Part shown: positions 1-64,000 of the stretch, in pieces
Layout of the letters: each line of letters opens with the position of its first letter
Position numbering within the stretch: the stretch's first letter is position 1
NCBI GenBank assembly: GCA_002378195.1
Contig: DFRJ01000002.1
Location: 329,677-393,676, forward strand
DNA from: Patescibacteria group bacterium UBA3466
Lineage (GTDB): Bacteria > Patescibacteriota > Minisyncoccia > Phycocordibacterales > UBA918
Direction of reading: 5' to 3'
Length of the DNA: 64,000 nucleotides
Program-made: the position numbers and the translations under genes
Notes under the pieces: model-generated
The model's database searches: none
Seen by the model: the letters and a program-made list of their open reading frames with translations, nothing else
What the model was told of the DNA's origin: nothing

Positions 1-339
1 GGCTTCAGCCTCTTTCTTTCGCTCTTCGTTCCTGATTCTATACTGCTCTGAAGTATCAATTGTGGCAGAGTTGATGTCGTTAAATTCTTGCAACAACGAG
101 TAATCCTCAAGATTTTGGAAAGTGATTGTTTCAAGATTCTCCCACCCTAGACCCTCTACACTTGCCGGGAAAATTTTAACTGTTCTTACCTCGTAAAGGT
201 CAGCAAAGAATTGTGCGTAAGCTGTAATAGCTCCTAGTGATAGCGCTACACCACAAATAGCCCACAGGAGTGGTTTTTTCGCTTTAAATAGGGTTATTTT
301 ATTGTTACCTCCTAAGTTGTGAGAATTAAATTTTTTCAC
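1..339 (-). CDS. 5' portion of a secreted or membrane protein (N-terminal signal/TM segment KKPLLWAICGVALSLGAITAYAQ). The gene continues past the window start and its start codon is uncertain (GTG at 337-339, or ATG at 391-393 inside a palindrome)
   Basis: The minus-strand frame is open from about 393 to position 1 with no stop. There is a hydrophobic signal-like N-terminus. An AGGAGG sits at 308-313 (minus strand) but no canonical start codon follows it. Confidence 0.3.
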   Translation of the reverse strand, partial: MKKFNSHNLGGNNKITLFKAKKPLLWAICGVALSLGAITAYAQFFADLYEVRTVKIFPASVEGLGWENLETITFQNLEDYSLLQEFNDINSATIDTSEQYRIRNEERKKEAEA

Positions 340-380
340 TAACCTACGCACCTGTCCAGGTAGAACAGGGCTTAGAATAA

Positions 381-417
381 TTATAACGCGCATGATCTTT
401 GATCATGCGCGTTATAG
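381..417. promoter_or_regulatory. Perfect 37-bp palindrome TTATAACGCGCATGATC-TTT-GATCATGCGCGTTATAA (17-bp arms). It lies downstream of the cohesin gene and upstream of the partial gene at the window start; it is a candidate terminator or operator
   Basis: The perfect inverted repeat is read directly from the sequence. Its half-site, TAACGCGCATG, resembles the half-site of the palindrome at 33237-33270. Confidence 0.5.
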
Positions 418-445
418 ACATTTTCTGTGGATTTTTCAGTATTAT

Positions 446-1984
446 TTACCGCAAAATCGTTTTTACATCATTGATTTCTTTCTCAATCAAGGTCTCGGAT
501 ACTTCCAATGCTTGAGTGAGCCCTTCTACAGCTTCTTTTTCTTTCGCTGACAACCGTTTCCTCTTAGTTATTTCGTTGATCTGGTCGTAGATTTCATCCC
601 TGAGGGCTGAGAAGATTTTCTCCATCTGATCCTGAATTTCTCTTGTTTCTCGACGCAACTTCTCTTCTTTCTCCTTCAAATTTCGGTGCTCATACCAGAA
701 GTATATTATCTGGAGAATAATTATAACAATTAAGAAGAAAATAAATAAGTTGGTGGCTGTGAAGAAGTCCCAGAACGAGCCTTCATCCAAATCTTCTACT
801 GGTTTTACCCATCCTGCCTCGATCAGAACTGGCGCGCTACTTTCTCGCTCATTCCCAGCCATGTCCGTCGCCACAACCTTTACTGTATAGGTACCGTCTA
901 TTAGTTCTCGCAGCAGATATCCTAGGCGAGCTTCATCTGGCGTAATACGGATTGGCTCATTGTCCGCGATGGTCATCTCATAGTAGTCAATTCCTGAAGT
1001 TTTATCATCTGCCTCAAATCGAACTAGCGGGAATGAATCCGGAGTGTTACCAGGCACAATCGTTACCACGAATGGTTCTGGCGGGGTTGTGTCTATCTTG
1101 AGCTTTCTGTTTGTTACTGCACCCCAGCCTACTTGGTTTTGGAAGTTGATACTTACGTATTGCTCACCATCTGAGACCAACTCTGGTGTAATAGCAAATT
1201 CTTCTACCGGTGGATCAATGATTGCCTCTTCATTATCTTGAGGCACATTCTCTGGATCATCACTAATTTCAATTGCTACGACATTTACATCAAACGGTAG
1301 TGTCCAAGTGAAGAGTCCGGTTGTTTCGTTGTACCACGTATCTGGATCAAGGAAGGTTTGTGATCCGATTTCCGGTGGACGTGGTGGATCTCCAAAGATA
1401 ATAGCTTCACCATCTTCCGAACTAACGTCTCCTTCATCAGATGTTGGCTCTGGTGTCGGAGTAGGCTCCGGAGTTGGAGTTGCAGCGGCAGTCACACTGT
1501 ATGAAGCGTTTGTTGCACTTCCGTACACATCTGTACCTCGTCCGTCTGCCGCCAAAACAGACGCTTCAGAAACTGTTACATTTCCAGTACCCTCACCGAC
1601 CACTCTAAATGTGACGGTCAATAAGTTTGAAGTAGAAGTAAACGGAGTAGGGCTTCCGCCGCCAAACTCAATCGTCCCAGCTGAATTTGAAAAAGTAGGT
1701 TCAGTTGTCCATAGTGAAAAAACTGAACCATCCTTACTAAGACTAACTACAGATAGTACGTCGGAATTAAAGTTCAAGGTAGATTCAACAGCATTAATAT
1801 TATCCCCATTAGGAACGGCTCTGATGGTGGCTGTAAACGTCTGTCCAGATGAATATGAACCGGTGCTTGGCGAAATAGCCAGGTCTGCAGCCAAAGCAAT
1901 GGTTAGAGAAGCGTAAAACGCAAATAGGCCGATTGCTAATGCGGCGAGGAAATGAACGGTTTTTTTAATAAGGTACTGCATCAT
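446..1984 (-). CDS. Membrane-anchored surface protein with an N-terminal cohesin-like domain, a PT/PE-rich linker, a C-terminal TM helix and a cytoplasmic coiled-coil tail
   Basis: The N-terminus is a signal peptide (LAALAIGLFAFYASLTIALA). The next ~140 aa (ISPSTGSYSSGQTF...LTVTFRVVGEGTGNVTV) look like a cohesin domain. The linker is TPTPEPTPTPEPT. A hydrophobic helix (LFIFFLIVIIILQIIYFW) is followed by a K/E-rich coiled coil. Confidence 0.6.
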   Translation of the reverse strand: MMQYLIKKTVHFLAALAIGLFAFYASLTIALAADLAISPSTGSYSSGQTFTATIRAVPNGDNINAVESTLNFNSDVLSVVSLSKDGSVFSLWTTEPTFSNSAGTIEFGGGSPTPFTSTSNLLTVTFRVVGEGTGNVTVSEASVLAADGRGTDVYGSATNASYSVTAAATPTPEPTPTPEPTSDEGDVSSEDGEAIIFGDPPRPPEIGSQTFLDPDTWYNETTGLFTWTLPFDVNVVAIEISDDPENVPQDNEEAIIDPPVEEFAITPELVSDGEQYVSINFQNQVGWGAVTNRKLKIDTTPPEPFVVTIVPGNTPDSFPLVRFEADDKTSGIDYYEMTIADNEPIRITPDEARLGYLLRELIDGTYTVKVVATDMAGNERESSAPVLIEAGWVKPVEDLDEGSFWDFFTATNLFIFFLIVIIILQIIYFWYEHRNLKEKEEKLRRETREIQDQMEKIFSALRDEIYDQINEITKRKRLSAKEKEAVEGLTQALEVSETLIEKEINDVKTILR

Positions 1985-2005
1985 AATGAACTAAGAACTG
2001 TTAAT

Positions 2006-2488
2006 CTATTTTGGTTTTGGTCTACCCCGACCAATACTCCTACTTCCGGTAACACGCAATTTTACTTTTTCTTTCTCACTAGGTTTCAGCAGCGGCAAAA
2101 CTAATATTAGAACACCGTTCTTTATTTTTGCTTCAGCTTTATCAATATTTACACTTTCCGGGAGGATAATTCTGCGATAAAAATCTCCCCATACACACTC
2201 CTCAGCCACAAAGGATCCTTTAACTTTCTTCTTCGGAAAAACAATATATTCTGGGCGAATCCTCTTTCCCTCTATTAAAACAATATCAGCATCACCTTCA
2301 ATCGAGACATGCACATCGTTCATGTCGGCGCCAGCAGACTGTGCATACACAACAATCATGCGTTCGGTCTGGAAAACGTCTACGTGGAGTTGGGCAATTT
2401 TGTCCGCAGCAGTTTCTTCATCTGCTGACAGAAGTGTCTTTTCACCACTTCTTACTCCCTTACCTTTTAGTCTTTGCAGAAAGGACAT
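2006..2488 (-). CDS. Hsp20/alpha-crystallin family small heat-shock protein
   Basis: The alpha-crystallin domain is recognisable, with the characteristic GVLILVLP segment and an I-x-I-like C-terminal tail. It is 160 aa long. Confidence 0.8.
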   Translation of the reverse strand: MSFLQRLKGKGVRSGEKTLLSADEETAADKIAQLHVDVFQTERMIVVYAQSAGADMNDVHVSIEGDADIVLIEGKRIRPEYIVFPKKKVKGSFVAEECVWGDFYRRIILPESVNIDKAEAKIKNGVLILVLPLLKPSEKEKVKLRVTGSRSIGRGRPKPK

Positions 2489-2575
2489 ACCCTAACATTA
2501 TACTGGTGAACCAGGATTATTTTTTAGTTTTACCCACATATTTTATATTTAAGTAACATCTACCAAGGCTAGACT

Positions 2576-4540
2576 CTATCCAGTCCAGTTAAAGAGTAAG
2601 ATTGAGAAGTCAGTCAGGTTTACCGACCCATCCAGGTTGATGTCAGCTGGCGGATCCGAATCTCCCCCGTTACTGTTCCACCAGAACAACAAGATCGAGA
2701 AGTCAATCAAGTTAACGCTGCCGTCCCTATTTAAATCAGCGTTAATTGGCAATTCAGCATCCTGTCCTACTCCATAAAAAGTATAGTTTGAGAATTGTGT
2801 TTCCGCTCCACCATCTTGCTCTGACCTAGCCCGAACCTGGTACGTGTCACGACTAAATCCTTGAGTGCTGAGCTCTATACTCCATAGACCTGCACCGTTT
2901 GAGGTTGTCACCAGACTATCGGTAGCGGGCAAATTAATACGACTATTCTCTACTGTCACTGTAGCATTTGGTAGTGCGGAACCAGAAAACGTTACTGTTT
3001 GTCCAGGATCAACCGGATCCGGCGTGACTAATATAGTTGGTGCGATATTAATATTACTCAAAGCAGATGTACGTGCACCAGTCACCGTGAATGATGTGCT
3101 AAAGGTGGAAGATCGAGTGTCGTCACCATCTTCTGCATAGACACCGAAGGTATAAGCCCCTCTAGCAATTTCATCGATAGTAATATCATACTCACCTCGA
3201 CTGTTTGTCCGGGTACTATCTACAAAATTACCATCTACTAATATGGAAACTGTACTGTTGGGGTAAGCATAACCAGACACAACAACCCGACCGTCTCCAC
3301 TTCGATAAGGCGCATCTTCACTTTCAAAACCACCCCCAGCAGACGAGCCTGAGTTACCCCCAGAACCACCTCCGCCTCCTCCGCCGCCTCCTCCGGTACC
3401 ACTAGAACCACCTTCTAGTGGGGCCTCTCCATCGGCTTCACCTTCAGTTCCTCCACCACCATCACCAGTTCCAGTCCCTGAGTCTCCTGATCCAGTACCA
3501 TCACCTTCAGTTGAACCTTCGTCATTGGCTGTACCAGTTGGCTGCTCGTTCACAACAAAGCTAATGATGTAGTCGTCGATATTAAAGTTTCCTTCGTCGT
3601 CGATACATCTAACATAGAAAGTTGCCAACGTTCCCGGCGTCACAGCCACTACCGTTGAATGATAAATCAATCCGGTATTAGAGAATAATTCAGTCATCGA
3701 GCCGAAAGCCGTACCGGCGGTTGTGGAATAGCGACAAAAAGCAAATTCGTCAGTCTCCAGTGAGATTTCCACACTCAAGGTCGTACCTCCCACTGTACTA
3801 GTCGGCGACCCGTTAAAACGATACGGCGGTATCTCTTCGGTAGTATCAATGTTCGGCATCGATACGCGCCTATTTAAAAAGATTACAAAATCTGCGTTAG
3901 CCACCAAGCCACCGTCATATATCTCCATCTGCACATCATGCCGACCAAGTACCGAACTATTAACTATCGGCTCCACATCAGCAGCGGTAGTGGTGGTACC
4001 GGTACTAGTACTGAATCCTGTAGAAGCGGCATTGGCAGTACCGGTATGACTACCGATCCTTAACTCGAGATTAGAGCTAGAAGAAATTCCTGAGTCAGGT
4101 GCCAGAGTATAGCGAATAAAACCTGGGCTCCCAGTTGTAATATCTACCCCGTCCACCCCAGGCGAAGGTGTGGTCGTAGACACTCTCGGTACACCATCTA
4201 CAAACAGCTGTACATTTCGCACATCAAAAGTAGAAGTGGCCAGGATCTCAAAACCGTCTGGAGGAGTGACTTCTATTTGGCTACTCGGTGAAATATCAGT
4301 ATTAAGTACGAATGATAGCGTATGATTGGCCGGAGCGTTTGGTGCCGAATCAGAAATAACATCACTATACTCTAAGATATTTACTGCCGCAGCCTCATTT
4401 GGGAATAGCACAAACACCCAACTCAGCAAAAGAGCCGCGGCTATAGCCAAAAACTTGTATCGGTTGGATACTAAATTCATATTTAATATATTGTACCTTG
4501 TAGACTGCGGTTTTTTTGTCGCATTACACAGTTGTAGCAA
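2576..4540 (-). CDS. Secreted protein with a Gly-rich linker, Ig-like region and a C-terminal type-I dockerin (two Ca-binding repeats)
   Basis: The N-terminus is a signal peptide. A long Gly stretch (GGGGGGGGGGSGG) follows. The C-terminus has DLNRDGSVNLIDFSILLFWW and DINLDGSVNLTDFSILLFNW, which match the dockerin DxNxDGxVNxxD-helix repeat pair. Confidence 0.65.
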   Translation of the reverse strand: MLQLCNATKKPQSTRYNILNMNLVSNRYKFLAIAAALLLSWVFVLFPNEAAAVNILEYSDVISDSAPNAPANHTLSFVLNTDISPSSQIEVTPPDGFEILATSTFDVRNVQLFVDGVPRVSTTTPSPGVDGVDITTGSPGFIRYTLAPDSGISSSSNLELRIGSHTGTANAASTGFSTSTGTTTTAADVEPIVNSSVLGRHDVQMEIYDGGLVANADFVIFLNRRVSMPNIDTTEEIPPYRFNGSPTSTVGGTTLSVEISLETDEFAFCRYSTTAGTAFGSMTELFSNTGLIYHSTVVAVTPGTLATFYVRCIDDEGNFNIDDYIISFVVNEQPTGTANDEGSTEGDGTGSGDSGTGTGDGGGGTEGEADGEAPLEGGSSGTGGGGGGGGGGSGGNSGSSAGGGFESEDAPYRSGDGRVVVSGYAYPNSTVSILVDGNFVDSTRTNSRGEYDITIDEIARGAYTFGVYAEDGDDTRSSTFSTSFTVTGARTSALSNINIAPTILVTPDPVDPGQTVTFSGSALPNATVTVENSRINLPATDSLVTTSNGAGLWSIELSTQGFSRDTYQVRARSEQDGGAETQFSNYTFYGVGQDAELPINADLNRDGSVNLIDFSILLFWWNSNGGDSDPPADINLDGSVNLTDFSILLFNWTG

Positions 4541-4931
4541 CCGGCTCCTTCTGTCGCAGATAGTCGAGTGCGTAGTTTAGGAGTATCAAGACCAACAGCA
4601 GAAACAAAATGCTGGCCAAAACATAAGTCGAGGTGTCAGATCCTTGCGCAGTGCCGCCAGTAGACAGCTCAACGGCAATCTCTCGCTCTCGCAAAGCTGA
4701 CTCCCGCTCTTCAAGTTCACGCTGCTTTTGCGTTAAAGCAGCTGTGTACTTATTAAGTTCAGTCGGTTCAACTGAAGCTGAGGCACCGACTGCGTTGGCC
4801 AGATAGAGCTGTGTGTCGTCAGCCAATTTTGCCGTCGAATCATCAATCAGTCCGCTTACGAACACCAAGACACAAGTACAGACAACGGCCGACACCCGTA
4901 ACAAACTATGATAGACACTATTTTCAATCAT
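4524..4931 (-). CDS. Small membrane protein with a central coiled coil (TM - coiled coil - TM)
   Basis: Two hydrophobic segments flank QKQRELEERESALREREIAVE. I found no recognised family. Confidence 0.4.
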   Translation of the reverse strand: MIENSVYHSLLRVSAVVCTCVLVFVSGLIDDSTAKLADDTQLYLANAVGASASVEPTELNKYTAALTQKQRELEERESALREREIAVELSTGGTAQGSDTSTYVLASILFLLLVLILLNYALDYLRQKEPVATTV

Positions 4932-4948
4932 GCCTCTATTCTAGCAAG

Positions 4949-6028
4949 CTAAGCAAAAAGGGCTAGTAATACGATGAGGAAGAGCGCTGTCACTGTCAGA
5001 GACACAATAACCACCAACAACAAGGCTGAGGAGTTTCCGTTCCGTCTTCGGCGTACCAAGCGTCTACCTTGACTCAAGTGTGCGAGCGATCGACGGATGT
5101 ATAGTTTTACAATAATAAATGTGATCAGCAATAAGACCCCCAACGCTAGAGCCGCCGGCCCAATCACACTCATTGGCAAAATCCAGAAAGAGACTGTGGT
5201 AGACATGGTCTTTTTTGCCCCTAAGTCTCCATACACCGGACTTACAATCGCTTCATAGCGTCCGAAACCTAGTGAATCACCAGTCCAATTTACATTAAGA
5301 AAGTCTCTTGAATCATTTGGAAAGACGGCGGACTGATCCGGATTAAAAGTAATGCTACCGACTTTGTTTCCTAGCATATTGAAAACTTCTAGCGGACCAG
5401 TTGGTCGCACCAGTACGTTTCCCGTGTTTTCAATACGCACCAAGAAATCGACATTTTGTGAACCATACAAAAACTTTGAAGTCGAGAATTGGCGAATACT
5501 AGCTTGCTCAACAGCTTCCCCTGACACCCTGATACTGATGATGTTTGCTACCTGATATCCAACTGCAGCCCCACTCTTTTCAATCTCAGGCGGTTCAACC
5601 GACAAAAACACGCCACCAAAATGACTCCCAGGAGAGGCATTCTCAGGCACCTCCATCGTAAACTCAATATGAACAATACCTTCGCCCGGTATGGTTATTT
5701 GATCGTAAGGCAATGTTATCCAATCGGCCAACTCGTAGCCAGTTACCTCTAAATTGCTCTGGGCGAATATCGGCGATCCACCCTCTCTAACTCCAGAAAT
5801 ATTCCTAGTAAATAGGTAAAAAGTCTGCTCGTTACTGTTTAGATTCTCAACTTTTAGCGAGTAACTATTAACTGCTCCAGGATCAAGCGTTTCTTCAATG
5901 GTGGCCGGGTTAATACTAACGCCAGTACCTTGGGCATGTAGCGAAGCAGGCACCGCATACGCAAGACATAATAAGAATAGTCCGAAAAATAAGTGTTTCA
6001 AGCGGCTAAGACGACAGTTGTAGTGCAT
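4949..6028 (-). CDS. Cell-surface protein with signal peptide and C-terminal TM anchor plus basic tail, reminiscent of the DUF916/CscA class
   Basis: Signal peptide (LCLAYAVPASLHA). Beta-rich body. C-terminal TM followed by RRSLAHLSQGRRLVRRRRNG. The architecture matches DUF916-type surface proteins, but the family assignment is an inference. Confidence 0.45.
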   Translation of the reverse strand: MHYNCRLSRLKHLFFGLFLLCLAYAVPASLHAQGTGVSINPATIEETLDPGAVNSYSLKVENLNSNEQTFYLFTRNISGVREGGSPIFAQSNLEVTGYELADWITLPYDQITIPGEGIVHIEFTMEVPENASPGSHFGGVFLSVEPPEIEKSGAAVGYQVANIISIRVSGEAVEQASIRQFSTSKFLYGSQNVDFLVRIENTGNVLVRPTGPLEVFNMLGNKVGSITFNPDQSAVFPNDSRDFLNVNWTGDSLGFGRYEAIVSPVYGDLGAKKTMSTTVSFWILPMSVIGPAALALGVLLLITFIIVKLYIRRSLAHLSQGRRLVRRRRNGNSSALLLVVIVSLTVTALFLIVLLALFA

Positions 6029-6102
6029 ATAAAGTTTATAAATTCATTAATGATGATTCATTCTACCACCTAAATACACACACCAAATACTGATGTACAC
6101 AC

Positions 6103-6127
6103 AAAAAGCCCCTTGCGGGGCTTTTTG
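6103..6127 (-). terminator. Intrinsic terminator hairpin AGCCCC-TTGC-GGGGCT flanked by A/T runs (for the 6150-7292 gene, and bidirectional)
   Basis: AAAAAGCCCCTTGCGGGGCTTTTTG read directly from the sequence. Confidence 0.7.
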
Positions 6128-6149
6128 TACCTAAATTAATTCGTAGAAA

Positions 6150-7292
6150 CTAGAATGTAGGTGTTGCAATGTAAGTTAGGTTTGTACTGTAGTCATCAGC
6201 CGCTTCTTGCAGAGCTGTGATTTCAACTTGGTAAAGTACGTCAACCTGACCAATGTTTGCTGTTGAGTTATCAGCTGGGTTATTGTGGTGCATAACTTCA
6301 CGTGGTGTAGTTGATGCTGCGATAAACTCATTAGCTGCAAACTCACTTCCGTAGAATCCTCCAACTGAGTTCAAGTCTGCATCGTTAGTGGTTACACCCC
6401 AGTGTCCCCAGGTAGTTGGGTCATTAACATCTGGTGATGGTGAGGCCCATACTGTATCTGACTCTGACTGATCACCGCCTTCGACGAAGGTGTCGATAAT
6501 AGCTCCAGTTGCAGATTCAAGGTCTCCATCTGTCTGTACTGTAACTACGAATCCGTTTCTTGCATTAGTTTGAACGTTCAACCGTTGCGCTAACGCTTCT
6601 GGTTCTCCAGCTACAAGTGTACCGAAATCTAGCAGCACATCTGAAGATGATCCTGTAGTAGAAGTACCATTAACTGCTGTTGATGTGGCAAGACCTGTAA
6701 TAGTGAAGTCGAACACTGTATCAACGATAGCTCGTACTTCAACGCTATCAACGATAGCTACTCGAGTACGACCTGAGTCACCACTAGCAGAGTCAACGAA
6801 GATTTCATATGATCCGAGTGTTGATGGGTTAGTAATAACTCCAGACGCGACTACGATCTCTACTGTATCACCCGCTGATGCTGCGATTCCGTTGATTGTG
6901 AATGAATCATTGTCTGACGCTACAAATGTTGGAGCTGAGAAACCACCTCCGTTTACTTGAAATGTCAGATCAGAGTTATCGCTGATCACTGAGCTAATGT
7001 CCCCGCCTGCGAAGTCTTGGCCGCCGGCACCGTCATCTTGAGCATCGAAAGTAATTTGGATGTTGTTACCTCCAATAATAGCTGATCCGCCAACTGCAGG
7101 AATCGTAAACTCAATTGAATGAGACGGTTGTGCACTCGGAGCTGAATCAGAAATTGTGTTACTAATGTTTGTAAGGTTAGCTGCTTGTGCATTGTTATAG
7201 ATACCGATTGACATCAATACCATTGCACTTGCAACAAGCGTCGCGACCACTCGTTGCGCAAAGCCAACATTGTTAGTTGCTTTTGCGAACAT
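6150..7292 (-). CDS. Secreted Ser/Thr/Gly-rich surface protein, possibly WxL-like (CscB/C-like). The C-terminus NLTYIATPTF only weakly resembles a WxL motif
   Basis: Signal peptide (MVLMSIGIYNNAQA). It lies next to the DUF916-like gene. The repetitive beta-rich composition is consistent; the WxL assignment is tentative. Confidence 0.4.
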   Translation of the reverse strand: MFAKATNNVGFAQRVVATLVASAMVLMSIGIYNNAQAANLTNISNTISDSAPSAQPSHSIEFTIPAVGGSAIIGGNNIQITFDAQDDGAGGQDFAGGDISSVISDNSDLTFQVNGGGFSAPTFVASDNDSFTINGIAASAGDTVEIVVASGVITNPSTLGSYEIFVDSASGDSGRTRVAIVDSVEVRAIVDTVFDFTITGLATSTAVNGTSTTGSSSDVLLDFGTLVAGEPEALAQRLNVQTNARNGFVVTVQTDGDLESATGAIIDTFVEGGDQSESDTVWASPSPDVNDPTTWGHWGVTTNDADLNSVGGFYGSEFAANEFIAASTTPREVMHHNNPADNSTANIGQVDVLYQVEITALQEAADDYSTNLTYIATPTF

Positions 7293-7602
7293 ATTTTTAT
7301 TATTTATATTTTTGTTAAATAACTTTTACTTCGAAGAAATTCTTTGAAGTGTATCGGCTAAACGGGTTTGTGGAGGGACAAATTTCTACGTTTATGAGAA
7401 AAACTCAGCCTTCGTAGTTTTGTCCTATGCTTAACCGATCTTCCACTATTGTACAAAGTCTTTGAGGTTATGTCCGATTTCAGCTGTTGATAACTATTAC
7501 GGACTGACCTTATTTCCCTTAAATTAGCTTATTTTATATGGACATTTTACTTAAGATTGGGACATTTCTTTTTTTGCTTCTAAAATACAAATGTCCAATA
7601 AT

Positions 7603-8859
7603 TTATCTGGCTTTAACCCTTTTCAGATCTGACCACTGAGTCGTATAAGCTGGTGACCTGGTTTCTGATCTTGATTGCCACTCAGCTTTTTTCAGCCGAC
7701 TTCCGATCTGCACCAATTCACTATCCGCTTTCTCATTTAAAATATCGATAGAACTCATGAGGTCTCTCCTGTCTTCTTCTTTGCAATCATTAAACATAGT
7801 AGTCTGACTTCCTCCAGCCGGCACCAAATTAGATAAGCTAACTCCGACTTTTTTATAGGGCACATCTGGCTCATAGAGCCGCTCCACCAAGTTGCTGGCG
7901 ACTTTCATTAAACTAAGTGTATCGCTAGTTGGGTTGATAAATATCGTTTCATCTGAGCCTCCTCTTAGTAGAAAATCTCCATGTCGATTAGTTCCCAGAT
8001 AAACTCTAATATTCAGTGTTTCTTTAGCTATTCTTCGCAGATCTTCTGCTACATGCCGCACATGATAAGCTACTGCATCTTGCAATACCGCCAGCTCCTT
8101 TGTCTCAACTTTGAAGGATCTTGAACTTAAAATACTCTTTTGTTTTCGATCACCCTGCTCTATCAACAAAGCCGGTTCACTACGCAGTTCAGACTGTATT
8201 CTAAGTCCATTTATACCGAATAATTTAGCCACCACCGACCGATCTAGCGCTGTTAAATCAGCCACTGTTTTTAAACCATGCGATCGATAATTGAGCTCGG
8301 AACTAGCGCCCAGTCCCCATATTTCCGCCAATCTTATACCGTCCACCAATCCGTCCCACTCAGTTTCTCCAATAACCCTTACACCTACGCCTTTTTTGGC
8401 TACGGCGTTGGCGTACTTTGCCTGAGTCTTGGTGAGAGACACGCCAATCGAAACGGGTATACCAACCTCTTGCAAGATGATTGATCTCAGATTATTAGCA
8501 ATATCTTCCACCTCAGCCTCTGGCGGTAAAGTAAAGAATGCTTCGTCGACTGAATACTGCTCAACGTTTGCCAGCTCTCGCTTCACTACCTCAAAAACTC
8601 GCTTTGAGATATCTCGATACAGAGCCAAATGCGAAGAGAACGTTACAATTCCCTCTTTTTTAACAATGTCCTTTATCTTAAAATAAGGGACACCCATAGG
8701 GACACCTATGTCCTTTACTTCTTTAGAGCGAGCCACTACACAGCCGTCATTACTTGATAAAACCAGTACCGGAACATTCTTTAATTCGGGCCTAAAGAGT
8801 CTTTCGCAGGATACAAAAAAATTATTACAATCTAACAATCCGATCCACTGCTTTTTCAT
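7603..8859 (-). CDS. umuC: Y-family translesion DNA polymerase, UmuC-like (Pol V catalytic subunit)
   Basis: N-terminal LLDCNNFFVSCERLFRPEL...VLSSNDGCVVARS matches UmuC (LCDVNAFYASCE...VLSNNDGCVIAR). The catalytic SVDEAF motif is present. The C-terminus YTTQWSDLKRVKA matches the UmuC C-terminus YTTRWSDLLRVK. Confidence 0.85.
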   Translation of the reverse strand: MKKQWIGLLDCNNFFVSCERLFRPELKNVPVLVLSSNDGCVVARSKEVKDIGVPMGVPYFKIKDIVKKEGIVTFSSHLALYRDISKRVFEVVKRELANVEQYSVDEAFFTLPPEAEVEDIANNLRSIILQEVGIPVSIGVSLTKTQAKYANAVAKKGVGVRVIGETEWDGLVDGIRLAEIWGLGASSELNYRSHGLKTVADLTALDRSVVAKLFGINGLRIQSELRSEPALLIEQGDRKQKSILSSRSFKVETKELAVLQDAVAYHVRHVAEDLRRIAKETLNIRVYLGTNRHGDFLLRGGSDETIFINPTSDTLSLMKVASNLVERLYEPDVPYKKVGVSLSNLVPAGGSQTTMFNDCKEEDRRDLMSSIDILNEKADSELVQIGSRLKKAEWQSRSETRSPAYTTQWSDLKRVKAR

Positions 8860-8898
8860 CTGCTAATTATAGCCAGCAAATCAGATGGGAGCAATCGA

Positions 8899-10110
8899 TT
8901 AGAAGAGTTTCCACATTTTTTGATCTTCCTCCCCGTCCACCTTGAATACTGCCACCCCCTTGAGGCCATAATCTTCCGCCAACTCGACCTTTTCTTCGAT
9001 TGCTTTAGCGTCACTCCAAGTGATCATTCTGACTGGAATTTCAATACCAGCATAAGTAGCCACCAGAAGAGCTTTAGCCGCTGCTTCAAATCCTTTTGGT
9101 GTATCGTCTGGAGTAGGTAAAGCATTAAAAATTTGCCAAGGGGAATCATCAGGGAAATAGGTTATCACCGCCTCGCCACCATCTGTCCTACCGATTGGTG
9201 AATCGTATTTATCAGCCAGCTCTAGTATCCTAGGCTGGTTTAAAGTAGCCACTAAATCATAGTCTTTGTACCATTCTGGAGCGACAGTAACATCCCAAGC
9301 CCGGCCATAGGTAGCCACTCCGAGCATCACCTTATCTTCATCAAAATCATCCAGAGCAAATTCAACAACTTTCTCCGCCCAATCGATATCAGCTACTGGA
9401 TTGTAAGGCACACCTCGCCTTTCATTATTCAGTTTAATATCAGCTCTCTGCTGGTCATAAGCCATAATTTCTACCCAATCGCAGTGGCGGTTTATAGCTC
9501 GGTAATCATTTGCATATTCAATCTCCGCTGGGACAGCGCGAAACCGTGACTCAGGTGGAGTTCTGGCTTCGATCGTACAAGTCAGCTCGTCTCTTCCCAG
9601 CTCATCCTCCAGCTCTTCTAAAAACTCAGAAAAGTAATCAATGGTTTCGGCCAGCTTTGATTCATAGTCGATGTTGATACCATCAAAATCATTACGCTTA
9701 ACCAGCCTGACGATATCGTCTATATGATCTTCTCTTAAATCATTATCACTTAAGACACTATGTATCGCCTCACCATCAAACCACGCAATGGTTGGAATCA
9801 CCTCAACTCGTCGATCTTCAGCTTCATCCAACAAGTCGTCCCAATGATCATCGTCAAAATCGACACGATTTTTTATATCTCCCAATCCTTCCACCTCATA
9901 AACAAACGGATAAATAATATCGATATCCCTAATGTTATCTAGAGCACTTTCAACACCAGCCTCATCAGCCCACCACGGTATCCAGACACCCACTTCTTGC
10001 CGAGCCTCAGCCACTGCTGGCAAGAAGAAAAAACCGGCTAAAATAATGCCGACATAGAGATGTAGTAATGTATTAACTGATGATCTCATATTCTTTAAGA
10101 CGCAAATCAT
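8899..10110 (-). CDS. Glycoside hydrolase family 18 (chitinase-like) secreted or membrane-anchored protein
   Basis: N-terminal TM/signal. The GH18 catalytic motif FDGINIDYE (DGxDxDxE) is present. MLGVATYGRAW (the YGR region) and GLKGVAVFKVDGEED (C-terminal GH18 motif) are also present. Confidence 0.7.
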   Translation of the reverse strand: MICVLKNMRSSVNTLLHLYVGIILAGFFFLPAVAEARQEVGVWIPWWADEAGVESALDNIRDIDIIYPFVYEVEGLGDIKNRVDFDDDHWDDLLDEAEDRRVEVIPTIAWFDGEAIHSVLSDNDLREDHIDDIVRLVKRNDFDGINIDYESKLAETIDYFSEFLEELEDELGRDELTCTIEARTPPESRFRAVPAEIEYANDYRAINRHCDWVEIMAYDQQRADIKLNNERRGVPYNPVADIDWAEKVVEFALDDFDEDKVMLGVATYGRAWDVTVAPEWYKDYDLVATLNQPRILELADKYDSPIGRTDGGEAVITYFPDDSPWQIFNALPTPDDTPKGFEAAAKALLVATYAGIEIPVRMITWSDAKAIEEKVELAEDYGLKGVAVFKVDGEEDQKMWKLF

Positions 10111-10139
10111 TTCAGTTTCTTACAAATTTTATTAAATTA

Positions 10140-10589
10140 TTACAACAAAGTACGCGCGCTACCCGTCACCACACCCCAAATATAACAATCCTCCATCTCA
10201 TTAACTGCAATTGGTTCATAACCGACCTGCTCGGAGACCAACACCATAGCCCCAGATATCATTTTTAGGCGCTTTACCACCATTTCACCATACACTGCTG
10301 CCACCACAATATGACCATCTTTTGGTGTGACTGATCTGTCCACCACCAGGATATCGTTATCAAAAATCTTGGCTCCTTCCATCGAATCACCAGATACACG
10401 CACAAAAAAGGTGGCCGACTCGTTTTGCACTAGCAAATCATTGATGTTTAGTGACTTTTCCACTAAATCATCACCGGGAGCAGGGAAACCGGCGGCAGGC
10501 TGGCTGGCATACAAAGGATGTTCTGTAGCCTGATTTATATCAGCCATTGAGATGCTTTTAACTACAGTTTCTTTAGGCTGGTTGCTCAT
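10140..10589 (-). CDS. umuD: UmuD-like S24 peptidase (LexA C-terminal-domain fold without an N-terminal HTH)
   Basis: Ser-Lys dyad context: VRVSGDSMEGAKIFDNDILVVD ... VVKRLK. The likely autocleavage site is AAG|F. At 149 aa it has no room for a DNA-binding domain. Confidence 0.75.
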   Translation of the reverse strand: MSNQPKETVVKSISMADINQATEHPLYASQPAAGFPAPGDDLVEKSLNINDLLVQNESATFFVRVSGDSMEGAKIFDNDILVVDRSVTPKDGHIVVAAVYGEMVVKRLKMISGAMVLVSEQVGYEPIAVNEMEDCYIWGVVTGSARTLL

Positions 10590-10628
10590 TTCAATAACAA
10601 GTATACCTGAATATTGTTAGAGCGTGAA
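10590..10628 (-). promoter_or_regulatory. Inverted repeat TAACAA-N13-TTGTTA (contains GTATAC) immediately upstream of umuD; candidate SOS-type operator
   Basis: Read directly from the sequence. It matches no known LexA-box consensus, so the role is speculative. Confidence 0.25.
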
Positions 10629-11735
10629 TTAGGCTATAATCGCCCCCGTGGTCAGAAGTGAATGGGCATACCATAGTCCTCCCATACCAATCAGTAACAC
10701 AAATCCGTAGGCAACTTGTTCAAAATGTAGTCGTCTAGCCTCTTGTACTATAGAAACCCCCAACATTGACACAATTAAGACAGATAACGCTAAGTACACC
10801 AGCTGCAACATTGTATTAGGTTGAGTCATAAAGGAAGACAAGGTGGCTCCAGCATGAGACTCGGGAGTATGAGAAACCTGCGCTGCTACCAAACCAGAAG
10901 AAGTGGCAATCACTGGAGCTTCCATCACCACCACTTCTTCACCCTCAGGTGTAGTTGCAACATACACCACATCAGATTCTAGTGATTCTGATCCTGTAAC
11001 ACTATCAGCAGTTTCGTCCGGCTCGACTTCAACCAACACGGGAGGAACCTCCACCTGTTCAGGTACTACCTCAGAAACCGTTTTCTCTGCAACGATGTCT
11101 ACAACTTCAGGCAATGGCGTAGCTGTTTCTGCTACCGCCAACTCCACAGCCTCGGGTTCGATCGTTACTTCAGCTAGTGATTCGGGGATATCATCAACCA
11201 CTGCAGGAGTACCGAATAATTGCACTACATAGACGGTCTCGTAACCATCAAATTCACCTTTGTAGGTACCGACGCCAATTTCTGTGTACAAATTACTAAC
11301 AATGTTCTGACGGTGGGTCGGCGAATCCATCCAGGCTTCAACCACTTCCGAAGAATCGGTAAAGTGAATAGCCAGATTTTCTCCTGCGTGGGCGTAGACG
11401 TAACCCGCTTGATCAAACCAATGCCACGGAGAAACTCCATCTGGACTAAAGTGAGAGAAATACTCATTCTTGGCCATGTGCTTAGCCTTCATTCGTGCCG
11501 CCTCATCAAGCACTGCATTTCGCTTTAGAGGCATGGCAGCATTATCAGCCCGCTCTTCGTTGGTTAAATCAACCACCACTGAAGGCAAAACGGTGGACAC
11601 TAACCACTCTGAAGACTGCCATAAAATTGCGTGCAAATTAGCCCCAACAAATGTCAAAAGGATCAGCGCCGCCATCAGCGTAGCCGAAATCTTTTGCAGC
11701 TTATCCAGTCCCCTTCTGGTGGTTTTTTTAAACAT
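10629..11735 (-). CDS. CAP/SCP (YkwD-like) domain protein with N-terminal signal anchor, Glu/Val/Pro-rich linker and C-terminal TM segments
   Basis: YFSHFSPDG...HAGENLA...WMDSPTHRQNIVSNLYTEIGVG matches the YkwD/CAP signature. Confidence 0.75.
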   Translation of the reverse strand: MFKKTTRRGLDKLQKISATLMAALILLTFVGANLHAILWQSSEWLVSTVLPSVVVDLTNEERADNAAMPLKRNAVLDEAARMKAKHMAKNEYFSHFSPDGVSPWHWFDQAGYVYAHAGENLAIHFTDSSEVVEAWMDSPTHRQNIVSNLYTEIGVGTYKGEFDGYETVYVVQLFGTPAVVDDIPESLAEVTIEPEAVELAVAETATPLPEVVDIVAEKTVSEVVPEQVEVPPVLVEVEPDETADSVTGSESLESDVVYVATTPEGEEVVVMEAPVIATSSGLVAAQVSHTPESHAGATLSSFMTQPNTMLQLVYLALSVLIVSMLGVSIVQEARRLHFEQVAYGFVLLIGMGGLWYAHSLLTTGAIIA

Positions 11736-11794
11736 GAAGCTCTTTAAAAGTTGTATATATTTAACTATAAATAACTATTTTGTCAATATATAAC

Positions 11795-11823
11795 AAAAAG
11801 ACCCTGTGGAAAGGGTCTTTTTG
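11795..11823 (-). terminator. Intrinsic terminator (AAAAAGACCCTGTGGAAAGGGTCTTTTTG) after the giant surface-protein gene
   Basis: GC hairpin plus T-run, read directly from the sequence. Confidence 0.7.
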
Positions 11824-11837
11824 CTATCTGACTATAG

Positions 11838-14800
11838 TTAGTCGATATCGACGTTCGAATCAAGGTCTTCTCCTTCAAAGTCAGGATACTCCTCGCTTCC
11901 CGGACAAACTATATCATTGATCTTCCAACGCGTTGTTTTGTAAACAAATCCAGTTGGGTCACTGTGCGGAACAATTCCCTTCTCAAACCAAGGAACTAGG
12001 ATTTCGTCGCTGTAGTTCAATTGGAATTGCTTAACGGCTGCGTCTGTCGCTGCGTCAAACTCACCAGTTACCGCCACGTCGTAGCCCATTACGATACTGA
12101 GGAACATCTGTAGCTTAGTCACTTCCCAACGATCATTTTCCCATCCAACTTGCATGAAATCGATAATGAATGGGCACTGATTCACAGTCGAAGCACCGAG
12201 TACAATTCCTTCTGGAGCTGGTTCAGTTGTTCTGGTTCTAGTTCCAGATGAACTACCGCCAGATGAAGTTTCTTCCTCAGGCTCTTCTGGTTCTTCAGGC
12301 TCTTCTTCCACCACCTGATTTACAAAGTCACAACGGTTACCTTCGTAGATTGGCTCATCAATAACGATCAGAGCCGACAAGCTGTTTCCAATTGTAGTGA
12401 AAATTGATTCGTCCTCGATATAGAACTCACACGACATACTGTCAGTGTCTCCAGTTAACACCTGTAGGTTCTGTCTCACTTCTACTTGCTCATAACCAGC
12501 TGGCATCGCTTCAACCACCACATAGTCATCGCCAAGCAATACGTCGAAGTAATAGTAACCAGTATCATCGGTTGAAGTTGAGGCGATTACATTACCTTCT
12601 CCATCTTCTAGGTAGATAGTCCATCCAGCTTCAGGAACTTCTTGCGCATCTACTAACAAGTACTTGTAACCATCGATTCTTTCAGTCGGCTCTTCAGACA
12701 GAGCGTTGTAGAAGTCACATGTGTATGGTGTCTCATCGTCCATAGACAAGCCTTCGCTACCATACTGCTTTGGATCAAATTCTAGATAACAAGATTCGTA
12801 ACCTTCGCCATTAATGAAGTCATACTCACCTTCATACTCGACTCCGACCTGGTACCAGCCTAGTTGCATAACTTCTGAGACTTCATAATCTCCAACTGGT
12901 GCGTAGAAGTAGTAGTAACCACTGTCGTCAGTTGTAGTTGAGGTGATAAGTTCTTGGTCTTCGTAAAGCTCAATTGTCCAGCCAGCTAGCGGTGTTGCGT
13001 ACTCTGGATCGCCTTCAAACTTATAACCTTCGATCAACATCATGTCTGACGTATCATCGTCACAAGGAACGATAGTTTCTTCATGAATGTCAAAACGGAA
13101 TCCGTCAGATTGAGTATCGACCCACAGTCGGAAGTCTACTCCGTCATAATCTGGAGTCGCGACATCTGAACCATCGTCAGTCGGAACGTTATTAGTTTCA
13201 GAGTGATTCTCTAGCTTGAAACTACCTGAAAGATTACTGAAGTTAGTAATTCCTGCGTCTCGTACTTCAATTCGAGCGTCAATCCATTCATTGTTGGTAT
13301 TACCTCCAGGATTATGCTTACCGTACAACGCCACCTTAACTGTTCCACCTTCTCGACTCACAAACAGACCTGATTTATTACCTGGGTCATCGAAGTTAGT
13401 CACCGTGTGCGGGTCGTTGATCATGGTTGCTGAGGTCTCTCCAGATTCGATAATAGAAACTGGGAACCATTCACCAAATTCAACTGTAGTGTAAGCAGCA
13501 TCACCAAGGATAACTTGCTCATTTAAATGTCCGTTACCAGTATTACCAGTTTCATTCAAGATTACTCGTGCTTCCACAGTCGCCTTACATTCCGGACAGT
13601 TATACTCTTCACCATTGTTTACCTCCACAGCCACAGCGTCTTCACCAGTGGTTAGGTAAAACTCGAAATCTACTCCCTCGTCACCATTCTTATCGAAGAT
13701 GTCAGGATAGCTACTATCCTCAGGATCCTCTAGTTCCCAACCAGGAACCGGACCTCGATCTACTGCCCCAAGATCAATACCTTGAGTCATAATGTTTCCA
13801 AAGGCATAATCGAACTGAGATCCATTATTTCCTCCGCTGATAGCTAACCGGAGATCAGTGCCGTTTCTTTCAACTGCAATTCCGTCCACATCAAGCGCAA
13901 AGCTATTGATAGTTGCATCTCCCACCTCGTCAAAATTGAACCAGGTTCCGGCAGGAATCACATTGTCTTCGTCTCCTAGGTAAATATTCCCATCAAATGA
14001 TACTGATTCAGGAGCATTATCAAGCGAGATCTTTACTAGACGTAAGTCAGTACACTGATTGTCGAGCGTACAATAATCTGTACAGTCGGTGTCACCCGGC
14101 TCACACATTTCCCATCCAGTTACTTCACCGTCACCACAATAAGAGGCGTAGTCTGGCTCCTCAGGCTCTGGCACGTAAGGAATCTCACACAAATCTCCTT
14201 CACCTTCAATTACCAGTTCGTAATACAGTCCAGCCGGGTTATTGGCAGGATTACTGTTACCTGCAAAATTTTCCACCACTACCGACAATTCGTTATTTCC
14301 ACTCTGAATTAGGCCAGTAACATCATACTCCTTAGTAGCAGTATGGTTCACACCACCCAATTCTTCTCCGGCCAGAGCGTCGTTTAGTGAGGCAGAGAAA
14401 TTATTGTCAGCCGCGATATACAGGGTAGCTTCAGTCAAAACGTCACCATTCCAACCAAATTGATTTACAAAAGTCTGTGTTTCTGACTCACTCGGGTTTT
14501 GCGGACCTTGATCTCCCCAGATCCACTCTGCAAGTGGCAATGATTCAGTCCAATTGTCATGGATAAAATCTAGCACTACTGCAAGAGCTCCGTCCTTTTC
14601 AACCACCGTATTTGTATCATCACTCTTAATTGTCACTGTACACTGGGTTGGTACTTCTGGCTCTTCACAGCTTCCGTCAATAATAGTAATCGCGTCAAGA
14701 TCGAAACCGTCACCGTTTGATCCTTGCACACCATTTGACTGGTCCACCAACTTAACAAACTTAACAAAGTCCAGATTGGTATCAGCAATATCAACAGTTC

Positions 14801-16493
14801 CGTCTCCAGTAAGAGTATCGGCTAGTTCGAAGTTAATTCCATCCTCAGACAGATAAACATCAATCATTTCCCCTGTAGCATCAGTGCCTCCGGTAATTTC
14901 CCAGATAGCAATATCTGCACCGGCCTGATCGACAGCGATCTTGTTATCGAATTCATACACCAATTCTCCATTGATACCCATTGAATAGAAGTCTAATGGA
15001 TTCACTTCCCAATCACTCCCCTCGCTACCAAAGAAGTTTGAATATGGTGCTACACCAGCTTCAACAGCTGCCACATCACCTCTAGCAGCATCTACAGCAC
15101 CACCGCCATTTGTTAGACCTTGAATGTGAGACACCACCTGCCCTTCGTAAGTACATACTGACGGAGCTTCGGGCTCTTCTGTTTCTTTCAAGAAGTAAGC
15201 TCGAGCCACCGGTGTGAGCTGTTGCACGAAAGAAGGTGCAACTTGTAGGGTGCTGAGTGCTAGTTGAGGCACTTCTGGGATGTCGATGTAGTCATACTGA
15301 CCATCAATGTCATTAACTACAATACTTGGACCAGCATTGATGTTGTCAGTAAAGATGTGTGGGATGTCGGCACCTTCGTTATGTGTACTGGTATTGGCAA
15401 TATTAAGCACTGAAGGTGATGTAACCTCAAAACCTGGCGCCACATTAATACCGTGCCAGCCGTTATTTTCGGTTGTAATATCACTTGCGTCTACAGTCGA
15501 ACCGTTAACCACGATTCCACTACCTTCAAAATCCTTAACAGTTACATTTTCTAGAGTAATATCGATTGATTCGTAGATATTAATTCCATGCAATTGCTCA
15601 GGCCAAGGCTGATCACCACTGCTCATCAACACAACATCTTTTACAGTCACACCGTCAGTATTGGTAATACCCAACACAGCGTTGTTACTATTGCTAGTTT
15701 TCACAAACTGACCGTCTACGGTAAAACCGTTACCGTCTAGCACAATCGCCTTTGTGATGCTTGTTTGTTCTGTAGTAGAGATGTCAGCTGTCAGCTCAAT
15801 TGTTTCTCCAGCTTCAGTTGTAGCTGCATCAATTGCTTCTTGAATAGTCGCAAAAAATAGATCATCCTCTACATTTCGAACCGTTCCTGCAGGTGCAATT
15901 GGAGTACCGGTAACTACAACATTATCTAGCTTGAACACCTCGTTACTAGTGAAGAAAGCGTTAAATTGTAGCAGTACGCTTGGCTTATCATCCATATCAG
16001 ATGACAAATTGATCTCAGTTAGCGTCCAATCAGAAGTATCGTCACCATCGCCGTCAGAGTAAGTTTTTACTACATCTGCGCCAGTTGGAATAGTCCCTGG
16101 AGTAGCTCGCAGTGTAACACTTTCGCCTGCTTCCAGGTTATCAAGCTGGTAGTAATATGAAACCTTGATGTCTTCATATCCCACAGTTGAAAAACCTGCC
16201 CGTAGTAAAGCATCGGTTGGTGAGGTGGTAGATACCTGGGCGCGGATGTTTCCTTCTTGTGCTCCAGCCGCATTGTTTACGGTTGCCCAAGCGTCACCGA
16301 CTAAAGCTCCGATCCAGTTGCTAAAATCTTCAGTCTCAAAACTGTCTGAAAACAGTACGTCTGGTGCAGCCGCCTCAGCAACATTAAAATTGAAAAAAGT
16401 CGCAGGCACTGCGCTCACTAGTAATGACACGATAGTAAGAGCGGCAAATAGCTTTGCCGAAAATCTCCCCTTCGTCAGAGAATTAATATTCAT
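11838..16493 (-). CDS. Giant (1551 aa) secreted multidomain surface protein: signal peptide, right-handed beta-helix (PbH1-like) repeats, Cys-containing modules, two tandem CnaB/SdrD-B-like repeats, a PEEPEEPEEPEEE linker, and a C-terminal peptidoglycan-binding (PG_binding_1-like) domain
   Basis: Beta-helix rungs (NNAVLGITNTDGVTVKDVVL...NVTVKDFEGSGIVVNGSTV). Repeats GWTIELYEDQELITSTTTDDSGYYYFYAPVGDYEV and GWTIYLEDGEGNVIASTSTDDTGYYYFDVLLGDDYVV. The C-terminus VTGEFDAATDAAVKQFQLNY matches the PG-binding motif. Confidence 0.7.
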   Translation of the reverse strand: MNINSLTKGRFSAKLFAALTIVSLLVSAVPATFFNFNVAEAAAPDVLFSDSFETEDFSNWIGALVGDAWATVNNAAGAQEGNIRAQVSTTSPTDALLRAGFSTVGYEDIKVSYYYQLDNLEAGESVTLRATPGTIPTGADVVKTYSDGDGDDTSDWTLTEINLSSDMDDKPSVLLQFNAFFTSNEVFKLDNVVVTGTPIAPAGTVRNVEDDLFFATIQEAIDAATTEAGETIELTADISTTEQTSITKAIVLDGNGFTVDGQFVKTSNSNNAVLGITNTDGVTVKDVVLMSSGDQPWPEQLHGINIYESIDITLENVTVKDFEGSGIVVNGSTVDASDITTENNGWHGINVAPGFEVTSPSVLNIANTSTHNEGADIPHIFTDNINAGPSIVVNDIDGQYDYIDIPEVPQLALSTLQVAPSFVQQLTPVARAYFLKETEEPEAPSVCTYEGQVVSHIQGLTNGGGAVDAARGDVAAVEAGVAPYSNFFGSEGSDWEVNPLDFYSMGINGELVYEFDNKIAVDQAGADIAIWEITGGTDATGEMIDVYLSEDGINFELADTLTGDGTVDIADTNLDFVKFVKLVDQSNGVQGSNGDGFDLDAITIIDGSCEEPEVPTQCTVTIKSDDTNTVVEKDGALAVVLDFIHDNWTESLPLAEWIWGDQGPQNPSESETQTFVNQFGWNGDVLTEATLYIAADNNFSASLNDALAGEELGGVNHTATKEYDVTGLIQSGNNELSVVVENFAGNSNPANNPAGLYYELVIEGEGDLCEIPYVPEPEEPDYASYCGDGEVTGWEMCEPGDTDCTDYCTLDNQCTDLRLVKISLDNAPESVSFDGNIYLGDEDNVIPAGTWFNFDEVGDATINSFALDVDGIAVERNGTDLRLAISGGNNGSQFDYAFGNIMTQGIDLGAVDRGPVPGWELEDPEDSSYPDIFDKNGDEGVDFEFYLTTGEDAVAVEVNNGEEYNCPECKATVEARVILNETGNTGNGHLNEQVILGDAAYTTVEFGEWFPVSIIESGETSATMINDPHTVTNFDDPGNKSGLFVSREGGTVKVALYGKHNPGGNTNNEWIDARIEVRDAGITNFSNLSGSFKLENHSETNNVPTDDGSDVATPDYDGVDFRLWVDTQSDGFRFDIHEETIVPCDDDTSDMMLIEGYKFEGDPEYATPLAGWTIELYEDQELITSTTTDDSGYYYFYAPVGDYEVSEVMQLGWYQVGVEYEGEYDFINGEGYESCYLEFDPKQYGSEGLSMDDETPYTCDFYNALSEEPTERIDGYKYLLVDAQEVPEAGWTIYLEDGEGNVIASTSTDDTGYYYFDVLLGDDYVVVEAMPAGYEQVEVRQNLQVLTGDTDSMSCEFYIEDESIFTTIGNSLSALIVIDEPIYEGNRCDFVNQVVEEEPEEPEEPEEETSSGGSSSGTRTRTTEPAPEGIVLGASTVNQCPFIIDFMQVGWENDRWEVTKLQMFLSIVMGYDVAVTGEFDAATDAAVKQFQLNYSDEILVPWFEKGIVPHSDPTGFVYKTTRWKINDIVCPGSEEYPDFEGEDLDSNVDID

Positions 16494-16555
16494 ATTTATT
16501 CAGTCTAGTCTGTTAAGTTTTTATACACGGCATCCCAAATTTGTCGCGTAGGAGA

Positions 16556-16582
16556 ATATTACTCTACTGACACGAATTTGCA
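16556..16582 (-). promoter_or_regulatory. Sigma-70-like promoter (TTGCAA-N16-TAATAT) upstream of the giant surface-protein gene
   Basis: Read from the minus strand. The spacing is appropriate. Confidence 0.35.
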
Positions 16583-16616
16583 AGTTGGAACACACAATTT
16601 ATCTGTTGACAAGACT

Positions 16617-17537
16617 CTAACGATCAGCCTCTTTTGCCGGCATACGCCGCACCGACTGGATTGAAGCACAAACGCTTTTATTGGTGCTAGAAGCCACTAA
16701 TTCAGCCCTCTCCGGCACACCAGCTCTTATTTCTATCTCGTCGGCATGTTCACGCATTCTTTTTATAAACATATCTCGCTCGTAACGCATCTCTTCTAAG
16801 GACATCGCCCTATCCATCATCCACGGAAAAGCGCCGCAGGCATAAAATCTACCGCTATCAACATCAGATGATCGACCGATCAGTCTAACTATTTTCTGCG
16901 TAGCCAATAGAGTCAAATCACGCTCGTTTAGCTCACTCACATCCATTACCCAGCGCCCACCATCAACGTCAACAAACACTACTGTCGTACTAGGTACCGT
17001 ATCCTCAAACACTCTCTGACCTAATAGACGACCTTCCGCTGGGGCTTGCCAGAGCTTTTGCTCCATCTTTTCTTGTGACATGTACATTTTGATATGAGTA
17101 CCGAGAGCATTATCAACCACATGCCCCAAATCGCTCGCCTGTAACAAAACTCCGACTACCACGCTCATAGCAACACTACTCCCTACAATCATCCAAGCTG
17201 GATACCTGTAACCCCTCACTGTGTGTCTTATATTAAAGGTTGCAAAATAGGCCATCAAACCAAACACCAAAAACCATAAATACGGCAAAGCTTCCACCAT
17301 AAATGTTAGCCAGTTGTCATGGGTTGCCTCATAAAAAGCATACTGACGGTTCATTACCACAAAGAGAGATACGGCTACGGCCATGGCCCCAACCACCACT
17401 GACAACACCCAAAACAACCAGACCGAACACTCTCGACACAGGAAAAAGAATCGTGACTTTGGACACACCTGCTCTGACTCGATTCTTTTAAAGAGCGCGT
17501 CTTTCAGATTATTCTCGTTTTGATCTGGCTTTTTCAT
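16617..17537 (-). CDS. Membrane protein, putative anti-sigma factor. It has a short cytoplasmic N-terminal Cys motif (C-x10-C-x2-C), then TM helices and an extracytoplasmic domain
   Basis: It lies directly downstream of, and is probably co-transcribed with, the ECF sigma gene. The topology fits; there is no sequence-family match by eye. Confidence 0.45.
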   Translation of the reverse strand: MKKPDQNENNLKDALFKRIESEQVCPKSRFFFLCRECSVWLFWVLSVVVGAMAVAVSLFVVMNRQYAFYEATHDNWLTFMVEALPYLWFLVFGLMAYFATFNIRHTVRGYRYPAWMIVGSSVAMSVVVGVLLQASDLGHVVDNALGTHIKMYMSQEKMEQKLWQAPAEGRLLGQRVFEDTVPSTTVVFVDVDGGRWVMDVSELNERDLTLLATQKIVRLIGRSSDVDSGRFYACGAFPWMMDRAMSLEEMRYERDMFIKRMREHADEIEIRAGVPERAELVASSTNKSVCASIQSVRRMPAKEADR

Positions 17538-17551
17538 AACTATTCACAACC

Positions 17552-18136
17552 TTATATACGTAACTTCTCAGTATTTAATACATTTTGTAGCTGCTTTTTG
17601 CCTCGATGCAATAGCGTACCCACTGACCCCACCGGTATCTTCAAAATATCAGATATCTCATCGTATTCTTTATGTTCAAAAAAACGCAATATGATTACTT
17701 CTCGATACTTATTATCAAGCTGTAGCAATGCTCTATTTAAAACCTCCGCATTGATACCCTGGTCAAACACCACGTCCGCGGCATCTTCCTTCGCGCTCAA
17801 AAAAGAAATAACTTCTTCTCCATCAGCGATCAAATGTCCTTCAGGACGCACATTCTTCTTCCGATACCAACTAATCGCCTCATTGTGGGCAATCCGATAG
17901 ACCCACGAAGAAAACTTCAGAGAAGTATCGAAGCCATTGATATTGCGATAGGTTTTCAAGAAAATGTCTTGTAGGACATCACTTTGGTCTTCTGGATCCC
18001 GTACACCTAGACGGGCGATATACCTAGTTAATTTTGCTTGATAGCGATCCACCAAAACACCAAAGTGCTCTTTGTCACTAATAGTTAACTTTACGATCTC
18101 TTCATCGCTTGGTGGAAGTTCGGGTGTACCGTCCAT
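17552..18136 (-). CDS. ECF-type sigma-70 family RNA polymerase sigma factor
   Basis: Region 2 (DVLQDIFLKTYRNINGF...WVYRIAHNEAISWYRKK). Region 4 HTH (REVIILRFFEHKEYDEISDILKIPVGSVGTLLHRGKKQL). Confidence 0.8.
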   Translation of the reverse strand: MDGTPELPPSDEEIVKLTISDKEHFGVLVDRYQAKLTRYIARLGVRDPEDQSDVLQDIFLKTYRNINGFDTSLKFSSWVYRIAHNEAISWYRKKNVRPEGHLIADGEEVISFLSAKEDAADVVFDQGINAEVLNRALLQLDNKYREVIILRFFEHKEYDEISDILKIPVGSVGTLLHRGKKQLQNVLNTEKLRI

Positions 18137-18406
18137 AAAATAATGTATCCGTGTCTAACAATAGTTGCATGAAACGGACTTAAATTAAACCAGTGCTGAT
18201 TAATAGTACGCTAAGAGTTCGTTAAAATTTCGAGTATCGCCATTCAGGCCGCTTATTTTCACATGCTCCGATGTCCACCCAACCAAACCGAGCACTCAAT
18301 CCCCTCAGGCGCTCAAATATGCGGCCTACACGACTCCATTGTCAAACAACAGTACTTATGCCACTATGCGCATATTCATACCAACCAACAAAATGGAGAG
18401 GATGAC

Positions 18407-18905
18407 TATGAATAGTGTTCTAAAGACTGTAAGTCTGATAATTTTAGCGACAATTGTACCCCTATCTGGCTGCGACAAAAAAGAGGAAGTGCTGCCACCG
18501 GACAACATCATCAAGGAAGAGGTGGCCACACCTGCACCCGCACCAGAGCTGGCGCCGCCAGTTGAGGCTGTAGCTATATCAAATGCAGACATCGCCGGTC
18601 GGCCGTTACCACAGGACGAAATCGTCATCGACCAGGAAGAGGTGGCTGAAATGCTCACCGAAGAAGTAGCGAACGAGATACTTCAGTCCGGCACCGTGGT
18701 ATTCATCTTCAATGATGGCTCGGCTAACACTGAACTGGTAGTAGATGTCTATCACTGCATCAGTGACGATGAAGTTGATCAACAGTGTGTCCAAAATGAA
18801 GCAGAAAAAGTCATTCCTGGCACCGCTTACCGTCGTACGGACTATTGCATTAACAGTTGCAGCTCCAAAGGTCAGTCCGAGATCACGCGAGTGATTGAAG
18901 GCTAA
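18407..18905 (+). CDS. Putative lipoprotein (lipobox LSGC), acidic secreted protein of unknown function
   Basis: The ORF track gives 18339-18905. A GGAGAGG RBS precedes the ATG at 18407 (MNSVLKTVSLIILATIVPLSGC). Confidence 0.5.
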
Positions 18906-18928
18906 AATAACCAAAGAAAAGCTGGTCC

Positions 18929-18956
18929 AGCCGCCTAAAGGCGGCTTTTACTTTTA
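18929..18956 (+). terminator. Intrinsic terminator AGCCGCCTAAAGGCGGCTTTTACTTTT
   Basis: Hairpin plus T-run, read directly from the sequence. Confidence 0.7.
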
Positions 18957-18996
18957 GTATTGAAAATTACAGTTATTTATGGCATAATCACGACCT

Positions 18997-19707
18997 ATGG
19001 AATTCCCGATGCGGATAAATAAATACCTCGCCCACAACAACATCGCCTCACGCCGTGAAGCCGATGTGCTTATTGCGGCCGGAAAGGTACTCATAAATGG
19101 CAAAAAAGCCGAAATGGGGCAGCAGGTGGAAGAAGGTGACAGGGTAGACATCAAGGGAAAAACAAAATCTAAAACCTACCTCGCCTACTACAAAGGTCGC
19201 GGAATCATCACTCACTCCCCTTCCGTCAAAGAAACGGACATCGCTACTAAGCTCGAGACAGACTATGGTCTTACCGGCGTAGCTCCAGTTGGACGCCTCG
19301 ACAAGGATTCTGAGGGTCTTATCATCCTCTCTAATGACGGACGGATTACCGGACCACTCTTAAATCCTGAAGCCAACCACGAGAAAGAGTACGAGGTGCT
19401 GGTAGACAAGCGTGTGTCAGGGATGTTTGTGCGAGCAATGCAAAACGGTGTCGATATCGAAGGCTACCGCACCAAGCCAGCTAAAGTGGCTCCAAGTCAA
19501 AAAAACGACAAACGCTTCACTCTCATTATTACCGAAGGTAAAAAACACCAAATCCGCCGGATGTGTGCTGCTCTCGGCTTCCAAGTGCAAACTCTGAAAC
19601 GGACCAGAGTAATGAACATCAAACTAGGAAAGATAAAACCCAACCAATTCCGTAAGATAGAAGGGAGTGAGCTTGATACACTCCTCAAATCATTAAAAAT
19701 CAAATAA
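18997..19707 (+). CDS. Pseudouridine synthase, RsuA/RluB family (S4 domain plus catalytic domain)
   Basis: S4-like N-terminus (RINKYLAHNNIASRREADVLIAAGKVLINGKKA). Catalytic motif GRLDKDSEGLIILSNDG. Confidence 0.8.
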   Translation: MEFPMRINKYLAHNNIASRREADVLIAAGKVLINGKKAEMGQQVEEGDRVDIKGKTKSKTYLAYYKGRGIITHSPSVKETDIATKLETDYGLTGVAPVGRLDKDSEGLIILSNDGRITGPLLNPEANHEKEYEVLVDKRVSGMFVRAMQNGVDIEGYRTKPAKVAPSQKNDKRFTLIITEGKKHQIRRMCAALGFQVQTLKRTRVMNIKLGKIKPNQFRKIEGSELDTLLKSLKIK

Positions 19708-19733
19708 AAAACCCGCCAAATTGGCGGGTTTTG
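19705..19733. terminator. Bidirectional intrinsic terminator AAAAACCCGCCAAATTGGCGGGTTTTG
   Basis: Read directly from the sequence. It sits between convergent genes. Confidence 0.7.
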
Positions 19734-19750
19734 ACTGAAACCAGACGATC

Positions 19751-20097
19751 TTACTTGATAGTTAGGTAGAGACTCTGGTCGACTAGTTCCTTGACGGGTA
19801 TCTCAGGAACCCGTTCTGACGGGCCGCCGAGTGACGTGTGTACAAGGAATTCTCCATCGAAAGTATACGAGCGAAAATTTCCCAAATCATACGTGTAGCT
19901 CAACTCGAGTGGCGGAACCCCCTCAATCCACACCTTGGTACCATCAGGCACCCTAACTTCATGCTGACCTGCAAATCCATAGCCCGCAACAAACTTACAC
20001 CGCCCCGGTGAATCACCAGGTAACACATGGACTCTTTCACCGCTTTTTGGACAGGTGGGTTCCACATCAGCCGCTCCCAACGATGCTTGTGTCTGCA
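19751..20097 (-). CDS. Hypothetical small cytoplasmic protein. The likely start is the internal ATG at 20097, preceded by AAGGAG; the annotated N-terminal extension would read through the upstream gene's terminator
   Basis: The ORF track gives 19751-20194. The terminator hairpin at 20201-20230 and the RBS position argue for the shorter form. Confidence 0.4.
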
Positions 20098-20200
20098 TCT
20101 CATCTCCTTTTTGTACTATTAGTGGTTTCGCCCCTTGCTCAACCTCTATTTCGAATATAACTCTAAGTCTTGAATTGCGCAAATGGTAATGCACATGAAT

Positions 20201-20230
20201 AAAAGGCCGGAGCGAAGCTCCGGCCTTTTA
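20201..20230 (-). terminator. Intrinsic terminator AAAAGGCCGGAGCGAAGCTCCGGCCTTTTA, overlapping the stop of the CNNM gene
   Basis: Read directly from the sequence. A near-identical copy lies at 25276-25305. Confidence 0.7.
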
Positions 20231-21190
20231 TTCATCCCCATCATCCTCATCCTCAATCTCCTGCTGAATAATCTCTTCGATAATATCCTCCATAGAAACC
20301 ACCCCAATAAACTGTTTTTGACTATTTTGCACAATCGCTAAATGCTGCCGATTCTTAAGCATCCGCGCCAGAACCCGATCCAACATATCGTTTCCTCGTA
20401 CCCGTAAAAACTTTTTATCTACCGCATCTTCAGTTTGTCTCAGTGAAATATCATCATCCTCAACCAACAATTCTTTTACATATAAAATACCGATAATATT
20501 GCTTTCATTTCCGCTATAAACCGGGATTCGTGAGTAGCCGCTGTCAGTGATTTTTTCAAAAAAGTCATCAGTTAGTTTTTGATTTTCATCCGCCGACACC
20601 ACGTCTTTGGCAGGAGTCATGACTTCTCTCACTCGTACATGCGAAAACTGCAGCGCGCCGTGCAAAATCCGCTCCTCATCAGCATCAATATCACTATGCT
20701 CTGAGTTCTCGTGCTCTGAGATAATGTCCATTAACTCAGACTTTGAATAGGTAGTGGGTAATTCCGAACCAAGGAAGTAGTCTAGAACCTTTGAGATCGG
20801 CCAAGCAATCGGAAAACACAGTACAATTGCCAACTTAGTAAACCAAATGGTTTTAGCGCCAAACCATAGCGCATAGCGTGAAATCACTGCTTGCGGGATA
20901 ATCTCACCAAAGACCACGATAAGGGCTGTAGCAATGATCCCTGCGATCAGGCCAGATGCGATTGTACCCAAAAAGATAGATAAGGTGGTGTTAACGGCCA
21001 CGTTACCTAGAAGTAGCGTAGTCAACAGTAAATTTCCATTTTGCCGCACCGGGTAAATAGTTTTAGCATTTTCATCACCGTGCCTGGCCCGTCTAGCGAG
21101 TGATTGGGTATCTAGCGATAGGAGTCCAAGTGTTAAGCCCGAGAAGAGCCCTGATAAAAGCACAAGGACTAAAGATATTATGTATTCCAT
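20228..21190 (-). CDS. CNNM/CorC/TlyC-family membrane protein (DUF21 TM domain plus CBS pair)
   Basis: The N-terminal DUF21-like TM region (LVLVLLSGLFSGLTLGLLSLD) is followed by CBS-like sequence and an acidic C-terminus. Confidence 0.75.
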   Translation of the reverse strand: MEYIISLVLVLLSGLFSGLTLGLLSLDTQSLARRARHGDENAKTIYPVRQNGNLLLTTLLLGNVAVNTTLSIFLGTIASGLIAGIIATALIVVFGEIIPQAVISRYALWFGAKTIWFTKLAIVLCFPIAWPISKVLDYFLGSELPTTYSKSELMDIISEHENSEHSDIDADEERILHGALQFSHVRVREVMTPAKDVVSADENQKLTDDFFEKITDSGYSRIPVYSGNESNIIGILYVKELLVEDDDISLRQTEDAVDKKFLRVRGNDMLDRVLARMLKNRQHLAIVQNSQKQFIGVVSMEDIIEEIIQQEIEDEDDGDE

Positions 21191-21300
21191 GAATTATTCG
21201 CCACATTTCAACACGTTTTATAAAAAATAGCAACTGAATAATCTGGAATCCAGCTGGATTTAAAACCATTATTAATTAAGCAATGTTACAATAAGAAAAT

Positions 21301-22209
21301 ATGGCAACAATGGGTAAATTTTCATTAATGAACGGGAATATTGTTCCTACCGAAGAAGCCACTGTTTCAGTGGCTAGCTCAGCTGTTTTATACGGACTCA
21401 GCGTATACTCTGTCTTCTTTGGCAAACACACCCCAGACGGCATGTTGTGCTTTAGGATCCCAGATCACATTAAGCGACTCCAACAATCAGCTCGCATGAT
21501 TGGCCTCACCGGCACAACTCAGACTCTTGAGAAAGAACCGTTAGTTGAAGAAATCAAAGAGCTGATTGCTATGAACAAACCAACCACTGACCAATTCTTC
21601 AGAGTCACTGTACACGCCGTGTCAGAGGTAGCTGGCGTGCGCACCTCAGATTTAGACTTGGTGACTTCAGTCTTTATGTACGACGCGGTCAATATTTTGC
21701 CGCAAGATCAGGCCAAGCTAAAGACCAGCCTCTGGCGTCGTACGGCCGATACTGCCATCCCTGCTCGAGCCAAGGTGAATGGTGCTTACGTTAATTCGGC
21801 TCTAGCTAAGCAAGACGCTATCGACGCCGGTTTTGATGACTGCTTATTCTTAAATCAAAATGGCTATGTGAGCGAGCTCAGTGCGGCTAACATTTTTATG
21901 ATTAAACGTGGTGAATTGATCACTCCTGACTGCGCTTCAGACATCTTAGAAGGGATCACTCGCCGCAGCATTATCGAACTGGCCGAACAGAAAGGAATGA
22001 AGATTTGTGAGCGCAAGGTCGCTCTCACTGAAATGTATACCGCTGATGAAGTGTTCGCTTGTGGCACCTCAGCTTTTGTGTCACCAATCGTAAATATTGA
22101 CGGACGGATAATTTCCGACGGTACCAGCGGCAAGTACACTAATGATCTCCGTCAACAATTAGCCGACGCTCAAGCTGATCTGACAAGTGACTGGACCACC
22201 TTACTCTAA
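21301..22209 (+). CDS. Class IV (fold type IV) aminotransferase, either branched-chain amino-acid or D-amino-acid aminotransferase
   Basis: Length and motifs match (EGITRRSIIELAEQKGMKICERKV...ADEVFACGTSAFVSPIVNIDGR). The N-terminus resembles IlvE/Dat. Confidence 0.7.
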   Translation: MATMGKFSLMNGNIVPTEEATVSVASSAVLYGLSVYSVFFGKHTPDGMLCFRIPDHIKRLQQSARMIGLTGTTQTLEKEPLVEEIKELIAMNKPTTDQFFRVTVHAVSEVAGVRTSDLDLVTSVFMYDAVNILPQDQAKLKTSLWRRTADTAIPARAKVNGAYVNSALAKQDAIDAGFDDCLFLNQNGYVSELSAANIFMIKRGELITPDCASDILEGITRRSIIELAEQKGMKICERKVALTEMYTADEVFACGTSAFVSPIVNIDGRIISDGTSGKYTNDLRQQLADAQADLTSDWTTLL

Positions 22210-22214
22210 AGGTA

Positions 22215-22598
22215 TTAAAAAATAGCGTGCGCTAAGAGCATAATAGCGAACATGCAAAAAATATAGCCGACTTCAATACTGATGGTAAGGCGGTTTTTTT
22301 GCGCGAAGAAACCGCTGGCTTTAGTGAAAGCGATGATTGTTAGTGTGATCAAAATGGCGAGCGGCAAATCGTTATAGACTTCGGTCATGCCGATTGCCCA
22401 AGCCATAAAAAAAGTAGCGAAAGCCTGCGCAATCAAACCCAGCTTCATGTCTCCCCCTCCAGATTTTGTAAGACCCAAGCCAGACCGCCATTTTGGACCA
22501 AAGGCATAATCGCTATACCAAATATACCCAACCAGAAAAGATACGATTGACCCTAGGCACACGGCTGTCCAGTTAGTATCAATAAATAGAGGTTCCAT
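22215..22598 (-). CDS. Small integral membrane protein (4 TM), unknown function
   Basis: Hydrophobicity pattern only. Confidence 0.4.
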   Translation of the reverse strand: MEPLFIDTNWTAVCLGSIVSFLVGYIWYSDYAFGPKWRSGLGLTKSGGGDMKLGLIAQAFATFFMAWAIGMTEVYNDLPLAILITLTIIAFTKASGFFAQKNRLTISIEVGYIFCMFAIMLLAHAIF

Positions 22599-22673
22599 GT
22601 CAGTATTACTATAAGGACATTGTACTCTGAATCCACAAAAGTAGTACTGTTGGTTGTGGTTATTACGAAGTAA

Positions 22674-22696
22674 GGCCGGCGTCTACGACGCCGGCC
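22674..22696. repeat. GC-rich palindrome GGCCGGCGTC-TAC-GACGCCGGCC, a member of the GGCCGGCG hairpin family
   Basis: Read directly from the sequence. It is downstream of the 22700-23197 gene but has no T-run. Confidence 0.6.
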
Positions 22697-22699
22697 ATT

Positions 22700-23197
22700 C
22701 TATCCACACAAGATTTTCCACCAAAACGGAAACTCGGTCCGAATCACAGTCATAAGTAGCTCTTGATTACGAGCGCCAATATCTGGCAACCACGCACTAC
22801 ACTCCATGACCACTCGACTAGACTTATCCCAGGTATTATCTACAACATGTGACACGTGCACAATGTCATCATCGCCGTACCAAATGACGGAACAAAAACC
22901 ATGCCTCAAACCTTGGTTGACGATTTGATCACGGAAATAATCAATACTGGTCAGTATTTCATTACGCTCATCCAATGACAGAGCGTTCTCACCTGTACCA
23001 GTATCAAACGCCAACAAGAAAATCGGTGCGGATTCGGGAAAACCTTCTGGAGTAACAGACAGAGTCAACAAACCTCTCTCAGTCACTCCACACTCATTAG
23101 CCACTGCTCGCAACTTACTCCTGATTAGATATATTTTTAATAGACCATCAAGCCGATTGAGAAGATTACCCGCATAACGCAAAACTGATTGGAACAT
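22700..23197 (-). CDS. Hypothetical cytoplasmic protein (165 aa), first of a run of small orphan genes
   Basis: ORF with a diverged copy of the conserved leader (TCCTCGCTATTCGCGCATTAG) immediately upstream. Confidence 0.45.
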   Translation of the reverse strand: MFQSVLRYAGNLLNRLDGLLKIYLIRSKLRAVANECGVTERGLLTLSVTPEGFPESAPIFLLAFDTGTGENALSLDERNEILTSIDYFRDQIVNQGLRHGFCSVIWYGDDDIVHVSHVVDNTWDKSSRVVMECSAWLPDIGARNQELLMTVIRTEFPFWWKILCG

Positions 23198-23289
23198 TAC
23201 TAATCCTCGCTATTCGCGCATTAGATAATAAAAAGGTACTAGAACCATCAATATCTTGCAACAAAAAAGCCGCATAGGCTCTTTTGTCC

Positions 23290-23805
23290 TTAGCGGCTGT
23301 TAATTAATACGAACTGGTGACGACAGCGTTTGCCATAGATCAACGCGTTATGGTGAAAGATCTCGACCAGGTTCATTGCTCGACTGCTTGGCGACCAGAT
23401 GAGAAATTCAATAATCGACAGATCATTTCCTGATTCATCTTCCGATATTCCCACCCTGAAAGCATAAGTGTCATTTAGCCGGTACACACCGGTTGTACCC
23501 TTCCACTCCACTTCCAAAGGATGATTAATGAAGGCTTGAAACGCCTCTTCAATTAACCCACGGTCACCCTCTTCCGTATTGCAGGCTACGCACGAATCTA
23601 TAGCATTGATTACCTCATTTTCACCACTCAAACTTGGGCCGGGAAAATGAGCAATAAAATTCATGGCGAACTTGTCGGTAAACTCAATTGATTCAGCGAG
23701 GCTTGCAACTGTATTACACATCAGCTGCACCTGAACACTGGTATCTGGCGGTAAATCGACCTCGACTTCGATATATGATTCTTGTACCTTGTCCTGTTCA
23801 ATCAC
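23290..23805 (-). CDS. Hypothetical acidic cytoplasmic protein (171 aa), GTG start, preceded by the conserved leader and RBS
   Basis: AGGAG lies 6 nt upstream of the GTG. A terminator hairpin (AGCCGC...GCGGCTTTTTTG) lies downstream at about 23245-23285. Confidence 0.45.
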   Translation of the reverse strand: MIEQDKVQESYIEVEVDLPPDTSVQVQLMCNTVASLAESIEFTDKFAMNFIAHFPGPSLSGENEVINAIDSCVACNTEEGDRGLIEEAFQAFINHPLEVEWKGTTGVYRLNDTYAFRVGISEDESGNDLSIIEFLIWSPSSRAMNLVEIFHHNALIYGKRCRHQFVLINSR

Positions 23806-23851
23806 TATTAACTCCTCGCTTTCGCGTAGTTAAGAGTTTTTTAAGATACTG
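23806..23851 (-). promoter_or_regulatory. Conserved ~46-nt leader (minus strand: CAGTATCTTAAAAAACTCTTAACTACGCGAAAGCGAGGAGTTAATA), copy 1, containing the RBS and a CGCGAAAGCG mini-hairpin
   Basis: It is near-identical to 24587-24632, and a diverged copy lies at 23198-23225. Confidence 0.6.
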
Positions 23852-24076
23852 TAGCAATCTAGATAATGCAAATCACAGCATACCCTACTGACCAAGCAGG
23901 TCAGCTGCCTCTTCTGCACCATTAATCATTTCGTTGTATTCCCGCCTTTGCTCAGCCATAGTTTTACCCTCGGTAGACTGATTGGCGCTGGTCATCCACC
24001 ATATTGCAAAAGCAGTTACGAATAAAATAGAAATTAAACTGAATACTCTCATTGAGTTAGTTTACTATATAAAAAT

Positions 24077-24099
24077 GCCGGCGAGCAAAGCTCGCCGGC
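24077..24099 (-). terminator. Terminator hairpin GCCGGCGAGC-AAA-GCTCGCCGGC followed on the minus strand by ATTTTTATAT (for the 24143-24586 gene)
   Basis: Read directly from the sequence. Confidence 0.6.
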
Positions 24100-24142
24100 C
24101 ACCGCACCACCCTCAGTGCTTTCTTGGCATCTTCACAAAGTG

Positions 24143-24586
24143 TCACCAGATTCTTTCAGATAATGCCGCCACTGCTGTGCAAGCTTCCTGAAGCCTGTCA
24201 CCCTGACCAGAAAAACAAAATGCTACTACGGAATCTGCATTGGCATGCCAAAAATCAACCTCCCAGTAAGCAAAAAAGACGGATCCTCCGGCACAATCAT
24301 AGAGTGCCAAGTCTTCAAATTTATGCCTCTGATTAATGTACTCGTCCATAATGACTCCTACATGCGCCTTGAGCTCATCAGATACAGGTAGCAGCAAATT
24401 GGGGTAAACAACCCAATCTTTGTAAGTCACTGACTGATTGCAATCAACCTGAGACGGATACGCCACCTGATAAGCAACGGTCAGCTCACCCTCAAAGCCT
24501 GCCTGATCAATTGCTTGTGCGATCTCATAATTCAAAATGAACACTTTCTCGATTTGCAAGTAACCCTCATCAGCTACAGTCCGCAT
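24143..24586 (-). CDS. Hypothetical cytoplasmic protein (147 aa) preceded by the conserved leader and RBS
   Basis: ATG start with AGGAG 6 nt upstream. No homology was recognised. Confidence 0.45.
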   Translation of the reverse strand: MRTVADEGYLQIEKVFILNYEIAQAIDQAGFEGELTVAYQVAYPSQVDCNQSVTYKDWVVYPNLLLPVSDELKAHVGVIMDEYINQRHKFEDLALYDCAGGSVFFAYWEVDFWHANADSVVAFCFSGQGDRLQEACTAVAALSERIW

Positions 24587-24632
24587 TTCTAACTCCTCGC
24601 TTTCGCGTAGTTAAGAGATTATTAGGATACTG
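24587..24632 (-). promoter_or_regulatory. Conserved ~46-nt leader, copy 2 (minus strand: CAGTATCCTAATAATCTCTTAACTACGCGAAAGCGAGGAGTTAGAA)
   Basis: It matches 23806-23851 over a 29-nt core (TAACTCCTCGCTTTCGCGTAGTTAAGAG), with 4 mismatches in the full 46 nt. Confidence 0.6.
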
Positions 24633-24704
24633 CAAACAATACGCTCTAGCAAATAAAAAAGCTGCTAGAGATACCTCCAGCAGCCTACCGACAGCTTACA
24701 GTGA

Positions 24705-25211
24705 TTAATTCACCATTTTTTGCCGTACTCTAGCCCAGTGCCTATCAATGGATTTTTGTGTTGCCTCCCACAGACAACGCTCCGGATTAGATGTTAGATA
24801 CTTAGTAAAATGTTCCAGATTAGTACCGTCAAATGATCTCAGTAGCACCATCAAGATTGAGACCCCGGGCCAACCCTCTTTATACATCCAAACGTTATCC
24901 AGTACCTGACCAGACACGCTCTTGGCAACCACTTTGCCTGCGCAAATATCCTGATAGAGCCTAGGCAAAGAACCAGGGCCATCTCTCAATATTTGACGGT
25001 CTCCACTATCACAATCTGGACTATAGCCCTGCATCACGTAGTGATAACCAGGGTGACTATTCCAAGGACCAGGCTCATAGCGAGCAATGCATATTTCATA
25101 ACCTACCCTGTCATTTTTTTGCACAACGTTAGCGTGTTTAAAAATATTCACCACCTCAAGAGACAGAGTAGTACCATCTCCCAGATAGTTTAAAGCGTAT
25201 GGGTTAGACAT
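24705..25211 (-). CDS. Hypothetical cytoplasmic protein (168 aa)
   Basis: ORF with its own terminator hairpin downstream (GCTGCT..AGCAGC plus T-run at about 24650-24690). It is not leader-associated. Confidence 0.45.
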   Translation of the reverse strand: MSNPYALNYLGDGTTLSLEVVNIFKHANVVQKNDRVGYEICIARYEPGPWNSHPGYHYVMQGYSPDCDSGDRQILRDGPGSLPRLYQDICAGKVVAKSVSGQVLDNVWMYKEGWPGVSILMVLLRSFDGTNLEHFTKYLTSNPERCLWEATQKSIDRHWARVRQKMVN

Positions 25212-25275
25212 TTCATGCCTCCAAAGAACTTAATAACTAGTAAACTTAGTACCTAAAATTTATGACATTGTCAAT

Positions 25276-25305
25276 AAAAGGCCGGGGCGAAGCTCCGGCC
25301 TTTTT
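25276..25305 (-). terminator. Intrinsic terminator AAAAGGCCGGGGCGAAGCTCCGGCCTTTTTG after typA
   Basis: It is near-identical to the terminator at 20201-20230. Confidence 0.7.
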
Positions 25306-25306
25306 G

Positions 25307-27088
25307 TTATTTATCTCGCTTTCGTTCGCTTTCTTTAAGAAATTGCTTACGTAGTCTAATTGACTCCGGACAAACTTCTAGATATTCGTCGGCCAACATA
25401 ATCTCAAGTCCAAGCTCGATTGAAAGTGGTTTGTGGGGAGTTAGATTGATCGCATCATCACTTCCTGACGCTCTGACGTTGGTAAGCTGCTTTCCTTTCG
25501 TCGGATTTACCACCATCTCTTCTCCCTTTGAGGTATTTCCGATCACCATACCTTCATACACCTCTTCTCCCGCTCCAATATATAACTCACCTCGATCTTG
25601 CAGTCCAAAGAGTGAAAAACCAAGCGCTTTTCCCGTCGCCATTGACGTCATTGAGGCTGTCTTTCGTTTCTTGATCTCTCCCGCATATGGTCGGAACTCA
25701 ATAAATCGTGAGGCCATAATTCCCTCACCTTTAGTATCAATGATGAATTGGTTCTTGTAGCCAAGTAGACCACGGGTTGGACCTTCAAACAATAACCGCA
25801 CCTGATTCTCGTGCGGAATCATGTTTTGCATAATAAAGCCGCGATTAGAAAGTCGTTCGATCACCGCTCCCTGGTACTCTTCTGGAATATCAATAGTTAC
25901 TTCCTCGTACGGCTCAGACTTCACGCCATCAATTTCTTTGATAATCACCTCTGGTTGAGATACGGATAGTTCGTACCCTTCTCGTCTCATGTTTTCAAGA
26001 AGTACCGCAATGTGCATTTCTCCTCGTCCTTTTACTAGGAAGGTGTCACCAGTACTTTCAACTTGCAGACCAACGTTAATCTCCAGCTCTTTTTCGAGTC
26101 GTTCACCAATTTGTCGTGAGGTTACATACTTTCCTTCTCGTCCAGCAAATGGACTTGAATTTACCAAGAATGTCATTGCTACTGTTGGCTCATCTACTGA
26201 GATAGCTGGCAACAGCTCAGCTCCTTCATCATCGGTAATAGTTTCACCAATATTAATATCTTCTAAACCAGCAATCAGAACAATGTCTCCAGCGTAAGCA
26301 TCTTCTAACTCTACCTGCTTTACTCCTTCGTAACCTGAAAGCTTCACGATCTTCCCCTTCTTAGTTTCTTCACCTTCAGATTTAATAAATACTTGTTGAC
26401 CCTTTGAAACCTTTCCGTCGTAGATTCGTGCCACTGCGAGTCGCCCAAGGAAGTTATCGTAACCAAGATTAAACACCTGAGCTCGGAGGGCATCAGCTTC
26501 GTCATATCCCTTAGCCGCTGGCACGTGCTCGAGCACAGTATCAAGAACTGGTGCAAGATCTGTCATCTCGTCTTCCATATTCTTTTTGGCCACACCGTCT
26601 CGTCCAATAGCGTAAACTACCGGAAAATCAGACTGTTCGTCGTTTGCACCTAGTTCTAGGAAAAGCTCCAAGACTTGCTCTTCAGCCCGATCAGGATCAG
26701 CCGCTGGCTTATCGATCTTGTTTAGTACCACAATTGGCTTCAAGCCTAACTCGAGAGACTTCTTGAGTACGAAACGTGTTTGTGGCATTGGACCCTCCTG
26801 CGCGTCGACCACCAACAGCACCGAATCGATTGAACGTAGTACCCGTTCTACCTCTGATCCGAAGTCGGCGTGACCAGGAGTGTCTACAATATTAATCTTG
26901 GTATCTTTGTAGGTTACTGAAGTATTCTTGGCGTAAATGGTAATACCCCGCTCTTGCTCAAGCGCGTTATTATCCATTGACGCATCACCGTCTCGGGAGC
27001 CAGTAAATTCCATCAAACCATCTGTAAGCGTGGTTTTTCCGTGGTCTACGTGCGCGATGATTGCGATATTACGAATTTCCTGTGACAT
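25307..27088 (-). CDS. typA: Translational GTPase TypA/BipA
   Basis: [24 protein letters not shown] and NKID G-motifs, with EF-G-like domains. The true start is MSQEIRN at 27088; the ORF-track extension to 27169 reads through an upstream GC palindrome. Confidence 0.9.
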
Positions 27089-27141
27089 AAATAAAAATAA
27101 TAAATAATAAAACTTCGTGGCCCTACAAAATAGTTGAGAAA

Positions 27142-27170
27142 GGTGGCCGGCGCCTGCGGCGCCGGCCACC
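27142..27170. repeat. 29-bp perfect GC palindrome GGTGGCCGGCGCC-TGC-GGCGCCGGCCACC in the divergent promoter region between typA and the 27290 gene
   Basis: Read directly from the sequence. Its 23-nt core is identical to 62741-62763, inside argS. Confidence 0.65.
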
Positions 27171-27289
27171 CACGAACCCGACTAGAATACTGATTTTATC
27201 CAACTTTGTCTACCTTTTTCATTCCCTCTTGACTAAAATATGTTTTGGAATAAATATACAGTTTGAACTGTACCTTAGGAGCTGAACAT

Positions 27290-27991
27290 ATGACAAATAT
27301 AGATTGTCCGCTATCTGAAACCGAAACAAAGTTTCTTGAATTGGGCGAACTGCTCGTTAATATTGAAAACCTAGAGCAAAAAGCTTGCGAGCTAGGTCAA
27401 TCTTTAGCAGACAACATTGCTGATGGAGCACGAACAGGCGACGATTTTTTCGACTTCTTAATCTGCACCAATAGCGGAAAGTACGATCCGGCCATGCCAG
27501 AACATAACTACCACGAACTCTTCGAAATGCTTGCAACAGAACCTGGGCGCGACATCATGATCTGCCAAATGGCATATTTCATGCACACTGATGCAAAAAT
27601 TTCTCTTTGGTCTATCTATTTGGCAACACTAAGAGAAGGAGAAGTAATTTTCCGACCAGACGAAGAAATGATGACCATTCCGGTCGAGCCGGGTTATATC
27701 AAGTACCAAGAGGTGATCGAAAAAAACCAGTTCAAGTTTGGCTGGCAAATCATTGACCATGATCGGCTGACCGTCGGCGGACTCGAACCACTCAACAATG
27801 ACACTCCGTTTATGGCTCACCGCTTTAGGACGGAAGACATTCGCTATGTTCCCCAGAAGACTCCATGCACCATTCAAAGGCACCCGTACGACCGCGTTGA
27901 GGATGAATACGGCATCAACCCTAGTCTTATTGATAGGCTCGACAAACTATGGCTACGTAGTCGTCGTAAGCTGACCTTAGTCGCCGGTTAA
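27290..27991 (+). CDS. Hypothetical cytoplasmic protein (about 233 aa)
   Basis: AGGAG RBS at 27277-27281 and ATG at 27290. The ORF track begins at 27263. No family was recognised. Confidence 0.5.
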   Translation: MTNIDCPLSETETKFLELGELLVNIENLEQKACELGQSLADNIADGARTGDDFFDFLICTNSGKYDPAMPEHNYHELFEMLATEPGRDIMICQMAYFMHTDAKISLWSIYLATLREGEVIFRPDEEMMTIPVEPGYIKYQEVIEKNQFKFGWQIIDHDRLTVGGLEPLNNDTPFMAHRFRTEDIRYVPQKTPCTIQRHPYDRVEDEYGINPSLIDRLDKLWLRSRRKLTLVAG

Positions 27992-28004
27992 TCTGACTGG
28001 ACCA

Positions 28005-28031
28005 GCCCGCACCTCAGGTGCGGGCTTTACA
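28005..28031 (+). terminator. Intrinsic terminator AGCCCGCACCTCAGGTGCGGGCTTTA
   Basis: Read directly from the sequence. Confidence 0.65.
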
Positions 28032-28099
28032 ATTCACCCAAAAAAGCCAGATTAGCATAATAAGCCAATACCAAGCCGGAAATAATAATCATGATCACC

Positions 28100-28795
28100 T
28101 TAAGAACCATTGGCTATAACCTTACGATATTGCCACGTCCGACGGATTAAGTAGAGTAGTATTACAATACCGATCGGGTAGTAGATCAGTGACGACGTCA
28201 ACATCTTCAAGGCTGAGTAGCCATAAAATGATTGGATAGTACGAGCATTCGAGATCGCTTCAAAATAGCCACTTGATTCTCCAGGCTGACCTAAGTCCAA
28301 GACATATTTACCAATATTAACCGGTGTACTTACCTCAAGCCTATACACACCATCGTCTAGCTGTTGGGTGATAATGTCACTCTGCCAGAAAGTTAAACCA
28401 ACTCCACCATCCTTAATTCTAGTCCAGTTTTCATTCTGTGGATTAAAACGCGCAATCTCGGTCACTCCGCCACCCCGGCGATCTTGCTTAACTAAGATTA
28501 AACCAAACGGTATCGGATCACCTTCCACTTGATACAACTGACGCAGTGACACATTGAAGGCAGTGTCCTCACTAAGTTTAAATTGATACATTACCGGAAA
28601 ATCTTCCAGGGTACCAAGATGGGTTTGTCGTTCATCAATATCTATATCGATATCAACCACCTCATACGGTTTTTGCACTTCAGTCAAAAGCACTTCATAG
28701 GCCAACACTGGTGAGGCCAGTAGGGTCACCCCCAAGATGAACAGTATTTTTTTCATAGCTTTATCATAGCAAAAGCCCGAAGTGCCGTCAGGCAC
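28100..28795 (-). CDS. Secreted protein with signal peptide and C-terminal TM anchor, unknown function
   Basis: Signal peptide (MKKILFILGVTLLASPVLA). C-terminal hydrophobic helix. Confidence 0.5.
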   Translation of the reverse strand: MPDGTSGFCYDKAMKKILFILGVTLLASPVLAYEVLLTEVQKPYEVVDIDIDIDERQTHLGTLEDFPVMYQFKLSEDTAFNVSLRQLYQVEGDPIPFGLILVKQDRRGGGVTEIARFNPQNENWTRIKDGGVGLTFWQSDIITQQLDDGVYRLEVSTPVNIGKYVLDLGQPGESSGYFEAISNARTIQSFYGYSALKMLTSSLIYYPIGIVILLYLIRRTWQYRKVIANGS

Positions 28796-28804
28796 TTCGG
28801 GCTA
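28771..28804 (-). terminator. Intrinsic terminator (GCCCGAAGTGCC-GTCA-GGCACTTCGGGC plus T-run on the minus strand)
   Basis: Read directly from the sequence. Confidence 0.65.
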
Positions 28805-28813
28805 ATATGGCTG

Positions 28814-29416
28814 TTAGTTTCTATTCCAGCCTCTATCTGGCAATTCCACTCCAGCTTCTTCTAAAATTGATCGTACCGTCTCTCTATCATTGGCTGCTCT
28901 TGCCACTCGCACCGCCTCTCGCTGCTCTTCGGTCAAATTCTCAATAATATCTGGTCTTTCCGGCTTGTGCTTACGCTCTATCCCTAAGTCATCAAAGATC
29001 TCTCGTGCCTCTTCGTGCTGCCCATCTTCTCTCAGTTCATGAGCTTCCCTAAATTTCTCAAAGTCAGCTTCAGAGGTAATAATATCGGCCAATGGACCGT
29101 CTTCTATCGCCTCTACAAAAGCTTCGTAGTCATTGTTCTCCACCGCTTCCCTTACCTCATTCTTAATCTCTCGCTTTGCGTCGCGAATAGACCGCATCAC
29201 TTCTTCATCAATACCAGCTTCGATTAGAATGTCTCTGGCTGAATCAGCATCTCCGTTTTTTCTTAGCTCATGCGCTTCTTCCAACGCAGCTATTTGATCC
29301 TCTGAAATATTGGCTCTTTGCAGAACCTTAGTCCCGCCATACGCATGCACTCCGGTCGTAGTGACCGCAAAGGCTGCTATGGCAATAAGTAATGATTTCG
29401 ATTGCATAAATTTCAA
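28814..29416 (-). CDS. Secreted helical repeat protein (three ~35-aa E/R-rich repeats)
   Basis: Signal peptide. Repeats EAHELRKNGDADSARDILIEAGIDEEV, FREAHELREDGQHEEAREIFDDLGIE and VRVARAANDRETVRSILEEAGVELPD. Confidence 0.5.
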   Translation of the reverse strand: MKFMQSKSLLIAIAAFAVTTTGVHAYGGTKVLQRANISEDQIAALEEAHELRKNGDADSARDILIEAGIDEEVMRSIRDAKREIKNEVREAVENNDYEAFVEAIEDGPLADIITSEADFEKFREAHELREDGQHEEAREIFDDLGIERKHKPERPDIIENLTEEQREAVRVARAANDRETVRSILEEAGVELPDRGWNRN

Positions 29417-29567
29417 TAGTTAATTAATTTTTGCAAGTGCTTCCGTCGGCCGCTCTTGTCACTTGCCTTAATTATTACGAACAAACCTTTAGAGCATTTC
29501 AAAAAGACGCAATTCCAAAATGGAATTGCGTCTTTTTGAAGATGTACGTCTCTTCCTTCAATCTATT

Positions 29568-30074
29568 TCAAATCGTATTAAAGTAATCCCAAACAGTAGC
29601 CAAACTTTGCCAAAGTTCACCATCACCATCGACCGCCGTGCCGCACGAATCTAAGAAATACGTCTCACCGGCTACGGTAATTTCATAAATTAGATCCAGT
29701 CCATCAACATCAGAATTACAACTTTCCGGATCAACCGGCTCAGATTCAATCGCCAGCGCTTCTGGTGTTAAATTAACTTTTAACTGCCTACTAATATTTA
29801 ACGGCAACACACCTTCACGAGTCAGTCGCTCACCATTGTCATCAGCACCATAAATAACACGATACTCACCATCATTATTAACATGAAAAGACGGACAAAC
29901 ATTCCGACACCCACCATACATGTCAGCAGTTACCGAAAACTCAGTCAAGGCGATACGATCATCAGCCACTCCGTTATTAACCAACGGCAAAAAACCAGTG
30001 GTATAGAAATATGCTCCGGTAAAAATCCCAGCGATTAAAGTAATAACTACACTCAGCCAATCCTGCTTATACAT
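29568..30074 (-). CDS. Secreted or membrane-anchored hypothetical protein (N-terminal TM, several Cys)
   Basis: ORF with an N-terminal hydrophobic segment. Confidence 0.45.
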   Translation of the reverse strand: MYKQDWLSVVITLIAGIFTGAYFYTTGFLPLVNNGVADDRIALTEFSVTADMYGGCRNVCPSFHVNNDGEYRVIYGADDNGERLTREGVLPLNISRQLKVNLTPEALAIESEPVDPESCNSDVDGLDLIYEITVAGETYFLDSCGTAVDGDGELWQSLATVWDYFNTI

Positions 30075-30141
30075 AATCCTAAGTATATCACCATAAATCT
30101 ACCATTTAATACAATTGGTTATGAGTACCAATATTCATGTA

Positions 30142-30180
30142 CAAAAAAATGGCTTCGCGCATATACATGCGCGAAGCCAT
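30142..30180 (-). terminator. Strong intrinsic terminator: a 14-bp-stem perfect hairpin (ATGGCTTCGCGCAT-ATAC-ATGCGCGAAGCCAT) followed on the minus strand by T8
   Basis: Read directly from the sequence. It lies downstream of the GC-rich ORF. Confidence 0.7.
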
Positions 30181-30224
30181 GGGCAAAGGATTCAAGTGCA
30201 AGCACATAGAATCCAAAGTCTAGG

Positions 30225-30818
30225 TCACCTTGCACCAACCGCCGCGGGGCAGTCGTCGCGCCAGTCGTAGCCGAGCCAGTTAGCGTACCAGTGCCACCTG
30301 TCGCCGACCCAGAGGAGATAACGGACGTAGAGGCGGCCGTCCCGGTTGCGGTAGATCGTCCCCCAGAAGAAAACGGCTTTGCCTTTCCACTCCTCGGGAA
30401 TGAGATGCGGTTTGGCGATCAGGTAGTCGAGAACATTTGCGTTCAAGACAGGCTTGTTCGCCAACCCCTTGCGGAGCTTGTAGCCTTTAATCCTTTTGCC
30501 GTTCTTCTGGCCTTTGTCGCGGTGGAGCGCATTCTTCTGGGATTCTTTGTCCCATTTGAACGCACCGCGTACTCGATTTGGGAGTTGCCCGTCGTCGGAC
30601 AGAATCGACCAGCCGTCGGGAACGTGCGGCTTGGCGTCGCAGTCGATGATGTGCTCAGGGGTGATAATTTCGACATCGCCAAGCAGGACGCGACGGACGG
30701 TGGCGAGCATATCCCCTTGCGAGAGCTTCTTCACTTCAGCCGGAGTCCAGCCATTTCGCTCGAAAGCGTGATCGAGTTCCGCAGCTTGGCGCGTAGACAT
30801 GATGAACCTGTCAGTCAT
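30225..30818 (-). CDS. Hypothetical protein encoded in an anomalously GC-rich segment (W/R-rich C-terminus), probably horizontally acquired
   Basis: AGAGGA RBS 8 nt upstream of the ATG at 30818. Local GC is visibly much higher than in flanking DNA. A long ORF overlaps on the opposite strand (30291-30935), as expected in GC-rich DNA. Confidence 0.5.
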   Translation of the reverse strand: MTDRFIMSTRQAAELDHAFERNGWTPAEVKKLSQGDMLATVRRVLLGDVEIITPEHIIDCDAKPHVPDGWSILSDDGQLPNRVRGAFKWDKESQKNALHRDKGQKNGKRIKGYKLRKGLANKPVLNANVLDYLIAKPHLIPEEWKGKAVFFWGTIYRNRDGRLYVRYLLWVGDRWHWYANWLGYDWRDDCPAAVGAR

Positions 30819-31067
30819 GACGTGTTCCTCTTTGGTTGTGTGACGTGTTCGAAGACGAACGTGTCACTTGCCAGCGGGCCTAACCGAGTATTTAGGGTTT
30901 GCCGTAGCAGCCAAAGTCCAACTTTTAGACACTGACTGCCACGGCAGACGTAAGTTTAAAAGGATCATTCGATCTAAATTTTGCCACAATATATTAGCAT
31001 TGTAAAGACAAGCACCCTAAACCGTCTTACACCTAGAATCAGATTGGTGCACACAGAATCTCAATCA

Positions 31068-31181
31068 TGGTGCAAGGATGCGCCTCGCAAAGAAAGCGGA
31101 GAAGACAGGATTCGAACCTGCTCACGGTAAAATAATCTCCCAGATTATTTTACCCCACACACGCTTTCCCCTGCAGTGCGG
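31068..31181 (-). repeat. 114-nt repeat A, copy 1. It is tRNA-like: a T-arm-like GCAGGTTCGAATCCTGT plus an acceptor-like 3' strand, a perfect 12-bp hairpin (GGTAAAATAATC-TGGGA-GATTATTTTACC), and ...TTGCACCA at its minus-strand end
   Basis: It matches 31993-32106 with 1 mismatch. I could not fold it as a complete tRNA: no 5' acceptor strand is present. Confidence 0.6.
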
Positions 31182-31272
31182 GCGGTCTCGAGTTAGGACC
31201 GTGTGATACCAAGCCCTGCTTGACCGACTCAACGATATTTTGGATTTAAACCGATAGTGCCTCGAGCACTTA

Positions 31273-31869
31273 CTACAATGAAGCTTCAAACTCTTTTTTA
31301 AACACCGCTAATACATACTTTGAAATTGCGTAGATGCCTAAAATATGACTTTCAGTTTCATTGAAGGACCAACTTCTACAATGCAATAGAGTATCGTTAT
31401 AGTTTTTATCTGAATGGGCACCCTCCTTATTCGCAACCGATCTTATCAGTTCTCTTATGGTAATTTGTTCCTTGAAAAGGATTTGATCAACCCATTCATC
31501 CACCGACATTTCTTCCATTTCCTTTGAGAAGAGTAAAGTGAATATAGGTATTGTTTCATTTATTACCTCCAACCTGCCTGGCATCACATTCTGTAAACCA
31601 TTTAGTAACGATGGTGTGTTTTCAAGTATTTTTACAAAGTGGAGTTTATGTAACTTAAAATCTGGAATGATACGATTTATAAGTGGAGAAGGGTTCGTTT
31701 CACACAGTAACTTTCTTAGCTCAACTGCCATTGGTTGATATGTGAGAAAATTACCTGCTTCATAGGTTCCAATGTGAGTTTCGAGAAGTGTGAAACTATT
31801 TTTTAAATCCTGTTTGTTCTTTTCTGAAGCGCTCATGCCGTCATTATAAACAAAACCAGCACGAAACAT
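31273..31869 (-). CDS. Hypothetical low-GC protein (198 aa), the cargo between repeat A copy 1 and the tRNA-Ser 3' fragment
   Basis: ORF with no family recognised. It sits inside the tRNA-associated repeat structure. Confidence 0.5.
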   Translation of the reverse strand: MFRAGFVYNDGMSASEKNKQDLKNSFTLLETHIGTYEAGNFLTYQPMAVELRKLLCETNPSPLINRIIPDFKLHKLHFVKILENTPSLLNGLQNVMPGRLEVINETIPIFTLLFSKEMEEMSVDEWVDQILFKEQITIRELIRSVANKEGAHSDKNYNDTLLHCRSWSFNETESHILGIYAISKYVLAVFKKEFEASL

Positions 31870-31893
31870 AGTGTCTCGTGCTAGCTCTAAACG

Positions 31894-31942
31894 GCGGAGA
31901 GTGAGGGATTCGAACCCTCGATACGATTTCTCGTATACATCC
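31894..31942 (-). repeat. 49-nt direct repeat of the 3' part of tRNA-Ser(GGA) (variable arm, T-arm and acceptor 3' strand); an att-like scar
   Basis: It is identical to 32104-32152 of the intact tRNA. Confidence 0.7.
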
Positions 31943-31992
31943 GCCGACCTGATTTTTAAGGAGGCACGACTATAAAAATGGAAGTGCCCTAG

Positions 31993-32106
31993 TGGTGCAA
32001 GGATGCGCCTCGCAAAGAAAGCGGAGAAGACAGGATTCGAACCTGCTCACGGTAAAATAATCTCCCAGATTATTTTACCCCACACACGCTTTCCCTTGCA
32101 GTGCGG
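31993..32106 (-). repeat. 114-nt repeat A, copy 2, abutting (3-nt overlap) the 3' end of intact tRNA-Ser
   Basis: See copy 1. Confidence 0.6.
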
Positions 32107-32190
32107 AGAGTGAGGGATTCGAACCCTCGATACGATTTCTCGTATACATCCTTTCCAAGGATGCGCGATCGACCACTCTGCCAACTCTCC
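32104..32190 (-). tRNA. tRNA-Ser (anticodon GGA), type II with long variable arm; the 3' CCA is not encoded
   Basis: The minus strand reads GGAGAGT-TG-GCAGAGTGGTCGATCGC-G-CATCC-TTGGAAA-GGATG-TATACGAGAAATCGTATC-GAGGG-TTCGAAT-CCCTC-ACTCTCC-G. The anticodon loop is TTGGAAA. A variable-arm hairpin is present. Confidence 0.75.
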
Positions 32191-32325
32191 GTGGTGGGCC
32201 AGATTATACATTTTTATTACTCGCGGCGTAAGGGCCGTAAACAGATCTCGACCTACCTTGGCCCCTAAATTCACTTCGTTCATATCGAGCGCTAGCACTC
32301 TCATTTGAGATTAGTGGCAAGTAAA

Positions 32326-33231
32326 TTAATTTTGTTTTCCATCCATTCCCCTTAGTTTTGCAATCCGGTCGGTGGCTGGCGGGTGAGTAGCGAACAAACC
32401 ATTAATTTTCTGCATTACTCCCCTGCTGCGCTCTTGAAATGGATCAGAAATAAACAAATGAGCAGTGGCATGTGAAGCTTTTTGCATCGGTCGGGCAGTG
32501 GCGCTAATTTTCTCCAGCGCTGACGCCAAACCTTCAGGATACCGAGTAAGCAACGCTCCAGTAGCATCTGCTAGATACTCACGCTTCCTAGAGATGGCTA
32601 GCTGTATCAGCTTGGCCGCAATCGGTGCCAGGATAATCCCTACAATACCAATCAATAAGAAAGCCGGATGTCGATCACGATTGTTGCCGCCACCGTAAAT
32701 CAACGTGCGCGAAAGCACATCAGCCACGATCGCTACAAAGCCAGCCAACACTACCGCCACGGTCATCACCAACATATCTCGATTGCCAACATGAGCCAGC
32801 TCGTGCGCCATCACCCCCTCGAGTTCGTTGCGATCCAAGAGCTCCAAGAGGCCGGTAGTAGCGGCTACCACGGCGTGTTCTGGGTCTCGCCCAGTCGCAA
32901 ACGCATTGGGCGCCGGATCATCGACAATGTACACCCTTGGCATCGGCAAGCCAGCAGTAATAGATAGATTTTCGACGATGTTATAAAGCTCTCTCGCCTC
33001 TTCTCTGGTCGCTGGCTTGGCGTTCGTCATCCGCAACACGATCTTATCTGAGTACCAATAGCTTCCGATACTGGTCACAAGCGCCATAATCGCACCAATG
33101 TACAAAATAGCTGGATTGCCCATATACCAAGACACCCCGTAACAAATAGCAATCACCATCACCGCAAAAAAACCCATCAACATGAAGGTTTTCATGACAT
33201 TATTCGATTGTTGGGTATATAAAGTCGACAT
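32326..33231 (-). CDS. htpX: Zinc metalloprotease HtpX (M48 family)
   Basis: HELAHVGNRD zinc motif. TM topology and length fit. The start may be the internal MKTF at about 33195. Confidence 0.85.
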   Translation of the reverse strand: MSTLYTQQSNNVMKTFMLMGFFAVMVIAICYGVSWYMGNPAILYIGAIMALVTSIGSYWYSDKIVLRMTNAKPATREEARELYNIVENLSITAGLPMPRVYIVDDPAPNAFATGRDPEHAVVAATTGLLELLDRNELEGVMAHELAHVGNRDMLVMTVAVVLAGFVAIVADVLSRTLIYGGGNNRDRHPAFLLIGIVGIILAPIAAKLIQLAISRKREYLADATGALLTRYPEGLASALEKISATARPMQKASHATAHLFISDPFQERSRGVMQKINGLFATHPPATDRIAKLRGMDGKQN

Positions 33232-33236
33232 TGTTT

Positions 33237-33270
33237 GTTACGTAGCATGTTACGTAACATGCTACGTAAC
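33237..33270. promoter_or_regulatory. Perfect 34-bp palindrome GTTACGTAGCATGTTACG|TAACATGCTACGTAAC (three TACGTA cores 12 bp apart) immediately upstream of htpX
   Basis: Read directly from the sequence. The half-site TTACGTAGCATG resembles TAACGCGCATG at 381-417. Confidence 0.55.
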
Positions 33271-33293
33271 AACACCACATTCGCCTCAAAGCA

Positions 33294-33683
33294 CTACAAA
33301 GGAATGCCCTGCACGCTTTCGTTAGAACGGTAGTCAACATCCGCCGACCAGTGCAGGTAGTAGCCATGTTTATAACCTCCCTTCTCTAACAAATTAGCCT
33401 TTCTGGCTTCAATTAGTTGTTCTTTTGGTATATCCAATTGCTTGATCAAGGTTTCTAGCACTACCATCAAGTCGCTGTATTCCTCCAAAAACTCCTCCTT
33501 GCTTCTGGACATTGCTAGAGACGCCGCCTCTTCCTGAATTTTCTTGAATAATTCCTGTTGCAGTTCTTGAACATCGGTGATATTCCGCACCTCACACTCT
33601 TGGTGCTTAGCCTCGATCTTGGCTGGAATATTATCGCGAATAAGCTTGTTGTAGTAGACTCGATTGATTTCAGACATAGTCAC
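33294..33683 (-). CDS. Small all-alpha protein, possibly a MazG/HisE-like nucleotide pyrophosphohydrolase
   Basis: The N-terminus (VYYNKLIRDNIPAKIE) resembles the KLVRDxIP motif of MazG-like NTP-PPases. The match is weak. Confidence 0.4.
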   Translation of the reverse strand: MTMSEINRVYYNKLIRDNIPAKIEAKHQECEVRNITDVQELQQELFKKIQEEAASLAMSRSKEEFLEEYSDLMVVLETLIKQLDIPKEQLIEARKANLLEKGGYKHGYYLHWSADVDYRSNESVQGIPL

Positions 33684-34276
33684 TAGAATTGTACTTTTAC
33701 ATTCTCCCGTTCTTCTGAACCCTCTTCTAATTCGAAGAATTCCTTAGCTTTAAACTTGGAAAACATTGCTGCCACCATATTTGACGGGAAGGTTTCGAGC
33801 GCAATCGCTAGATCACGCACATTCGTGTTGTAGAAGCGTCGCGCAGCCTGAATCTTGTTTTCAGTGTCTGACAGTTCACGCTGTAGTTCGAGGAAGTTGG
33901 TATTGGCTTTCAAATCTGGATAGTTCTCAGCTACTGCCAATAGTCGGCTAAGTGCACCGCTCAAGGCTGACTCAGCGCCCGCCATAGCAGCGATTTGTTC
34001 TGGAGTCACATCACCGGCATCAATGTGGGTTGAAGTTGCTTGTGCTCGCGCCGCTGTTACCTGATCGAGCGTTTCTTTTTCGTGCGCAGCATAACCTTTA
34101 ACAGTCTCGATCAGATTTGGAATCAAGTCGTACCGACGCTTCAGCTGCACATCAATATCAGCCCAAGCTTCTTCAGCTCGCTTGATCAAGCGAACAAATT
34201 TGTTGTATGCCCCAATAACATAAAGAGCGATTACAACTAAAACAATAATGAAAATCCACAATGGGTTCATAAACAA
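33683..34276 (-). CDS. lemA: LemA family protein
   Basis: N-terminal TM, then GAYNKFVRLIKRAEEAWADIDVQLKRRYDLIPNLIETVKGYAAHE, which is the LemA signature. The LemA-HtpX adjacency is typical. Confidence 0.8.
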   Translation of the reverse strand: MFMNPLWIFIIVLVVIALYVIGAYNKFVRLIKRAEEAWADIDVQLKRRYDLIPNLIETVKGYAAHEKETLDQVTAARAQATSTHIDAGDVTPEQIAAMAGAESALSGALSRLLAVAENYPDLKANTNFLELQRELSDTENKIQAARRFYNTNVRDLAIALETFPSNMVAAMFSKFKAKEFFELEEGSEERENVKVQF

Positions 34277-34455
34277 TGATTTATATTTTTACCCTTACAT
34301 TTTAACACAAAAAGCGCGGACCGTAGGTTCGCGCCTTTTGTTCGAATGGTGTAGAAATTCCTGAAAATACGAGGCGCAAAAGAAAAACGACTTAAGTGGG
34401 ACCAGTGTCCAGCGAAAGTCGTTTTTCTTGAAGCAACAAAGTAGTTTCTAAATTT

Positions 34456-36135
<1,680 letters not shown>

Positions 36136-36138
36136 TTA

Positions 36139-36456
36139 CTAGCTATTAAAGATTCCTAGAATACCTGCTTCAGAGACAATGAAGTATTTATTGTCATTAA
36201 ATTTCACCTCATCAAAACCGTATTTGGTAAATACAATCCGATCTCCTTCTTTCACTTCCATTGGAATACGCTTTTCTCCATCTTCATCCCACTTACCAGG
36301 ACCAGTAGCGATAACAATACCCTGCTCTGGCTTTTCTTCCTTGGCTGAGTCAGGAATGATAATTCCCGAAGCTGAAACTGTACCTAATTCTTCTTCAGTT
36401 AATGGTCGCACCACCACTCGGTCGCCTAATGGCTTGATTGGACTCTTTTCACTCAT
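36139..36456 (-). CDS. groES: Co-chaperonin GroES (Cpn10)
   Basis: [17 protein letters not shown]...[10 protein letters not shown] is the GroES signature. It lies directly upstream of groEL. Confidence 0.9.
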
Positions 36457-36515
36457 ATCTTTCTTTAATAAAGTATTAAGAACTAATTTTTAAATTTCTC
36501 TTCAAATATCAGGTT

Positions 36516-36581
36516 GCGACAACAAAATCAATCGTGCTCATGTCGCGCCGGTATTATACTGATCATAGAACGCTAATGCAA
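36516..36581 (-). promoter_or_regulatory. groESL promoter (TTGCAT-N17-TATAAT) followed by an inverted repeat GCGACA-N19-TGTCGC at the predicted TSS/5'UTR (not CIRCE)
   Basis: The minus strand reads TTGCATTAGCGTTCTATGATCAGTATAAT at 36553-36581. The IR arms are at 36516-36521 and 36541-36546. Confidence 0.5.
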
Positions 36582-36631
36582 TTACTACCAAGCCTTGCCT
36601 ATGCTGACCATTTCTGCTAATATCTGTCGGC

Positions 36632-36871
36632 ATGAATATTATCCAAACAGTGCTACCGGCACTGCCTTACATCCAGATAATTCTCTCCATCCTACTCGTT
36701 GCAGCAATCTTGCTTCAGCAGCGTGGTTCTAGTTTGGGAGGAGCCTTTGGAGGTGACAACTTTAGTTCATCATTCCACAAGCGCCGAGGCGCGGAACTAT
36801 TCCTATTCAAGTTTTCAATCGGTATTGCAATACTATTTGTATTCTCTACTCTCTTGAATATCTTTGCGTAA
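36632..36871 (+). CDS. secG: Preprotein translocase subunit SecG
   Basis: 79 aa with two TM helices and the SecG-typical LLQQRGSSLGGAFGG motif. Confidence 0.65.
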   Translation: MNIIQTVLPALPYIQIILSILLVAAILLQQRGSSLGGAFGGDNFSSSFHKRRGAELFLFKFSIGIAILFVFSTLLNIFA

Positions 36872-36955
36872 GCTTAAATTTTACCTTTTGCTGCAATTAA
36901 TAGTGATCTGGAAAGATTAACTTAGTACTTTAGTAACAATTAGCCTTATTAATCC

Positions 36956-38701
36956 ATGGCCATTCAACCTGAATCGTCACCTAGTCTGATAGACCGTTTT
37001 CTCCATATTATTGAGTCTGCTGCCGCCAGCGACCGCTTTCTACTGCGCTTAGCTTTATTTGTAGTCATTTTTTCTGGTATCTGGGTTCTATATTCTCTGA
37101 ATATTCAACACTCTGAAGATACGCCGACTTACGGGGGTGACGTGATTGAAGGTGTGCTCGGTACTCCACGTTATGTCAATCCGGTCTTAGCTATAACCCG
37201 GGCCGATCAAGACTTAGTAGCCCTGCTTTACAGCGGCCTGATGAAAATCGACTCTAAGGGCGATCTCGTGAACGAAATTGCCGACAGTATCACCATCTCT
37301 GACGACGGTCTCACCTACAACATCATTCTCCGAAACGACATCACCTTCCACGACGGCACACCACTGACCGCCAGAGACGTTGTCTATACCATTCAACTCC
37401 TTCAAGATCCGGAACTAAAAAGCCCCCAGAGAGGAAATTGGACAGACATTATCGTAGAGGAGATCGGCGAGTACGAGCTCAATATTGTACTCGAAGAAGC
37501 CTATGCTCCTTTTATTGAGAATCTCACCATCGGCATTATGCCCGCTCATGCTTGGAGCGACCTGTCAGTAGAAAAACTACCGTTTAGTCAGCTAAACACT
37601 GAACCGATTGGTTCAGGGCCATATCGACTAGAACGCGCTCTGCGAGACACTTCTGGTTTAGTGAGTCAATATACTCTGGCCGCTTTCCCCGAGCACACCA
37701 CTGCGCCCAAGATCAGTCAGATACAAGTGCTATTTTATGAAAACGAAGAAGATCTTCTATCCGCCTTGGCCGATAAGGAAATCGAAGCTACTGCCTATAT
37801 TCCGCAAGCTATCGTGAACGACAATATCCCAAGAGGATACACCTTAATAGAGGAAGCATTACCAAGAACTTTTGCGGTCTTTTTCAACCAAAACCGCTCA
37901 GCTGCTCTCCGTGACACGGCTGCTCGTGAAGCCTTGACAGCTGCCCTAGATCGAGACGAATTAATAGCAAAAGCTTTCTTTGGGCACGGTGTCCCCATCG
38001 AGACACCTACCGGAAAAGCCGGCTCTCAGTTAGAATCAAGTGACGACACCGAAGAAAGCGTCTCCACCTCTACTCCAACTGAATTAGCAATCGAAATTCT
38101 CGAAGAAGGCGGCTGGGAACAAAATGATTTAGGTGTGTGGGAGAAAGAAATTGGCGATGATACAGTTGCCCTTAGTATCACGCTGCGAACCAGCAACGCT
38201 CCATTGTTTGAATCCCTCTCAGGTTTGATTGCTCAGCAATGGGAAACGGTAGGGGTTCAAGTGACCACAGAACAATTTGAGCAATCTGGATTAATTGGAT
38301 CAGTAATTCGACCTCGTGACTTCCAAGCACTTTTATTTGGTCACGATCTCAGTCGATCCTACGATTTATATCCAATTTGGCACTCATCACAACAAAGTGA
38401 TCCGGGGCTGAATGTGGCCCAGTATGCCAACATCAGCGTGGATGAACTACTGGAAGAAGCTCGAGTTGAACGTGATGAGGATGTGCGCATGAGCGCTCTC
38501 ACTGAAGCCAGTCAGATAATTGCGGAGGAGAAGCCAGCTATTTTTATCGCTCAGCCGACTCTTACCTACATTATCAGTGACGACATAACCACGTCAGACA
38601 TCAACGAAATTAGCCGACCAGCCGATCGATTCAGCAATATAGCTGAGTGGCACACCGAAAGTGACTCGCTCTGGCCTATGTTCCGAAGAGACATTGAGTA
38701 A
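36956..38701 (+). CDS. Family-5 solute-binding protein (OppA/DppA-like peptide/nickel ABC SBP) with an N-terminal TM anchor
   Basis: YGGDVIEGVLGTPRYVNPVLAITRADQDLVALLYSGLMK is the SBP_bac_5 N-terminal signature. No permease or ATPase genes are adjacent. Confidence 0.7.
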   Translation: MAIQPESSPSLIDRFLHIIESAAASDRFLLRLALFVVIFSGIWVLYSLNIQHSEDTPTYGGDVIEGVLGTPRYVNPVLAITRADQDLVALLYSGLMKIDSKGDLVNEIADSITISDDGLTYNIILRNDITFHDGTPLTARDVVYTIQLLQDPELKSPQRGNWTDIIVEEIGEYELNIVLEEAYAPFIENLTIGIMPAHAWSDLSVEKLPFSQLNTEPIGSGPYRLERALRDTSGLVSQYTLAAFPEHTTAPKISQIQVLFYENEEDLLSALADKEIEATAYIPQAIVNDNIPRGYTLIEEALPRTFAVFFNQNRSAALRDTAAREALTAALDRDELIAKAFFGHGVPIETPTGKAGSQLESSDDTEESVSTSTPTELAIEILEEGGWEQNDLGVWEKEIGDDTVALSITLRTSNAPLFESLSGLIAQQWETVGVQVTTEQFEQSGLIGSVIRPRDFQALLFGHDLSRSYDLYPIWHSSQQSDPGLNVAQYANISVDELLEEARVERDEDVRMSALTEASQIIAEEKPAIFIAQPTLTYIISDDITTSDINEISRPADRFSNIAEWHTESDSLWPMFRRDIE

Positions 38702-38712
38702 ACATTTACATA

Positions 38713-40707
38713 TTGAAAGTTATTATTAAAAAATTTATGAACGAAACAGAAAAAACAACAACGAATCAATCAACTGACCGACCGCGACGACATCGAAATA
38801 ACAATCGACGAAACGGTGGTCATGGAGGGAACCGCAATCAACCACGACGCGGCAACCAAGGTGGTGCACCTGGCCGCTCAAACGAGCGCTCAAATGGTAA
38901 GCCGCCAGCCAAACGCAATGGACGAAAGCGTCGCAATAATCAATTTCGACGACGATCAAACACGTCACCGGCTTTGGCGCACCGGTTAAACGTCACCGAC
39001 GACAAAATGCCGGTCATTCCAGAAATTACTGATGAAGACACAGTCCGAATTATTCCAGTTTCTGGAGTTGAAGAAATCGGGCGAAACATGAACATTATCG
39101 AAACCAAAGATGACATCATCGTGGTGGACGCTGGTTTCCAGTTTGTTAATGAAGAAAGTAATGCCCCAGGGATCAACTACATCCTACCGAACACGCAATA
39201 CCTAGAAGAGCGGAAGCATAAAATTCGCGCTCTTGTGGTAACTCATGGTCACTTGGACCACATCGGTGGTATTCCATTTATCATGGAGAGAATTGGCAAT
39301 CCACCAGTCTACACCCAATACCTCACTTCCCTAATGATCCTCAAACGACAGGAAGAATTCCCACACATGGATCCAATCGACATGCGAGTGATCAAAGAAG
39401 GAGAAAGCTTCACTGTTGGAAACACTAAGATCAAAACCTTCCGGGTAACTCACTCGATTCCTGACGCAATGGGTGTCTGTGTTGAAACCAAGCACGGAGA
39501 CGTTGTAGTAACCGGTGACATCAAGCTGGTCCATGAAGACGGAAAAGTGGTAGTGGAAGAACGAGGTCAATGGGAAAAGGTTGGCGAAAACAACAACCTG
39601 GCACTTCTGTGTGATTCCACCAACTCAGACCGAGCTGGATTCTCAGCTTCAGAAGCTAAGGTATTTGAAACCCTTGAGGAAATCATTAAAAAATCTACCG
39701 GTCGACTCATCGTTGGTACTTTCGCTTCACAATTCGATCGACTAATCAGTATTGTTAAAGTCTGCGAAGAAATGAACAAGAAGGTAGTAATGGAAGGTCG
39801 GAGTATCAAAACCAACATTGAGATTGCTCTACAAGCAAAGTTAATGGAAGCAAAGCCTGGTACTTTTATTAACGCCGGAGACATCAATGACTATCCTGCC
39901 GATAAGATCGTAATCCTATCGACTGGAGCCCAGGGTGAACAATTTGCCGCCTTGATGCGTATGGCGACAGATAAGCACAAATTTATCACCTTAAGCGAAC
40001 GAGACACTATTGTATTGTCCTCATCTGTGATCCCGGGTAATGAAATTGCCGTACAAAAACTAAAGGATAATATTTACCGTAAGAACGTTCGAGTGATCAA
40101 CTACCAAGGTTCGCACGTCCACTCATCTGGACATGGTAACGCCGGAGAATTGGTATGGGTACACCAGACTGTGAAGCCAAAATTCTTGATTCCGGTACAC
40201 GGTCATCACTATCACCTAAAGAGCCATCGTAACGCAGCCGTTGAGAACGGTTTCCCGAAGGAAAATGTGCCAGTGCCTGACAACGGTTCTATTATCGACA
40301 TCAAAAACGGTAGCGAGTTAACGGTTCAGCCAATGAAGATTCCTAATGAACTCATGATGGTTGATGGAACTACTGTCGGAACAAGACAAGAAGTAGTGCT
40401 ACGCGATCGAACAACCCTGTCTGAGGATGGAATGTTTGTTATTATCGCCACTGTTAATTCGAAGACTGGTAAACTACGAAAGTCGCCAGACATTATCTCA
40501 CGTGGATTTGTCTACCTAAGAGAAAACCAGCAACTACTCTCAGAGGCCAGAGTCTTGATCAAGAAGACCGTTGAGAAGCAGACTGAAAGAATGCATCCAC
40601 TAGACTTGGAAACAGTAAAGGATGAACTGACAGACGTAGTAACCAGTTTCCTACTCCAGAAAACACAAAAGAACCCAATGGTCATTCCTGTGCTAATTGG
40701 TATATAG
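38713..40707 (+). CDS. rnj: Ribonuclease J (metallo-beta-lactamase/beta-CASP) with a ~100-aa highly basic, low-complexity N-terminal extension
   Basis: VTHGHLDHIGGIP and the beta-CASP motifs identify RNase J. The N-terminus (RPRRHRNNNRRNGGHGGNRNQPRRGNQGG...) is R/N/G-rich. Confidence 0.85.
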   Translation: MKVIIKKFMNETEKTTTNQSTDRPRRHRNNNRRNGGHGGNRNQPRRGNQGGAPGRSNERSNGKPPAKRNGRKRRNNQFRRRSNTSPALAHRLNVTDDKMPVIPEITDEDTVRIIPVSGVEEIGRNMNIIETKDDIIVVDAGFQFVNEESNAPGINYILPNTQYLEERKHKIRALVVTHGHLDHIGGIPFIMERIGNPPVYTQYLTSLMILKRQEEFPHMDPIDMRVIKEGESFTVGNTKIKTFRVTHSIPDAMGVCVETKHGDVVVTGDIKLVHEDGKVVVEERGQWEKVGENNNLALLCDSTNSDRAGFSASEAKVFETLEEIIKKSTGRLIVGTFASQFDRLISIVKVCEEMNKKVVMEGRSIKTNIEIALQAKLMEAKPGTFINAGDINDYPADKIVILSTGAQGEQFAALMRMATDKHKFITLSERDTIVLSSSVIPGNEIAVQKLKDNIYRKNVRVINYQGSHVHSSGHGNAGELVWVHQTVKPKFLIPVHGHHYHLKSHRNAAVENGFPKENVPVPDNGSIIDIKNGSELTVQPMKIPNELMMVDGTTVGTRQEVVLRDRTTLSEDGMFVIIATVNSKTGKLRKSPDIISRGFVYLRENQQLLSEARVLIKKTVEKQTERMHPLDLETVKDELTDVVTSFLLQKTQKNPMVIPVLIGI

Positions 40708-40790
40708 CCTTTAAAGGCGTTCGTAAATTCCATCATTCCTAATGGAATTTATCTAACAAAACTAGCCCTGGAGCTGGTTTTGTTAGATGT

Positions 40791-40826
40791 AAAGGCCGAA
40801 AGCTTCGCTTTCGGCCTTTACTTTTA
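40791..40826 (+). terminator. Intrinsic terminator AAAGGCCGAAAGCTTCGCTTTCGGCCTTTACTTTT after rnj
   Basis: Read directly from the sequence. Confidence 0.7.
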
Positions 40827-40876
40827 ATTATTAAATAGTACGATTCCCGCAGAAACCCTTTGCACAGGACGCAACA

Positions 40877-41257
40877 ATGTCAAACCCATACCCAGTTAAG
40901 CAGTTATCTTTTCGCGGAGACAATAACCAATCATTTGCCATTCTCAGAATCCGCCAGGTAGGACCACTATCGTGTCGCTGGCGCATTACTCTGAAAGAAC
41001 CAGGCGGTCGAGACCGACTAGAGATAAAGGAAACCATCAGTGACCCGTATGACGATGTGGACAATATCACGACGGTACATCTTGACCAGTCTCCCCCATC
41101 AACCAGATTTCGGTTTTTGCGTGAGCACACCAACAATCAGCTCATATTTGAGTTTGTGATCAAGCTTAAGAATTCACGTAATTCAGCTACCCAAGTCGCG
41201 GTATTAAACAGCTTTGTTCAGACATTCATGGATGACACTAGACAGAATCCTATGTAG
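40877..41257 (+). CDS. Hypothetical protein (126 aa)
   Basis: ORF followed by terminator hairpin 41272-41302 (TAGCCGGCAGAAAC-TTCG-GTTTCTGCCGGCTA) and a T-run. Confidence 0.35.
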   Translation: MSNPYPVKQLSFRGDNNQSFAILRIRQVGPLSCRWRITLKEPGGRDRLEIKETISDPYDDVDNITTVHLDQSPPSTRFRFLREHTNNQLIFEFVIKLKNSRNSATQVAVLNSFVQTFMDDTRQNPM

Positions 41258-41316
41258 TCACAAGTTGTTCATAGCCGGCAGAAACTTCGTTTCTGCCGGC
41301 TATAATGTTTTTATAT

Positions 41317-42516
41317 ATGCCTACACCAGATCACAACATAAGCTTAAAGCGCAGCAAGCGTAGCAACATCATTCCGGTATACATTGCCACCTTACTACTA
41401 ATCTTTCACTCATTTGTCGTTGCCTATATCAACTCATCCTTCCTGGAGCAATTTATTGATACCTCCAGCGTCGGAACCATCTACACCATCGGTTCGGCAG
41501 TGAGTGTGATCATATTTCTCTTTGTCTCAAGAGTATTGCATAAAGTAGGTAATTATCGCTTATCGCTCATACTACTCATCCTCAACCTGCTCGCAGTCAC
41601 TGGCATGGCTTTTGCAGACAGTATGAGAGAGGCTGTGCCTTTATTCTTGATTCACCTGATATCTGTCCCGTTAATCATCTTCAATCTCGACGTATTTATG
41701 GAAGAACAGATTGGAAATAATGAAACAGTGACTGGCAGTCGGCGTGGTCTACTGCTCACGTTATCTAGCATTATTGGTGCTATTTCTCCTTTTTTAAGCA
41801 GTCTCATTATCGAAAGTTCTGGCGGTACCTTTACTAATGTGTACCTATTGAGTGCCGGTACTCTCATTCCGATTATTGCTATCTTGATTATATTTTTCAG
41901 CAATTTCAGCGACCCGACTTATGATGAAATTGATGTCTTTGCCGCCATCAAAACCTTCTGGGACAACATCAATATTCGCAATGTATTCCTAGCTAATTTC
42001 AGCCTGCAAATGTTCTTTATGCTCATGGTGGTATTTGCTCCACTCTATCTAACTAGAGACATCGGACTAACCTGGGCAGAGTTTGGAATCATTATGTTCT
42101 TCGCTCAAATGGCTTATGTCATCCTGGAATACCCTATTGGCATAGTGGCCGATAAATACATCGGCGAGAAAGAGATGATGGGCTTAGGTTTTTTAATTAT
42201 TGCCATATCAACGTCATGGATATCATTCACCGTCACCACTAGCGTCGTTGTGTGGTCTACCATCATGTTTATCACTAGGGTCGGAGCTAGTTTTGTTGAA
42301 GCCACTACTGAAAGCTACTTCTTTAAGCAAACAAAAAGTAGCGACGCTCAAGTCATCAGTTTCTTTAGAGTCACCAGGCCATTAGCTTATGTATTTGGTG
42401 CCATGATCGCCAGCTTCACCCTGCTCTATTTACCATTTAATCTACTCTTCGTAGTTGTCGCAGCCATGATGATACCGGCCATGTTCTTCACAATCGGCAT
42501 CAAGGACACCAAATAA
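41317..42516 (+). CDS. MFS-type transporter (12 predicted TM helices)
   Basis: Hydrophobicity pattern and length. The start is probably the MPTPDH ATG at 41317, because 41305 falls inside the upstream terminator T-run. Confidence 0.55.
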   Translation: MPTPDHNISLKRSKRSNIIPVYIATLLLIFHSFVVAYINSSFLEQFIDTSSVGTIYTIGSAVSVIIFLFVSRVLHKVGNYRLSLILLILNLLAVTGMAFADSMREAVPLFLIHLISVPLIIFNLDVFMEEQIGNNETVTGSRRGLLLTLSSIIGAISPFLSSLIIESSGGTFTNVYLLSAGTLIPIIAILIIFFSNFSDPTYDEIDVFAAIKTFWDNINIRNVFLANFSLQMFFMLMVVFAPLYLTRDIGLTWAEFGIIMFFAQMAYVILEYPIGIVADKYIGEKEMMGLGFLIIAISTSWISFTVTTSVVVWSTIMFITRVGASFVEATTESYFFKQTKSSDAQVISFFRVTRPLAYVFGAMIASFTLLYLPFNLLFVVVAAMMIPAMFFTIGIKDTK

Positions 42517-42517
42517 G

Positions 42518-42742
42518 CTAGTCTATCTCGTAATCAACGCGCCTCTTAAAATCATCTTTAGGCATCACTATCCAACCAGCCAAATAAAGCAGAATGCCAG
42601 GGAACAAACCAGTCAGGAGCAAGAAGGCAATCGCCAGCACCCTAAAAAGCACCGGGTCCTGATTGTAGTATCTAGCCAGACCTGATAAAACACCAGCTAC
42701 CACCTTCTCCTCCTCATCTCTTTTTAATCGCTTTTTTTTCAT
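42518..42742 (-). CDS. PspC-domain small membrane protein
   Basis: VVAGVLSGLARYYNQDPVLFRVLAIAFLLLTGLFPGILLYLAGWIVMP matches the PspC domain. The likely start is MKKKRL. Confidence 0.55.
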   Translation of the reverse strand: MKKKRLKRDEEEKVVAGVLSGLARYYNQDPVLFRVLAIAFLLLTGLFPGILLYLAGWIVMPKDDFKRRVDYEID

Positions 42743-42743
42743 A

Positions 42744-43430
42744 TTACATGTGATAAACAACGTCTTTACGCTCAACCACAACCTTCCACCCCGACCGCTT
42801 TGCGTATTCGTATAGATGTTTATTTGGATTAAAACATATCTGCTCAGTCACAGATTCTAACAAAGGCACGTCACCTTCTGTATCGCCGACAGCGATCGAG
42901 TCGTCACGTGTTAGGTCTGGATTTCTATCAAAAACCCGTTTTACAATATTAGCCTTATTTTGAATCAGGTGCTCATCTAATACCTCACCGGTAAAACAGT
43001 CCTGTGGTCCAATCTCATAAATGCGACCGTAGACCTTATCAAAACCATACTGCTTACAAAACTCATCCAAAACTGTTTTAGGTGATTGTGATATAGCGAC
43101 CACGAAATAACCATCTTCTTTTAACTTCGAAATCAAATCTCTAGTATAGCGATAGACATACTTACTTTGCTGGTCGACAACTTCTTTACCGATATCAGCT
43201 AATGCACCGTAGTGTACCCCCTTAATATGCGCCAAAAATGTGTCGATAACTGCTTGAATATAAGTTTCATACTTTCCTTCCCGAGACCGCCAAGCTTGAC
43301 GCTCTACTTCAAACTGCTCAGCCGCCTCAGCAGGAAATACACCATCTGCTATCAAGCGATCTACTAGCTGAATCAATAAACTTGATCGGAACACAGTTCC
43401 GTCAATGTCAAAAAAGGCAACCTTTTTCAT
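42744..43430 (-). CDS. HAD-superfamily hydrolase (HAD-IB, phosphoserine phosphatase-like)
   Basis: Motif I FFDIDGTVF at the N-terminus. The length and fold pattern are HAD-like. Confidence 0.65.
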   Translation of the reverse strand: MKKVAFFDIDGTVFRSSLLIQLVDRLIADGVFPAEAAEQFEVERQAWRSREGKYETYIQAVIDTFLAHIKGVHYGALADIGKEVVDQQSKYVYRYTRDLISKLKEDGYFVVAISQSPKTVLDEFCKQYGFDKVYGRIYEIGPQDCFTGEVLDEHLIQNKANIVKRVFDRNPDLTRDDSIAVGDTEGDVPLLESVTEQICFNPNKHLYEYAKRSGWKVVVERKDVVYHM

Positions 43431-43436
43431 AATTGA

Positions 43437-44570
43437 CTAACCAAGATGTTTACGTTTCTCAAGAATTAAGTTGGTGATTCCTCCAAGTGCCAAGATAAAC
43501 AAAATTAGTTTTACCACCCCACCTATGACAGGCAGGAAAGAGAGTACGGCATACCCGACAAAACCAATGATTATGGTAAGCAGGGTTGTAACACGACTAT
43601 TCTGACTAAAAGCTACTTGTAGTAATTTACCTAGCACAACCATCATTGCAATACCGCTCATAAACAACATGACGATATAACCGAACAACAAAACGAAGCC
43701 GAGCATAGAGCCAACAATACTCACAAACAAGAGAATGGCAGCGATCGGTAGCAGGATAAAAGTAGCAAAGCCGAGTAAAACTGGCTTTGGACTAGGCTGC
43801 AACGCACTGTTTATCAAAGCGTTTAGTGAACGCTTTGAAATTAGGAACCAAGCTAGGGCTGCAAACAAAATCATCAAGCTAGGAATAATCCATGACCAAG
43901 TAGAATCAACTGGTTCGACAAAAACAGGATCGGTTCTGACGGTCTCCCCGCCAACAGAGGCGTCGAAAGCTTGAATTAGCTCATTACTACTCTCATAGGT
44001 CACAGAACCAACGATCGCAGCTCTATCACCAAGAGTTAGCTGACCACTAGTGACGTCTACGTCCCCTTCTACCAACGCGTCAATTCGCAAATCACTGACA
44101 GTCCCAATCACGTCACCAGCCACTGGCGCCTCTACCGTGACATCACCTCCGTACACCAACAAATCTCCCGCAATTGAGGCTGTAGATAAAATATCCACTT
44201 CGCCCCCTACCACCATTACATCTCCCTCGACCGGCTCAGCAATAACCACCTCACCAGCCACAATCCTCAAATCGTCACCGATTATCCCGTGTGAATCTAC
44301 GCTACCGGCAATCAAAAAAGCGTGCGAACCTACTGAACCATTGATAACCACCTGCCCACCGGCAGCTACTAGATCTTCTTCCACCACTCCAGAAACACTG
44401 AGCGTCTCAGCCACTGAATAAAAATCTCCATTAATTACTTTCTCTTCGGCGATTGATACATTTTCCCCTGAGCGCACCACTGTATCAGCCCAAGCTGCTT
44501 GAGTTGCGGCAAAAAATACTAGGAGAGCAACAAGTACCGCCGTAAGATAATTGTTAGCTATTGCTTTCAT
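43437..44570 (-). CDS. Membrane protein with a secreted N-terminal GD/V-rich beta-helical (bactofilin-like) repeat region and a C-terminal multi-TM domain
   Basis: Signal peptide. Repeated (A/V)GD(V/L) motifs. Four C-terminal TM helices. The family assignment is tentative. Confidence 0.4.
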   Translation of the reverse strand: MKAIANNYLTAVLVALLVFFAATQAAWADTVVRSGENVSIAEEKVINGDFYSVAETLSVSGVVEEDLVAAGGQVVINGSVGSHAFLIAGSVDSHGIIGDDLRIVAGEVVIAEPVEGDVMVVGGEVDILSTASIAGDLLVYGGDVTVEAPVAGDVIGTVSDLRIDALVEGDVDVTSGQLTLGDRAAIVGSVTYESSNELIQAFDASVGGETVRTDPVFVEPVDSTWSWIIPSLMILFAALAWFLISKRSLNALINSALQPSPKPVLLGFATFILLPIAAILLFVSIVGSMLGFVLLFGYIVMLFMSGIAMMVVLGKLLQVAFSQNSRVTTLLTIIIGFVGYAVLSFLPVIGGVVKLILFILALGGITNLILEKRKHLG

Positions 44571-45357
44571 TGTCTTTGATTATATCATCACTAATAACCT
44601 TTGCTTCCACATTCTTTTCTTCAGATATTTTAACTGCTACTTCCGCAATCACTTTGTTTTCTTCCTCTACTTTCTCGTTTTCTTTCTTTACTGTGGATTC
44701 GGCAATATTCTGCTTCTCAGACAGGTTCATCATCAAAAATATAATGATAGCCGTACCAATAATACCAATCATGTTTAAGGCAAAAATCATCAGTGCGCCC
44801 GACACAACACTTACATCAAAAGCCGCTATCCCCACACCAACAGTCGCCAGCGGTGGCACCAACGCTACAGCAATGGCCACTCCGGGCAGGGCGTCATTCC
44901 ACTCTGGTCGAGCCAACATGTACGCCACTGCACCTCCGGCAATGACTGCTACTAGGAGATGCAGTAAATCTGGCTCTGTGCGTGAAGTAACTTCGTAAGT
45001 CTCGTAAGCCAGATCCATGGCATAAATAGAAATAACAGACGCTAATACCGACAATCCAAGCGCCCACATTAGCGACTTGATCAAGGTCTGCAAAGCTCGC
45101 TGAAATAGTCCGATATGATTACCGGACATTACAAAGCCCATCGCTACTCCCAGAATTGGATACATTAAGGGTGCAATCAACATGCTACCGATAACAATAG
45201 AGCTATTGTTCATCAACAAACCAAAGGTGGCCATCAAGGTCGAGGCACCGATCAAAAAGAAATAATCAAAGTCTGGAGTTCCGTTTTCTACTAGCTTTCT
45301 AATCAAGGCGGCCTTATCTTTGTCAGGCAGTGCTCTAAGTCGGGCAAATACAGTCAT
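44554..45357 (-). CDS. Membrane protein, DUF389-like (TIGR00341 family) with a cytoplasmic K/E-rich C-terminus
   Basis: The N-terminal region IGASTLMATFGLLMNNSSIVIGSMLIAPLMYPILG resembles DUF389. Confidence 0.45.
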   Translation of the reverse strand: MTVFARLRALPDKDKAALIRKLVENGTPDFDYFFLIGASTLMATFGLLMNNSSIVIGSMLIAPLMYPILGVAMGFVMSGNHIGLFQRALQTLIKSLMWALGLSVLASVISIYAMDLAYETYEVTSRTEPDLLHLLVAVIAGGAVAYMLARPEWNDALPGVAIAVALVPPLATVGVGIAAFDVSVVSGALMIFALNMIGIIGTAIIIFLMMNLSEKQNIAESTVKKENEKVEEENKVIAEVAVKISEEKNVEAKVISDDIIKDNESNS

Positions 45358-45729
45358 GTTTATGTGATTACAGTGTAAGTTAGGTAATGTTATTTTGCAC
45401 TAATATAAAAGTGAGCACGGTAGCGATCAGCGCTCCTACCAATAGACCCAAACTGATAAGTAAAAATCTTTTCATCTTACTCAGCAATGTAAACTACCGG
45501 AGTTTGCAAAATACTAATAATGGTCAGAGCTAGCATGATCAAAAAAATCACACAACACAAAATCGCCAATCTCGGACGAGACAGCTCCATCTCACCAGTA
45601 TGCCAATTTCTGACAAACAAGAATGAAAAAGCGAATTTGATAAAACTCATAACTTACTATCTATATTCTATCAAAATAGATTGATAAAACTAAGTATTTT
45701 GTTCACTTTCAAAATTCAAATTGATCGAC

Positions 45730-46725
45730 TTATTCCGCAAACAGCTGCTGGCCTCTCTCCCACAATTCCTCGTGACCCTGCAGGTATAACCAGTACCACC
45801 ACTCCGCTCCCCATAAATATTGTTTTTCGAAGCGAGTTTGCTCAGCGTATAGGATAATATCTTCAAATTTATCTAGATTCATGCGAGTAAACTGCACCTC
45901 AATTGGCACATCAGTGACTGGCGCAATTAGCCACGGCTCAAGGGACAGCTCGACTAAAATAGATTCTTTTTGCCCATAAAAAGTCTTCCAAAAATTATCC
46001 TTCACTCGGTAAAACCAAGGTGGCAAAACTGTTCTAAATTGACCCAACTCCTGATTCCAAAAGTGCACATATACGCTAGTACCGAACATATCGCCCTTTT
46101 CATATGGTTTTTGCCAAGAACCGAGATTACCACTATCGGTCACCAATATCTTCCTAGTCTCATCCAACTCTCTAACCAAGGCTAATTCTTTATCAAAGAA
46201 ATCTTCATCGAGCTTTCCACAGTGCTCAAAGGCAAACAACTCCAAGTAAGGTTCATTTTCAATTTGCCACACGACAATCGCTGGACTGTGCTTGTATCTT
46301 TCGATTACCATCCTCATGTAATCAAGCTGTGATTTCTGCATTTCTTCTTTGGACATATTTTTAGTCCACTCTGGAATATGGCACTCCGGCCAGCGCGGCA
46401 ACCTTCGACCAACTGCAAAAATAATCTCTGCTCCCACCTCTTCGGCTCGTTTGATCTGATAGTCGAGTTCTTCAAAATTGTATATATTCGGCCTCGGTTC
46501 GACCATCGGCCAGTGTGCAGCCAAGCGCAAATGCCTCACACCCAAGTCATCCAAAATAGCGTCGTATGTCTGACGCCAATCCAAACCCAGCTCTCTGGCG
46601 TAAGGAGTATTAAACGACATACCATAGGTAATCTTCTCCGGCACCGGCTTCTGAGCCAGCATGACTAGTACAAAAATCAGTACTATTGCCAGGCCGGTAA
46701 AAATGTACATTAAATTTTTTAGCAT
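45730..46725 (-). CDS. Putative clan GH-A glycoside hydrolase (TIM barrel; VVWQIENEP catalytic acid/base motif) with an N-terminal TM anchor
   Basis: The NEP motif is in the expected context. The exact family is undetermined. Confidence 0.5.
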   Translation of the reverse strand: MLKNLMYIFTGLAIVLIFVLVMLAQKPVPEKITYGMSFNTPYARELGLDWRQTYDAILDDLGVRHLRLAAHWPMVEPRPNIYNFEELDYQIKRAEEVGAEIIFAVGRRLPRWPECHIPEWTKNMSKEEMQKSQLDYMRMVIERYKHSPAIVVWQIENEPYLELFAFEHCGKLDEDFFDKELALVRELDETRKILVTDSGNLGSWQKPYEKGDMFGTSVYVHFWNQELGQFRTVLPPWFYRVKDNFWKTFYGQKESILVELSLEPWLIAPVTDVPIEVQFTRMNLDKFEDIILYAEQTRFEKQYLWGAEWWYWLYLQGHEELWERGQQLFAE

Positions 46726-46731
46726 ACAAAT

Positions 46732-47664
46732 CTAGGTAAACAACACCACAAAACCAGTAAGGATAACCACGATATATAGCATCTTGCGCAGAAAAACTTG
46801 TGGCCTCATATCGCGATCGACCGCCGATTCTGGCAACCAATGCGCAAACAATAAGCTGATCAACAAAATAAACACGTACTGCAAGCCACCTAATGCTTGC
46901 ACCACTGCCACATCACCCATATCTGTTGCCCTCAATAACATAAACGCGGCAACACCCGCCAACAACTTAACCAACAACACGATACCGCCGGTTTTAGCCG
47001 ATGTCTCTTTTGTCTGATTTCTGATTTTATCCAAGTAAGCTGGGACCAGTAAGAGAGATAGTGTAAACAACACAAAACCAACCCGAGACCAGAAAAAGCC
47101 ATCGTCAAAACTGGTTTCCAAAAATAAACCCTTCATGGTGATGTAATGCAGCGCGAAGAATAAACCACTATGCAACACCTGCAGCACCACTGTCGCTTTC
47201 GGTAATGTTTGAGCCACCAGCATCGTACCGACCGACAACAAGACCACTCCGATAATAAAATTATCACTCAGACTTTCACCCAAAAACACATAACTAAGAC
47301 CAAATGAAGACAGTGCTGAAATTGAACCGATAATAGGCATCGTGCTCGACGCATCAGCCCTCTTGAGCGCATCAAACATTGATACCAGTGCAATAAAAAA
47401 TGTGTAGGCTGCCAAAAAAGACATCGCCACCACCTGGATAGTAGGGACTTGTACATTAGACAAAGCTGGCAGGCCGACGTTAGTGAGTCCAGGGATAAAG
47501 CTAAATATATAAATCAACACCCAAAACCCCGTCACTAAACAGGAGTAAAAAGCATACACAAAAGGCTTGGGCAGCACATTGGTATCAGATACTATGTACT
47601 TATCAAAAATTGCCACAATTGCGTTCAGGAATTGTCCAACTGTCGCCAGTAAAAGCCAGGTCAT
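46732..47664 (-). CDS. Polytopic membrane protein (about 10 TM), possibly a DMT/EamA-like permease
   Basis: Hydropathy only. It sits between two glycosidase genes. Confidence 0.4.
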   Translation of the reverse strand: MTWLLLATVGQFLNAIVAIFDKYIVSDTNVLPKPFVYAFYSCLVTGFWVLIYIFSFIPGLTNVGLPALSNVQVPTIQVVAMSFLAAYTFFIALVSMFDALKRADASSTMPIIGSISALSSFGLSYVFLGESLSDNFIIGVVLLSVGTMLVAQTLPKATVVLQVLHSGLFFALHYITMKGLFLETSFDDGFFWSRVGFVLFTLSLLLVPAYLDKIRNQTKETSAKTGGIVLLVKLLAGVAAFMLLRATDMGDVAVVQALGGLQYVFILLISLLFAHWLPESAVDRDMRPQVFLRKMLYIVVILTGFVVLFT

Positions 47665-47669
47665 TAGCT

Positions 47670-48893
47670 TTATTCTACTATGCCGTTATTCTCAATGATT
47701 TCCTTATACACGTACGCGGACGGTCTGATTTTTCTGTCTAGCGTTTCGTAATCTATTTCGATCAAACCAAATTTCTTCTCAAACCCTAGTGCCCACTCGT
47801 AGTTATCCATCAAAGACCAGTACAAATGGCCACGCACATCCACACCGTCTTCTATGGCCTGCCAAGTTGCCTCAATCTGCCTGACAATATACTCGGCTCT
47901 ATCCGAGTCGTCATGATCAGCCAAACCAGCCTCAGACACAAACAGAGGTTTATTGTACTTGGATAGCATTTTTAGCGCAGCATATATTTTGTCTGGAGCA
48001 AAGTTCCAATCCATATCAGTTTTTTTCCACTCACGCTTATCACCAAACTGGGTATAGAAATAATAATTCAAACCGACCGAATCACAGTGACCCTGCACTC
48101 GCTTCATAAATTTACCAGTCCATACGTAGTTGGCTACAAATGCTTTAATTTTATTGAACGGATTCCAGTTGGCATCAAATACGATGACGTGTTTTACCAC
48201 ACTTACCTCAACTGCTGAATTTACTTGCTTGATTGCTGAATATGCTTGGTTGTGCGCTGCAGCCAAATTCTTCATTACCCTAAAATAGGTAAATAGAGGC
48301 TTGATTCCTTTGGAGGATTTCGGTTCATATATTTTGCCGGAGTTGGTAATTGAAACCATATCTGTCACTGCAAAGCGCTTAAAGGGCGGCCAGGTACCGC
48401 GCAACCAGCCATTGCTACCAAATACATTGGGTTCATTCATGGTAGAGAAATGACTACACAAATCTCCAAGGTTCTGCACTACGAAACTGGCGTAACGAGC
48501 AAATACTTCTGGTGCGTCGCTACGCTCAAAACCACCAGACTGGTAAAACCAATCAGGCAATGTAAAGTGCCACAATGTCACAAATGGAGTCAGCCCTCTG
48601 TCGTTGAGTGCTTTTAGGACCGCGCGGTAGTGAGTGATGGCGTCCTCATTAAATTTTCCTTCTTCTGGCTCAATTCGAGCCCACTCCACGGAAAAACGAT
48701 GGGCTGTGTGCCCAAGCTCTTTAGCCAGATCAAAATCAGTCTGGAAACGATTAAAATGATCGCAAGCACGCCCGCATAAGGGCACTCGGCCTTCCTCAGC
48801 GGCAATAGCCCAGTCGCAATTATCAATTCCTCCTTCTACTTGGTATGAAGCTGTAGCTGCACCCCAATAAAACCCCTCCGGAAATTTTTTCAT
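47670..48893 (-). CDS. bglA: GH1 family beta-glucosidase/6-phospho-beta-glucosidase
   Basis: MKKFPEGFYWGAATASYQVEGG N-terminal signature. TLWHFTLP, and ITENG-like and NEP motifs. The start is probably the ATG at 48893. Confidence 0.85.
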   Translation of the reverse strand: MKKFPEGFYWGAATASYQVEGGIDNCDWAIAAEEGRVPLCGRACDHFNRFQTDFDLAKELGHTAHRFSVEWARIEPEEGKFNEDAITHYRAVLKALNDRGLTPFVTLWHFTLPDWFYQSGGFERSDAPEVFARYASFVVQNLGDLCSHFSTMNEPNVFGSNGWLRGTWPPFKRFAVTDMVSITNSGKIYEPKSSKGIKPLFTYFRVMKNLAAAHNQAYSAIKQVNSAVEVSVVKHVIVFDANWNPFNKIKAFVANYVWTGKFMKRVQGHCDSVGLNYYFYTQFGDKREWKKTDMDWNFAPDKIYAALKMLSKYNKPLFVSEAGLADHDDSDRAEYIVRQIEATWQAIEDGVDVRGHLYWSLMDNYEWALGFEKKFGLIEIDYETLDRKIRPSAYVYKEIIENNGIVE

Positions 48894-49025
48894 ATCAATA
48901 CAAGTCAAGAATTATGCTGCTAACAGATTTCCCCTCTTACCGAGGCTGTACACCGTGTCGTTATTTCTTCTCGTGAACTCGAGAAATAACTGGCACGGTC
49001 TTGCGAAGGTCTCCCAGACCTTCTC

Positions 49026-49058
49026 ACCCCAATAAAACCCCTCCGGAAATTTTTTCAT
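49026..49058 (-). repeat. 33-nt duplicate of the bglA 5' end including its start codon and first codons (identical to 48861-48893)
   Basis: ACCCCAATAAAACCCCTCCGGAAATTTTTTCAT occurs twice. The copy creates the spurious ORF 48912-49130. Confidence 0.6.
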
Positions 49059-49077
49059 TACTTTAATAGTATAGCAA

Positions 49078-49106
49078 ATACAAAAAGGCTCCCAATTTGG
49101 GAGCCT
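49078..49106 (-). terminator. Intrinsic terminator (AGGCTCCCAAATTGGGAGCCT plus T-run on the minus strand)
   Basis: Read directly from the sequence. Confidence 0.65.
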
Positions 49107-49122
49107 ATCGAGGTGTCCAGAT

Positions 49123-49626
49123 TTACACACAGGTTACATCCTCTTTTCTGATATCACCTTGCGAAAAAAGTTCGTAATGCTGGCGCACCAAATCTTGATG
49201 AGGACCAGAAGGAAACAAAGTGCCATCAATTGTAAATGGATCATCCAAACCTGGCACATTAACAATCTCTGGTTTTCGCAAATTTCCTTTTGCGCTTAAC
49301 ACCAATACTCGCATCGCGATGTCTCCGATTCTCATTGCAAAGTATGGAGTTTCGACAGGGTGGAAAAACCATTGATAGCGCTTATCATCATCACTAAAAA
49401 CTGGATGATATGCTCCATCTATGCCTGCCTTGAGCAGAATCCACTGGCGGTTACGTCGCCAATTAGCATCGACAGCCTTCGGCAGCACATTTGGATCAGC
49501 TGCCACATGCGCCCAACCAACATTGTAGAGCTCTGAAAAATTAACCATCAGTCGACTATTCCAACGTCGGCCCCCGTCCTCTCGAAAATTACGAAAACGT
49601 ACCGTCGGTTGGTTGATATGTAGCAT
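49123..49626 (-). CDS. Hypothetical cytoplasmic protein (167 aa)
   Basis: ORF only. Confidence 0.45.
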   Translation of the reverse strand: MLHINQPTVRFRNFREDGGRRWNSRLMVNFSELYNVGWAHVAADPNVLPKAVDANWRRNRQWILLKAGIDGAYHPVFSDDDKRYQWFFHPVETPYFAMRIGDIAMRVLVLSAKGNLRKPEIVNVPGLDDPFTIDGTLFPSGPHQDLVRQHYELFSQGDIRKEDVTCV

Positions 49627-49676
49627 TTTGATACCTCAAAAGAAAAGAACTTTACCACAAAAATACTATCTCCACA

Positions 49677-50435
49677 TTAGAAGTCAAGTTTATTAATGAA
49701 TGTTCTCGGGGCCATGTGTTTTAACCAAACATCATACAAGTCTTTAATAATCAAAACATCAGTTGAGTTACGGCGGGCAATGTCGGCAAATTTTTTCTCC
49801 TGAAAAAATTTGCCGACCGCTTCCCCTGCAAACAATTGTTTATTCGACAAGCCGTACGCATCGGCCAAAACCTGCAAAGACGGCTTGTAGTTCATTGCCC
49901 CTCCAAAAGAAAACTCGTGCATCAGATCCACATGATAAGGAGGTGACTGTTGGGTTAAATATTTTTGCTGAGCAATTTCTATACTAGGCCGGATTTTGTT
50001 AATGACGGATCGATGAAATATAAACGGTAGCAAAAATGAACGACCGCCATATGTTACAAACGTGTCATAGTTGCTAGCGCCTTCCCACCAATCCTCTAAT
50101 ATTTCTTTCTCTGATCTGGTCTTGTATGTGAAGGAATTGTCCTTAAAATCACCTGCTGTATCAGCTGTGTAGTAGGTGGCCCCTAAATCCCGTTCGATAT
50201 CATACATAGAGAGCGACACCACCCGCCCAGTAAAGGGCGATAAAGCTAGGCGCTCTCGTGCCTCTCGCATTACACTATCCGTCTGCCCTAGAGACTTATG
50301 GCGACTCTGTAGCCATTTAACCAAACCATCCTTACTACTGTCAGGTACGTCTTCCCACTCGTACCCAACCGTCTCGATGTCTACCACCAAAGTCGCCATG
50401 ACTAATTCAAAGGTTGTGGCGAAGACACGAAGCAC
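49677..50435 (-). CDS. RNase H-like 3'-5' exonuclease, related to the PolB exonuclease domain (DEDD family)
   Basis: VVDIETVG (Exo I, DxE). YGGRSFLLPFI (Exo II-like). HVDLMHEF and SLQVLADAYGL (Exo III region). Confidence 0.5.
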   Translation of the reverse strand: MLRVFATTFELVMATLVVDIETVGYEWEDVPDSSKDGLVKWLQSRHKSLGQTDSVMREARERLALSPFTGRVVSLSMYDIERDLGATYYTADTAGDFKDNSFTYKTRSEKEILEDWWEGASNYDTFVTYGGRSFLLPFIFHRSVINKIRPSIEIAQQKYLTQQSPPYHVDLMHEFSFGGAMNYKPSLQVLADAYGLSNKQLFAGEAVGKFFQEKKFADIARRNSTDVLIIKDLYDVWLKHMAPRTFINKLDF

Positions 50436-51214
50436 TCCAACATACTCAAACTTAGTTCAGCTCCTCCCACGTAATAACCATAATTCAGACCATTTGTAAT
50501 TCCTCCGCAACTATCAGTCGGTCGGTCGGTCGTACCGTAAATAGGCCAACCATCAAGAGCGTAACCAATCAATGTAGTTTCATCAAAAATTCTGTACAGT
50601 AAAAAATCTTCGTTTCTAATCAGTGAACCATCTAGCGCAACGCCAATCACATCAGTCTCAAAGCATTGTGGTGAGCCAGCTAGAGGCGGTGACACGGGCA
50701 GCTGCAACAAAGGCCGCTCAACCAGCTCCAACACTTCTATCATTTCTGTCGACGAACCAGTCGAACTAGCCACTTCCACTACCACCTCTTCTTCGATATA
50801 AAATACCCTAGCGCCCTCTGTCTCTTTATGCAAAACACCTCTTAATGGCCAATCACCCGCATACAGCCGGTAATCAGCGCATCCAACCGTATCAATAGTA
50901 ATCTCATCGTCCACCACCAAACTTTCCGGTAAATCCAAAGCTAGCAATGGGTCATCTAGATCGCTATTATCAGCAATCACCAACTCCTGTCCTTCACTAA
51001 TCTTGCGTCGCATTTCAGCCAAACGCTCTGCCCGGGACAGCTCTTGCTCCTCTGGTACAGTAGCCTCATAATCACCATCTAAATCTTCAGTAAAAGTTAG
51101 ACTGTTGTCACTCTTAAACGCAACACCATTATCATTGAGTATGGTGGCACCTATGGCCACGACCAAAAACACGATGGTAACAAACAGCAAAACGAAATCT
51201 CTCGTCCTAAACAT
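50402..51214 (-). CDS. Secreted or membrane-anchored hypothetical protein. The true start is probably MFRTRDF at about 51214; the annotated extension reads through the upstream terminator
   Basis: An N-terminal TM follows MFRTRDFVLLFVTIVFLVVAIGATIL. Confidence 0.45.
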   Translation of the reverse strand: MFRTRDFVLLFVTIVFLVVAIGATILNDNGVAFKSDNSLTFTEDLDGDYEATVPEEQELSRAERLAEMRRKISEGQELVIADNSDLDDPLLALDLPESLVVDDEITIDTVGCADYRLYAGDWPLRGVLHKETEGARVFYIEEEVVVEVASSTGSSTEMIEVLELVERPLLQLPVSPPLAGSPQCFETDVIGVALDGSLIRNEDFLLYRIFDETTLIGYALDGWPIYGTTDRPTDSCGGITNGLNYGYYVGGAELSLSMLECFVSSPQPLN

Positions 51215-51226
51215 ATAGCCATCATA

Positions 51227-51256
51227 GCAAAAGGCGGCGGCAAAGCCGCCGCCTTT
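51227..51256 (-). terminator. Intrinsic terminator (AAGGCGGCGGC-AAA-GCCGCCGCCTT plus T-run on the minus strand) after the ATP-grasp gene
   Basis: Read directly from the sequence. Confidence 0.65.
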
Positions 51257-51267
51257 ACCCACTCCTC

Positions 51268-52647
51268 CTACTTAGTCTTTTTCGTTGTCTTTCTGACTCT
51301 TTTCTTAACCGTCTTTGGTTTTGCCTTCACAACACCTCCCGACCCTCGACTAGCCACCTTAATGTCCACCAGTTTCTCTACCCGCCGAATATCAGCCAAT
51401 AGTTTTGAACGATCTTGGTTGTACATGAGCAAGTTGAACACAGACCGGCCGCCGTTTCTGGCAAAGACAGATTTATCACCGATTTTCTTGTTCTGTTTAA
51501 TGCTGTGGAAAGACTCTAGAGTTTCAATCTTTTTGATCCCTTTCAATTCAGTAATGACACCCTCATTATCAGCAAACCATTTAATAGCACAAGCAAACCC
51601 CTTACACTTCTTTGGAACAACTGGCTTCTTAGGAATCCTCACCAGAACATCGTTGAGTGAGTGATTAATGTCACAGCTTAGCTGATGCAAGACATGACGA
51701 AAACCTCCTACTCGCGCACCCACCTCAACAATCTTCCACTCATCATCAATTTTCATCAATTCAACATGACAAGTCGTACTGCGTAGACCAAGGGCGTGAA
51801 TGGCTTTCTCAGCCGCTTCTTCAGCTTTTTTCACCGTATGTGCCTTCAGAGCGGTCGGTGTCATTTGTAGATAATTATAAAAATCATCATGACCAATATC
51901 TCGTCCGGTCTTTTGACGGACCAGCGGACAGTGACTGATGCCTCCTCTTGAGTTTACATATGAATCAATTGAGTAGAGATCTCCTTCCATGAACTGTTCG
52001 GCAATCACCTTGGGAACATTCATACTGCTCTCATTAGCGTAAGCGGTTTTGATTTTTCTAAACAGCGTCCGGAGCGTCTTTTCCAACTCCTCTTCGTGGT
52101 AGCAGATAGTCACAAACAGGCTTCCTGCCAAACTAGCCGGCTTAATAATCATTGGAAAACCAATCTTCTTGATAGTTCGCTTTCTTTCTTCGATAGAGTT
52201 TTTCTTTACCCATGTGAACTTAGGGGTAATTTTTGAGTCATACAAATTGAAGCGCTTGCGCATTTCATATTTATCACTAGACCAATCCAATGATTCAGTA
52301 CCAGGTGTGCGCAAATATGGCACATGAGGTATGACTTTCATAAACCGAGCCATATGCTTCTCAGACCGACAGGTAACAGCTAAAAGCTCATCTTGATACG
52401 GCAGTAAGGTTTCGGCGATTTTCCACGGTTTAGAAAAATCACAAGCAGCATAAATATCCAAACCTTCAGTCTCAGCCAACTTGGTGGTATCACGCAATCT
52501 AGAATCCATCAGCAACATCACTCGCAAAGGTCCACCAAAGTCCTTTTCGTATCTTCGAATCTGTTCAATTGTGTCTTTGCCGTCAGGCAAATTCATCACG
52601 AACAAAATAATATTTTTATTAATCTCTTTCATGTATCTTAGAAACAA
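51268..52647 (-). CDS. ATP-grasp domain protein (carboxylate-amine ligase-like) with an extra N-terminal domain
   Basis: KIGFPMIIKPASLAGSLFVTICYHEEELEKTL and ELMKIDDEWKIVEVGARVGG fit the ATP-grasp fold. Confidence 0.55.
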   Translation of the reverse strand: MFLRYMKEINKNIILFVMNLPDGKDTIEQIRRYEKDFGGPLRVMLLMDSRLRDTTKLAETEGLDIYAACDFSKPWKIAETLLPYQDELLAVTCRSEKHMARFMKVIPHVPYLRTPGTESLDWSSDKYEMRKRFNLYDSKITPKFTWVKKNSIEERKRTIKKIGFPMIIKPASLAGSLFVTICYHEEELEKTLRTLFRKIKTAYANESSMNVPKVIAEQFMEGDLYSIDSYVNSRGGISHCPLVRQKTGRDIGHDDFYNYLQMTPTALKAHTVKKAEEAAEKAIHALGLRSTTCHVELMKIDDEWKIVEVGARVGGFRHVLHQLSCDINHSLNDVLVRIPKKPVVPKKCKGFACAIKWFADNEGVITELKGIKKIETLESFHSIKQNKKIGDKSVFARNGGRSVFNLLMYNQDRSKLLADIRRVEKLVDIKVASRGSGGVVKAKPKTVKKRVRKTTKKTK

Positions 52648-52780
52648 AAAATCAGCAGAACTGCCGATATTTAAACATCAATATTTCAGATGCTAAAATC
52701 ATACACTGTAATTTACCCAAATTCATACGTGAACACACATGTTATTAGATGACAACTCTTGACTTTATAAAAAGCAAATT

Positions 52781-53647
52781 CTAAGACCTAGACTCATTTG
52801 CCAACTTTTCATACACATCCAACAAGGCATCTTCGAAAGAATTGTCGACCACCGAATCCAGCCCGTACCAGCTCGGATTTACATTAAGCTCAATTAGTCG
52901 ATACTGTCCATCCTGCTCTGACTTGATCAAATCAACTCCAGCTAAATCATGGGGTAGCGTTGCTATCGCCGCCTCGGCCAGATCAAACACTATCTTTCTC
53001 TCTTCTTCATCCGGAATAGCTTCGGCATATCCTCCCAACGCCAGATTAGCTCTAAAATCATCTGCTTTTGGTACCCGCCTATAACCACAGACAGCCTTAC
53101 CCTCCAATACCAGTACTCGCACATCATTTTTGTGTGGTAGATATTCTTGGAATAAATAGAGCGCTGGGGTATCGACACACTCATCCAAATCGCCTTGAGA
53201 CTGTATTTTGTGTACATGTGCTCCTTGAGTTCCTCTAAAGCGCTTGGCTATTATTGGTTCACCTAGTTTGGACTTTAAGGAATCCCAATTTGGTTCACGA
53301 GTAAACTCTGTTTTAGGAACAGGTAAACCAGCTCGTGAAAAATTCAGAGTCTGATACATTTTGTCGTGGGTTAAGTGTGGTAGTTTTGAGCGGTTGTTTA
53401 ACACCGGTATCTTAAGATCGATACAAATTTCACCAAACATCACACCAACCGGATCTGCCGTCCCTGCATAATAATGCAAGGCATCATAACGCTCAGCACA
53501 TTCCTTAGCAAAGGCCGTAAGACCGGCATGGGACAGTGGCATATCTGGCAGTGGAATATGCTCCACCACGTGACCACGCTCACTCGCTTTAAGAGACAAA
53601 GCAGTGAAACTTTTTTGCGCCTTTGCAGCAATAAAACCAAATTTCAT
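52781..53647 (-). CDS. RimK-like ATP-grasp ligase (alpha-L-glutamate ligase / glutathione synthetase-like)
   Basis: PIIAKRFRGTQGAHVHKI...VRVLVLEGKAVCGYRRV...ANLALGGYAE...GVDLI...ELNVNPSW matches the RimK family. Confidence 0.65.
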   Translation of the reverse strand: MKFGFIAAKAQKSFTALSLKASERGHVVEHIPLPDMPLSHAGLTAFAKECAERYDALHYYAGTADPVGVMFGEICIDLKIPVLNNRSKLPHLTHDKMYQTLNFSRAGLPVPKTEFTREPNWDSLKSKLGEPIIAKRFRGTQGAHVHKIQSQGDLDECVDTPALYLFQEYLPHKNDVRVLVLEGKAVCGYRRVPKADDFRANLALGGYAEAIPDEEERKIVFDLAEAAIATLPHDLAGVDLIKSEQDGQYRLIELNVNPSWYGLDSVVDNSFEDALLDVYEKLANESRS

Positions 53648-53683
53648 ACCAATCCTTCGTTGCGCTTATAGGGATTACGTAGA

Positions 53684-54370
53684 CTAAATCCCAAACTTAA
53701 TGTCAGTTTCCAACCCTGGGGCGACACCTCCTTCTGCCTCAACCTCATCATTCACAGCGTCTCCTGAAATAGCCGCTACAATTTGCGCTTCAAATTGTTC
53801 GTAAGTCTCATAAACTAATCTTTCACCATTCAAAAAGAAAGTCGGGGTGCCGGTGACACCTATTTCTCTACCTCCATTGAATTGACTTTGGATTCTATCT
53901 CGCAATACAGAAGAACCGAGATGTCGCCTATACTGATCCATATCCAAACCAATCTCTTCAGCGTACTTAGCAAAGAAAGTATTAGCCGCTGCACCTCCAC
54001 TCCACTCGGCCTGGTTCTGGAAAATCATGTCGTGCATTTCGTAAAACTTCCCCTGTTGGCCAGCCGCTTCTGCAGCCAAAGCCGCTTGCGCAGAAGCATT
54101 ACTCAAAAATGGAAAATGCCGGTATTCAAATTTAATACTGTCTCCGTGCCGCTCCAAAATATCATCCACCACCATAGCTGCCTGAGCACAAGATGGACAT
54201 TGAAGATCACTATACTTGACCAACTCTACTGACGCCTCTTTATTGCCCTTAACTTGATCTTGGACCACCACTCCTTCATTGGCCTGTTTGGCCGAATTGC
54301 TAGAAATTAAAAAAGCGCCGCCAAACAATACTATTGTTACGATGCCGATTATTACCCATGGATTTTTCAT
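53684..54370 (-). CDS. DsbA-like thioredoxin-fold oxidoreductase (CPSC active site) with a signal anchor
   Basis: VKYSDLQCPSCAQ is the CxxC motif. N-terminal TM. Confidence 0.65.
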   Translation of the reverse strand: MKNPWVIIGIVTIVLFGGAFLISSNSAKQANEGVVVQDQVKGNKEASVELVKYSDLQCPSCAQAAMVVDDILERHGDSIKFEYRHFPFLSNASAQAALAAEAAGQQGKFYEMHDMIFQNQAEWSGGAAANTFFAKYAEEIGLDMDQYRRHLGSSVLRDRIQSQFNGGREIGVTGTPTFFLNGERLVYETYEQFEAQIVAAISGDAVNDEVEAEGGVAPGLETDIKFGI

Positions 54371-54426
54371 ATGGAGCCTATTTTATCACAATCACCCACA
54401 CTGACCCAATCTAGACAGACTTTTCT

Positions 54427-57090
54427 TTGGTACACTTAAACACAATGCAACAAGTTCCCCACAGCCCCTGGTCTGACAACCTGGAGGAAATTGAGAACCT
54501 TCTCGACACCAACCTTGAGTCTGGTCTATCTGAAAGTGAAGCCAAGTCTCGTCTCAAAAGCCACGGCGAAAATGTATTCGACTCAAACAACGAAAAATCA
54601 GCAGTGGCTATATTTTTACAGCAATTTGCCAGTCCTCTTATTATCATTCTATGTGTTGCGGTAGTCATCACCGCTATTTTTGGAGAGTGGCTAGACACAT
54701 CCATCATTGCTTTCGCTGTAATCGTAAACGCTATCCTTGGTTTCATTCAGGAATACAAAGCCGAGAAAGCAATCTCCGACCTGCGTTCATACATTACTCA
54801 CCGCACTCGTGTCATTAGAGACGGTCACGAAATGGAGATTGATCCCCGCTTTTTGGTACCAGGAGACATTATTCATATTACTCACGGCGCTCGTATTACC
54901 GCTGACGCCCGAATCATCAGAGAAATTAATTTCACTGCGGATGAAGCAATCATGACCGGTGAGTCACTGCCGGTTGAAAAACAAGCCGAAATTCTAAGTG
55001 AGACAACCCAACTACCAGAACGCAACAACATGATATTCGCCGGCACACTGGGAATTGATGGTTCTGCTTATGGCGTCGTTACCGCCACTGGCTACCGGAC
55101 CGAAATTGGTAAATTAGCTAAGTTGGTTGATGAAACCGAAGCTGAACAAACACCGCTGCAAAAAGCCATGGGACAACTAACTGTTGCGATTATTGTACTG
55201 ACCTCAATTGCAGTTGGAATATTATTTATCGCCGGTCTAGCCCAAGGCTTACCATTTAAAGAAATGGTACTCATATCCATCGCGGTCTTGGTTGGATCAG
55301 TCCCTGAAGCTCTACCAATTGGCCTGACTGCCATTTTAGCGATTGGTGTAACGCGCATCGCCCAAAAGAAAGGTATCATGCGCAATCTGACCGCCGCTGA
55401 AACTTTGGGCTCAACCACTCTCATAATCACGGACAAAACTGGCACCCTGACCCAAGCCGACATGAAGCTGATCGATATTGATACTACTGACACATTGCTA
55501 GACGCAAACTTTACTCCAGCCGACCATACTGACAATTTCAATCAAGACCAACAAGACATCCTGATGCTGGCCCGCTGCTCAAGCGATGTGGTAATCGAAA
55601 ACCCGACTGATGAAATCGAGAAATGGGTCATGAGTGGCTCAGACCTAGAGACCAATATCGTTAAAGCGGCTGCCAAACACGACATCACCCAGACCGAAGC
55701 TGATCGCAGTGAAATCCAAATCCGCATTCCTTTCAGCTCCAAGCACAAATTCTCTGTAGTCCGAATCCCTTCTTCATACTTGCCGGGTCATTTGGACCAG
55801 TTTGAAGATCCGCACGTCGTCATGGGTGCACCCGACATCATGATTGAACGCTCATACCTTGACCATAACGCCAAAGCACAGCTGCTTAATGCCATCAAAA
55901 CCCATAGCCGTTATGGCCGTCGAGTGCTAGGTATTGGATTACTTACTCCTCACACCGACCCATCAAGCATTACGATAGACCACGTCCAAAATATGACCTT
56001 TTTGGGCGTCTTGAGTTTTCACGATCCAATTAGACCTGAAATAAAAGAGTCTTTAACTCGCATCAATTCATACGGCACCCGAGTCATTATGGCTACCGGC
56101 GATCTTCCAGGCACTGCCCTCGCTGTAGCTGAAGAAATTGGCTGGAAAGTCACTGAAAGTAATGTGTTGACTGGAGAACAACTGAAACAACTGACCGACG
56201 AAGAACTCATAAACCTGCTAGACAAAATTCACATTTACGCGCGCGTTACACCAAAAGACAAGCTACGTATTACCCAACTACACCAAAAACAAGGCGAGGT
56301 GGTAGCAATGACTGGTGACGGAGTGAACGATTCGCCTTCCCTTAAAGCAGCCAACATTGGTATCGCTGTTGGTTCGGGTAGCGATGTAGCTAAGAGCGTA
56401 TCGGACCTGATATTACTAGATGACAACTTCAATACCATTGTATCCACCATCGAAGAAGGTAAACAGATCCTTAGTAATATCAAAAAAATGTTTGTTTACC
56501 TCATGTCCAACGCCCTTGATGAGCTTATTTTGGTCGGCGGCGCAATTGTAGCAGGAGTTGCTCTTCCCCTCACTGCGGTACAAATTATTTGGGTGAACCT
56601 GTTCGCCGGCAGTTTGCCGGCTATTGCCTTTGCCTTTGACAGGCAACAAATGAAAGAGACTGATGCTACCAGCCGAAAACTCTATGATGCCCGTGTTATG
56701 TTCGTTACTATTTACGTCGCCGTAACCATATCTTTACTACTCTTTTCTTTGTATCTATTTTTACTCAGCTACGGCGTAGCTATCGAACTGGCCCGCAGCA
56801 TAGTATTCGCTAGCTTTGGTACTTACGCACTTTTTATCTCATTCTCATTCCTAGATCTTAGTCGCCCCTTATTTACTTACTCTCTACTCAAGAATCGACT
56901 CTTGATAGTCGGCGTCACCGTTGGATCACTAATCATGCTGGCCACTTTCACTGTACCTTTCTTGGCTCATGCCATAGATGTAACACCGCTACCGTGGCTT
57001 TGGATTGGATTTGTCGTTCTCTGGATCGGCTTTAATATGTTGGTAGTAGAATTAGGTAAGTGGTTTGCTAACCGATTCTTGGTCAGGTAG
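54427..57090 (+). CDS. P-type cation-transporting ATPase (type II, Ca2+/Mg2+-like)
   Basis: ITDKTGTLT phosphorylation motif. MTGDGVNDSPSLKAANIGIAVG hinge. 10 TM architecture. 887 aa. Confidence 0.9.
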   Translation: MVHLNTMQQVPHSPWSDNLEEIENLLDTNLESGLSESEAKSRLKSHGENVFDSNNEKSAVAIFLQQFASPLIIILCVAVVITAIFGEWLDTSIIAFAVIVNAILGFIQEYKAEKAISDLRSYITHRTRVIRDGHEMEIDPRFLVPGDIIHITHGARITADARIIREINFTADEAIMTGESLPVEKQAEILSETTQLPERNNMIFAGTLGIDGSAYGVVTATGYRTEIGKLAKLVDETEAEQTPLQKAMGQLTVAIIVLTSIAVGILFIAGLAQGLPFKEMVLISIAVLVGSVPEALPIGLTAILAIGVTRIAQKKGIMRNLTAAETLGSTTLIITDKTGTLTQADMKLIDIDTTDTLLDANFTPADHTDNFNQDQQDILMLARCSSDVVIENPTDEIEKWVMSGSDLETNIVKAAAKHDITQTEADRSEIQIRIPFSSKHKFSVVRIPSSYLPGHLDQFEDPHVVMGAPDIMIERSYLDHNAKAQLLNAIKTHSRYGRRVLGIGLLTPHTDPSSITIDHVQNMTFLGVLSFHDPIRPEIKESLTRINSYGTRVIMATGDLPGTALAVAEEIGWKVTESNVLTGEQLKQLTDEELINLLDKIHIYARVTPKDKLRITQLHQKQGEVVAMTGDGVNDSPSLKAANIGIAVGSGSDVAKSVSDLILLDDNFNTIVSTIEEGKQILSNIKKMFVYLMSNALDELILVGGAIVAGVALPLTAVQIIWVNLFAGSLPAIAFAFDRQQMKETDATSRKLYDARVMFVTIYVAVTISLLLFSLYLFLLSYGVAIELARSIVFASFGTYALFISFSFLDLSRPLFTYSLLKNRLLIVGVTVGSLIMLATFTVPFLAHAIDVTPLPWLWIGFVVLWIGFNMLVVELGKWFANRFLVR

Positions 57091-57129
57091 TGGACTTTTA
57101 TCTCAAACTATCATAGCCTCTACACTAAT

Positions 57130-57861
57130 ATGCCAATGAAACCAAATTTCGTCAGGAAGAAAAAACGCAAGGTGCACGGATCGACCTTTTGGGACCAAGA
57201 ATACACAAACCCTGAGCATCTAAAGTTATCCGATAAAGAAAGTGAGGATTTGGCAAAATTTACCAGATGGCTGATTCGACGTGAACGAGGCGACCTACTG
57301 GCAGAAGGAGCCAGCGCGATTGATGCTGGCTGCGGTAATGGCCGCAACCTGATCTACCTGGCTCGTCACTTCAACATGATTGGCGCCGGGGTAGATATTT
57401 CATCAGCAGCCATTTCTCAAGCGAAAGCTGCCTCGAAGGACCTCAATATTAAGTATCAGGTCGGCAGTGCTGCCGACCCACTACCAACCGATGACGGATC
57501 CCAAACCCTCGCCTTAGACATGATGACATCGCACTTTTTAGATAAGGCTGGCCGAGAACGCTTACGCGACGAACTCTACCGCAGTCTGCAACCGGGTGGT
57601 TATCTATTTATGAAAACCTTCCTCAAAGATAAAGACCTCCATACCGCCAGACTAATCAAAGAGAAACCCGGTGCAGAAGAAGGTAGCTATATCCACCCCG
57701 TCATGGGAGTAGCTGAGTATGTGTACAGTGAGGAGGAATTGGTTGATTTTTTAAGTGAGAAATTTATCGTGCGAAAAATTTATCGATCCCACAAACACGC
57801 CTTTAAGGGTAGAGCTCGCAAACGTCGCACTATCTCCATATACGCTGAGAAAGATTATTAG
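57130..57861 (+). CDS. Class I SAM-dependent methyltransferase
   Basis: AIDAGCGNGRNLIYLA is the SAM-binding motif I. Confidence 0.7.
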   Translation: MPMKPNFVRKKKRKVHGSTFWDQEYTNPEHLKLSDKESEDLAKFTRWLIRRERGDLLAEGASAIDAGCGNGRNLIYLARHFNMIGAGVDISSAAISQAKAASKDLNIKYQVGSAADPLPTDDGSQTLALDMMTSHFLDKAGRERLRDELYRSLQPGGYLFMKTFLKDKDLHTARLIKEKPGAEEGSYIHPVMGVAEYVYSEEELVDFLSEKFIVRKIYRSHKHAFKGRARKRRTISIYAEKDY

Positions 57862-57880
57862 AATGTAGTAAAATGTCGAC

Positions 57881-58234
57881 ATGATACAAAAATACCTCAA
57901 TAGAATTCACTTCGCTCTCAATGGCATTAAACACGCGGCACTGAATGACCTTGGCTTTAGAAGCCAGCTATATTTTGGAGCTTTGGTTTTGTTTGTTGTT
58001 CTGGCTTTTCTACTGCCTCTAGATCGCATGGAGACACTTTTTATTATTCTTAGCTACTTTTTAATTTTAATCACCGAACTGCAAAACTCAGCCATCGAGG
58101 CAGCTTTGGATCAACTGCACCCTGGATTAAACGACCATATCGGAATCAGTAAAGACATGGCCGCCGGAGCGGTGCTATTAGCCGGCCTATTTCTGCTAAT
58201 CACACTAGTTGTGATTGGATGGCCAAGGATTTAG
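57881..58234 (+). CDS. dgkA: Diacylglycerol kinase / undecaprenol kinase family (DgkA)
   Basis: 117 aa, 3 TM, the conserved EL(Q/L)NSAIEA motif. Confidence 0.75.
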   Translation: MIQKYLNRIHFALNGIKHAALNDLGFRSQLYFGALVLFVVLAFLLPLDRMETLFIILSYFLILITELQNSAIEAALDQLHPGLNDHIGISKDMAAGAVLLAGLFLLITLVVIGWPRI

Positions 58235-58235
58235 C

Positions 58236-58272
58236 AATAAAGCGCGCACCCTTCGGGTGCGCGCTTTATTAT
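58236..58272. terminator. Bidirectional intrinsic terminator AAAGCGCGCACCCTTCGGGTGCGCGCTTTATT
   Basis: Read directly from the sequence. Confidence 0.7.
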
Positions 58273-58278
58273 TTAGAT

Positions 58279-58911
58279 TTACGGTAATTCAGCTTCGTAG
58301 ATAGTACCAAACTCCATCCCAGCATTCATAATCTGACCAAAGTCCTGGAACAACACGTCACCCGGAGGTAAGAAAATGGTGCGATCTACATTTTCCCAGG
58401 TCTTACAATCATACGAAACCGCCTGATCAAGCGGAATCGGAGCATTTTCTGACACCTCTGTTTCCGACCTATCCGATAGGCTCATTTGCATCCCATAGCT
58501 GGCCCCATCAATTTCCGACCAAACGTACATATTTCCCCCATCCATAATCAAAGAGGATAAAATTTTTCCATCCAGATCCGGAGAGGCGGTCAAGAAATCT
58601 CCTCGGACACTCCCATCACTTACAAAGTAAGTACCTTCTACGTCAGTTGCAGTCGCTTCGTCTTTATAAATAATTGAGCACTCTAGATCATCCTCCCCAA
58701 TCATTAAACTACGCAAGGTATCTTCACCTTGTTTCACTTCAACTTTCTCAGACATCTCAATAGCTTCAGACTGATCAATTTCTGCATATTCCACTTGCCC
58801 TTCAGTTAAGCGCTCTTGGTTCTCGTGAGCTGGTGTAGAGAAAATAGTGTAGTATCCAAAACCAACCACAACTATTCCAATTACAATTCCAACAATAATA
58901 AAAGTTCTCAT
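58279..58911 (-). CDS. Secreted or membrane-anchored hypothetical protein (N-terminal TM, acidic)
   Basis: ORF with an N-terminal hydrophobic helix. Confidence 0.45.
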   Translation of the reverse strand: MRTFIIVGIVIGIVVVGFGYYTIFSTPAHENQERLTEGQVEYAEIDQSEAIEMSEKVEVKQGEDTLRSLMIGEDDLECSIIYKDEATATDVEGTYFVSDGSVRGDFLTASPDLDGKILSSLIMDGGNMYVWSEIDGASYGMQMSLSDRSETEVSENAPIPLDQAVSYDCKTWENVDRTIFLPPGDVLFQDFGQIMNAGMEFGTIYEAELP

Positions 58912-59005
58912 GATGTGACGCTTTTAATTATAATAATTAAGCTAATTATACCTATTTTTTGGATTATTTCGTTTTATTGTAGGTTGATATGTAATAATAA
59001 ACTTT

Positions 59006-60013
59006 GTGCCAACCAGGAGCTTTGTAATTAGATTTATTTATATACTCACTCTCGCCCTAACTATCGCTGTGGTAGTTGGTCTGGTTTTTATTCTGCAAAG
59101 CAAGGAGAAAGTTTTCCATAACGCGGAGCCAATTTCTACACCCGAAGATTCTACAGAACCTTTTCCAGTATCAATTGATATAGAAGCTAAAAAAATTATC
59201 GAAAACCCAGTAGTGGACAGTTTTTACATGGACACTCTCGCCAACCGACCCGAATCAACTGACCGCTGGTGGAATCAAGTGGCGGCTGTTTTTTCTAGCT
59301 ATAGTTGGTACCAAAACTTGGCTTCACCAGTGAGTCGAATCATCGTTATTTGGCCAGGAGAAAGAAAGGAAGAGTCAGTCAATAATATTGCCAAAATCCT
59401 GAATTGGGACCAGGCAGATAAAGACAACTTTAAGCAACAGGTTGATTCAAGCGAACCTGTCATGCGCGATGGTAAGTATTATCCTGGCCAGTATGTAATC
59501 CACAAAGACGCCACCCCGGCAGAGGTACACGAACTCATCAGGAAGGCTTTCGAAACTCAAATTCTAGAACGATACACAGAAGAAGTGGAGGAAATCGTAC
59601 CCCTTGAAGACGCTCTCATTATTGCTTCTCTCTTGGAGCGCGAGGCCAGTGATTTTGAAAACATGAGAGAGGTGTCAGGAGTAATATGGAATCGCTTATT
59701 TATTGATATGCCCCTGCAGCTAGACGCCACCTTACAGTATGTGAGAGGTAGCAAGTCGTACGAACCAGCTTGGTGGCCTATTCCTAGACCAAAAGATAAG
59801 TACCTCGACTCCCCTTTCAATACCTACCTGAACGAGGGTTTGCCCCCTGCCCCAATCGCGAACCCATCCTCTGAGGCTGTATTAGCAGCCCTAAACCCGG
59901 TTGCTACTGATTGCCTTTACTATTTCCACACTTCCGACGGTGGCTACCACTGCTCCCCTTCTTACGAAGAACATGTAAGCAAATTGCGCTCTATCTACGG
60001 ACGCGGATCTTAA
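59006..60013 (+). CDS. mltG: Endolytic murein transglycosylase MltG (YceG family)
   Basis: N-terminal TM. GLPPAPIANPSSEAVLAALNP...YYFHTSDGGYHCSPSYEEH matches the YceG signature. Confidence 0.8.
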   Translation: MPTRSFVIRFIYILTLALTIAVVVGLVFILQSKEKVFHNAEPISTPEDSTEPFPVSIDIEAKKIIENPVVDSFYMDTLANRPESTDRWWNQVAAVFSSYSWYQNLASPVSRIIVIWPGERKEESVNNIAKILNWDQADKDNFKQQVDSSEPVMRDGKYYPGQYVIHKDATPAEVHELIRKAFETQILERYTEEVEEIVPLEDALIIASLLEREASDFENMREVSGVIWNRLFIDMPLQLDATLQYVRGSKSYEPAWWPIPRPKDKYLDSPFNTYLNEGLPPAPIANPSSEAVLAALNPVATDCLYYFHTSDGGYHCSPSYEEHVSKLRSIYGRGS

Positions 60014-60558
60014 GACAACGGACAAACCAAAGGATCATTAATCTTTTTTGCTAAATATCTAATCGCCAAGGACAGCGAAAAAATCCCAACTAATCCAAAC
60101 TCCAGTCCATGAAGTGGCAAAAAAGTTAGCACGGCACCAGCGCCAGCCAAGCCAAACACAGCTGTCAAAACCACCGAGCCACAAGCAGCACAGCCAATTC
60201 CCAAAAAAGCGCTCACAGCTCCACCAATACTAGCTATCTGAGCTTTCTTCTCAGTCACTGGTCCCTGACGCCGACGTATGTAATAAACCAAAAGCGCAAT
60301 GTTCAAACCAAACAGCAGCGCAACGACTATTAAGTATGCGGCCGACCATACGGTAAAGTTTGTCTTGAGAGAACCATATAAACTCAAGAAGAACGACCCT
60401 TTATCCAGCCAGCCTATTGCGTCAGAAGTCAGTATTTGTTGTATCAGTCCGATATTGGGCAGCAAAAGAGCTGCGCTCACTACCATGAACGCAACTCCAA
60501 CTACCACAAAACTATAGCGCCTATGTCTGAATACTCTAGCGAGAACAGACAACAACAT
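60010..60558 (-). CDS. Polytopic membrane protein with an in-membrane CAAC motif; possible redox partner of the adjacent DsbA-like protein
   Basis: 5-6 TM with GIGCAACGS. The function is inferred from its position. Confidence 0.4.
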   Translation of the reverse strand: MLLSVLARVFRHRRYSFVVVGVAFMVVSAALLLPNIGLIQQILTSDAIGWLDKGSFFLSLYGSLKTNFTVWSAAYLIVVALLFGLNIALLVYYIRRRQGPVTEKKAQIASIGGAVSAFLGIGCAACGSVVLTAVFGLAGAGAVLTFLPLHGLEFGLVGIFSLSLAIRYLAKKINDPLVCPLS

Positions 60559-60560
60559 GA

Positions 60561-61352
60561 TTAACCTTCGTTTCTGGCCACTTCAATCAGTTGCTCAACC
60601 GCTGTCTTAGGTAGCGCACCATTTACTGGATAAGTCTTTCCACTAGGACCAATGATGATACTCCACGGAGTACCACGACCACCAGTTTCGACTGCATTGT
60701 TTAAATCAGCTTCTATGTCTTCAGCTTTCTCCTGATTATTAAAGCACTCGTCATATACTGCTCCAGCTGCTCCAGCTTCTCTTACCAAATCACCTATTAG
60801 CGTTGCATGAGCAGTCTGATCTCCGGCTCCCCGAGCAGCAAAATAACCGTCAGTAAAGGACCAGAAGCCTGTTGGACCGGCTACCTTAGCTACACACTCA
60901 GAAGCCAGAGCCACGGCAGCTGCCTGCGGGTGTAGTTGCTCAAGTGGGAAATGACGATAAACCCACGCCACATCATTATTTTCAGCAACAATCTCATTCA
61001 TTACATCGTGGTATCGACTACAAAACGGGCAATCAAAGTCAGAATACTCAACAATCACAATAGCAGCATCACGATCTCCTTTGATGTGGTCATTTTCATC
61101 CACTGGAGAAACCTTATTGGTAGTATCCACTTCCTCCACCTCAGCAACCGCATCAGTTGGATCAGTGACTGGCTGAGCAAGATTCTGTGTGCCTCCACCA
61201 CCAAAGTACAGTCCTGCTCCGACAAATATTCCCGCGATTATTATTGAAAGTGGAATTAAAAAATCTTTAACTGTAGTACCAGCGGGCACTGCTGCTGAGA
61301 TTGGTTGGCTGGTAGTCGGTACATTTTGCTCAGTTTGATTTTGGTCTGTCAT
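60561..61352 (-). CDS. Thioredoxin-fold DsbA-like protein (CPFC active site) with an N-terminal TM anchor
   Basis: YSDFDCPFCSRYH is the CxxC motif. Confidence 0.65.
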   Translation of the reverse strand: MTDQNQTEQNVPTTSQPISAAVPAGTTVKDFLIPLSIIIAGIFVGAGLYFGGGGTQNLAQPVTDPTDAVAEVEEVDTTNKVSPVDENDHIKGDRDAAIVIVEYSDFDCPFCSRYHDVMNEIVAENNDVAWVYRHFPLEQLHPQAAAVALASECVAKVAGPTGFWSFTDGYFAARGAGDQTAHATLIGDLVREAGAAGAVYDECFNNQEKAEDIEADLNNAVETGGRGTPWSIIIGPSGKTYPVNGALPKTAVEQLIEVARNEG

Positions 61353-61447
61353 GTTAGTCTCTCTAAAATAATAATTTTTTATAAGTATACATCCTATTAC
61401 GCTGGTTCTCTACAATGATTTCAACTACTGTCATTAACTGTAAATAA

Positions 61448-62446
61448 TCATCTCAACCGTCGACTCATTTTTTCTTTCTGAATAGCTGCATACTTTTGCT
61501 GTTGGCGCTTCTGGTTGTGCGCGTAATGTCTGCCAGCCTCAGATGTATCTTTGCTGTCTTGATAATCTTGCTCCCGCAAAATTTTATGATAATTATCCAA
61601 CTCCCTCTCAGTTAAATCGCCAGTTTCCAGCGCTTCCAATACAGCACAGCCGGCACTTTTTTCATGGTCACAGTTTCTAAACTTACACCTCGCTGCGATT
61701 TCATCAATTTTATTAAAAACCTCGGCTTCTTTCTGGTCATCGTTATCAATCACACCAAGCTCTCTCATACCTGGTGTATCAATGATAAAACCACCGCTTG
61801 GTAGTGCAAATAATTGTCTTGAGGTGGTGGTGTGCCGCCCCTTATTATCGTCAGAGCGGGTTGCTTGCACAGCCTGCACATCAGCCTGCAGCAACCAGTT
61901 GGTTATGGTAGATTTACCGGCACCAGATGAACCAAGCAAGACAGCCGTCTTGCCCTCTGCCACATAACCACGCAACGCGGCCATATTTTCACCGTTAGTT
62001 GCAGACACGACCTCTACGTTTATGTCACCGGCCACCGCTTCTACTTCTCTTATTTTCTGTTCCAAATCATCTGCGATGTCAGCCTTATTCAAGACTATCA
62101 CCGCTTCAATACCACTCTGAGCAGCTAGCAATAAATAGCGCTCTAGTCGATTGATGCTGTAGTCGCCATCCAGACCAAGGACAACAAAAATTACATCGAC
62201 GTTTGCTGCAATAATTTGCTCTTCATCTGAATCGGCAGCTTTGCGCTTAATTACGCTTCGCCGATTAACAACCTCTTCGATAACCGCTTTCCCGTCATCT
62301 AATACTTCTAGCAAAACAAAATCACCCACCTTAGGAAAATCTCCTTCGGCATGGAAATTTCCCCGCACCGTAGCTATCAGCTCATCAGCCTCTGTCTTGA
62401 CCACAAAGTTAGTACGATGCACCTCAGTTATTCGACCAACAGTCAT
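61448..62446 (-). CDS. rsgA: Ribosome small-subunit-dependent GTPase A (RsgA/YjeQ)
   Basis: Circularly permuted GTPase (VLNKADI, LLGSSGAGKSTI) and a C-terminal zinc finger CKFRNCDHEKSAGCAV. Confidence 0.85.
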   Translation of the reverse strand: MTVGRITEVHRTNFVVKTEADELIATVRGNFHAEGDFPKVGDFVLLEVLDDGKAVIEEVVNRRSVIKRKAADSDEEQIIAANVDVIFVVLGLDGDYSINRLERYLLLAAQSGIEAVIVLNKADIADDLEQKIREVEAVAGDINVEVVSATNGENMAALRGYVAEGKTAVLLGSSGAGKSTITNWLLQADVQAVQATRSDDNKGRHTTTSRQLFALPSGGFIIDTPGMRELGVIDNDDQKEAEVFNKIDEIAARCKFRNCDHEKSAGCAVLEALETGDLTERELDNYHKILREQDYQDSKDTSEAGRHYAHNQKRQQQKYAAIQKEKMSRRLR

Positions 62447-62458
62447 AAAAAGATTTTA

Positions 62459-64000
62459 TTACATCTCATCGACTGTTTCTACACCGATTAGTCCAAAGCC
62501 ATTCTTTAAAGTTATTGCGACAGCTTGCACCAAAGCCAGCTTGTATGACTCATTATCAGACCCATCCAAAATCGCTTCTTTGGCATACCAGCTATTGAAC
62601 TCATGACACAGTGCAAGCAGGTACTGAGAAACATGATGTATAGACAGATCTTTAACCGAATCCAAAACTGATTGCTCAAAATACAACAAAGTTCTCAAAA
62701 GATCAGCCTCCTGTCCCAGACTAGAAGGTGGGGTTGGTAGGCCGGCGCCTGCGGCGCCGGCCTTCCGCAAGATCGACTGAGTACGTACGTACGTGTACAT
62801 CACATACATTCCAGAATCCCCCTGCACATCGACTGACTCCTCAATATCAAACGCCACATCGAGCTTGCTGTCAGACTTCAAGAAAGCAAATTTTACCGCC
62901 GCTAGCGCTAGCTTTTCAGCTAACTCAGTTTCATTAGCCAGATCAGCTCGCTTGCTCTCACTAAACCTCTCCGCAACTGACCGTTTCACCTCATCAATTA
63001 CTTCATCTGCAAACAATACCGTACCAGCTCTTGATGACATCTTTTTAAATGAACCATTTTCATCCTTAAGTCCTACATAGCCATAAGCAATATGAGAAAA
63101 ATCTTTCCGATCACCAATTTCCAACTGCTCACAAACCGCGAACAGTTGTCGCATATGTAGAGTCTGATCCGGACCAACCACCCAAACCAACTTATCAGCT
63201 TGATACTTTTTCTTCTTCAGGTCAGTCAAGGCGATGTCTTGCGTCATATACAAAGCGGTTCCGTCATTTTTAAGCAGGACCGTATCTGATAAACCATACT
63301 TGTCTTCCAGATCAGTCAAAATGGCACCATCTTCAATTTGCTGAAAAAGATTATTGTCCAAACCTTTCTGTACGTAATTTTTACCATCCTCGTAGTGTTC
63401 ATGTTCATACCACACAAAATCCCAATGACTACCAATACGCCCTAAAGTCTGATCAATTCCGTCATAAGCAAACTGCAACACTCGCTCCCACAGCAACCAA
63501 GTGTTTTTATCATTTGACTCCCAGTCAATCACCATCTGCCGGGTAAACGCCTCCACTTCAGGGTCATTAGAGAAATCTTTTTCGGCCAGCACATAACATT
63601 CGGTCACAAACAAGTCTGGTCGCACATTCTTATCCTCTGGCAATAGCCATTCATCCTGATGTTCGGCCCAGTAACCAATGTCAGTTGGTGCCTCTGGATT
63701 CTTCTTCATGTGTGCCAAGTAACCGTACATATTCTTAGCAATCGCTATACCGCGATTATTGTACACACCATCAGCCACCACCTTGGCTCCCGACGCTTTT
63801 AGCAGTCGAACCAAACTCATACCCACCAAGCTGTTTCGTAGGTGACCAACGTGCATAGCTTTATTAGGATTTGGTGAACTATGCTCAACTACCCAGTTCA
63901 CTCCAGCCTGCGTGGTGTTAGCACCAAAATTTTCACCCAATTCAATAATGCCAAGTGCGTGTTGCACCTTAGCCTCTGCAGTTAAGTAGAAGTTAACAAA
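62459..64000 (-). CDS. argS: Arginine--tRNA ligase; the N-terminus extends past the window end
   Basis: HIGH-region HVGHLRNSL. KMSSR class I motif. DALR anticodon-binding C-terminus (YTYVRTQSILRKAG). The ORF is open to position 64000. Confidence 0.85.
   Translation of the reverse strand, partial: FVNFYLTAEAKVQHALGIIELGENFGANTTQAGVNWVVEHSSPNPNKAMHVGHLRNSLVGMSLVRLLKASGAKVVADGVYNNRGIAIAKNMYGYLAHMKKNPEAPTDIGYWAEHQDEWLLPEDKNVRPDLFVTECYVLAEKDFSNDPEVEAFTRQMVIDWESNDKNTWLLWERVLQFAYDGIDQTLGRIGSHWDFVWYEHEHYEDGKNYVQKGLDNNLFQQIEDGAILTDLEDKYGLSDTVLLKNDGTALYMTQDIALTDLKKKKYQADKLVWVVGPDQTLHMRQLFAVCEQLEIGDRKDFSHIAYGYVGLKDENGSFKKMSSRAGTVLFADEVIDEVKRSVAERFSESKRADLANETELAEKLALAAVKFAFLKSDSKLDVAFDIEESVDVQGDSGMYVMYTYVRTQSILRKAGAAGAGLPTPPSSLGQEADLLRTLLYFEQSVLDSVKDLSIHHVSQYLLALCHEFNSWYAKEAILDGSDNESYKLALVQAVAITLKNGFGLIGVETVDEM
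62739..62763. repeat. GC palindrome AGGCCGGCGCC-TGC-GGCGCCGGCCT lying in-frame inside argS (it encodes AGAAGAG); same core as 27142-27170
   Basis: The 23-nt core identity is read directly. The ORF stays open across it. Confidence 0.65.

Follow-up and report, generated by a model that had tools for sequence, protein, structure and literature searches.

Tandem, strongly diverged gene units with a predicted Shine-Dalgarno-presenting hairpin leader at a variable locus beside typA in an uncultured marine Patescibacteria bacterium

The DNA that was analysed, referred to here as the window, is a 64,000-nucleotide stretch from Patescibacteria group bacterium UBA3466, an uncultured bacterium of marine origin in which most genes are leaderless or lack a Shine-Dalgarno (SD) sequence. 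Four monocistronic minus-strand genes lie downstream of typA/BipA (25307..27088, minus strand, 593 aa, identified by Pfam), the conserved anchor gene directly upstream of a variable array. These are D (24705..25211, 168 aa, pI 7.7), C (24143..24586, 147 aa, pI 4.3), B (23290..23805, 171 aa, GTG start, pI 4.5) and A (22700..23197, 165 aa, pI 5.0), all of them in the list of open reading frames with the lengths and positions given in a first-pass annotation made from the sequence alone. The locus is bounded by typA on one side and by a class-IV aminotransferase gene on the other, and Pfam labels of its neighbours are typA, DUF1761 and aminotransferase. The products had been described as acidic, which holds for A, B and C (pI 4.3–5.0) but not for D. 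A 56-aa micro-ORF that had been placed between B and C at about 23883-24053 is present, but as a gene of 55 aa at 23885..24052 (minus strand), here called m55, which encodes a small membrane-anchored protein. GC content is uniform across the array (0.43–0.45).

The 3' ends of the genes are ordinary terminators, dissimilar to one another. A GC-rich hairpin terminator had been assigned to every gene, and the terminator scanner indeed called intrinsic terminators after C (24077..24099, minus strand; a 10-bp stem in which 9 pairs are GC, with a T-run behind it) and after D (24659..24686, minus strand). Gene A is followed by a strong, GC-rich, terminator-like hairpin (22674..22696, minus strand; GGCCGGCGTCGTAGACGCCGGCC; a member of repeat family D3) that has a poor T-run and was not called by the scanner, while B ends in only a weak 4-bp hairpin and a T-run.

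Array content differs between strains. In the sister strain L092 the entire B unit is swapped for another, designated B', between flanks that are 98–100% identical on both sides. No DNA similarity is detectable between the coding sequences of B' and B, and the B' unit comes with a promoter, leader and terminator that are its own and likewise diverged; homology between the strains ends at the m55 stop codon and resumes within the terminator of B. The swap is cassette-like, as had been proposed, but the proposed analogy with integrons or immunity-gene arrays is unsupported in that the repeat lies 5' of the genes and includes a promoter, and the idea that coding cassettes are exchanged behind a common fixed leader is contradicted by the exchanged unit, which brings its own diverged leader. 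Relatives with differing downstream content have a typA product that is 88–91% identical in amino acid sequence. Replacement of the B unit between strains marks out a small locus on which selection is diversifying or frequency-dependent, and conflict functions are often encoded at such loci.

Differences between the strains in A, C, D and m55 sum to 12 synonymous and 11 nonsynonymous substitutions, with pN/pS per gene ranging from 0 to 0.55 (0.10 for A); these genes are under coding constraint and are real. The m55 protein is 100% identical in L092, with one synonymous change in the gene, and matches residues 1–47 of L098_175, a leucine-rich repeat (LRR) protein at the same locus in the related contig L098 (BLASTP E 3e-6); judged from these comparisons, m55 is a genuine gene and is related to the anchor at the N-terminus of that protein. 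The C-terminal helix of C is a hotspot of between-strain substitution (10 mismatches within 24039-24238), and in L092 the stop codon of C is lost, which extends the protein to 157 aa. Only one substitution was noted in the 118-nt region between C and D.

A bridging homolog from L098, L098_166, connects the proteins of the array. This protein matches B at E 5.7e-11, B' at E 4e-5 and C at E 1.4e-4, and leave-one-out hidden Markov models (HMMs) recovered B at E 2.6e-8, B' at E 2.7e-7, L098_166 at E 1e-16, L098_156 at E 4.5e-8 and C at E 0.012, as compared with E 1.0 for the top non-member. By these profile scores, B, C and B' are very distant paralogs in one fast-evolving family, of which C is the most divergent member, and not unrelated genes behind a shared leader as had been supposed by eye. 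When the orphan proteins of the window were compared directly in pairs, neither BLAST nor shuffle tests gave a sign of paralogy; the link came only through L098_166. Given the paralogy of B, C and B', common descent of whole units, each consisting of promoter, leader, coding sequence and terminator, explains the shared leader. Gene A, an orphan with a diverged copy of that leader, scored E 2–20 against the family HMM, too weak for assignment on that score, and was aligned with the family by hhalign on a co-linear W-x-P-D motif with P 0.17; it is a candidate member of the family. Gene D is not a member, and hhalign showed no relation between it and the family. D matches the protein P0004 (E 4.8e-6), and in a more distant relative a homolog with 30% identity follows typA (synteny seen in L093). 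It also lacks the leader, having its own TTGACA promoter, a GGAGG SD and a 5' region that in RNA folding takes a fold unlike the hairpin of A–C. D is a separate fast-evolving gene.

The view that these proteins belong to no recognised family was borne out by searches of several collections. No Pfam or NCBIfam family matched A–D, PADLOC gave no match for A–D, B', L098_166, L098_156 or P0004, and the sole match among PHROGs was a weak one for B (E 0.018). Only self-matches were returned when B was searched against 5.8e9 proteins in a word-indexed search, and likewise for C, while a locus search with L098_166 alone returned near-identical copies of L098 only. Nothing better than E 0.23 was obtained in a PDB profile search. 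AlphaFold models of B alone (pLDDT 37) and of D with a 3-sequence alignment (pLDDT 54, reached by 1 of 5 models) were too poor for a fold search. Viral contigs scanned with six of the proteins contained no relative; with this result and the uniform GC content, a phage origin of the array was rejected.

The near-identical sequence of about 46 nt that had been noticed before B and C corresponds to a block of 43 nt, 23809-23851 and 24590-24632, with 93% identity. An exact 23-mer within it (CTTAACTACGCGAAAGCGAGGAG) occurs twice in the 64 kb as opposed to 0.00 times by expectation. The diverged copy before A, also noticed earlier, is real: a covariance model (R2) trained without A recovered the A leader at 18.3 bits and E 0.0075 (filters off), as the top non-training match in the whole window (runner-up E 0.76), and the match stops exactly at the ATG of A. 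No further copies beyond these genes were found in about 82 kb of this genome, and covariance models applied to 116 kb of the lineage plus two flanking loci (of which about 18 kb of flanking loci was new) found the known copies and none else to E 10. The only Rfam match in the window at the gathering threshold was tRNA-Ser, and in a permissive Rfam scan of 22500-25400 all matches had E of at least 0.8 and fell on terminators or on the region between typA and D, none on the leaders. Searches with short leader words gave 17 single 16-mer matches with unrelated flanks in viral contigs, 68 single 18-mer matches in GTDB genomes, all in unrelated taxa that are for the most part GC-rich and none in this organism, and no 20-mer match in JGI metagenome contigs; these outcomes imply that the viral, GTDB and JGI collections were scanned without this locus being among them. 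Some of the 16-mer matches in viral contigs comprise a coincidental hairpin and SD before an ATG.

A strong SD is found in 9 of the 57 genes of the window, four of these being A–D, and about 21 of the 57 look leaderless, with a −10-like TANNNT sequence 4–10 nt before the start codon. With the count of the 23-mer, these numbers led us to reject the leader as a generic ribosome binding site context and uphold the shared 5' module as a specific element rather than a genome-wide consensus. A strong SD is present in this element (duplex energy −6.4 to −8.2 kcal/mol).

The leader is predicted to fold as a single two-tier hairpin. For B (23803..23836, minus strand), an outer stem UUAACU/AGUUAA encloses a tip CGC-GAAA-GCG and ends at the GTG start codon, and a 1x3 internal loop leaves the AGG of the SD exposed. 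The hairpin of C (24584..24617, minus strand) is the same as that of B from CUCUUAACU to GAGGAGUUA, its outermost pair being a U-G wobble, whereas that of A (23195..23227, minus strand) has an outer stem CUAAU/AUUAG and a tip CGC-GAAUA-GCG, again with AGG in the internal loop and with one C-G pair deleted on both strands. Start codons of A and B are partly paired in these structures. The mini-hairpin of the first-pass annotation corresponds to the CGCGAAAGCG tip, but this is enclosed by the outer 6-bp stem and the hairpin is therefore larger than described. The loop-proximal part CGC-loop-GCGAGGAG is the most conserved in the leader (CGU/ACG replacing CGC/GCG in L098); the tip stem is 3 bp and the tip loop a tetraloop or pentaloop, of GNRA type in 3 of 5 versions. 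The SD reads GAGGAG, its AGG mostly unpaired in the internal loop of B, C and L098_166, and in all five versions AGG(A) is displayed in the loop between two conserved stems, with one AGGA per leader.

Covariation within the fold was measured on an alignment of the five versions (A, B, C, B' and L098_166), in which 44 of 44 cells are paired and both partners change in 4 of 9 pairs. The covariation score was 0.478 as opposed to 0.175 in shuffles, none of 500 of which reached 0.478, and at most 0.067 with partners slid; these values refer to five sequences only, fitted by hand with bulges. Compensatory changes include C-G to U-A in the tip and the three variable outer pairs (A, B' and L098_166). 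Thermodynamic results varied between copies, and the hairpins are only moderately stable. RNAfold applied to each leader alone gave essentially one two-tier hairpin for A, B, C and L098_166, and the B hairpin (minimum free energy −9.9 kcal/mol, z −2.4) was clearly better than shuffled sequences, while z for the other hairpins ranged from −0.7 to +1.3, the minimum free energy structure of the B' leader departed from the model, and rival folds competed in A, C and B' when 25 nt of coding sequence was added. A conserved hairpin around the SD with compensatory changes favours, as far as alignment and folding can indicate, the earlier suggestion of a post-transcriptional type of element.

Putative promoters of A, B and C were located by co-linear alignment of upstream regions and are below the threshold of a standard consensus scanner. 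Each has a 17-nt spacer separating a −35 from a −10 box: for A (23233..23261, minus strand) between TTGCAA at 23256-23261 and TACCTT at 23233-23238, for B (23843..23871, minus strand) between TTGCAT at 23866-23871 and TATCTT at 23843-23848, and for C (24624..24652, minus strand) between TTGCTA at 24647-24652 and TATCCT at 24624-24629. The 43-nt repeat takes in the −10/leader part of the B promoter (23843-23851) and excludes its −35 box. In all five versions the base of the hairpin lies 6–7 nt past the putative −10 box (6 nt in B). The putative promoter of A is 100% conserved in L092.

The locus is best read as a hypervariable, typA-adjacent set of tandem, diverged paralog units with an SD-presenting hairpin leader. 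The explanation that we favour, and on balance consider somewhat the more probable, is that A–C are tandem copies of one unit and that the leader is an RNA stability/translation module. The ancestral unit would have comprised a weak sigma-70-type promoter, a structured leader of about 35 nt, an acidic cytoplasmic protein of 150–175 aa and a terminator; A, B and C would be tandem copies descended from it, in which coding regions diverged almost past recognition and promoter and leader were retained. In B and C, promoter and leader have probably undergone homogenisation inside this genome. Action as RNA is most likely for the leader, with a hairpin that would begin at, or a few nt from, the 5' end of the transcript, and with an AU-rich outer stem, tip and 1x3 loop that would leave the AGG of a strong SD unpaired. 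Such a hairpin may be an expression module used in common by these genes, shielding the 5' end and displaying the SD, the expected outcome being stable, efficiently translated mRNAs in a genome that mostly uses leaderless or SD-less genes, and the shared leader could give a single handle for co-regulation of the family. The start site of transcription, action at the RNA level and a function in stability or translation are all what we infer from position and predicted fold. As for the proteins, the evolutionary picture of tandem copies, hyperdivergence, allelic replacement and a C-terminal hotspot would suit binding or inhibitor-type products subject to frequency-dependent selection.

The strongest competitor, in our judgement unlikely although of appreciable weight, is that a putative trans-acting regulator binds to the hairpin, which would make A, B and C a small post-transcriptional regulon and the main role of the leader one of control rather than stability. 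Candidates would be a GGA-binding protein of the CsrA type, a small RNA or, in autoregulation, the proteins of the family. Display of AGG(A) between conserved stems in every version, the conservation of the CGC-loop-GCGAGGAG part (CGU/ACG in L098) and a degree of B/C leader conservation that exceeds the needs of the fold alone would all be accounted for by such a site, and CsrA/RsmA leader hairpins likewise have GGA in a hairpin loop overlapping the SD. In those leaders, however, the GGA is in an apical rather than an internal loop, and CsrA targets usually have two or more GGA sites as opposed to the single site per leader seen here. Also against this reading is the 166/156 pair of L098, in which a single leader serves both genes.

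A by-product of duplication and recent gene conversion, with a hairpin that has no selected function, is an improbable account of the likeness between leaders. It draws on the weak thermodynamic z-scores and on the discordance between leaders and proteins: the leaders of B and C are 84–93% identical (93% over the shared block) while these barely related proteins align with a score of only 15, whereas B and L098_166 have a protein score of 111 and a leader identity of only 67%. This conflict with the protein tree indicates homogenisation rather than constraint alone. The independently diverged leaders of A, B' and L098_166, however, keep their pairing through two-sided changes and their distance from the −10 box, and between strains whose coding sequences differ by 1–2% the leader of A is unchanged (100% identity) and that of C differs at one position, all of which speaks against this account.

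Very improbable, in our estimate, is a repeat that acts as DNA, either as a palindromic operator for a transcription factor just past the promoter or as an integron-like recombination site. The arms TTAACT/AGTTAA, at about +4 to +30, are indeed inverted repeats of each other, units are replaced between strains, and integron arrays likewise contain small same-strand orphan genes, a repeated structured element and strain-variable content. Yet the arms vary between copies and stay complementary, one pair being U-G, which pairs only in RNA, and the boundaries of the replacement are at the m55 stop codon and the terminator rather than at the hairpin, B' having its own leader. In integrons, attC sites are 3' and cassettes promoterless, whereas here the repeat is 5', with a promoter in every unit and an SD, the genes are paralogs and the replaced unit carries its own leader. 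No attC-like 3' repeat was found in the array, and no integrase or recombinase Pfam family was present within about 10 kb on either side or in the other window genes scanned.

Least probable of all is an RNA thermometer or structural switch that masks the SD and start codon until the AU-rich outer stem melts: although the leader resembles fourU, ROSE and Synechocystis hsp17 elements in that its short 5' UTR makes one hairpin whose AU-rich stem and internal loop surround the SD, and start codons are partly paired in A and B, a thermometer of the fourU/ROSE type was rejected on computed SD accessibility, as most of the SD core is predicted to be open in B, C and L098_166 (pairing probability 0.28–0.46, below that of control genes), its computed pairing shifts by no more than about 0.18 from 10 to 45 °C, and the downstream genes include no heat-shock or cold-shock genes, chaperones or virulence regulators.

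A more far-reaching reading is speculative and, we think, doubtful: the leader may represent an undescribed class of cis-acting RNA that tags hypervariable conflict proteins, with its block serving as a homology patch for integrase-free cassette exchange. If so, the tagged proteins would be hypervariable intracellular ones on which selection is frequency-dependent, such as inhibitors or binders of an immunity-like kind with which a marine bacterium of small genome engages in conflict with other cells or phages, and the promoter-leader block would let coding cassettes be shuffled and homogenised between units and strains.

What emerges is a leader RNA and a protein family that are new and specific to a lineage, rather than a system of a new kind, and their reach seems confined to that one lineage. 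The leader is a candidate structured RNA without an Rfam entry, for which compensatory substitutions give support, and the hyperdivergent protein family is absent from Pfam, NCBIfam and PADLOC, with only the weak PHROG match of B. The case also illustrates that a regulatory module can outlast coding similarity, so that seemingly unrelated ORFans are exposed as paralogs by their leaders and a bridging homolog.

Among known systems, the immunity arrays of polymorphic toxin, CDI and Rhs loci are likewise tandem, with small, acidic, cytoplasmic, hyperdivergent products and strain-specific replacement. Here, unlike in such arrays, promoter and terminator are individual to every gene; no toxin gene or toxin C-terminal fragment was seen among Pfam-annotated genes within about 10 kb, Imm, SUKH and other immunity families gave no match in Pfam, NCBIfam or PDB-profile searches, and, the weak PHROG match of B aside, the array showed no integron, toxin, phage or defence signature. 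With flexible islands and replacement hotspots of marine bacteria the locus has in common variable content beside a conserved anchor, allelic replacement between near-identical flanks and mosaic divergence; it differs in being small (about 2.5 kb) and in consisting of one paralog family plus D, without glycosyltransferase or receptor genes. The closest precedents for the favoured role of the leader are 5' stabilisers such as the 5' hairpins of Escherichia coli ompA and papA and, in Bacillus subtilis, aprE, hbs, the SP82 polypurine element and ermC. In PMC3997798 (with its references 95 and 179-180) and PMC5737220, 5'-terminal stem-loops, and ribosomes at a strong SD, are described as stabilising bacterial mRNAs, protecting them from 5'-end-dependent decay and tying stability to ribosome binding. 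The present leader would resemble these stabilisers in having a hairpin at or near the predicted 5' end with a strong SD close by, but differs from them in that the SD is inside the internal loop of the hairpin rather than after it and in that the element is common to a family of paralogs, in a genome that is mostly leaderless or without SD.

The four consecutive orphan genes, A to D, that the first-pass annotation had observed were confirmed, and lie on the minus strand downstream of typA/BipA. The typA gene (25307-27088, minus strand), which is 5'-most in the minus-strand order, is followed on the same strand by D (24705-25211, 168 aa), C (24143-24586, 147 aa), m55 (23885-24052, a 55-aa ORF for a small membrane-anchored protein), B (23290-23805, 171 aa, GTG start) and A (22700-23197, 165 aa), with a DUF1761 membrane protein gene and then a convergent class-IV aminotransferase gene located 3' of A. 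The predicted products of A, B and C are acidic (pI 4.3-5.0) while that of D is not (pI 7.7), and no meaningful match to A-D was obtained in Pfam, NCBIfam, PADLOC or PHROGs. Intrinsic terminators were detected after D and C by a terminator scanner; 3' of A, a strong GC hairpin was followed by a poor T-run, and 3' of B only a weak hairpin was present. Elsewhere in the window, a 32-nt GC-hairpin terminator (AATAAAAGGCCGGrGCGAAGCTCCGGCCTTTT) was noted after the CNNM gene (20198-20229) and after typA (25273-25304) in copies that were 97% identical, and the theme GGCCGGCG...CGCCGGCC was common to other terminators (repeat families D2 and D3). Near the start of the GH1 gene, a 34-nt sequence, CACCCCAATAAAACCCCTCCGGAAATTTTTTCAT, was repeated exactly and in direct orientation (48860-48893 and 49025-49058, 165 nt apart).

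The leader shared by A, B and C was most evident as a 43-nt block 5' of B and C (23809-23851 and 24590-24632, respectively) that was 93% identical and contained an exact 23-mer with two occurrences in 64 kb as opposed to zero expected. Alignment of the upstream regions indicated a common layout for all three genes, consisting of a -35 element (TTGCnn), a 17-nt spacer, a -10 element (TA(T/C)C(T/C)T), six nucleotides and a leader of approximately 33 nt that ended in GAGGA(G) and the start codon. The copy of A was missed in mismatch searches because it contains indels. With a covariance model that was built without A and run with filters off, this copy was the best non-training match in the whole window (18.3 bits, E 0.0075; next match, E 0.76), and the match stopped exactly at the ATG of A. 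These findings indicate that the shared 5' module is a real common element rather than the generic ribosome-binding context that the first-pass annotation had allowed for. Thus, a strong Shine-Dalgarno sequence (SD) was present in only 9 of 57 plausible window genes, four of which were A-D, and leader models run on 116 kb of lineage DNA matched only the known copies. Zero matches were obtained from two flanking loci (about 18 kb of new sequence), which brought the extent of this genome covered to about 82 kb, and no matching family was found in Rfam. Approximately 21 of the 57 window genes had a -10-like TANNNT 4-10 nt before the start codon, which is the signature of leaderless mRNAs; most window genes, judged from sequence, appear to be leaderless or to lack an SD, a mode of initiation that is unusual for a marine bacterium with 44% GC. 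Several unrelated phage contigs (L007-L023) carried the same ACGCGAAAGCGAGGAG, a GAAA-tetraloop mini-hairpin abutting the SD 6-11 nt before ATG. The flanks of these phage copies were unrelated to the leader, so the likeness is probably convergence or the chance occurrence of a stable tetraloop hairpin by an SD.

Essentially one two-tier hairpin was predicted by RNAfold for the leaders of A, B and C. The outer stem is AU-rich (UUAACU/AGUUAA in B and C, CUAAU/AUUAG in A) and is separated by a 1x3 internal loop, the three bases of which are the AGG of the SD, from a 3-bp tip (CGC-GAAA-GCG, with a pentaloop, GAAUA, in A). Two more independent versions were obtained from related contigs, one from B', the different version of the B unit in sister strain L092 (CCAuuACU/AGUuUGG around CGC-AACU-GCG), and the other from L098_166, a 166-aa gene of a related lineage (ACCACU/AGUcGGU around CGU-GAGA-ACG), for which the RNAfold minimum free energy (MFE) structure was exactly this fold. 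In an alignment of only these five sequences, which was hand-fitted with bulges placed manually, 44 of 44 cells were paired, both-sided changes were seen in 4 of 9 pairs, including C-G to U-A in the tip, and the covariation score was 0.478 as opposed to 0.175 in shuffles (0 of 500 reached 0.478) and at most 0.067 with partners slid. A U-G wobble was present in C, and one C-G pair was gone on both strands in A. The individual hairpins were modestly stable (-6 to -10 kcal/mol); only that of B clearly beat shuffled sequence, the MFE structure of B' departed from the model fold, and alternative folds competed in A, C and B' when coding sequence was added. The distance from the -10 hexamer to the hairpin base is 6-7 nt in all five versions, which would place the hairpin right at the transcript 5' end, a position predicted from promoters that fell below the threshold of a consensus scanner.

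Pairwise BLAST and shuffle tests revealed no mutual similarity among A-D and neighboring orphans, and a word-indexed search of 5.8 billion proteins returned no relatives of B and C but themselves. The description of the genes as all unrelated was nevertheless wrong, as was evident from contigs of related lineages that were reached through variant typA sequences of the same 90% cluster. In one of these, L098 (typA 90.6% identical), the typA-aminotransferase interval contained L098_166, a 156-aa gene (L098_156) and a gene for a membrane-anchored LRR protein. L098_166 matched B (E 5.7e-11 over 150 aa), B' (4e-5) and C (1.4e-4), and L098_156 matched both B and B' (E 0.002 each). Leave-one-out HMMs, run against 511 background ORFs of which the best non-member scored about 1, recovered B (E 2.6e-8), B' (2.7e-7), L098_166 (1e-16), L098_156 (4.5e-8) and C (0.012). 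These matches place B, B' and C in one hyperdivergent family, the most recognizable feature of which is a C-terminal hydrophobic strand followed by W-x-P-D and then a helix. A was not detected with the family HMM (E 2-20), although its best hhalign alignment, at a P of only 0.17, was co-linear on AWLPD, so its putative membership rests on the homologous promoter and leader, size and position. D was unrelated to the family by hhalign. A homolog with 30% identity to D occurs in a more distant relative (88% identity in typA), where it, too, follows typA, which makes D a separate fast-evolving gene of the same hotspot. The N-terminal membrane anchor of the L098 LRR protein proved to be a homolog of m55 (E 3e-6). 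Residues 3-20 of D (25160-25211), PYALNYLGDGTTLSLEVV, matched YxGDGGTLSNVV (E 4e-4), a motif that occurs about a dozen times in P0005, a 1454-aa repeat protein, and resembles fiber or adhesin-type repeats; the likeness is probably a short shared motif only. Large surface proteins abound in this organism. Dockerin/Big-domain proteins and a 1551-aa SpaA/SdrD_B/PG_binding protein under an ECF sigma/anti-sigma pair are encoded in the window, and a giant 7532-aa ORF with DUF2341 and Laminin_G_3 repeats lies just to its left (L102, 11592-21539).

The history of the leaders differed from that of the proteins. Those of B and C were 84% identical over 50 nt while the proteins were barely alignable (score 15), whereas L098_166, the closest to B by protein (score 111), had a leader that was only 67% identical. 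A, B' and L098_166 show that the fold is compatible with extensive sequence change; leaders as nearly identical as those of B and C therefore suggest that, besides selection for the fold, gene conversion or module exchange has homogenized them in this genome.

Six contigs from Tara and other samples were 100% identical to the window, and L092 (JGI 3300079434) represented a diverged strain. Divergence of L092 from the window reached 5.6% of sites in typA (pS 0.22; 25307-27088 compared with L092 1-1532) and was mosaic, ranging from 3 to 23 differences per 200 nt. This was several times the divergence of the adjacent orphan array, as D, C, m55, A and the DUF1761 gene differed at only 0.6-2% of sites (pS 0.03-0.06). 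The greater similarity of the array than of this adjoining housekeeping gene suggests that the array was recently exchanged between strains, and together with the mosaic divergence of typA implies recombination tracts. The ratio of synonymous to nonsynonymous differences in A, C, D and m55 combined was 12 to 11, as opposed to about 1:3 expected without constraint; judged from these substitutions, the ORFs are real genes under purifying selection. The amino acid sequence of m55 was 100% conserved between strains. The last 20 codons of C were a local substitution hotspot, and the stop codon of C was lost in L092.

Cassette-like turnover was borne out by replacement of the whole B unit in L092, while the proposed analogy to integrons or immunity-gene arrays was judged wrong. 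Identity between the window and L092 stopped at the m55 stop codon and restarted in the 3' half of the B terminator. Between these points, the B' unit (174 aa, TTG start 6 nt after GAGGAG) had its own diverged promoter, leader and terminator, and DNA similarity between the B' and B coding sequences was undetectable. The swap could be an allelic replacement by recombination in the flanks, or the difference could reflect differential loss from an ancestor with both units. The interval downstream of typA was different again in L094/L095 (a membrane protein of about 300 aa), L093 and L098, and is thus a small hypervariable hotspot. In L093 it held a 162-aa membrane protein gene and the D homolog, both with a 17-nt upstream box (TACTTGATTTTACATAy, about 1636-1652 and 2286-2302) that contains a -35-like TTGATT, so promoter sharing by neighboring small genes recurs in this group. 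Beyond the array, the segment from the aminotransferase to the ECF sigma factor gene was inverted in the sister strain (L092 5208-9691, window 16953-21437), with a chimeric 383-aa ORF (N-terminal membrane part, C-terminal Aminotran_4 part) across the junction.

Six more genes without a Pfam family were located on the other side of typA (27290-31869). For three of these, F231, G197 and H168 (secreted or membrane), L094/L095 carry homologs of 38-52% identity that are likewise upstream of typA and in unchanged order; the three are thus conserved lineage-specific genes, unlike the variable downstream array. Further on lies tRNA-Ser(GGA) (32103-32190, minus strand). Two copies of a 114-nt element that includes a tRNA-like T-arm, 99% identical to each other, come after it, one adjoining the tRNA (31993-32106) and one farther away (31068-31181). 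Between them are a 49-nt stretch that repeats the 3' half of the tRNA exactly (31894-31942) and a 198-aa gene that matched PHROG 7805 weakly (31273-31869; E 1.5e-5). This region (31068-32190), near which GC falls to 0.37 and then climbs to 0.50-0.53, has the appearance of what is left of an integrative insertion or a duplication at the tRNA.

On the best-supported reading, the common 5'-terminal hairpin would present a strong SD and serve as a shared mRNA-stability and translation module in a genome of mostly leaderless genes. A serious alternative is that a shared trans-acting regulator recognizes the looped AGGA of the same fold. An RNA thermometer, in which temperature would govern exposure of the SD, is less likely. 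The computed accessibility speaks against it, since the SD core in B, C and L098_166 was mostly unpaired (0.28-0.46), changed little from 10 to 45 C and was more open than that of the window's control genes with an SD. Also less likely are a DNA operator or recombination site, as the stem arms vary from copy to copy yet remain complementary and the borders of the B replacement fall outside the hairpin, and a functionless relic, as pairing is retained in the independently diverged copies.

With respect to the proteins, a profile search of PDB yielded zero matches, no viral relatives were found, and two AlphaFold models were both too poor to use. The evolutionary pattern suggests diversifying or frequency-dependent selection acting on what may be binding or inhibitor proteins. 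What is new at this locus is a candidate lineage-specific leader RNA motif together with an ORFan family. For the stability/translation module, the known systems that offer an analogy to the A, B and C leader hairpin with its strong SD are the 5'-terminal stem-loop and the SD- or ribosome-dependent stabilizers of mRNA (PMC3997798; PMC5737220; Emory et al., 1992, Hue et al., 1995 and Daou-Chabo et al., 2009, as referenced in PMC3997798).

What the first reader, a model, noticed from the sequence alone, without database searches (positions are those of the whole stretch)
27142..27170. GGCCGGCGCC-TGC-GGCGCCGGCC palindrome family, including a copy carried in-frame inside argS
An identical 23-nt GC-only palindrome occurs in the typA/27290 divergent promoter region (27142-27170, extended to 13-bp arms) and inside the argS coding sequence (62739-62763). 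In argS it is in-frame and encodes AGAAGAG within a surface loop of the anticodon-binding domain (between ...SILRKAG and LPTPPSSLG...). Related hairpins lie at 22674-22696 (GGCCGGCGTC-TAC-GACGCCGGCC) and 24077-24099 (GCCGGCGAGC-AAA-GCTCGCCGGC), and in the two GGCCGGRGCGAAGCTCCGGCC terminators. In a genome of moderate GC these look like a REP/MITE-like mobile palindrome class that also seeds terminators. The in-frame coding copy is unusual: it inserts a Gly/Ala loop tolerated by an essential enzyme.
Basis: seen in the sequence. Interest (0 to 1): 0.5.

Follow-up and report, generated by a model that had tools for sequence, protein, structure and literature searches.

The report
Conserved GC hairpin overprinted on argS
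A 23-base GC-only hairpin lies inside the arginyl-tRNA synthetase gene of a tiny candidate-phyla (Parcubacteria) bacterium; it replaces no length of protein but has been kept base-for-base across species whose silent sites are otherwise scrambled, so the nucleic-acid structure, not the protein, sets those seven amino acids, and the same hairpin has been copied into the leader of another gene.

Summary
GGCCGGCGCCTGCGGCGCCGGCC occurs exactly twice (27145-27167; 62740-62762), with 0 expected by chance. The argS copy is in frame (K-AGAAGAG-L). The "insertion" reading is wrong: this ArgRS loop has the same length in 120 CPR orthologs and in two solved ArgRS structures, and it is a low-confidence loop in an AlphaFold model. 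The element is not ordinary protein conservation either. In 7 species (62-69% aa identity, silent sites saturated) the codons are GCC GGC GCC NNN GGC GCC GGC: 34 of 35 wobble bases are C against a 14% background, and the loop codon is free. Other orthologs carry compensatory stem changes (AGSxAAG, AGRxAAG, VGAxGTD), confirmed in DNA. A second such hairpin sits in rsgA of relatives. The right arm is the reverse complement of the conserved RKAG codons, which fits origin by template switching. The intergenic copy lies in a conserved, promoter-proximal typA leader whose hairpin has a different sequence in each close relative, so in this genome it was probably copied from argS. Best reading: a selected sense-strand stem-loop, most likely acting in mRNA, plus within-genome copying between hairpins. 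It is not a REP, MITE or RPE insertion. Its function is unproven.

The parts
62739..62763 (-). Stem-loop inside argS (11-bp arms, sense loop GCA). It encodes AGAAGAG of a disordered ArgRS loop.
   Evidence: Conserved at nucleotide level in orthologs. RNA fold z = -4.15.
62459..64000 (-). argS (arginyl-tRNA synthetase) CDS; the N-terminal 84 codons lie beyond the window end.
   Evidence: (P0001 100% identical, 597 aa; Pfam Arg_tRNA_synt_N, tRNA-synt_1d, DALR_1).
27142..27170 (-). Identical hairpin (13-bp arms, sense loop GCA) in the 5' leader of typA.
   Evidence: Relatives L210 and L211 have a hairpin of different sequence at the same position. RNA fold z = -5.37.
27184..27212 (-). Promoter-like TAGACA-17-TATTCT directly upstream of the typA leader hairpin, conserved in L210 and L211.
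27171..27176 (-). 5' strand (UUCGUG) of an outer helix that encloses the typA leader hairpin.
   Evidence: Centroid structure. Invariant in the three-species alignment, so there is no covariation to test it.
27114..27119 (-). 3' strand (CACGAA) of the same outer helix.
25307..27088 (-). typA/bipA translational GTPase CDS.
22674..22696 (-). Third family member (GGCCGGCGUC GUA GACGCCGGCC in sense). It lies 3 nt after the stop of ORF 22700-23197, between two co-directional genes, and has no U-tract.
24077..24099 (-). Terminator-type hairpin that shares GGTGGCCGGCG with the typA leader copy. The stem is conserved at the orthologous position in L210.
20205..20225 (.). Bidirectional intrinsic terminator GGCCGGAGC GAA GCTCCGGCC with A/T-run flanks.
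25280..25300 (-). typA terminator, one mismatch from the 20205 terminator including its flanks. Unrelated to the typA terminators of relatives.
61448..62446 (-). rsgA, immediately downstream of argS. Four relatives carry a second conserved coding hairpin here; this genome does not.
38713..40707 (+). RNase J gene. Context only: a 5'-end-dependent ribonuclease that stable hairpins could block.

Best explanation
The argS element is a nucleic-acid stem-loop that selection keeps in place, overprinted on seven codons of a disordered, sequence-tolerant ArgRS loop. The structure dictates the peptide (AGAxGAG), not the reverse.

Origin (inferred): it arose in place, with no change in length. The variable downstream codons became the reverse complement of the conserved upstream R-K-A-G codons, which is the signature of a replication template-switch mutation.

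Maintenance (shown): it has been kept as a GC-only helix in a clade of Parcubacteria and has repeatedly decayed in others.

Where it acts (inferred): the strand bias of the loop (C-GNA-G triloops in the sense strand) and the location of the two other window copies (a promoter-proximal typA leader, and just after a stop codon inside an operon) point to the transcript. The most likely role is a very stable mRNA hairpin that blocks or directs ribonucleases (RNase J is encoded nearby) or pauses the ribosome or RNA polymerase.

The typA copy (inferred): the 23/23 identity with the typA-leader hairpin reflects copying within the genome, by template switching or gene conversion, from the ancient argS hairpin onto a pre-existing leader hairpin.

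The molecular function is not shown.
For: (1) No insertion. The loop has the same length in 120 orthologs and in the solved ArgRS structures 6ao8 and 4oby.

(2) Nucleotide-level constraint. Seven species share GCC GGC GCC NNN GGC GCC GGC. Third-position identity at 4-fold sites elsewhere in the gene is 24-41%. Only 1 of 63 conserved 4-fold columns has the same codon in all 7. C is used at 14% of wobble sites in conserved Ala/Gly columns, against 34/35 in the stem. The flanking invariant YVRTQSILRK codons vary freely.

(3) The loop codon is free: A, E, K, Y, F, V, G.

(4) Covariation. I predicted stem changes from the protein patterns and confirmed them in DNA: L206 GGCCGGCAGC/GCTGCCGGCC, L209 GCCGGCCGC/GCGGCCGGC, L208 GGTCGG.GCC/GGC.CCGACC. 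97% of cells are paired, 3 pairs change on both sides, 0/500 shuffles reach the observed value, and slid controls give 19-50% paired. 20 of 120 orthologs are reverse-complement compatible at all three residue pairs, against a 0.78% background.

(5) GC-only stems in genomes of 38-50% GC, extended to 18 bp in L001 at the cost of the near-invariant Leu of SILRK.

(6) A second example. GGCGACGGCC-N4-GGCCGTCGCC lies in rsgA of four relatives; its right arm (AVA[R/H]) is the reverse complement of the conserved TGDG codons.

(7) Sense-strand signature. All 7 loop codons that start with G end in A (p about 1e-4 from each gene's own codon usage). The three window copies read GCA, GCA and GUA on the transcribed strand.

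(8) typA leader. The promoter and flanks are conserved in L210 and L211, but the hairpin differs in sequence and length in each. Terminators show the same pattern: near-identical within this genome, unrelated at orthologous sites in relatives.

(9) Template switching is known to create perfect hairpins in one step (PMC10710096).
Against: - No expression, end-mapping or structure-probing data exist, so RNA versus single-stranded-DNA action is not resolved. Most genes here lie on the leading strand, so transcription and replication orientation are confounded.
- Single-sided stem changes are split 2:2 between sense G.U and antisense G.U.
- The hairpin is absent from the closest ortholog (P0002, 73% identity) and is scattered on the tree, so it is dispensable.
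- It persists in L005 and L208, where the downstream gene is not rsgA. This argues against a role tied to rsgA.
- The compensated orthologs were chosen from protein patterns, which inflates the covariation counts. One prediction failed (L207, decayed).
- Copying from argS to typA is inferred from identity alone.
- Genome-wide copy number is unknown.
Confidence: 0.5

Rival explanations
1. Non-adaptive palindrome. A template-switch mutation created the inverted repeat, and repeated arm-to-arm correction (quasi-palindrome repair), perhaps GC-biased, keeps it perfect. It is merely tolerated because the ArgRS loop is disordered and has no function.
For: The right arm is the reverse complement of the protein-constrained left arm, with no length change. 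Distribution is patchy, with apparent decayed remnants such as KAGAPGNS and KAGAVGAD. The loop is disordered. Strong GC hairpins are concentrated in this sub-lineage: 14 in 110 kb, against 6 in 860 kb of more distant CPR DNA. That could reflect a lineage-specific mutational process.
Against: Neutral concerted evolution would let the stem sequence drift while staying palindromic. Instead 7 species at saturated silent divergence share the identical GC-only stem, and G:C to A:T pair changes are rare despite AT-rich genomes. The GNA loop bias and the extension to 18 bp through a near-invariant residue look like selection for stability. GC-biased correction is not established in these bacteria.
Confidence: 0.2
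2. DNA-level element. The palindrome works in duplex or cruciform DNA, or in lagging-strand-template single-stranded DNA, as a binding or processing site. Candidates are a symmetric dimeric protein, a topoisomerase as at REP/BIME, a replication signal, or a cluster of restriction/methylation sites (GCCGGC, GGCGCC, GGCC).
For: Perfect two-fold symmetry. C-GNA-G triloops are known from my own recollection to be exceptionally stable in DNA mini-hairpins. The sense strand here is also the lagging-strand template, as inferred from GC skew and gene orientation. One copy lies in a divergent promoter region.
Against: No single restriction-type site survives in all compensated variants: L206 loses GGCGCC and L208 loses GCCGGC. 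What is conserved is pairing, not a half-site sequence. Arm length varies from 9 to 18 bp. The typA copy sits just downstream of a conserved promoter-like element inside a larger foldable leader. No DNA-binding partner has been identified.
Confidence: 0.15
3. One reading: a REP/MITE/RPE-like mobile palindrome that inserted in frame into argS and elsewhere, adding a tolerated Gly/Ala loop.
For: Identical or near-identical copies occur at three loci in 64 kb. The same 20-nt stem occurs in many CPR genomes as terminators and in frame as AGAxGAG in VIT1, TsaE and an LTD/PKD protein. One Minisyncoccia MAG has three copies, two with the same loop. Within-genome similarity exceeds orthologous similarity for non-coding hairpins.
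Against: No length difference in ArgRS or RsgA. No target-site duplication, terminal repeats or conserved tag. No transposase or RAYT in the window. The argS copy is vertically conserved with covariation. The exact 23-mer is absent from 2.9 million viral contigs. The recurrence in other genomes came from searching for this exact stem, with no control stem.
Confidence: 0.08
4. Protein-level conservation or chance: AGAxGAG is a functional peptide motif and the palindrome is a by-product.
For: K-A-G at the start of the loop is widespread in ArgRS, including in Neisseria. VIT1 proteins naturally carry a Gly/Ala-rich motif at the hairpin site.
Against: Wobble positions are frozen as the rare C. The central residue is unconstrained. 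The variants are reverse-complement pairs, not conservative replacements. The segment has the lowest model confidence in the protein.
Confidence: 0.02

Closest known systems
Repetitive extragenic palindromes (REP/BIME) of proteobacteria
   Same: Short (20-40 nt) GC-rich imperfect or perfect palindromes present in several copies per genome. They lie between cistrons and near terminators, and have been proposed to stabilise mRNA and bind gyrase (PMC3733652 abstract).
   Different: REPs are extragenic, carry a GTAG or CGTC tag, are linked to RAYT transposases and reach high copy number. Here the oldest copy is inside a coding sequence, no tag or RAYT was found, and the copy number is unknown.
Rickettsia palindromic elements (RPE) and other in-frame MITE insertions
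   Same: Palindromic repeats that end up translated inside housekeeping proteins, at surface positions compatible with the fold (PMC10969869).
   Different: RPEs are about 150 bp and are true insertions that lengthen the protein. The argS element is 21-23 nt, adds no residues, and is under nucleotide-level constraint with covariation.
Template-switch (quasi-palindrome) mutations that create perfect hairpins in one step
   Same: The new arm is the exact reverse complement of adjacent sequence, several bases change together, and length is unchanged (PMC10710096). This matches RKAG[A] -> [x]GAGLP in argS and TGDG -> AVAR in rsgA.
   Different: The cited work documents this in primate genomes as a source of miRNA hairpins. 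Here it is inferred, not reconstructed, for bacterial coding sequence, followed by long-term retention.
5'-terminal and intercistronic mRNA stabiliser hairpins (for example the ompA 5' stem-loop, Bacillus 5' stabilisers against RNase J, the REP stabiliser in malE-malF); recalled from my own knowledge, not tested here
   Same: Very stable stem-loops at the 5' end of a leader or just after a stop codon. This matches the positions of the 27142 and 22674 copies, and RNase J is encoded in the window.
   Different: The effect on stability is untested here. A stabiliser located 290 nt before the stop codon inside a coding sequence is not the classical arrangement.
SPRITE-type terminator-like repeats
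   Same: Terminator-shaped hairpins that occur as near-identical copies within one genome (named in PMC10969869; compare 20205 with 25280).
   Different: Only two copies were seen here. No evidence of transposition.

Membership tests
REP / BIME | Extragenic location | tested here: not met
   The most conserved copy is inside argS. The other copies are intergenic.
REP / BIME | Conserved GTAG or CGTC tetranucleotide at one end of the palindrome (PMC3733652) | tested here: not met
   GTAG abuts only the argS copy on the + strand, as a by-product of the CTA CCA codons. It is absent at 27142 and 22674 and in orthologs such as L001 (CTT CCG).
REP / BIME | Associated RAYT (IS200/IS605-like Y1) transposase gene | tested here: inconclusive
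   None among 59 window ORFs scanned against Pfam. The rest of the roughly 638-kb genome was not available.
REP / BIME | Tens to hundreds of copies per genome | not testable with these tools
   Only 64 kb was seen: 2 exact copies and 1 near copy.
MITE / RPE-type in-frame insertion | Presence/absence length polymorphism relative to orthologs | tested here: not met
   No gap at the site in 120 orthologs or against 6ao8 and 4oby. The same holds for the rsgA hairpin.
MITE / RPE-type in-frame insertion | Terminal inverted repeats flanking an internal segment, with target-site duplication | tested here: not met
   The element is a bare 10-13-bp stem with a 3-nt loop. Its flanks are not direct repeats.
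Intrinsic (rho-independent) terminator | GC-rich hairpin followed by a U-tract, downstream of a gene | tested here: not met
   For 62739 and 22674 there is no U-tract. For 27142 the tail CUUUCUC was not called by the scan, and there is no upstream co-directional gene. The feature is met for 20205, 25280, 24077 and 51230.
Any Rfam family | Match at or above the gathering score | tested here: not met
   Only tRNA-Ser in the whole window. The typA leader gave sub-threshold chance hits only.
Structured RNA element under selection (generic criteria) | Base pairing conserved through compensatory changes across species | tested here: met
   97% paired, 3 pairs with double changes, 0/500 shuffles reach the observed value, slid controls 19-50% paired. 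Sequence choice was guided by protein patterns (bias noted).
Structured RNA element under selection (generic criteria) | Excess constraint on synonymous sites relative to the rest of the gene | tested here: met
   34/35 stem wobble bases are identical, against 1/63 identical conserved 4-fold columns elsewhere.
Structured RNA element under selection (generic criteria) | Shown to be transcribed and folded in vivo, with a phenotype | not testable with these tools
   No transcriptome or probing data are available.
Template-switch-mutation hairpin | One arm is the exact reverse complement of adjacent pre-existing sequence, with no net length change | tested here: met
   CGG AAG GCC GGC (RKAG) against GCC GGC CTT CCG (AGLP) in L001 and, partly, in the window. 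ACG GGC GAC GGC against GCC GTC GCC CGT in rsgA of L209. Ancestral states were not reconstructed.

The most novel reading that the evidence does not exclude
A clade of Parcubacteria maintains a class of GC-only, GNA-capped stem-loops written directly into coding sequence wherever a tolerant Gly/Ala-compatible loop allows (argS, rsgA, VIT1, tsaE), so nucleic-acid structure sets protein sequence. The same hairpins spread within a genome without any transposase, by template switching onto other hairpin sites (leaders, intercistronic sites, terminators). That would be a new, enzyme-free mode of 'mobile' palindrome and a new layer of post-transcriptional control in ultra-small genomes.
Probability: 0.25. 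Interest if true: 0.75.

Novelty: new variant of a known kind. Interest (0 to 1): 0.55.

Why it matters
This is a clear bacterial case of seven codons of an essential enzyme being set by a nucleic-acid helix and not by the protein, across species whose silent sites are otherwise randomised.

If the hairpin acts in mRNA, it points to a simple and portable regulatory or stability device in candidate-phyla bacteria, whose gene regulation is almost unknown.

It also shows how hairpins can be born in place by template switching and then copied between loci. That blurs the line between 'repeat family' and 'structural motif'.

Two practical points follow:
- Such hairpins mislead gene callers. TypA is annotated 20 residues too long in relatives, because the called ORF runs through the leader hairpin.
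- They would be mistaken for low-complexity protein insertions.

Tried and rejected
- **Genome-collection scan.** I scanned genome contigs for GGCCGGCGCC-N3-GGCGCCGGCC. It did not reach this genome, so no genome-wide count was possible and there was no control stem to judge specificity.
- **Metagenome ArgRS loci.** Most were too distant (<=63% identity) and lacked the hairpin. Only L130 was useful.
- **Viral contigs.** The exact 23-mer is absent.
- **Rfam.** Nothing matched.
- **RNA versus DNA from wobble asymmetry.** Two single-sided changes fit sense G.U and two fit antisense G.U, so this is uninformative.
- **Predicted compensated variant in P0042 (AGSAGTG).** Its DNA (L207) is a decayed, non-palindromic sequence.
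- **typA-upstream hairpin in the distant relative L175.** This is an ordinary terminator of an upstream co-directional gene, not a homolog. L212 is the same.
- **Protecting rsgA as a processed transcript.** I dropped this as a specific role because L005 and L208 keep the hairpin without rsgA downstream.
- **DNA-uptake-sequence idea.** GGCCGG is not enriched overall: 12 and 17 occurrences on the two strands against about 7 expected per strand (my own estimate from the counts). What is conserved is the pairing, not a linear motif.
- **Restriction-site cluster idea.** No site is shared by all compensated variants.

Full report
**Observation**

The window is 44% GC. It comes from a candidate-phyla-radiation bacterium of the Parcubacteria/Paceibacteria group. 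Its ArgRS and TypA are 100% identical to proteins found on a 638-kb contig, and the named relatives are Nomurabacteria and Kaiserbacteria.

The 23-mer GGCCGGCGCCTGCGGCGCCGGCC occurs exactly at 27145-27167 and 62740-62762. A third site, 22674-22696, differs by a compensated pair and one loop base. Nothing matched in 100 shuffles. Perfect arms reach 13 bp at 27142-27170 and 11 bp at 62739-62763. Five strong GC hairpins occur in the window, against none in 30 shuffles.

**Not an insertion**

I aligned 120 ArgRS orthologs (55-100% identity). None shows a gap at the site: every ortholog has seven residues there.

Two solved ArgRS structures align through it with the same or greater length: 6ao8 with RKAGEWDATAPT and 4oby with RKAEIDEEQLAAAP.

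An AlphaFold2 model (mean pLDDT 88) puts the segment directly after helix 481-498, in a non-helical stretch 499-515. The only residues with pLDDT below 50 in the whole protein are 501-503. The seven codons therefore occupy a pre-existing, flexible, sequence-variable loop of the DALR anticodon-binding domain.

**Conserved as nucleic acid**

Several orthologs read AGAxGAG with a variable middle residue. I fetched their DNA. Seven species at 62-69% amino-acid identity, with GC of 39-50%, all carry GCC GGC GCC NNN GGC GCC GGC. Their loop codons are GCA, GCA, GAA, AAA, TAC, TTC and GTA.

- In the same genes, third-position identity at 4-fold sites of conserved residues is 24-41%, which is saturated.
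- Only 1 of 63 conserved 4-fold columns has the same codon in all seven species.
- C is the wobble base in 14% of conserved Ala/Gly codons, against 34 of 35 in the stem.
- The invariant flanking residues YVRTQSILRK use many synonymous codons.

Protein conservation cannot produce this pattern.

**Covariation**

From the protein patterns I predicted that AGSxAAG, AGRxAAG and VGAxGTD would be compensated stems. The DNA confirmed three of four:

| Locus | Stem-loop | Result |
|---|---|---|
| L206 | GGCCGGCAGC GGA GCTGCCGGCC | compensated |
| L209 | GCCGGCCGC GCA GCGGCCGGC | compensated |
| L208 | GGTCGGCGCC GAA GGCACCGACC | compensated, one mismatch |
| L207 | — | decayed |

On ten sequences, 97% of cells pair, three pairs change on both sides, 0 of 500 shuffles reach the observed pairing or covariation score, and slid controls give 19-50% pairing. 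I chose these sequences using the protein patterns, which favours the result.

An unselected test gives the same direction. In all 120 orthologs, 20 have all three residue pairs reverse-complement compatible, against 0.78% of other 7-residue windows in the same proteins.

In L001 the helix extends to 18 bp (GGTCGGAAGGCTGGCGCC GCA GGCGCCGGCCTTCCGACC). This changes the near-invariant SILRK to SIGRK.

Hairpin-bearing orthologs are scattered over a neighbour-joining tree, next to sequences that look like decayed remnants (KAGAPGNS, KAGAVGAD). The closest ortholog (73% identity) lacks the hairpin.

**A second case**

rsgA lies directly downstream of argS. In four relatives it carries GGCGACGGCC-N4-GGCCGTCGCC, with arms of 9-13 bp and loops TAGC, TTAA, TTAC and TTCC. 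This encodes T-G-D-G-L-x-A-V-A-[R/H]. The window's rsgA has the same length there but no hairpin.

**Origin**

In both genes the left arm encodes conserved residues (R-K-A-G in ArgRS; T-G-D-G in the GTPase), and the right arm is its reverse complement: A-G-L-P and A-V-A-R. Length does not change.

That is what a replication template-switch mutation produces in a single event (PMC10710096). This step is inferred; I did not reconstruct ancestral states.

A neutral model of arm-to-arm correction would keep the arms complementary but let the sequence drift. The identical GC-only stem in AT-rich genomes at saturated divergence argues for selection on helix stability.

**Which strand**

All seven loop codons that begin with G end in A: GCA three times, GAA twice, GGA and GTA. 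From each gene's own codon usage the joint probability is about 1e-4. This gives C-GNA-G triloops on the sense strand only.

The three window copies read GCA, GCA and GUA on the transcribed (minus) strand. This favours a hairpin formed by the mRNA or by the coding DNA strand. Most genes here are co-oriented with replication, so the two possibilities are confounded. Single-sided stem changes do not discriminate: two fit each strand.

**The intergenic copy**

Gene callers extend TypA of relatives by about 20 residues through the upstream region (P0124-P0128: MGTQPAECLSQL...), which hinted at a hairpin there. The DNA of relatives L210 (TypA 93% identical) and L211 (91%) shows the following, in order:

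1. A conserved promoter-like GTAGACA-N17-TCAGTATTCT.
2. AGnnGGGTTCGTGG.
3. A hairpin.
4. CTTTCTCAAC.
5. GCCACGAA, which can pair with TTCGTG.

The hairpin differs in each species:

| Source | typA leader hairpin |
|---|---|
| Window | GGTGGCCGGCGCC GCA GGCGCCGGCCACC |
| L210 | GACGGCAGGCC TGC GGCCTGCCGTC |
| L211 | GGCACTCAGC CA GCTGAGTGCC |

The window leader folds with z = -5.4 and matches no Rfam family. More distant relatives (L212, L175) instead have an ordinary terminator of an upstream gene.

So the typA hairpin is conserved in position and structure but free in sequence. In this genome it equals the ancient argS hairpin, loop and orientation included.

Terminators behave the same way. 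The typA terminator (25280) differs by one base, flanks included, from the terminator at 20205, but it is unrelated to the typA terminators of L210, L211 and L212. The terminator at 24077 shares GGTGGCCGGCG with the leader copy.

Hairpins in this genome therefore resemble each other more than they resemble their positional orthologs. That indicates within-genome copying or a shared genome-specific constraint. I infer copying from argS to the typA leader; this is not demonstrated.

**Beyond this lineage**

A capped scan of species-representative genomes returned mostly high-GC taxa. It also returned about 15 low-GC CPR loci with the same stem:

- terminators: L031, L059, L064, L082, L100;
- in-frame AGAxGAG in two VIT1 transporters at the same position with different loops (L028, L050);
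- in-frame AGAxGAG in TsaE (L039) and in an LTD/PKD surface protein (L022).

Because I searched for this exact stem and had no control stem, this shows recurrence, not specificity.

Strong GC hairpins are far denser in the window and its closer relatives (14 in 110 kb) than in more distant CPR loci (6 in 860 kb).

**What it is not**

- There is no transposase, integrase or RAYT among 59 window ORFs.
- There is no target-site duplication and no conserved GTAG/CGTC tag.
- There is no indel relative to orthologs.
- The 23-mer is absent from viral contigs.
- The argS and 22674 copies lack a U-tract, so they are not canonical terminators.
- No restriction-type site is common to all compensated variants.

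**Mechanism, with confidence**

Shown: a stem-loop is maintained at nucleotide level with covariation, inside a disordered loop, and without any insertion.

Inferred:
- origin by template switching;
- action on the sense strand, most likely in mRNA;
- intragenomic copying to the typA leader.

Speculative: the role itself. The other copies sit at a 5' leader and directly after a stop codon within an operon, and RNase J is encoded at 38713-40707. The most economical role is therefore a very stable hairpin that blocks or directs ribonucleases, or pauses the ribosome or polymerase. A role specific to rsgA is unlikely, because L005 and L208 keep the hairpin without rsgA downstream.

I give about 0.85 to 'selected or actively maintained nucleic-acid hairpin, not an insertion', and about 0.5 to the full statement including RNA-level action.

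**Verdict**

The finding is a new variant of known kinds, namely structured elements within coding sequence and palindromic repeat families. Interest is moderate to good, and the follow-up experiments are clear and feasible.

Noticed in passing
window 27086-27212 (minus strand); L210 2950-3094; L211 2452-2598: Candidate new cis-regulatory leader of typA in this Paceibacteria sub-lineage. It has a conserved promoter-like GTAGACA-N17-TCAGTATTCT, an outer helix TTCGTG/CACGAA, a species-specific inner hairpin, and a conserved CTTTCTCAAC internal loop. There is no Rfam match.
   Followed up: partly
L001 8257-8282; L003 4231-4258; L206 12254-12275; L209 4451-4480 (window rsgA 61448-62446 lacks it): A second conserved coding-sequence hairpin, GGCGACGGCC-N4-GGCCGTCGCC, in rsgA of four relatives. 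It encodes TGDGLxAVA[R/H]; the right arm is the reverse complement of the conserved GTPase-motif codons.
   Followed up: partly
window 20195-20235 and 25270-25305: Two terminators share AATAAAAGGCCGGRGCGAAGCTCCGGCCTTTT with one mismatch. The first is a 19-bp-arm perfect palindrome (bidirectional). The typA terminators in relatives are unrelated in sequence.
   Followed up: partly
L001 7464-7520 region (argS of P0026): The hairpin extends to 18 bp, with the near-invariant Leu of SILRK replaced by Gly (GGT pairing with ACC). The structure apparently overrides a conserved residue here.
   Followed up: partly
L028 276-298; L050 2454-2476; L039 6087-6109; L022 7735-7757: The same GGCCGGCGCC-N3-GGCGCCGGCC stem is read in frame as AGAxGAG in VIT1-family transporters of two CPR genomes (same protein position, loops TAC and GCC), in TsaE, and in an LTD/PKD surface protein.
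   Followed up: partly
proteins P0124-P0128, P0134, P0143, P0172 (TypA orthologs): Database TypA entries are 15-20 residues too long, because gene callers run the ORF through the stop-free upstream hairpin. In the window the mechanical ORF 25307-27169 does the same; the real start is ATG at 27088.
   Followed up: yes
window 7603-8859 and 10140-10589: A Y-family translesion polymerase (IMS, IMS_C, DUF4113) and an S24 LexA/UmuD-like peptidase, separated by a GH18 gene. This is a umuDC-like pair in a very small genome and could bear on mutational processes.
   Followed up: no
window 446-1984 and 2576-4540: Adjacent secreted-looking proteins, one with a cohesin domain and one with a dockerin type I domain plus Ig-like domains. 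This is a cellulosome-style pairing in a CPR bacterium.
   Followed up: no
window 11838-16493: A 1551-residue ORF with SdrD_B/SpaA-like prealbumin folds and a C-terminal peptidoglycan-binding domain; probably a giant surface protein.
   Followed up: no
window 41274-41300: A 12-bp-arm hairpin GCCGGCAGAAAC TTC GTTTCTGCCGGC lies 4 nt upstream of the MFS transporter gene start (41305) and after ORF 40877-41257. It shares the GCCGGC stem base with the family.
   Followed up: no
L210 2200-2229, 3010-3034, 5418-5444: In the close relative L210 all three strong hairpins start with GACCGG/GACGG...CCGTC, whereas in the window 7 of about 11 start with (G)GCCGG. This may be a genome-specific stem-base signature, but the sample is very small.
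   Followed up: no
window 32103-32190: The only RNA gene detected in the 64 kb is tRNA-Ser(GGA), on the minus strand.
   Followed up: yes

Follow-up and report, generated by a model that had tools for sequence, protein, structure and literature searches.

The region downstream of the functional tRNA-Ser(GGA) gene of a marine Patescibacteria genome can be read as a scar field of serial tRNA-Ser(GGA) replacement, in which two accessory cassettes have lodged and no active mobile element is present now, a reading to which we give roughly an even chance of being correct. The window, by which the whole analysed stretch of 64,000 nucleotides is meant, was compared with related loci designated by L numbers. 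The initial annotation had described a recombination and insertion hotspot tied to this tRNA, and among species this holds, with the distance from tRNA-Ser(GGA) to a conserved 168-aa gene being 0.49 kb in L023, 0.85 kb in L018, 2.0 kb in the window and 3 kb in L013. Of that description, the hotspot and the repeats are retained, while the classic attL/attR picture and the view of ORF198 as the inserted piece are not.

Setting and Organization of the Locus

The sole tRNA detected by ARAGORN in the 64 kb is tRNA-Ser(GGA) (32103-32190, minus strand), and the Rfam tRNA model scores 52.4 bits at 32104-32190, in line with the intact gene that had been proposed. This allele, referred to as allele B, has the acceptor stem GGAGAGT/ACTCTCC and a long variable arm, and an HtpX gene lies upstream of it, as at most of the Paceibacteria loci fetched. 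The TATAAT box preceding the gene is a candidate promoter, and the consensus scan called no full two-hexamer promoter at this position. The features of the locus are listed in Table 1.

Table 1. Features of the tRNA-Ser(GGA) locus, in window coordinates
Feature	Coordinates	Strand	Evidence
TATAAT box, TG before, 12 nt upstream of tRNA 5' end	32203..32208	-	read from sequence
tRNA-Ser(GGA) allele B, functional	32104..32190	-	ARAGORN, Rfam
Repeat A copy 2	31993..32106	-	repeat search, BLAST, nhmmer, tRNA alignment
Copy 2: CCGC, last tRNA bases	32106-32103	-	
Copy 2: 9-nt linker ACTGCAAGG	32102-32094	-	
Copy 2: nt 35-47 of second tRNA-Ser(GGA) allele (allele A)	32093-32078	-	
Copy 2: 25-nt palindrome TAAAATAATCTGGGAGATTATTTTA	32077-32053	-	
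Copy 2: CCGTGA, then allele A T arm and acceptor 3' strand, GCAGGTTCGAATCCTGTCTTCTCCGC	32052-32021	-	
Copy 2: 11-nt linker TTTCTTTGCGA	32020-32010	-	
Copy 2: nt ~23-34 of B-type copy, GGCGCATCCTTG, end = G34	32009-31998	-	
Copy 2: CACCA	31997-31993	-	
Palindromic hairpin GGTAAAATAATCTGGGAGATTATTTTACC in copy 2	32051..32079	.	inverted repeat, fold, relatives
50-nt spacer	31943..31992	-	sequence
49-nt copy, tRNA nt 39-end (+C)	31894..31942	-	repeat search; nhmmer hmm 40-87, E = 1.3e-7
Terminator-like hairpin CTAGCACGA / TCGTGCTGG, then T run	31851..31889	-	terminator scan
ORF198	31273..31869	-	ORF listing
Conserved 3' flank of ORF198 cassette, end ...CTCGAGACCGCCCGC	31182..31272	-	BLAST vs L018, L104, L179, L181
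Repeat A copy 1, make-up as copy 2	31068..31181	-	repeat search, nhmmer
108-nt spacer between repeat A copy 1 and ORF197 cassette	30960..31067	-	sequence
ORF197 cassette	30142..30959	-	homologs, contexts, DNA-level homology
VR equivalent, ORF197 3' end	30230..30352	-	alignment to TRs
14-bp GC-rich hairpin, 4-nt loop, T run	30149..30180	-	inverted repeat, terminator scan

The window has 59 non-overlapping ORFs with a length of 110 aa or more, of which 57 were scanned with Pfam (50 at E ≤ 1e-5 and 7 at E ≤ 0.1); the remaining two, TypA and GroEL, were taken from the precomputed annotation. None of these 57 window ORFs gave a match to an integrase, recombinase, transposase, reverse transcriptase or homing-nuclease domain, in line with the earlier statement that the window contains no recombinase. 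Eleven contigs from independent samples and assemblies show 100% identity across the parts of 32330-30100 that they cover, so the arrangement is not an assembly artefact, and the three of them that span both copies of repeat A retain the A/G difference between the copies. The comparison with related genomes that had been recommended thus gives two answers: no variation, empty site or excised form at the strain level among the 11 contigs, and a variable locus at the species level.

Composite Origin of Repeat A

The two 114-nt copies of repeat A, which had been noticed as near-identical, are 99% identical in the repeat search and differ at a single base (G/A, 31171 vs 32096). Copy 2 had been said to abut the tRNA 3' end exactly; the two are indeed directly joined, with an overlap of 4 nt (CCGC). 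Copy 1 follows the ORF198 cassette, whose end reads ...GCCCGC, at the same kind of site as the second copy of E150 in L104.

On the alignments, repeat A is a composite relic of four pieces: a second tRNA-Ser(GGA) allele contributes nt 35 to its end, an 11-nt linker follows, a third copy contributes nt ~23-34, and CACCA completes the repeat. The tRNA-Ser profile matches both copies with nhmmer at hmm 35-87 (copy 2 at 32094-32021), and alignment of copy 2 with the tRNAs of L013, L018 and L047 gives the same correspondence. Additionally, BLAST matches positions 61-109 of the repeat with 92% identity to L013 7763-7811, a segment comprising the 3' end of that locus's intact tRNA, the linker after it and the beginning of the fragment that follows. 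Allele A, the source of the larger piece, is intact in L013, and the breakpoints fall exactly at the anticodon, the allele A piece starting from G35 and the B-type piece running to G34. The palindromic hairpin, also present in copy 1 (31126-31154), resembles the starting hairpins of D-loop-type cassettes in L013, L022, L023 and L047; the L022 hairpin has the same TGGGAG loop, with the closing pair changed from A-T to G-C and pairing kept.

The initial annotation had called repeat A tRNA-like and suggested tRNA and covariance-model searches, which returned no Rfam match and, at default settings, no ARAGORN tRNA. Relaxed ARAGORN thresholds alone yield a structure, with a degenerate D arm, a 9-bp anticodon-like stem and acceptor-stem mismatches. 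A bona fide tRNA gene was ruled out on these grounds, as was an independent tRNA-like element, the repeat being made of remnants of two more tRNA-Ser(GGA) copies.

The 49-nt Repeat and the Probable Resident tRNA Remnant

The exact 49-nt copy of the tRNA 3' end is confirmed by the repeat search (31894-31942 and 32103-32151), and the two occurrences flank 160 nt. The downstream occurrence is best read, from its alignment and neighbors, as a 3'-terminal piece of the tRNA-Ser(GGA) gene originally resident here, with terminator and ORF198 still attached. Together, 32009-31998 and 31894-31942 correspond to the contiguous outer remnant of L013 (7800-7866), and the 50-nt spacer with its preceding CACCA stands where the old B-type remnant would have nt 35-38 (GAAA). 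The spacer has no other copy in the window or related loci, same-strain contigs aside. At the junctions, a crossover core on both sides was not found, since ...GGTCGGC rather than the loop sequence TTGGAAA precedes the 49-mer.

The junction and order tRNA-terminator-ORF198 recur in L018, L104, L181 and L179, and the newcomer is therefore copy 2 of repeat A with the 50 nt, not ORF198. This revises the earlier proposal of a duplicated unit of repeat A and tRNA 3' end split by the ORF, in which the twofold occurrence of the unit is geometrically right and the identity of the inserted segment is not. L018, L104, L102, L179 and L181 all conserve the terminator-like hairpin immediately 3' of their tRNA-Ser genes, and in the window it is followed by TATAAT at 31848-31843. 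A classical integrase, too, would leave a direct repeat of 49 nt that reaches from the anticodon stem to the tRNA end, an observation that speaks against the replacement reading.

The ORF198 and ORF197 Cassettes

The low-GC ORF of 198 aa reported earlier exists (GC 0.355), with the qualification that its true start is probably the ATG at 31836, giving 187 aa, because homologs are mostly 184-191 aa long. It has no Pfam, NCBIfam or PADLOC match, and its AlphaFold model is confident, consisting of a helical bundle and a small sheet. The cassette is found 3' of tRNA-Ser(TGA) in L179/L180, with 76% nucleotide identity over 754 nt, and 3' of tRNA-Ser(GGA) in L181, L104 and L018; its 3' flank (31182-31272) is 82% identical to that of L018, whose ORF is strongly diverged and frameshifted. 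As this distribution indicates, ORF198 is a discrete small accessory cassette located directly 3' of Paceibacteria tRNA-Ser genes with varied anticodons and contexts, and the discreteness recognized earlier is seen in its behavior as a cassette at the ...TCCGC end of tRNA-Ser genes. It adjoins the 168-aa gene in L018 and L104, and therefore copy 1 of repeat A with ORF197 is an extra piece in the window; the two copies of E150 in L104 take the same two sites as copy 2 and copy 1.

The ORF in the high-GC segment noted initially (30225-30818) is likewise present, with a GC content of 0.58 against 0.444 for the window, and 0.57 at 30200-30600. Its cassette comprises a conserved 5' leader of ~140 nt, ORF197 (30818-30225) and a conserved 3' hairpin, and is 79% identical at the DNA level to L096-98 and 74% to L093. 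Homologs number more than 1270 and have 58-62% GC in every host context; high GC is thus a property of the whole ORF197 family, and the GC anomaly is no evidence of a recent high-GC import.

bAvd and RVT_1 occur in the contexts of the homologs, and in L096 the DGR is complete, includes an ORF197 homolog and has tRNA-Leu and a serine recombinase as neighbors. The VR of the window aligns to the TRs of L096 (81%) and L094 (78%); 17 of its 23 mismatches to the L096 TR, of which adenine makes up 28%, fall at TR adenines, and within the homologs' own TR/VR pairs all mismatches do so (18/18 in L096, 20/20 in L094). No TR copy was found in the window, and the L096 reverse transcriptase and Avd used as tblastn queries found no match there, nor did Pfam detect a reverse transcriptase. 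On these alignments ORF197 is a member of a DGR target family, and an orphaned copy, because the window lacks TR, reverse transcriptase and Avd. The hairpin at 30149-30180, conserved in L096, acts as a terminator and/or as the hairpin known downstream of DGR variable regions. Upstream, the 108-nt spacer has no match beyond same-strain contigs and contains a promoter-like site (TTTACA-17-CAAAAT, 31006-30978).

DGR target proteins have been surveyed (PMC8144416, PMC11661182). The ORF197 family is like them in its C-terminal VR and the hairpin downstream of it, and the homologs also in a cognate TR, adenine-only differences and adjacent Avd and reverse transcriptase. The copy in the window differs in having no TR, Avd or reverse transcriptase within 64 kb and in a VR that is invariant across samples, being identical in all strain-level contigs that cover it; it is either an orphan target or a remote, now idle one.

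Nested tRNA-Ser(GGA) Genes in Relatives

Relatives contain "Russian-doll" arrangements, in which a dead outer gene is interrupted, after G18G19 or between G34 and G35, by a clean insert that includes an intact inner tRNA-Ser(GGA). In L045 and L058, halves 1-34 and 35-87 surround an intact inner tRNA, and the joined outer halves form a valid tRNA-Ser(GGA) according to ARAGORN; in L044 and L061 the outer copies are decayed. The ends of anticodon-type inserts are conserved (TTCCCGATTTG...CAAATCGCAATCCC...GGGA) at five loci whose HtpX proteins are just 59-68% identical. The D-loop-type inserts follow GAGTGG or GAGCGG and begin with a hairpin (L013, L022, L023, L028, L047, L090, L045). Matching 5' and 3' halves around an insert are thus present in L045 and L058 and nearly so in L013, and the window has 3' remnants only. 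Group I introns were rejected as an explanation of the nested inserts: no intron family matched in the window region or in L013, L044, L045, L058 and L061, there is no ribozyme-core signal, and 56-230 nt is too small for a core.

Some of these loci encode small GIY-YIG proteins of ~85 aa that consist of the catalytic domain only. In L134 and L135/L137/L055 their ORFs (Pfam E = 2e-16) separate a 5' remnant from the intact tRNA, with no outer 3' remnant seen in L134 and L135, and others are found beside tRNA-Ser(GGA) in L058, L040, L173, L156 and L051. Among 102 loci with an intact tRNA-Ser(GGA), a copy of its 5' end is found upstream in 13 and a copy of its 3' end downstream in 15. The states of the three closest species complement one another, the order being a B 5' piece, intact A and a B 3' piece in L013; an A 5' piece and then intact B in L099; and intact B, an A 3' piece and then a B 3' piece in the window. 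The attL/attR hallmark invoked initially leaves the upstream 5' halves of relatives and their clean insertions without duplication unexplained.

Proposed History and Alternative Explanations

The replacement reading would run as follows. An ancestor with tRNA-B', its terminator and ORF198 would have received an allele A cassette (hairpin, linker and tRNA) in the D-loop position of B', a state kept in L013, after which a B-type tRNA would have taken over by insertion at G34/G35 of allele A. The 5' remnants would then have disappeared, with recombination between repeated stretches of tRNA sequence as the probable cause, 55 nt would have taken the place of nt 35-38 in the old B' remnant, and a 110-114-nt A segment would have been copied to the ...CCGC end of the ORF198 cassette, beside the orphan DGR target cassette ORF197. 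The driver may be homing-type insertion of cassettes carrying a replacement tRNA-Ser(GGA), which in some relatives would encode a small putative GIY-YIG nuclease whose ORF runs into the inner tRNA; such a mechanism is suggested by the relatives. Transcription of the tRNA would start from its own -10 box and probably continue across the relics as far as the terminator at 31889-31851, with ORF198 and ORF197 presumably expressed from their own signals and the relics inert.

The link between the window and the nested cassettes rests on the breakpoints, one hairpin family and the states of two relatives. Counting against it, the window has no 5' remnant, no GIY-YIG gene and no conserved anticodon-type insert ends. 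Moreover, the 49 bases shared by the inner B tRNA and the old remnant are identical, and therefore gene conversion, a very recent event or a simpler tandem duplication is needed.

A less likely alternative is tandem accretion at a tRNA att site, whereby serial integrase-dependent elements entered the 3' part of tRNA-Ser(GGA) by crossover in the anticodon or T loop, with an integrase acting in trans or since lost, and were reduced to gene-less att-flanked remnants of the cis-mobilizable-element type. These would be copy 2 with the spacer (160 nt), E150 of the relatives, the ORF198 cassette, and copy 1 with ORF197, repeat A being a tRNA-derived arm carried by the element family. Such accretion would accommodate the 49-nt direct repeat from the anticodon-stem 3' strand to the tRNA end around 160 nt, the 16-nt copies of the tRNA 3' end 104-176 nt downstream in 15/102 loci, and the position of both A copies and both E150 copies of L104 directly after a ...CCGC end. 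The end of the ORF198 cassette, which resembles a T loop and tRNA end (GGTTCTAACTCGAGACAGCCCGC), and the tRNA-Leu and serine recombinase adjoining the complete DGR of L096 with its ORF197 homolog also favor it. However, no integrase or recombinase domain occurs in 64 kb, the anticodon-loop core TTGGAAA expected in attR is absent left of the 49-mer, and none of the 11 strain-level contigs has an empty site or excised form; the upstream 5' halves and core-less clean insertions of relatives, in turn, are not products of an integrase that supplies a 3' end.

Plain local duplication, in which unequal crossing-over or slippage doubled a unit of tRNA 3' end and downstream sequence, with later indels and an unrelated ORF197 insertion producing the present order, is improbable. 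The interleaved order 49-A-49-A with copies 99-100% identical, and the occurrence of the A copies just here, twice, in the window, are in its favor. It is already weakened by the allele A origin of repeat A, since a repeat built from an allele other than the resident one is left unexplained, as are breakpoints exactly at G34/G35, the complementary pieces in L013 and L099 and the recurrence of nested genes in distant lineages. That repeat A is a functional structured RNA, a CCA-ended tRNA-like molecule or minihelix from the tRNA trailer kept in two copies by selection, is very improbable. Its fold does beat shuffled sequences (-41.8 kcal/mol; z = -3.4 and -2.8), ...CACCA lies at the exact repeat boundary, the ends pair over 7 bp (TGCAAGG/CCTTGCA), the A/G difference between copies keeps a G-U pair, and relaxed ARAGORN draws a degenerate cloverleaf. 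Nevertheless, Rfam gives no match, the unit occurs in 0 of 160 related loci, where just its tRNA-derived parts match, two near-identical copies in one genome are uninformative on selection, and the palindrome and the inherited T arm account for most of the fold.

As an extension of the replacement reading, we propose, tentatively and with rather more doubt than conviction, that Paceibacteria carry undescribed selfish cassettes that home into the resident tRNA-Ser(GGA), kill the target and compensate with their own allele, without splicing. Such a cassette would comprise a hairpin, sometimes a ~85-aa GIY-YIG gene reading into the tRNA, and a complete replacement tRNA-Ser(GGA) whose flanks extend the acceptor stem, and would enter after G18G19 (D loop) or at the G34/G35 junction (anticodon), repeated invasions building the "Russian-doll" genes. 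If so, the array of repeat A and 49-mer would be the decayed record of at least two replacements, and intron-like homing elements could escape the disruption of an essential gene by bringing a spare copy.

Comparison with Known Systems

Integrases prefer particular tRNA sublocations, and islands and gene-less att-flanked cis-mobilizable remnants stack at tRNA genes. The window is like these systems in its direct repeat of the tRNA 3' part, stacked unrelated inserts, species-variable content and accessory cargo; it differs in having no integrase, a core that is not duplicated at the junctions and units of just 110-210 nt, and the relatives differ in having 5' halves and whole replacement tRNA genes inside a disrupted gene. 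At E. coli tyrT, short copies of the tRNA 3' end form regular tandem repeats of one unit from one gene. The window likewise has short 3'-end copies just downstream of the gene, but these derive from different alleles, with breaks at the anticodon.

SegB of phage T4 is a free-standing GIY-YIG homing endonuclease within a tRNA gene cluster, whose site includes a conserved T-stem-loop motif and which drives the inheritance of its own gene and neighboring tRNA genes (PMC2330249). The loci of relatives resemble this system in the physical tie between a GIY-YIG gene and tRNA genes, whereas in T4 a homologous region is replaced without a nested broken target gene; the putative nucleases here are ~85-aa, catalytic-domain-only proteins on a bacterial chromosome, with no nuclease gene in the window itself.

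Group I introns in Patescibacteria tRNA genes insert cleanly in the anticodon loop, most of them without a homing endonuclease (PMC13011429). The nested loci share the phylum and the clean anticodon-loop insertion, but their inserts differ in their size of 56-230 nt, the whole tRNA inside and the absence of an intron signal; given this cargo and the decay of the outer genes, the inserts are unlikely to be spliced.

In Caldiarchaeum subterraneum, an intact tRNA-Thr(GGU) allele is preceded by a 5' fragment of another allele, and a mobile element of 1.8 kb that encodes a recombinase separates the two; it was proposed that integration and recombination scatter tRNA fragments, a process linked to protein-spliced introns and split tRNAs (PMC3293823). 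The loci described here are alike in the 5' fragment upstream of an intact allele, and differ from this archaeal case in being bacterial, with much smaller cassettes and precise nesting.

The tRNA-Ser(GGA) Array and Its Population

The host is a marine Patescibacteria (Paceibacteria) bacterium, and the only tRNA in the window according to ARAGORN and Rfam is a tRNA-Ser(GGA), located in a locus flanked by genes for TypA, HtpX, LemA, and GroES/EL; the nearest relatives of its HtpX are from Paceibacteria metagenome-assembled genomes (MAGs). A repeat search of the window recovered the 49-nt exact repeat (49-mer) that the initial annotation had described, along with the two copies, A1 and A2, of a 114-nt repeat (repeat A), which differ by one mismatch, and ORF calling returned both reading frames that it had proposed, ORF198 and ORF197. 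The GC peak is likewise present; sliding windows reach 0.57 and ORF197 has 0.58, versus 0.444 overall. The claimed absence of a recombinase was also borne out. Of 59 non-overlapping ORFs with a length of 110 aa or more, 57 were scanned with Pfam (the other two are TypA and GroEL), and none matched an integrase, recombinase, transposase, reverse transcriptase, or homing nuclease. Coordinates are collected in the table below.

MAG GCA_002320355.1 and assemblies from TARA Oceans contain the same DNA. Across whatever part of 32330-30100 each covers, 11 independently assembled contigs exhibit 100% identity; both copies of repeat A are spanned by three of them, and many other contigs begin within A2, a point where assemblers break. 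Because the 11 independent contigs are identical, the arrangement is real and fixed in the sampled population. Neither an empty-site allele nor population variants were found among these strain-level contigs, and the matches obtained in a metagenome scan for such variants belong to other species, not the window's own. No further copies of repeat A or of the 50-nt and 108-nt spacers occur elsewhere in the window. An 85-aa ORF listed in public gene calls over the tRNA and A2 is almost certainly spurious.

Two further features of the window were observed. The first is a pair of perfect palindromes, one with 20-nt arms and a 3-nt loop, and the other with 19-nt arms and no spacer, just upstream of the HtpX start. 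The second comprises a Y-family polymerase with IMS domains and a LexA/UmuD-type S24 peptidase near each other, which in this reduced genome make up a mutagenesis pair of the SOS type.

Coordinates of features in the window and in related loci (L numbers)
Feature	Locus	Position	Strand
tRNA-Ser(GGA), allele B	window	32103/4-32190	minus
49-mer, two copies	window	31894-31942; 32103-32151	
Repeat A, copy A1	window	31068-31181	
Repeat A, copy A2	window	31993-32106	
ORF198	window	31273-31869	minus
Hairpin of the ORF198 cassette	window	31889-31851	
ORF197	window	30225-30818	minus
ORF197 leader	window	30819-30959	
85-aa ORF	window	32047-32304	minus
Perfect palindromes (pair)	window	29498-29540; 33235-33272	
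Y-family polymerase and S24 peptidase	window	7603-8859 and 10140-10589	
Match to repeat A positions 61-109	L013	7763-7811	
Two-hairpin mini insert	L061	3458-3517	
E150, downstream of tRNA-Ser(GGA)	L104	7023-7172; 8249-8397	
E150, downstream of tRNA-Ser(GGA)	L018	6263-6408	
E150, downstream of tRNA-Ser(GGA)	L102	8125-8281	
E150, downstream of tRNA-Ser(GGA)	L181	4769-4942	
E150, downstream of tRNA-Ser(GGA)	L013	7867-8036	
Complete retroelement (also L097, L098)	L096	1262-6413	
Template repeat	L096	4906-5028	
Direct repeats around ORF198 homolog	L186	2595-2645; 3690-3740	
Partial tRNA match	L045	11189-11242	
tRNA-Ser(GGA), two copies	L082	9154-9240; 14916-15000	
tRNA-Ser call, anticodon ACT	L057	12802-12888	
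tRNA-Ser call, anticodon ACT	L183/L184	965-1054	

Nested tRNA-Ser(GGA) Genes in Relatives

Relatives share the HtpX-tRNA-Ser(GGA) neighbourhood, and an intact tRNA-Ser(GGA) is present in 102 of the 160 related loci fetched. A profile search revealed tRNA halves next to intact genes. The insert in L045 and L058, 163-168 nt in length, contains a complete tRNA-Ser(GGA) and separates nt 1-34 from nt 35-87 of a different tRNA; these outer halves, when joined in silico, yield a tRNA-Ser(GGA) accepted by ARAGORN. The insertion point of this anticodon type lies between G34 and G35, with neither duplication nor loss. The ends of the insert, TTCCCGATTTG ... CAAATCGCAATCCC ... tRNA ... GGGA, are conserved in L044, L045, L058, L060, and L061, among which HtpX identity is only 59-68%. 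The mini insert of L061 (56 nt, two hairpins) lacks an inner tRNA; it interrupts a decayed tRNA-Ser(GGA) copy at G34|G35, and an intact gene is located 75 nt downstream. Since the outer gene has decayed in L044 and L061 and a group I intron signal is absent (no Rfam intron match in five nested loci, namely L013, L044, L045, L058, and L061), splicing of the anticodon-type inserts is disfavoured. Carriage of these inserts by phages was considered and rejected, as the pattern TTCCCGATTT-N15-45-AAATCGCAAT occurred in two viral contigs, both by chance inside coding DNA.

Inserts of a second, D-loop type are located after G18G19 (GAGTGG or GAGCGG) and are composed of an A/T-rich hairpin, then CC, a linker, and an intact tRNA. 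They are found in L013, L022, L023, L028, L047, and L090, and one forms the outer shell of the three-layer nest in L045. The flanks of the inner tRNA in these loci pair together, extending the acceptor stem, and their sequences differ by locus. When this hairpin family was searched for generically, ordinary terminators overwhelmed the results, and only hairpins adjacent to tRNAs were informative.

An 85-86-aa GIY-YIG protein (Pfam E = 2e-16) is encoded between a 5' remnant and the intact tRNA in L134 and L135/L137/L055, its reading frame stopping within the tRNA, and related GIY-YIG ORFs abut tRNA-Ser(GGA) in L058, L040, L173, L156, and L051. Among the 102 loci with an intact gene, the tRNA 5' end is repeated upstream in 13, and the 3' end recurs 104-176 nt downstream in 15. 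In the literature searched, no description of bacterial tRNA-in-tRNA nesting was found.

Other tRNA arrangements were also noted in the fetched loci. A partial tRNA match (28 bits) just upstream of an intact tRNA-Arg(GCG) in L045 hints that fragment-plus-intact arrangements extend beyond tRNA-Ser, and two tRNA-Ser(GGA) copies 5.7 kb apart on one contig in L082 could bracket an island. In L057 and L183/L184, ARAGORN calls a tRNA-Ser whose anticodon is ACT and whose position 34 is therefore A, an uncommon result that could be either a miscall or a genuine peculiarity.

Composition of Repeat A and the 49-mer

As a known RNA, repeat A returned nothing from Rfam at permissive thresholds, the only extra matches being an antisense plastid UTR family on the 3' part of the tRNA-Ser and spurious ones on the ORF198 leader hairpin; as a tRNA, it received from ARAGORN, run in intron, mitochondrial, and tmRNA modes, nothing but low-threshold pseudo-tRNA calls with a degenerate cloverleaf. 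A tRNA-Ser(GGA) profile built from 59 Paceibacteria genes matched both copies at model positions 35-87, and an alignment displays the correspondence to tRNA-Ser(GGA) base by base. The closest species representative is L013 (HtpX 83% identical to that of the window), in which a stretch matching repeat A positions 61-109 at 92% comprises the T arm and acceptor 3' strand of an intact tRNA-Ser(GGA), termed allele A to distinguish it from allele B of the window, together with the next 11-12 nt and the opening bases of another tRNA fragment.

In minus-strand order, the first component of repeat A is CCGC, with which the tRNA ends, and a linker of 9 nt separates it from nt 35-47 of allele A (the allele with acceptor 3' strand CTTCTCC), a piece whose first base is exactly G35. 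A palindrome of 25 nt comes next, then the T arm and 3' end of this allele, a linker of 11 nt, and GGCGCATCCTTG, the equivalent of nt ~23-34 in a B-type tRNA, with its last base precisely at the anticodon base G34. CACCA completes the repeat. The palindrome belongs to the hairpin family of the D-loop-type inserts, and the L022 hairpin has the same TGGGAG loop, with a closing-pair change that preserves pairing. The B-type fragment past the linker is unbroken in L013 (nt 23-87) and is followed by CCGCC-CGTTGAAAA, whereas in the window it runs to G34, is interrupted by 55 nt (CACCA and the 50-nt spacer), and restarts at nt 39 as the 49-mer, followed by CCGCC-GTTTAGAG. Because the fragment is contiguous in L013 and is broken and then resumed in the window, the 49-mer is most simply read as the tail of an old, outer tRNA copy (B').

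The window, L013, and L099, with HtpX 83% identical to one another, exhibit complementary states. L013 contains B(1-19), hairpin and linker, intact A, linker, and B(23-87); L099 contains A(1-27), a short linker, and intact B, directly followed by the sequence that follows the whole array in L013; and the window contains intact B, linker, A(35-end), linker, and B(23-34)...B(39-end). The simplest reading would be a three-layer nest of B inside A inside B', different parts of which may have been deleted in different lineages, plausibly via recombination between repeated tRNA parts.

The ORF198 Cassette and the E150 Element

Family searches gave no assignment for ORF198. Since its 64 homologs are mostly 184-191 aa in length, its start is probably the ATG at 31836, which has a TATAAT box six bases before it. 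The ORF forms a cassette together with a terminator-like hairpin, kept directly 3' of tRNA-Ser genes in relatives, and a ~95-nt 3' flank with the end CTCGAGAC(A/C)GCCCGC. This cassette comes after tRNA-Ser(GGA) in L181, L104, and L018, after tRNA-Ser(TGA) in an unrelated genomic context in L179/L180 (76% nt identity over 754 nt), and behind a tRNA 3'-end remnant in L183. Its flanks are more conserved than its content; the homolog in L018 is frameshifted, different ORFs lie between the flanks in L104, and a CYTH gene stands behind the hairpin in L102. As the cassette adjoins a conserved 168-aa gene in L018 and L104, the extra DNA of the window is A1 and the ORF197 block. A linkage to tRNA-Ser outside Patescibacteria was rejected, the distant homologs in Acaryochloris (L185) and L186 (non-CPR) not being beside tRNAs; in L186, ~50-nt direct repeats bracket the homolog, as if it had been inserted as a small cassette there too.

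L104 has two copies of a ~150-nt tRNA-minihelix-like element (E150), one following the tRNA end and the other following the cassette end. These are also the sites of A2 and A1 in the window, indicating that ...CCGC ends act as repeated landing sites. The order within E150 is an acceptor-like 5' strand, the start of a T-stem/T-loop, two hairpins, and a copy of the tRNA 3' end matching each host's own tRNA. The second hairpin, with a conserved GTAA tetraloop and covarying stems, could be a structured RNA.

ORF197 and Diversity-Generating Retroelements

ORF197 belongs to a family of more than 1270 members, nearly all ~190 aa in length and without Pfam domains. The homologs in L094/L095 and L096-98 adjoin bAvd and a reverse transcriptase, and those in L094 and L096 have an 84-85% copy of their last 123 nt located ~450 nt downstream. 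All mismatches to that copy (18/18 in L096 and 20/20 in L094) fall on its adenines, which is the signature of a diversity-generating retroelement (DGR). The window's ORF197 and the L096 cassette are 79% identical as DNA over a stretch extending from ~140 nt before the start to the hairpin past the stop, and 17 of the 23 differences between the variable region of the window copy and the L096 template repeat lie at template adenines, which constitute only 28% of that template. Within the 64-kb window, no template repeat, Avd, or reverse transcriptase for ORF197 was found, and its variable region is identical in every contig covering it.

The ~140-nt ORF197 leader is conserved at the DNA level in L093, L094, and L096 and could be a regulatory RNA or promoter region. 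The DGR in L096 is complete, comprising the ORF197 homolog, bAvd, reverse transcriptase, and template repeat; its block starts beside tRNA-Leu(TAG) and further includes genes for a serine recombinase, a LigT-like protein, and an HNH protein. This DGR probably rides on a tRNA-integrated element.

Origin of the Array and Comparison with Known Systems

We give roughly an even chance to a history in which small tRNA-carrying cassettes would have serially replaced the resident tRNA-Ser(GGA), with nuclease-driven homing as the probable driver; deletion and a single local copying event would have come afterwards. Classical accretion by an integrase, with reduction to gene-less remnants, is possible though doubtful; it accounts for the 49-mer and the E150-type 3'-end copies but leaves the 5' halves, the clean junctions, and the missing loop core at the 49-mer unexplained. 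Simple unequal crossing-over is improbable, failing on the allele-A origin of repeat A, and a functional tRNA-like RNA, which finds no comparative support, is very improbable indeed.

The feature in the window is a relic, an inert though interpretable version of the tRNA hotspot, and its interest would lie in the candidate family of replacement cassettes to which it points. For the host genome, an odd repeat cluster gains an interpretable history, and likely annotation errors are corrected, namely the spurious gene over the tRNA, the over-long ORF198, and an unrecognised orphan DGR target. The comparison suggests that, in Patescibacteria, tRNA-Ser(GGA) is targeted by small cassettes with their own replacement tRNA. 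If true, serial replacement would constitute a new strategy for a homing element invading an essential, unspliced gene, and would explain horizontal exchange of tRNA alleles in bacteria with minimal genomes and single-copy tRNAs. It would also offer a bacterial parallel to models for the origin of split or disrupted archaeal tRNA genes. Among known systems, SegB of phage T4 is a GIY-YIG nuclease able to target a tRNA gene sequence and spread linked tRNA genes (PMC2330249), and a row of 5' tRNA fragment, mobile element, and second intact allele has been described in a Caldiarchaeum population (PMC3293823).
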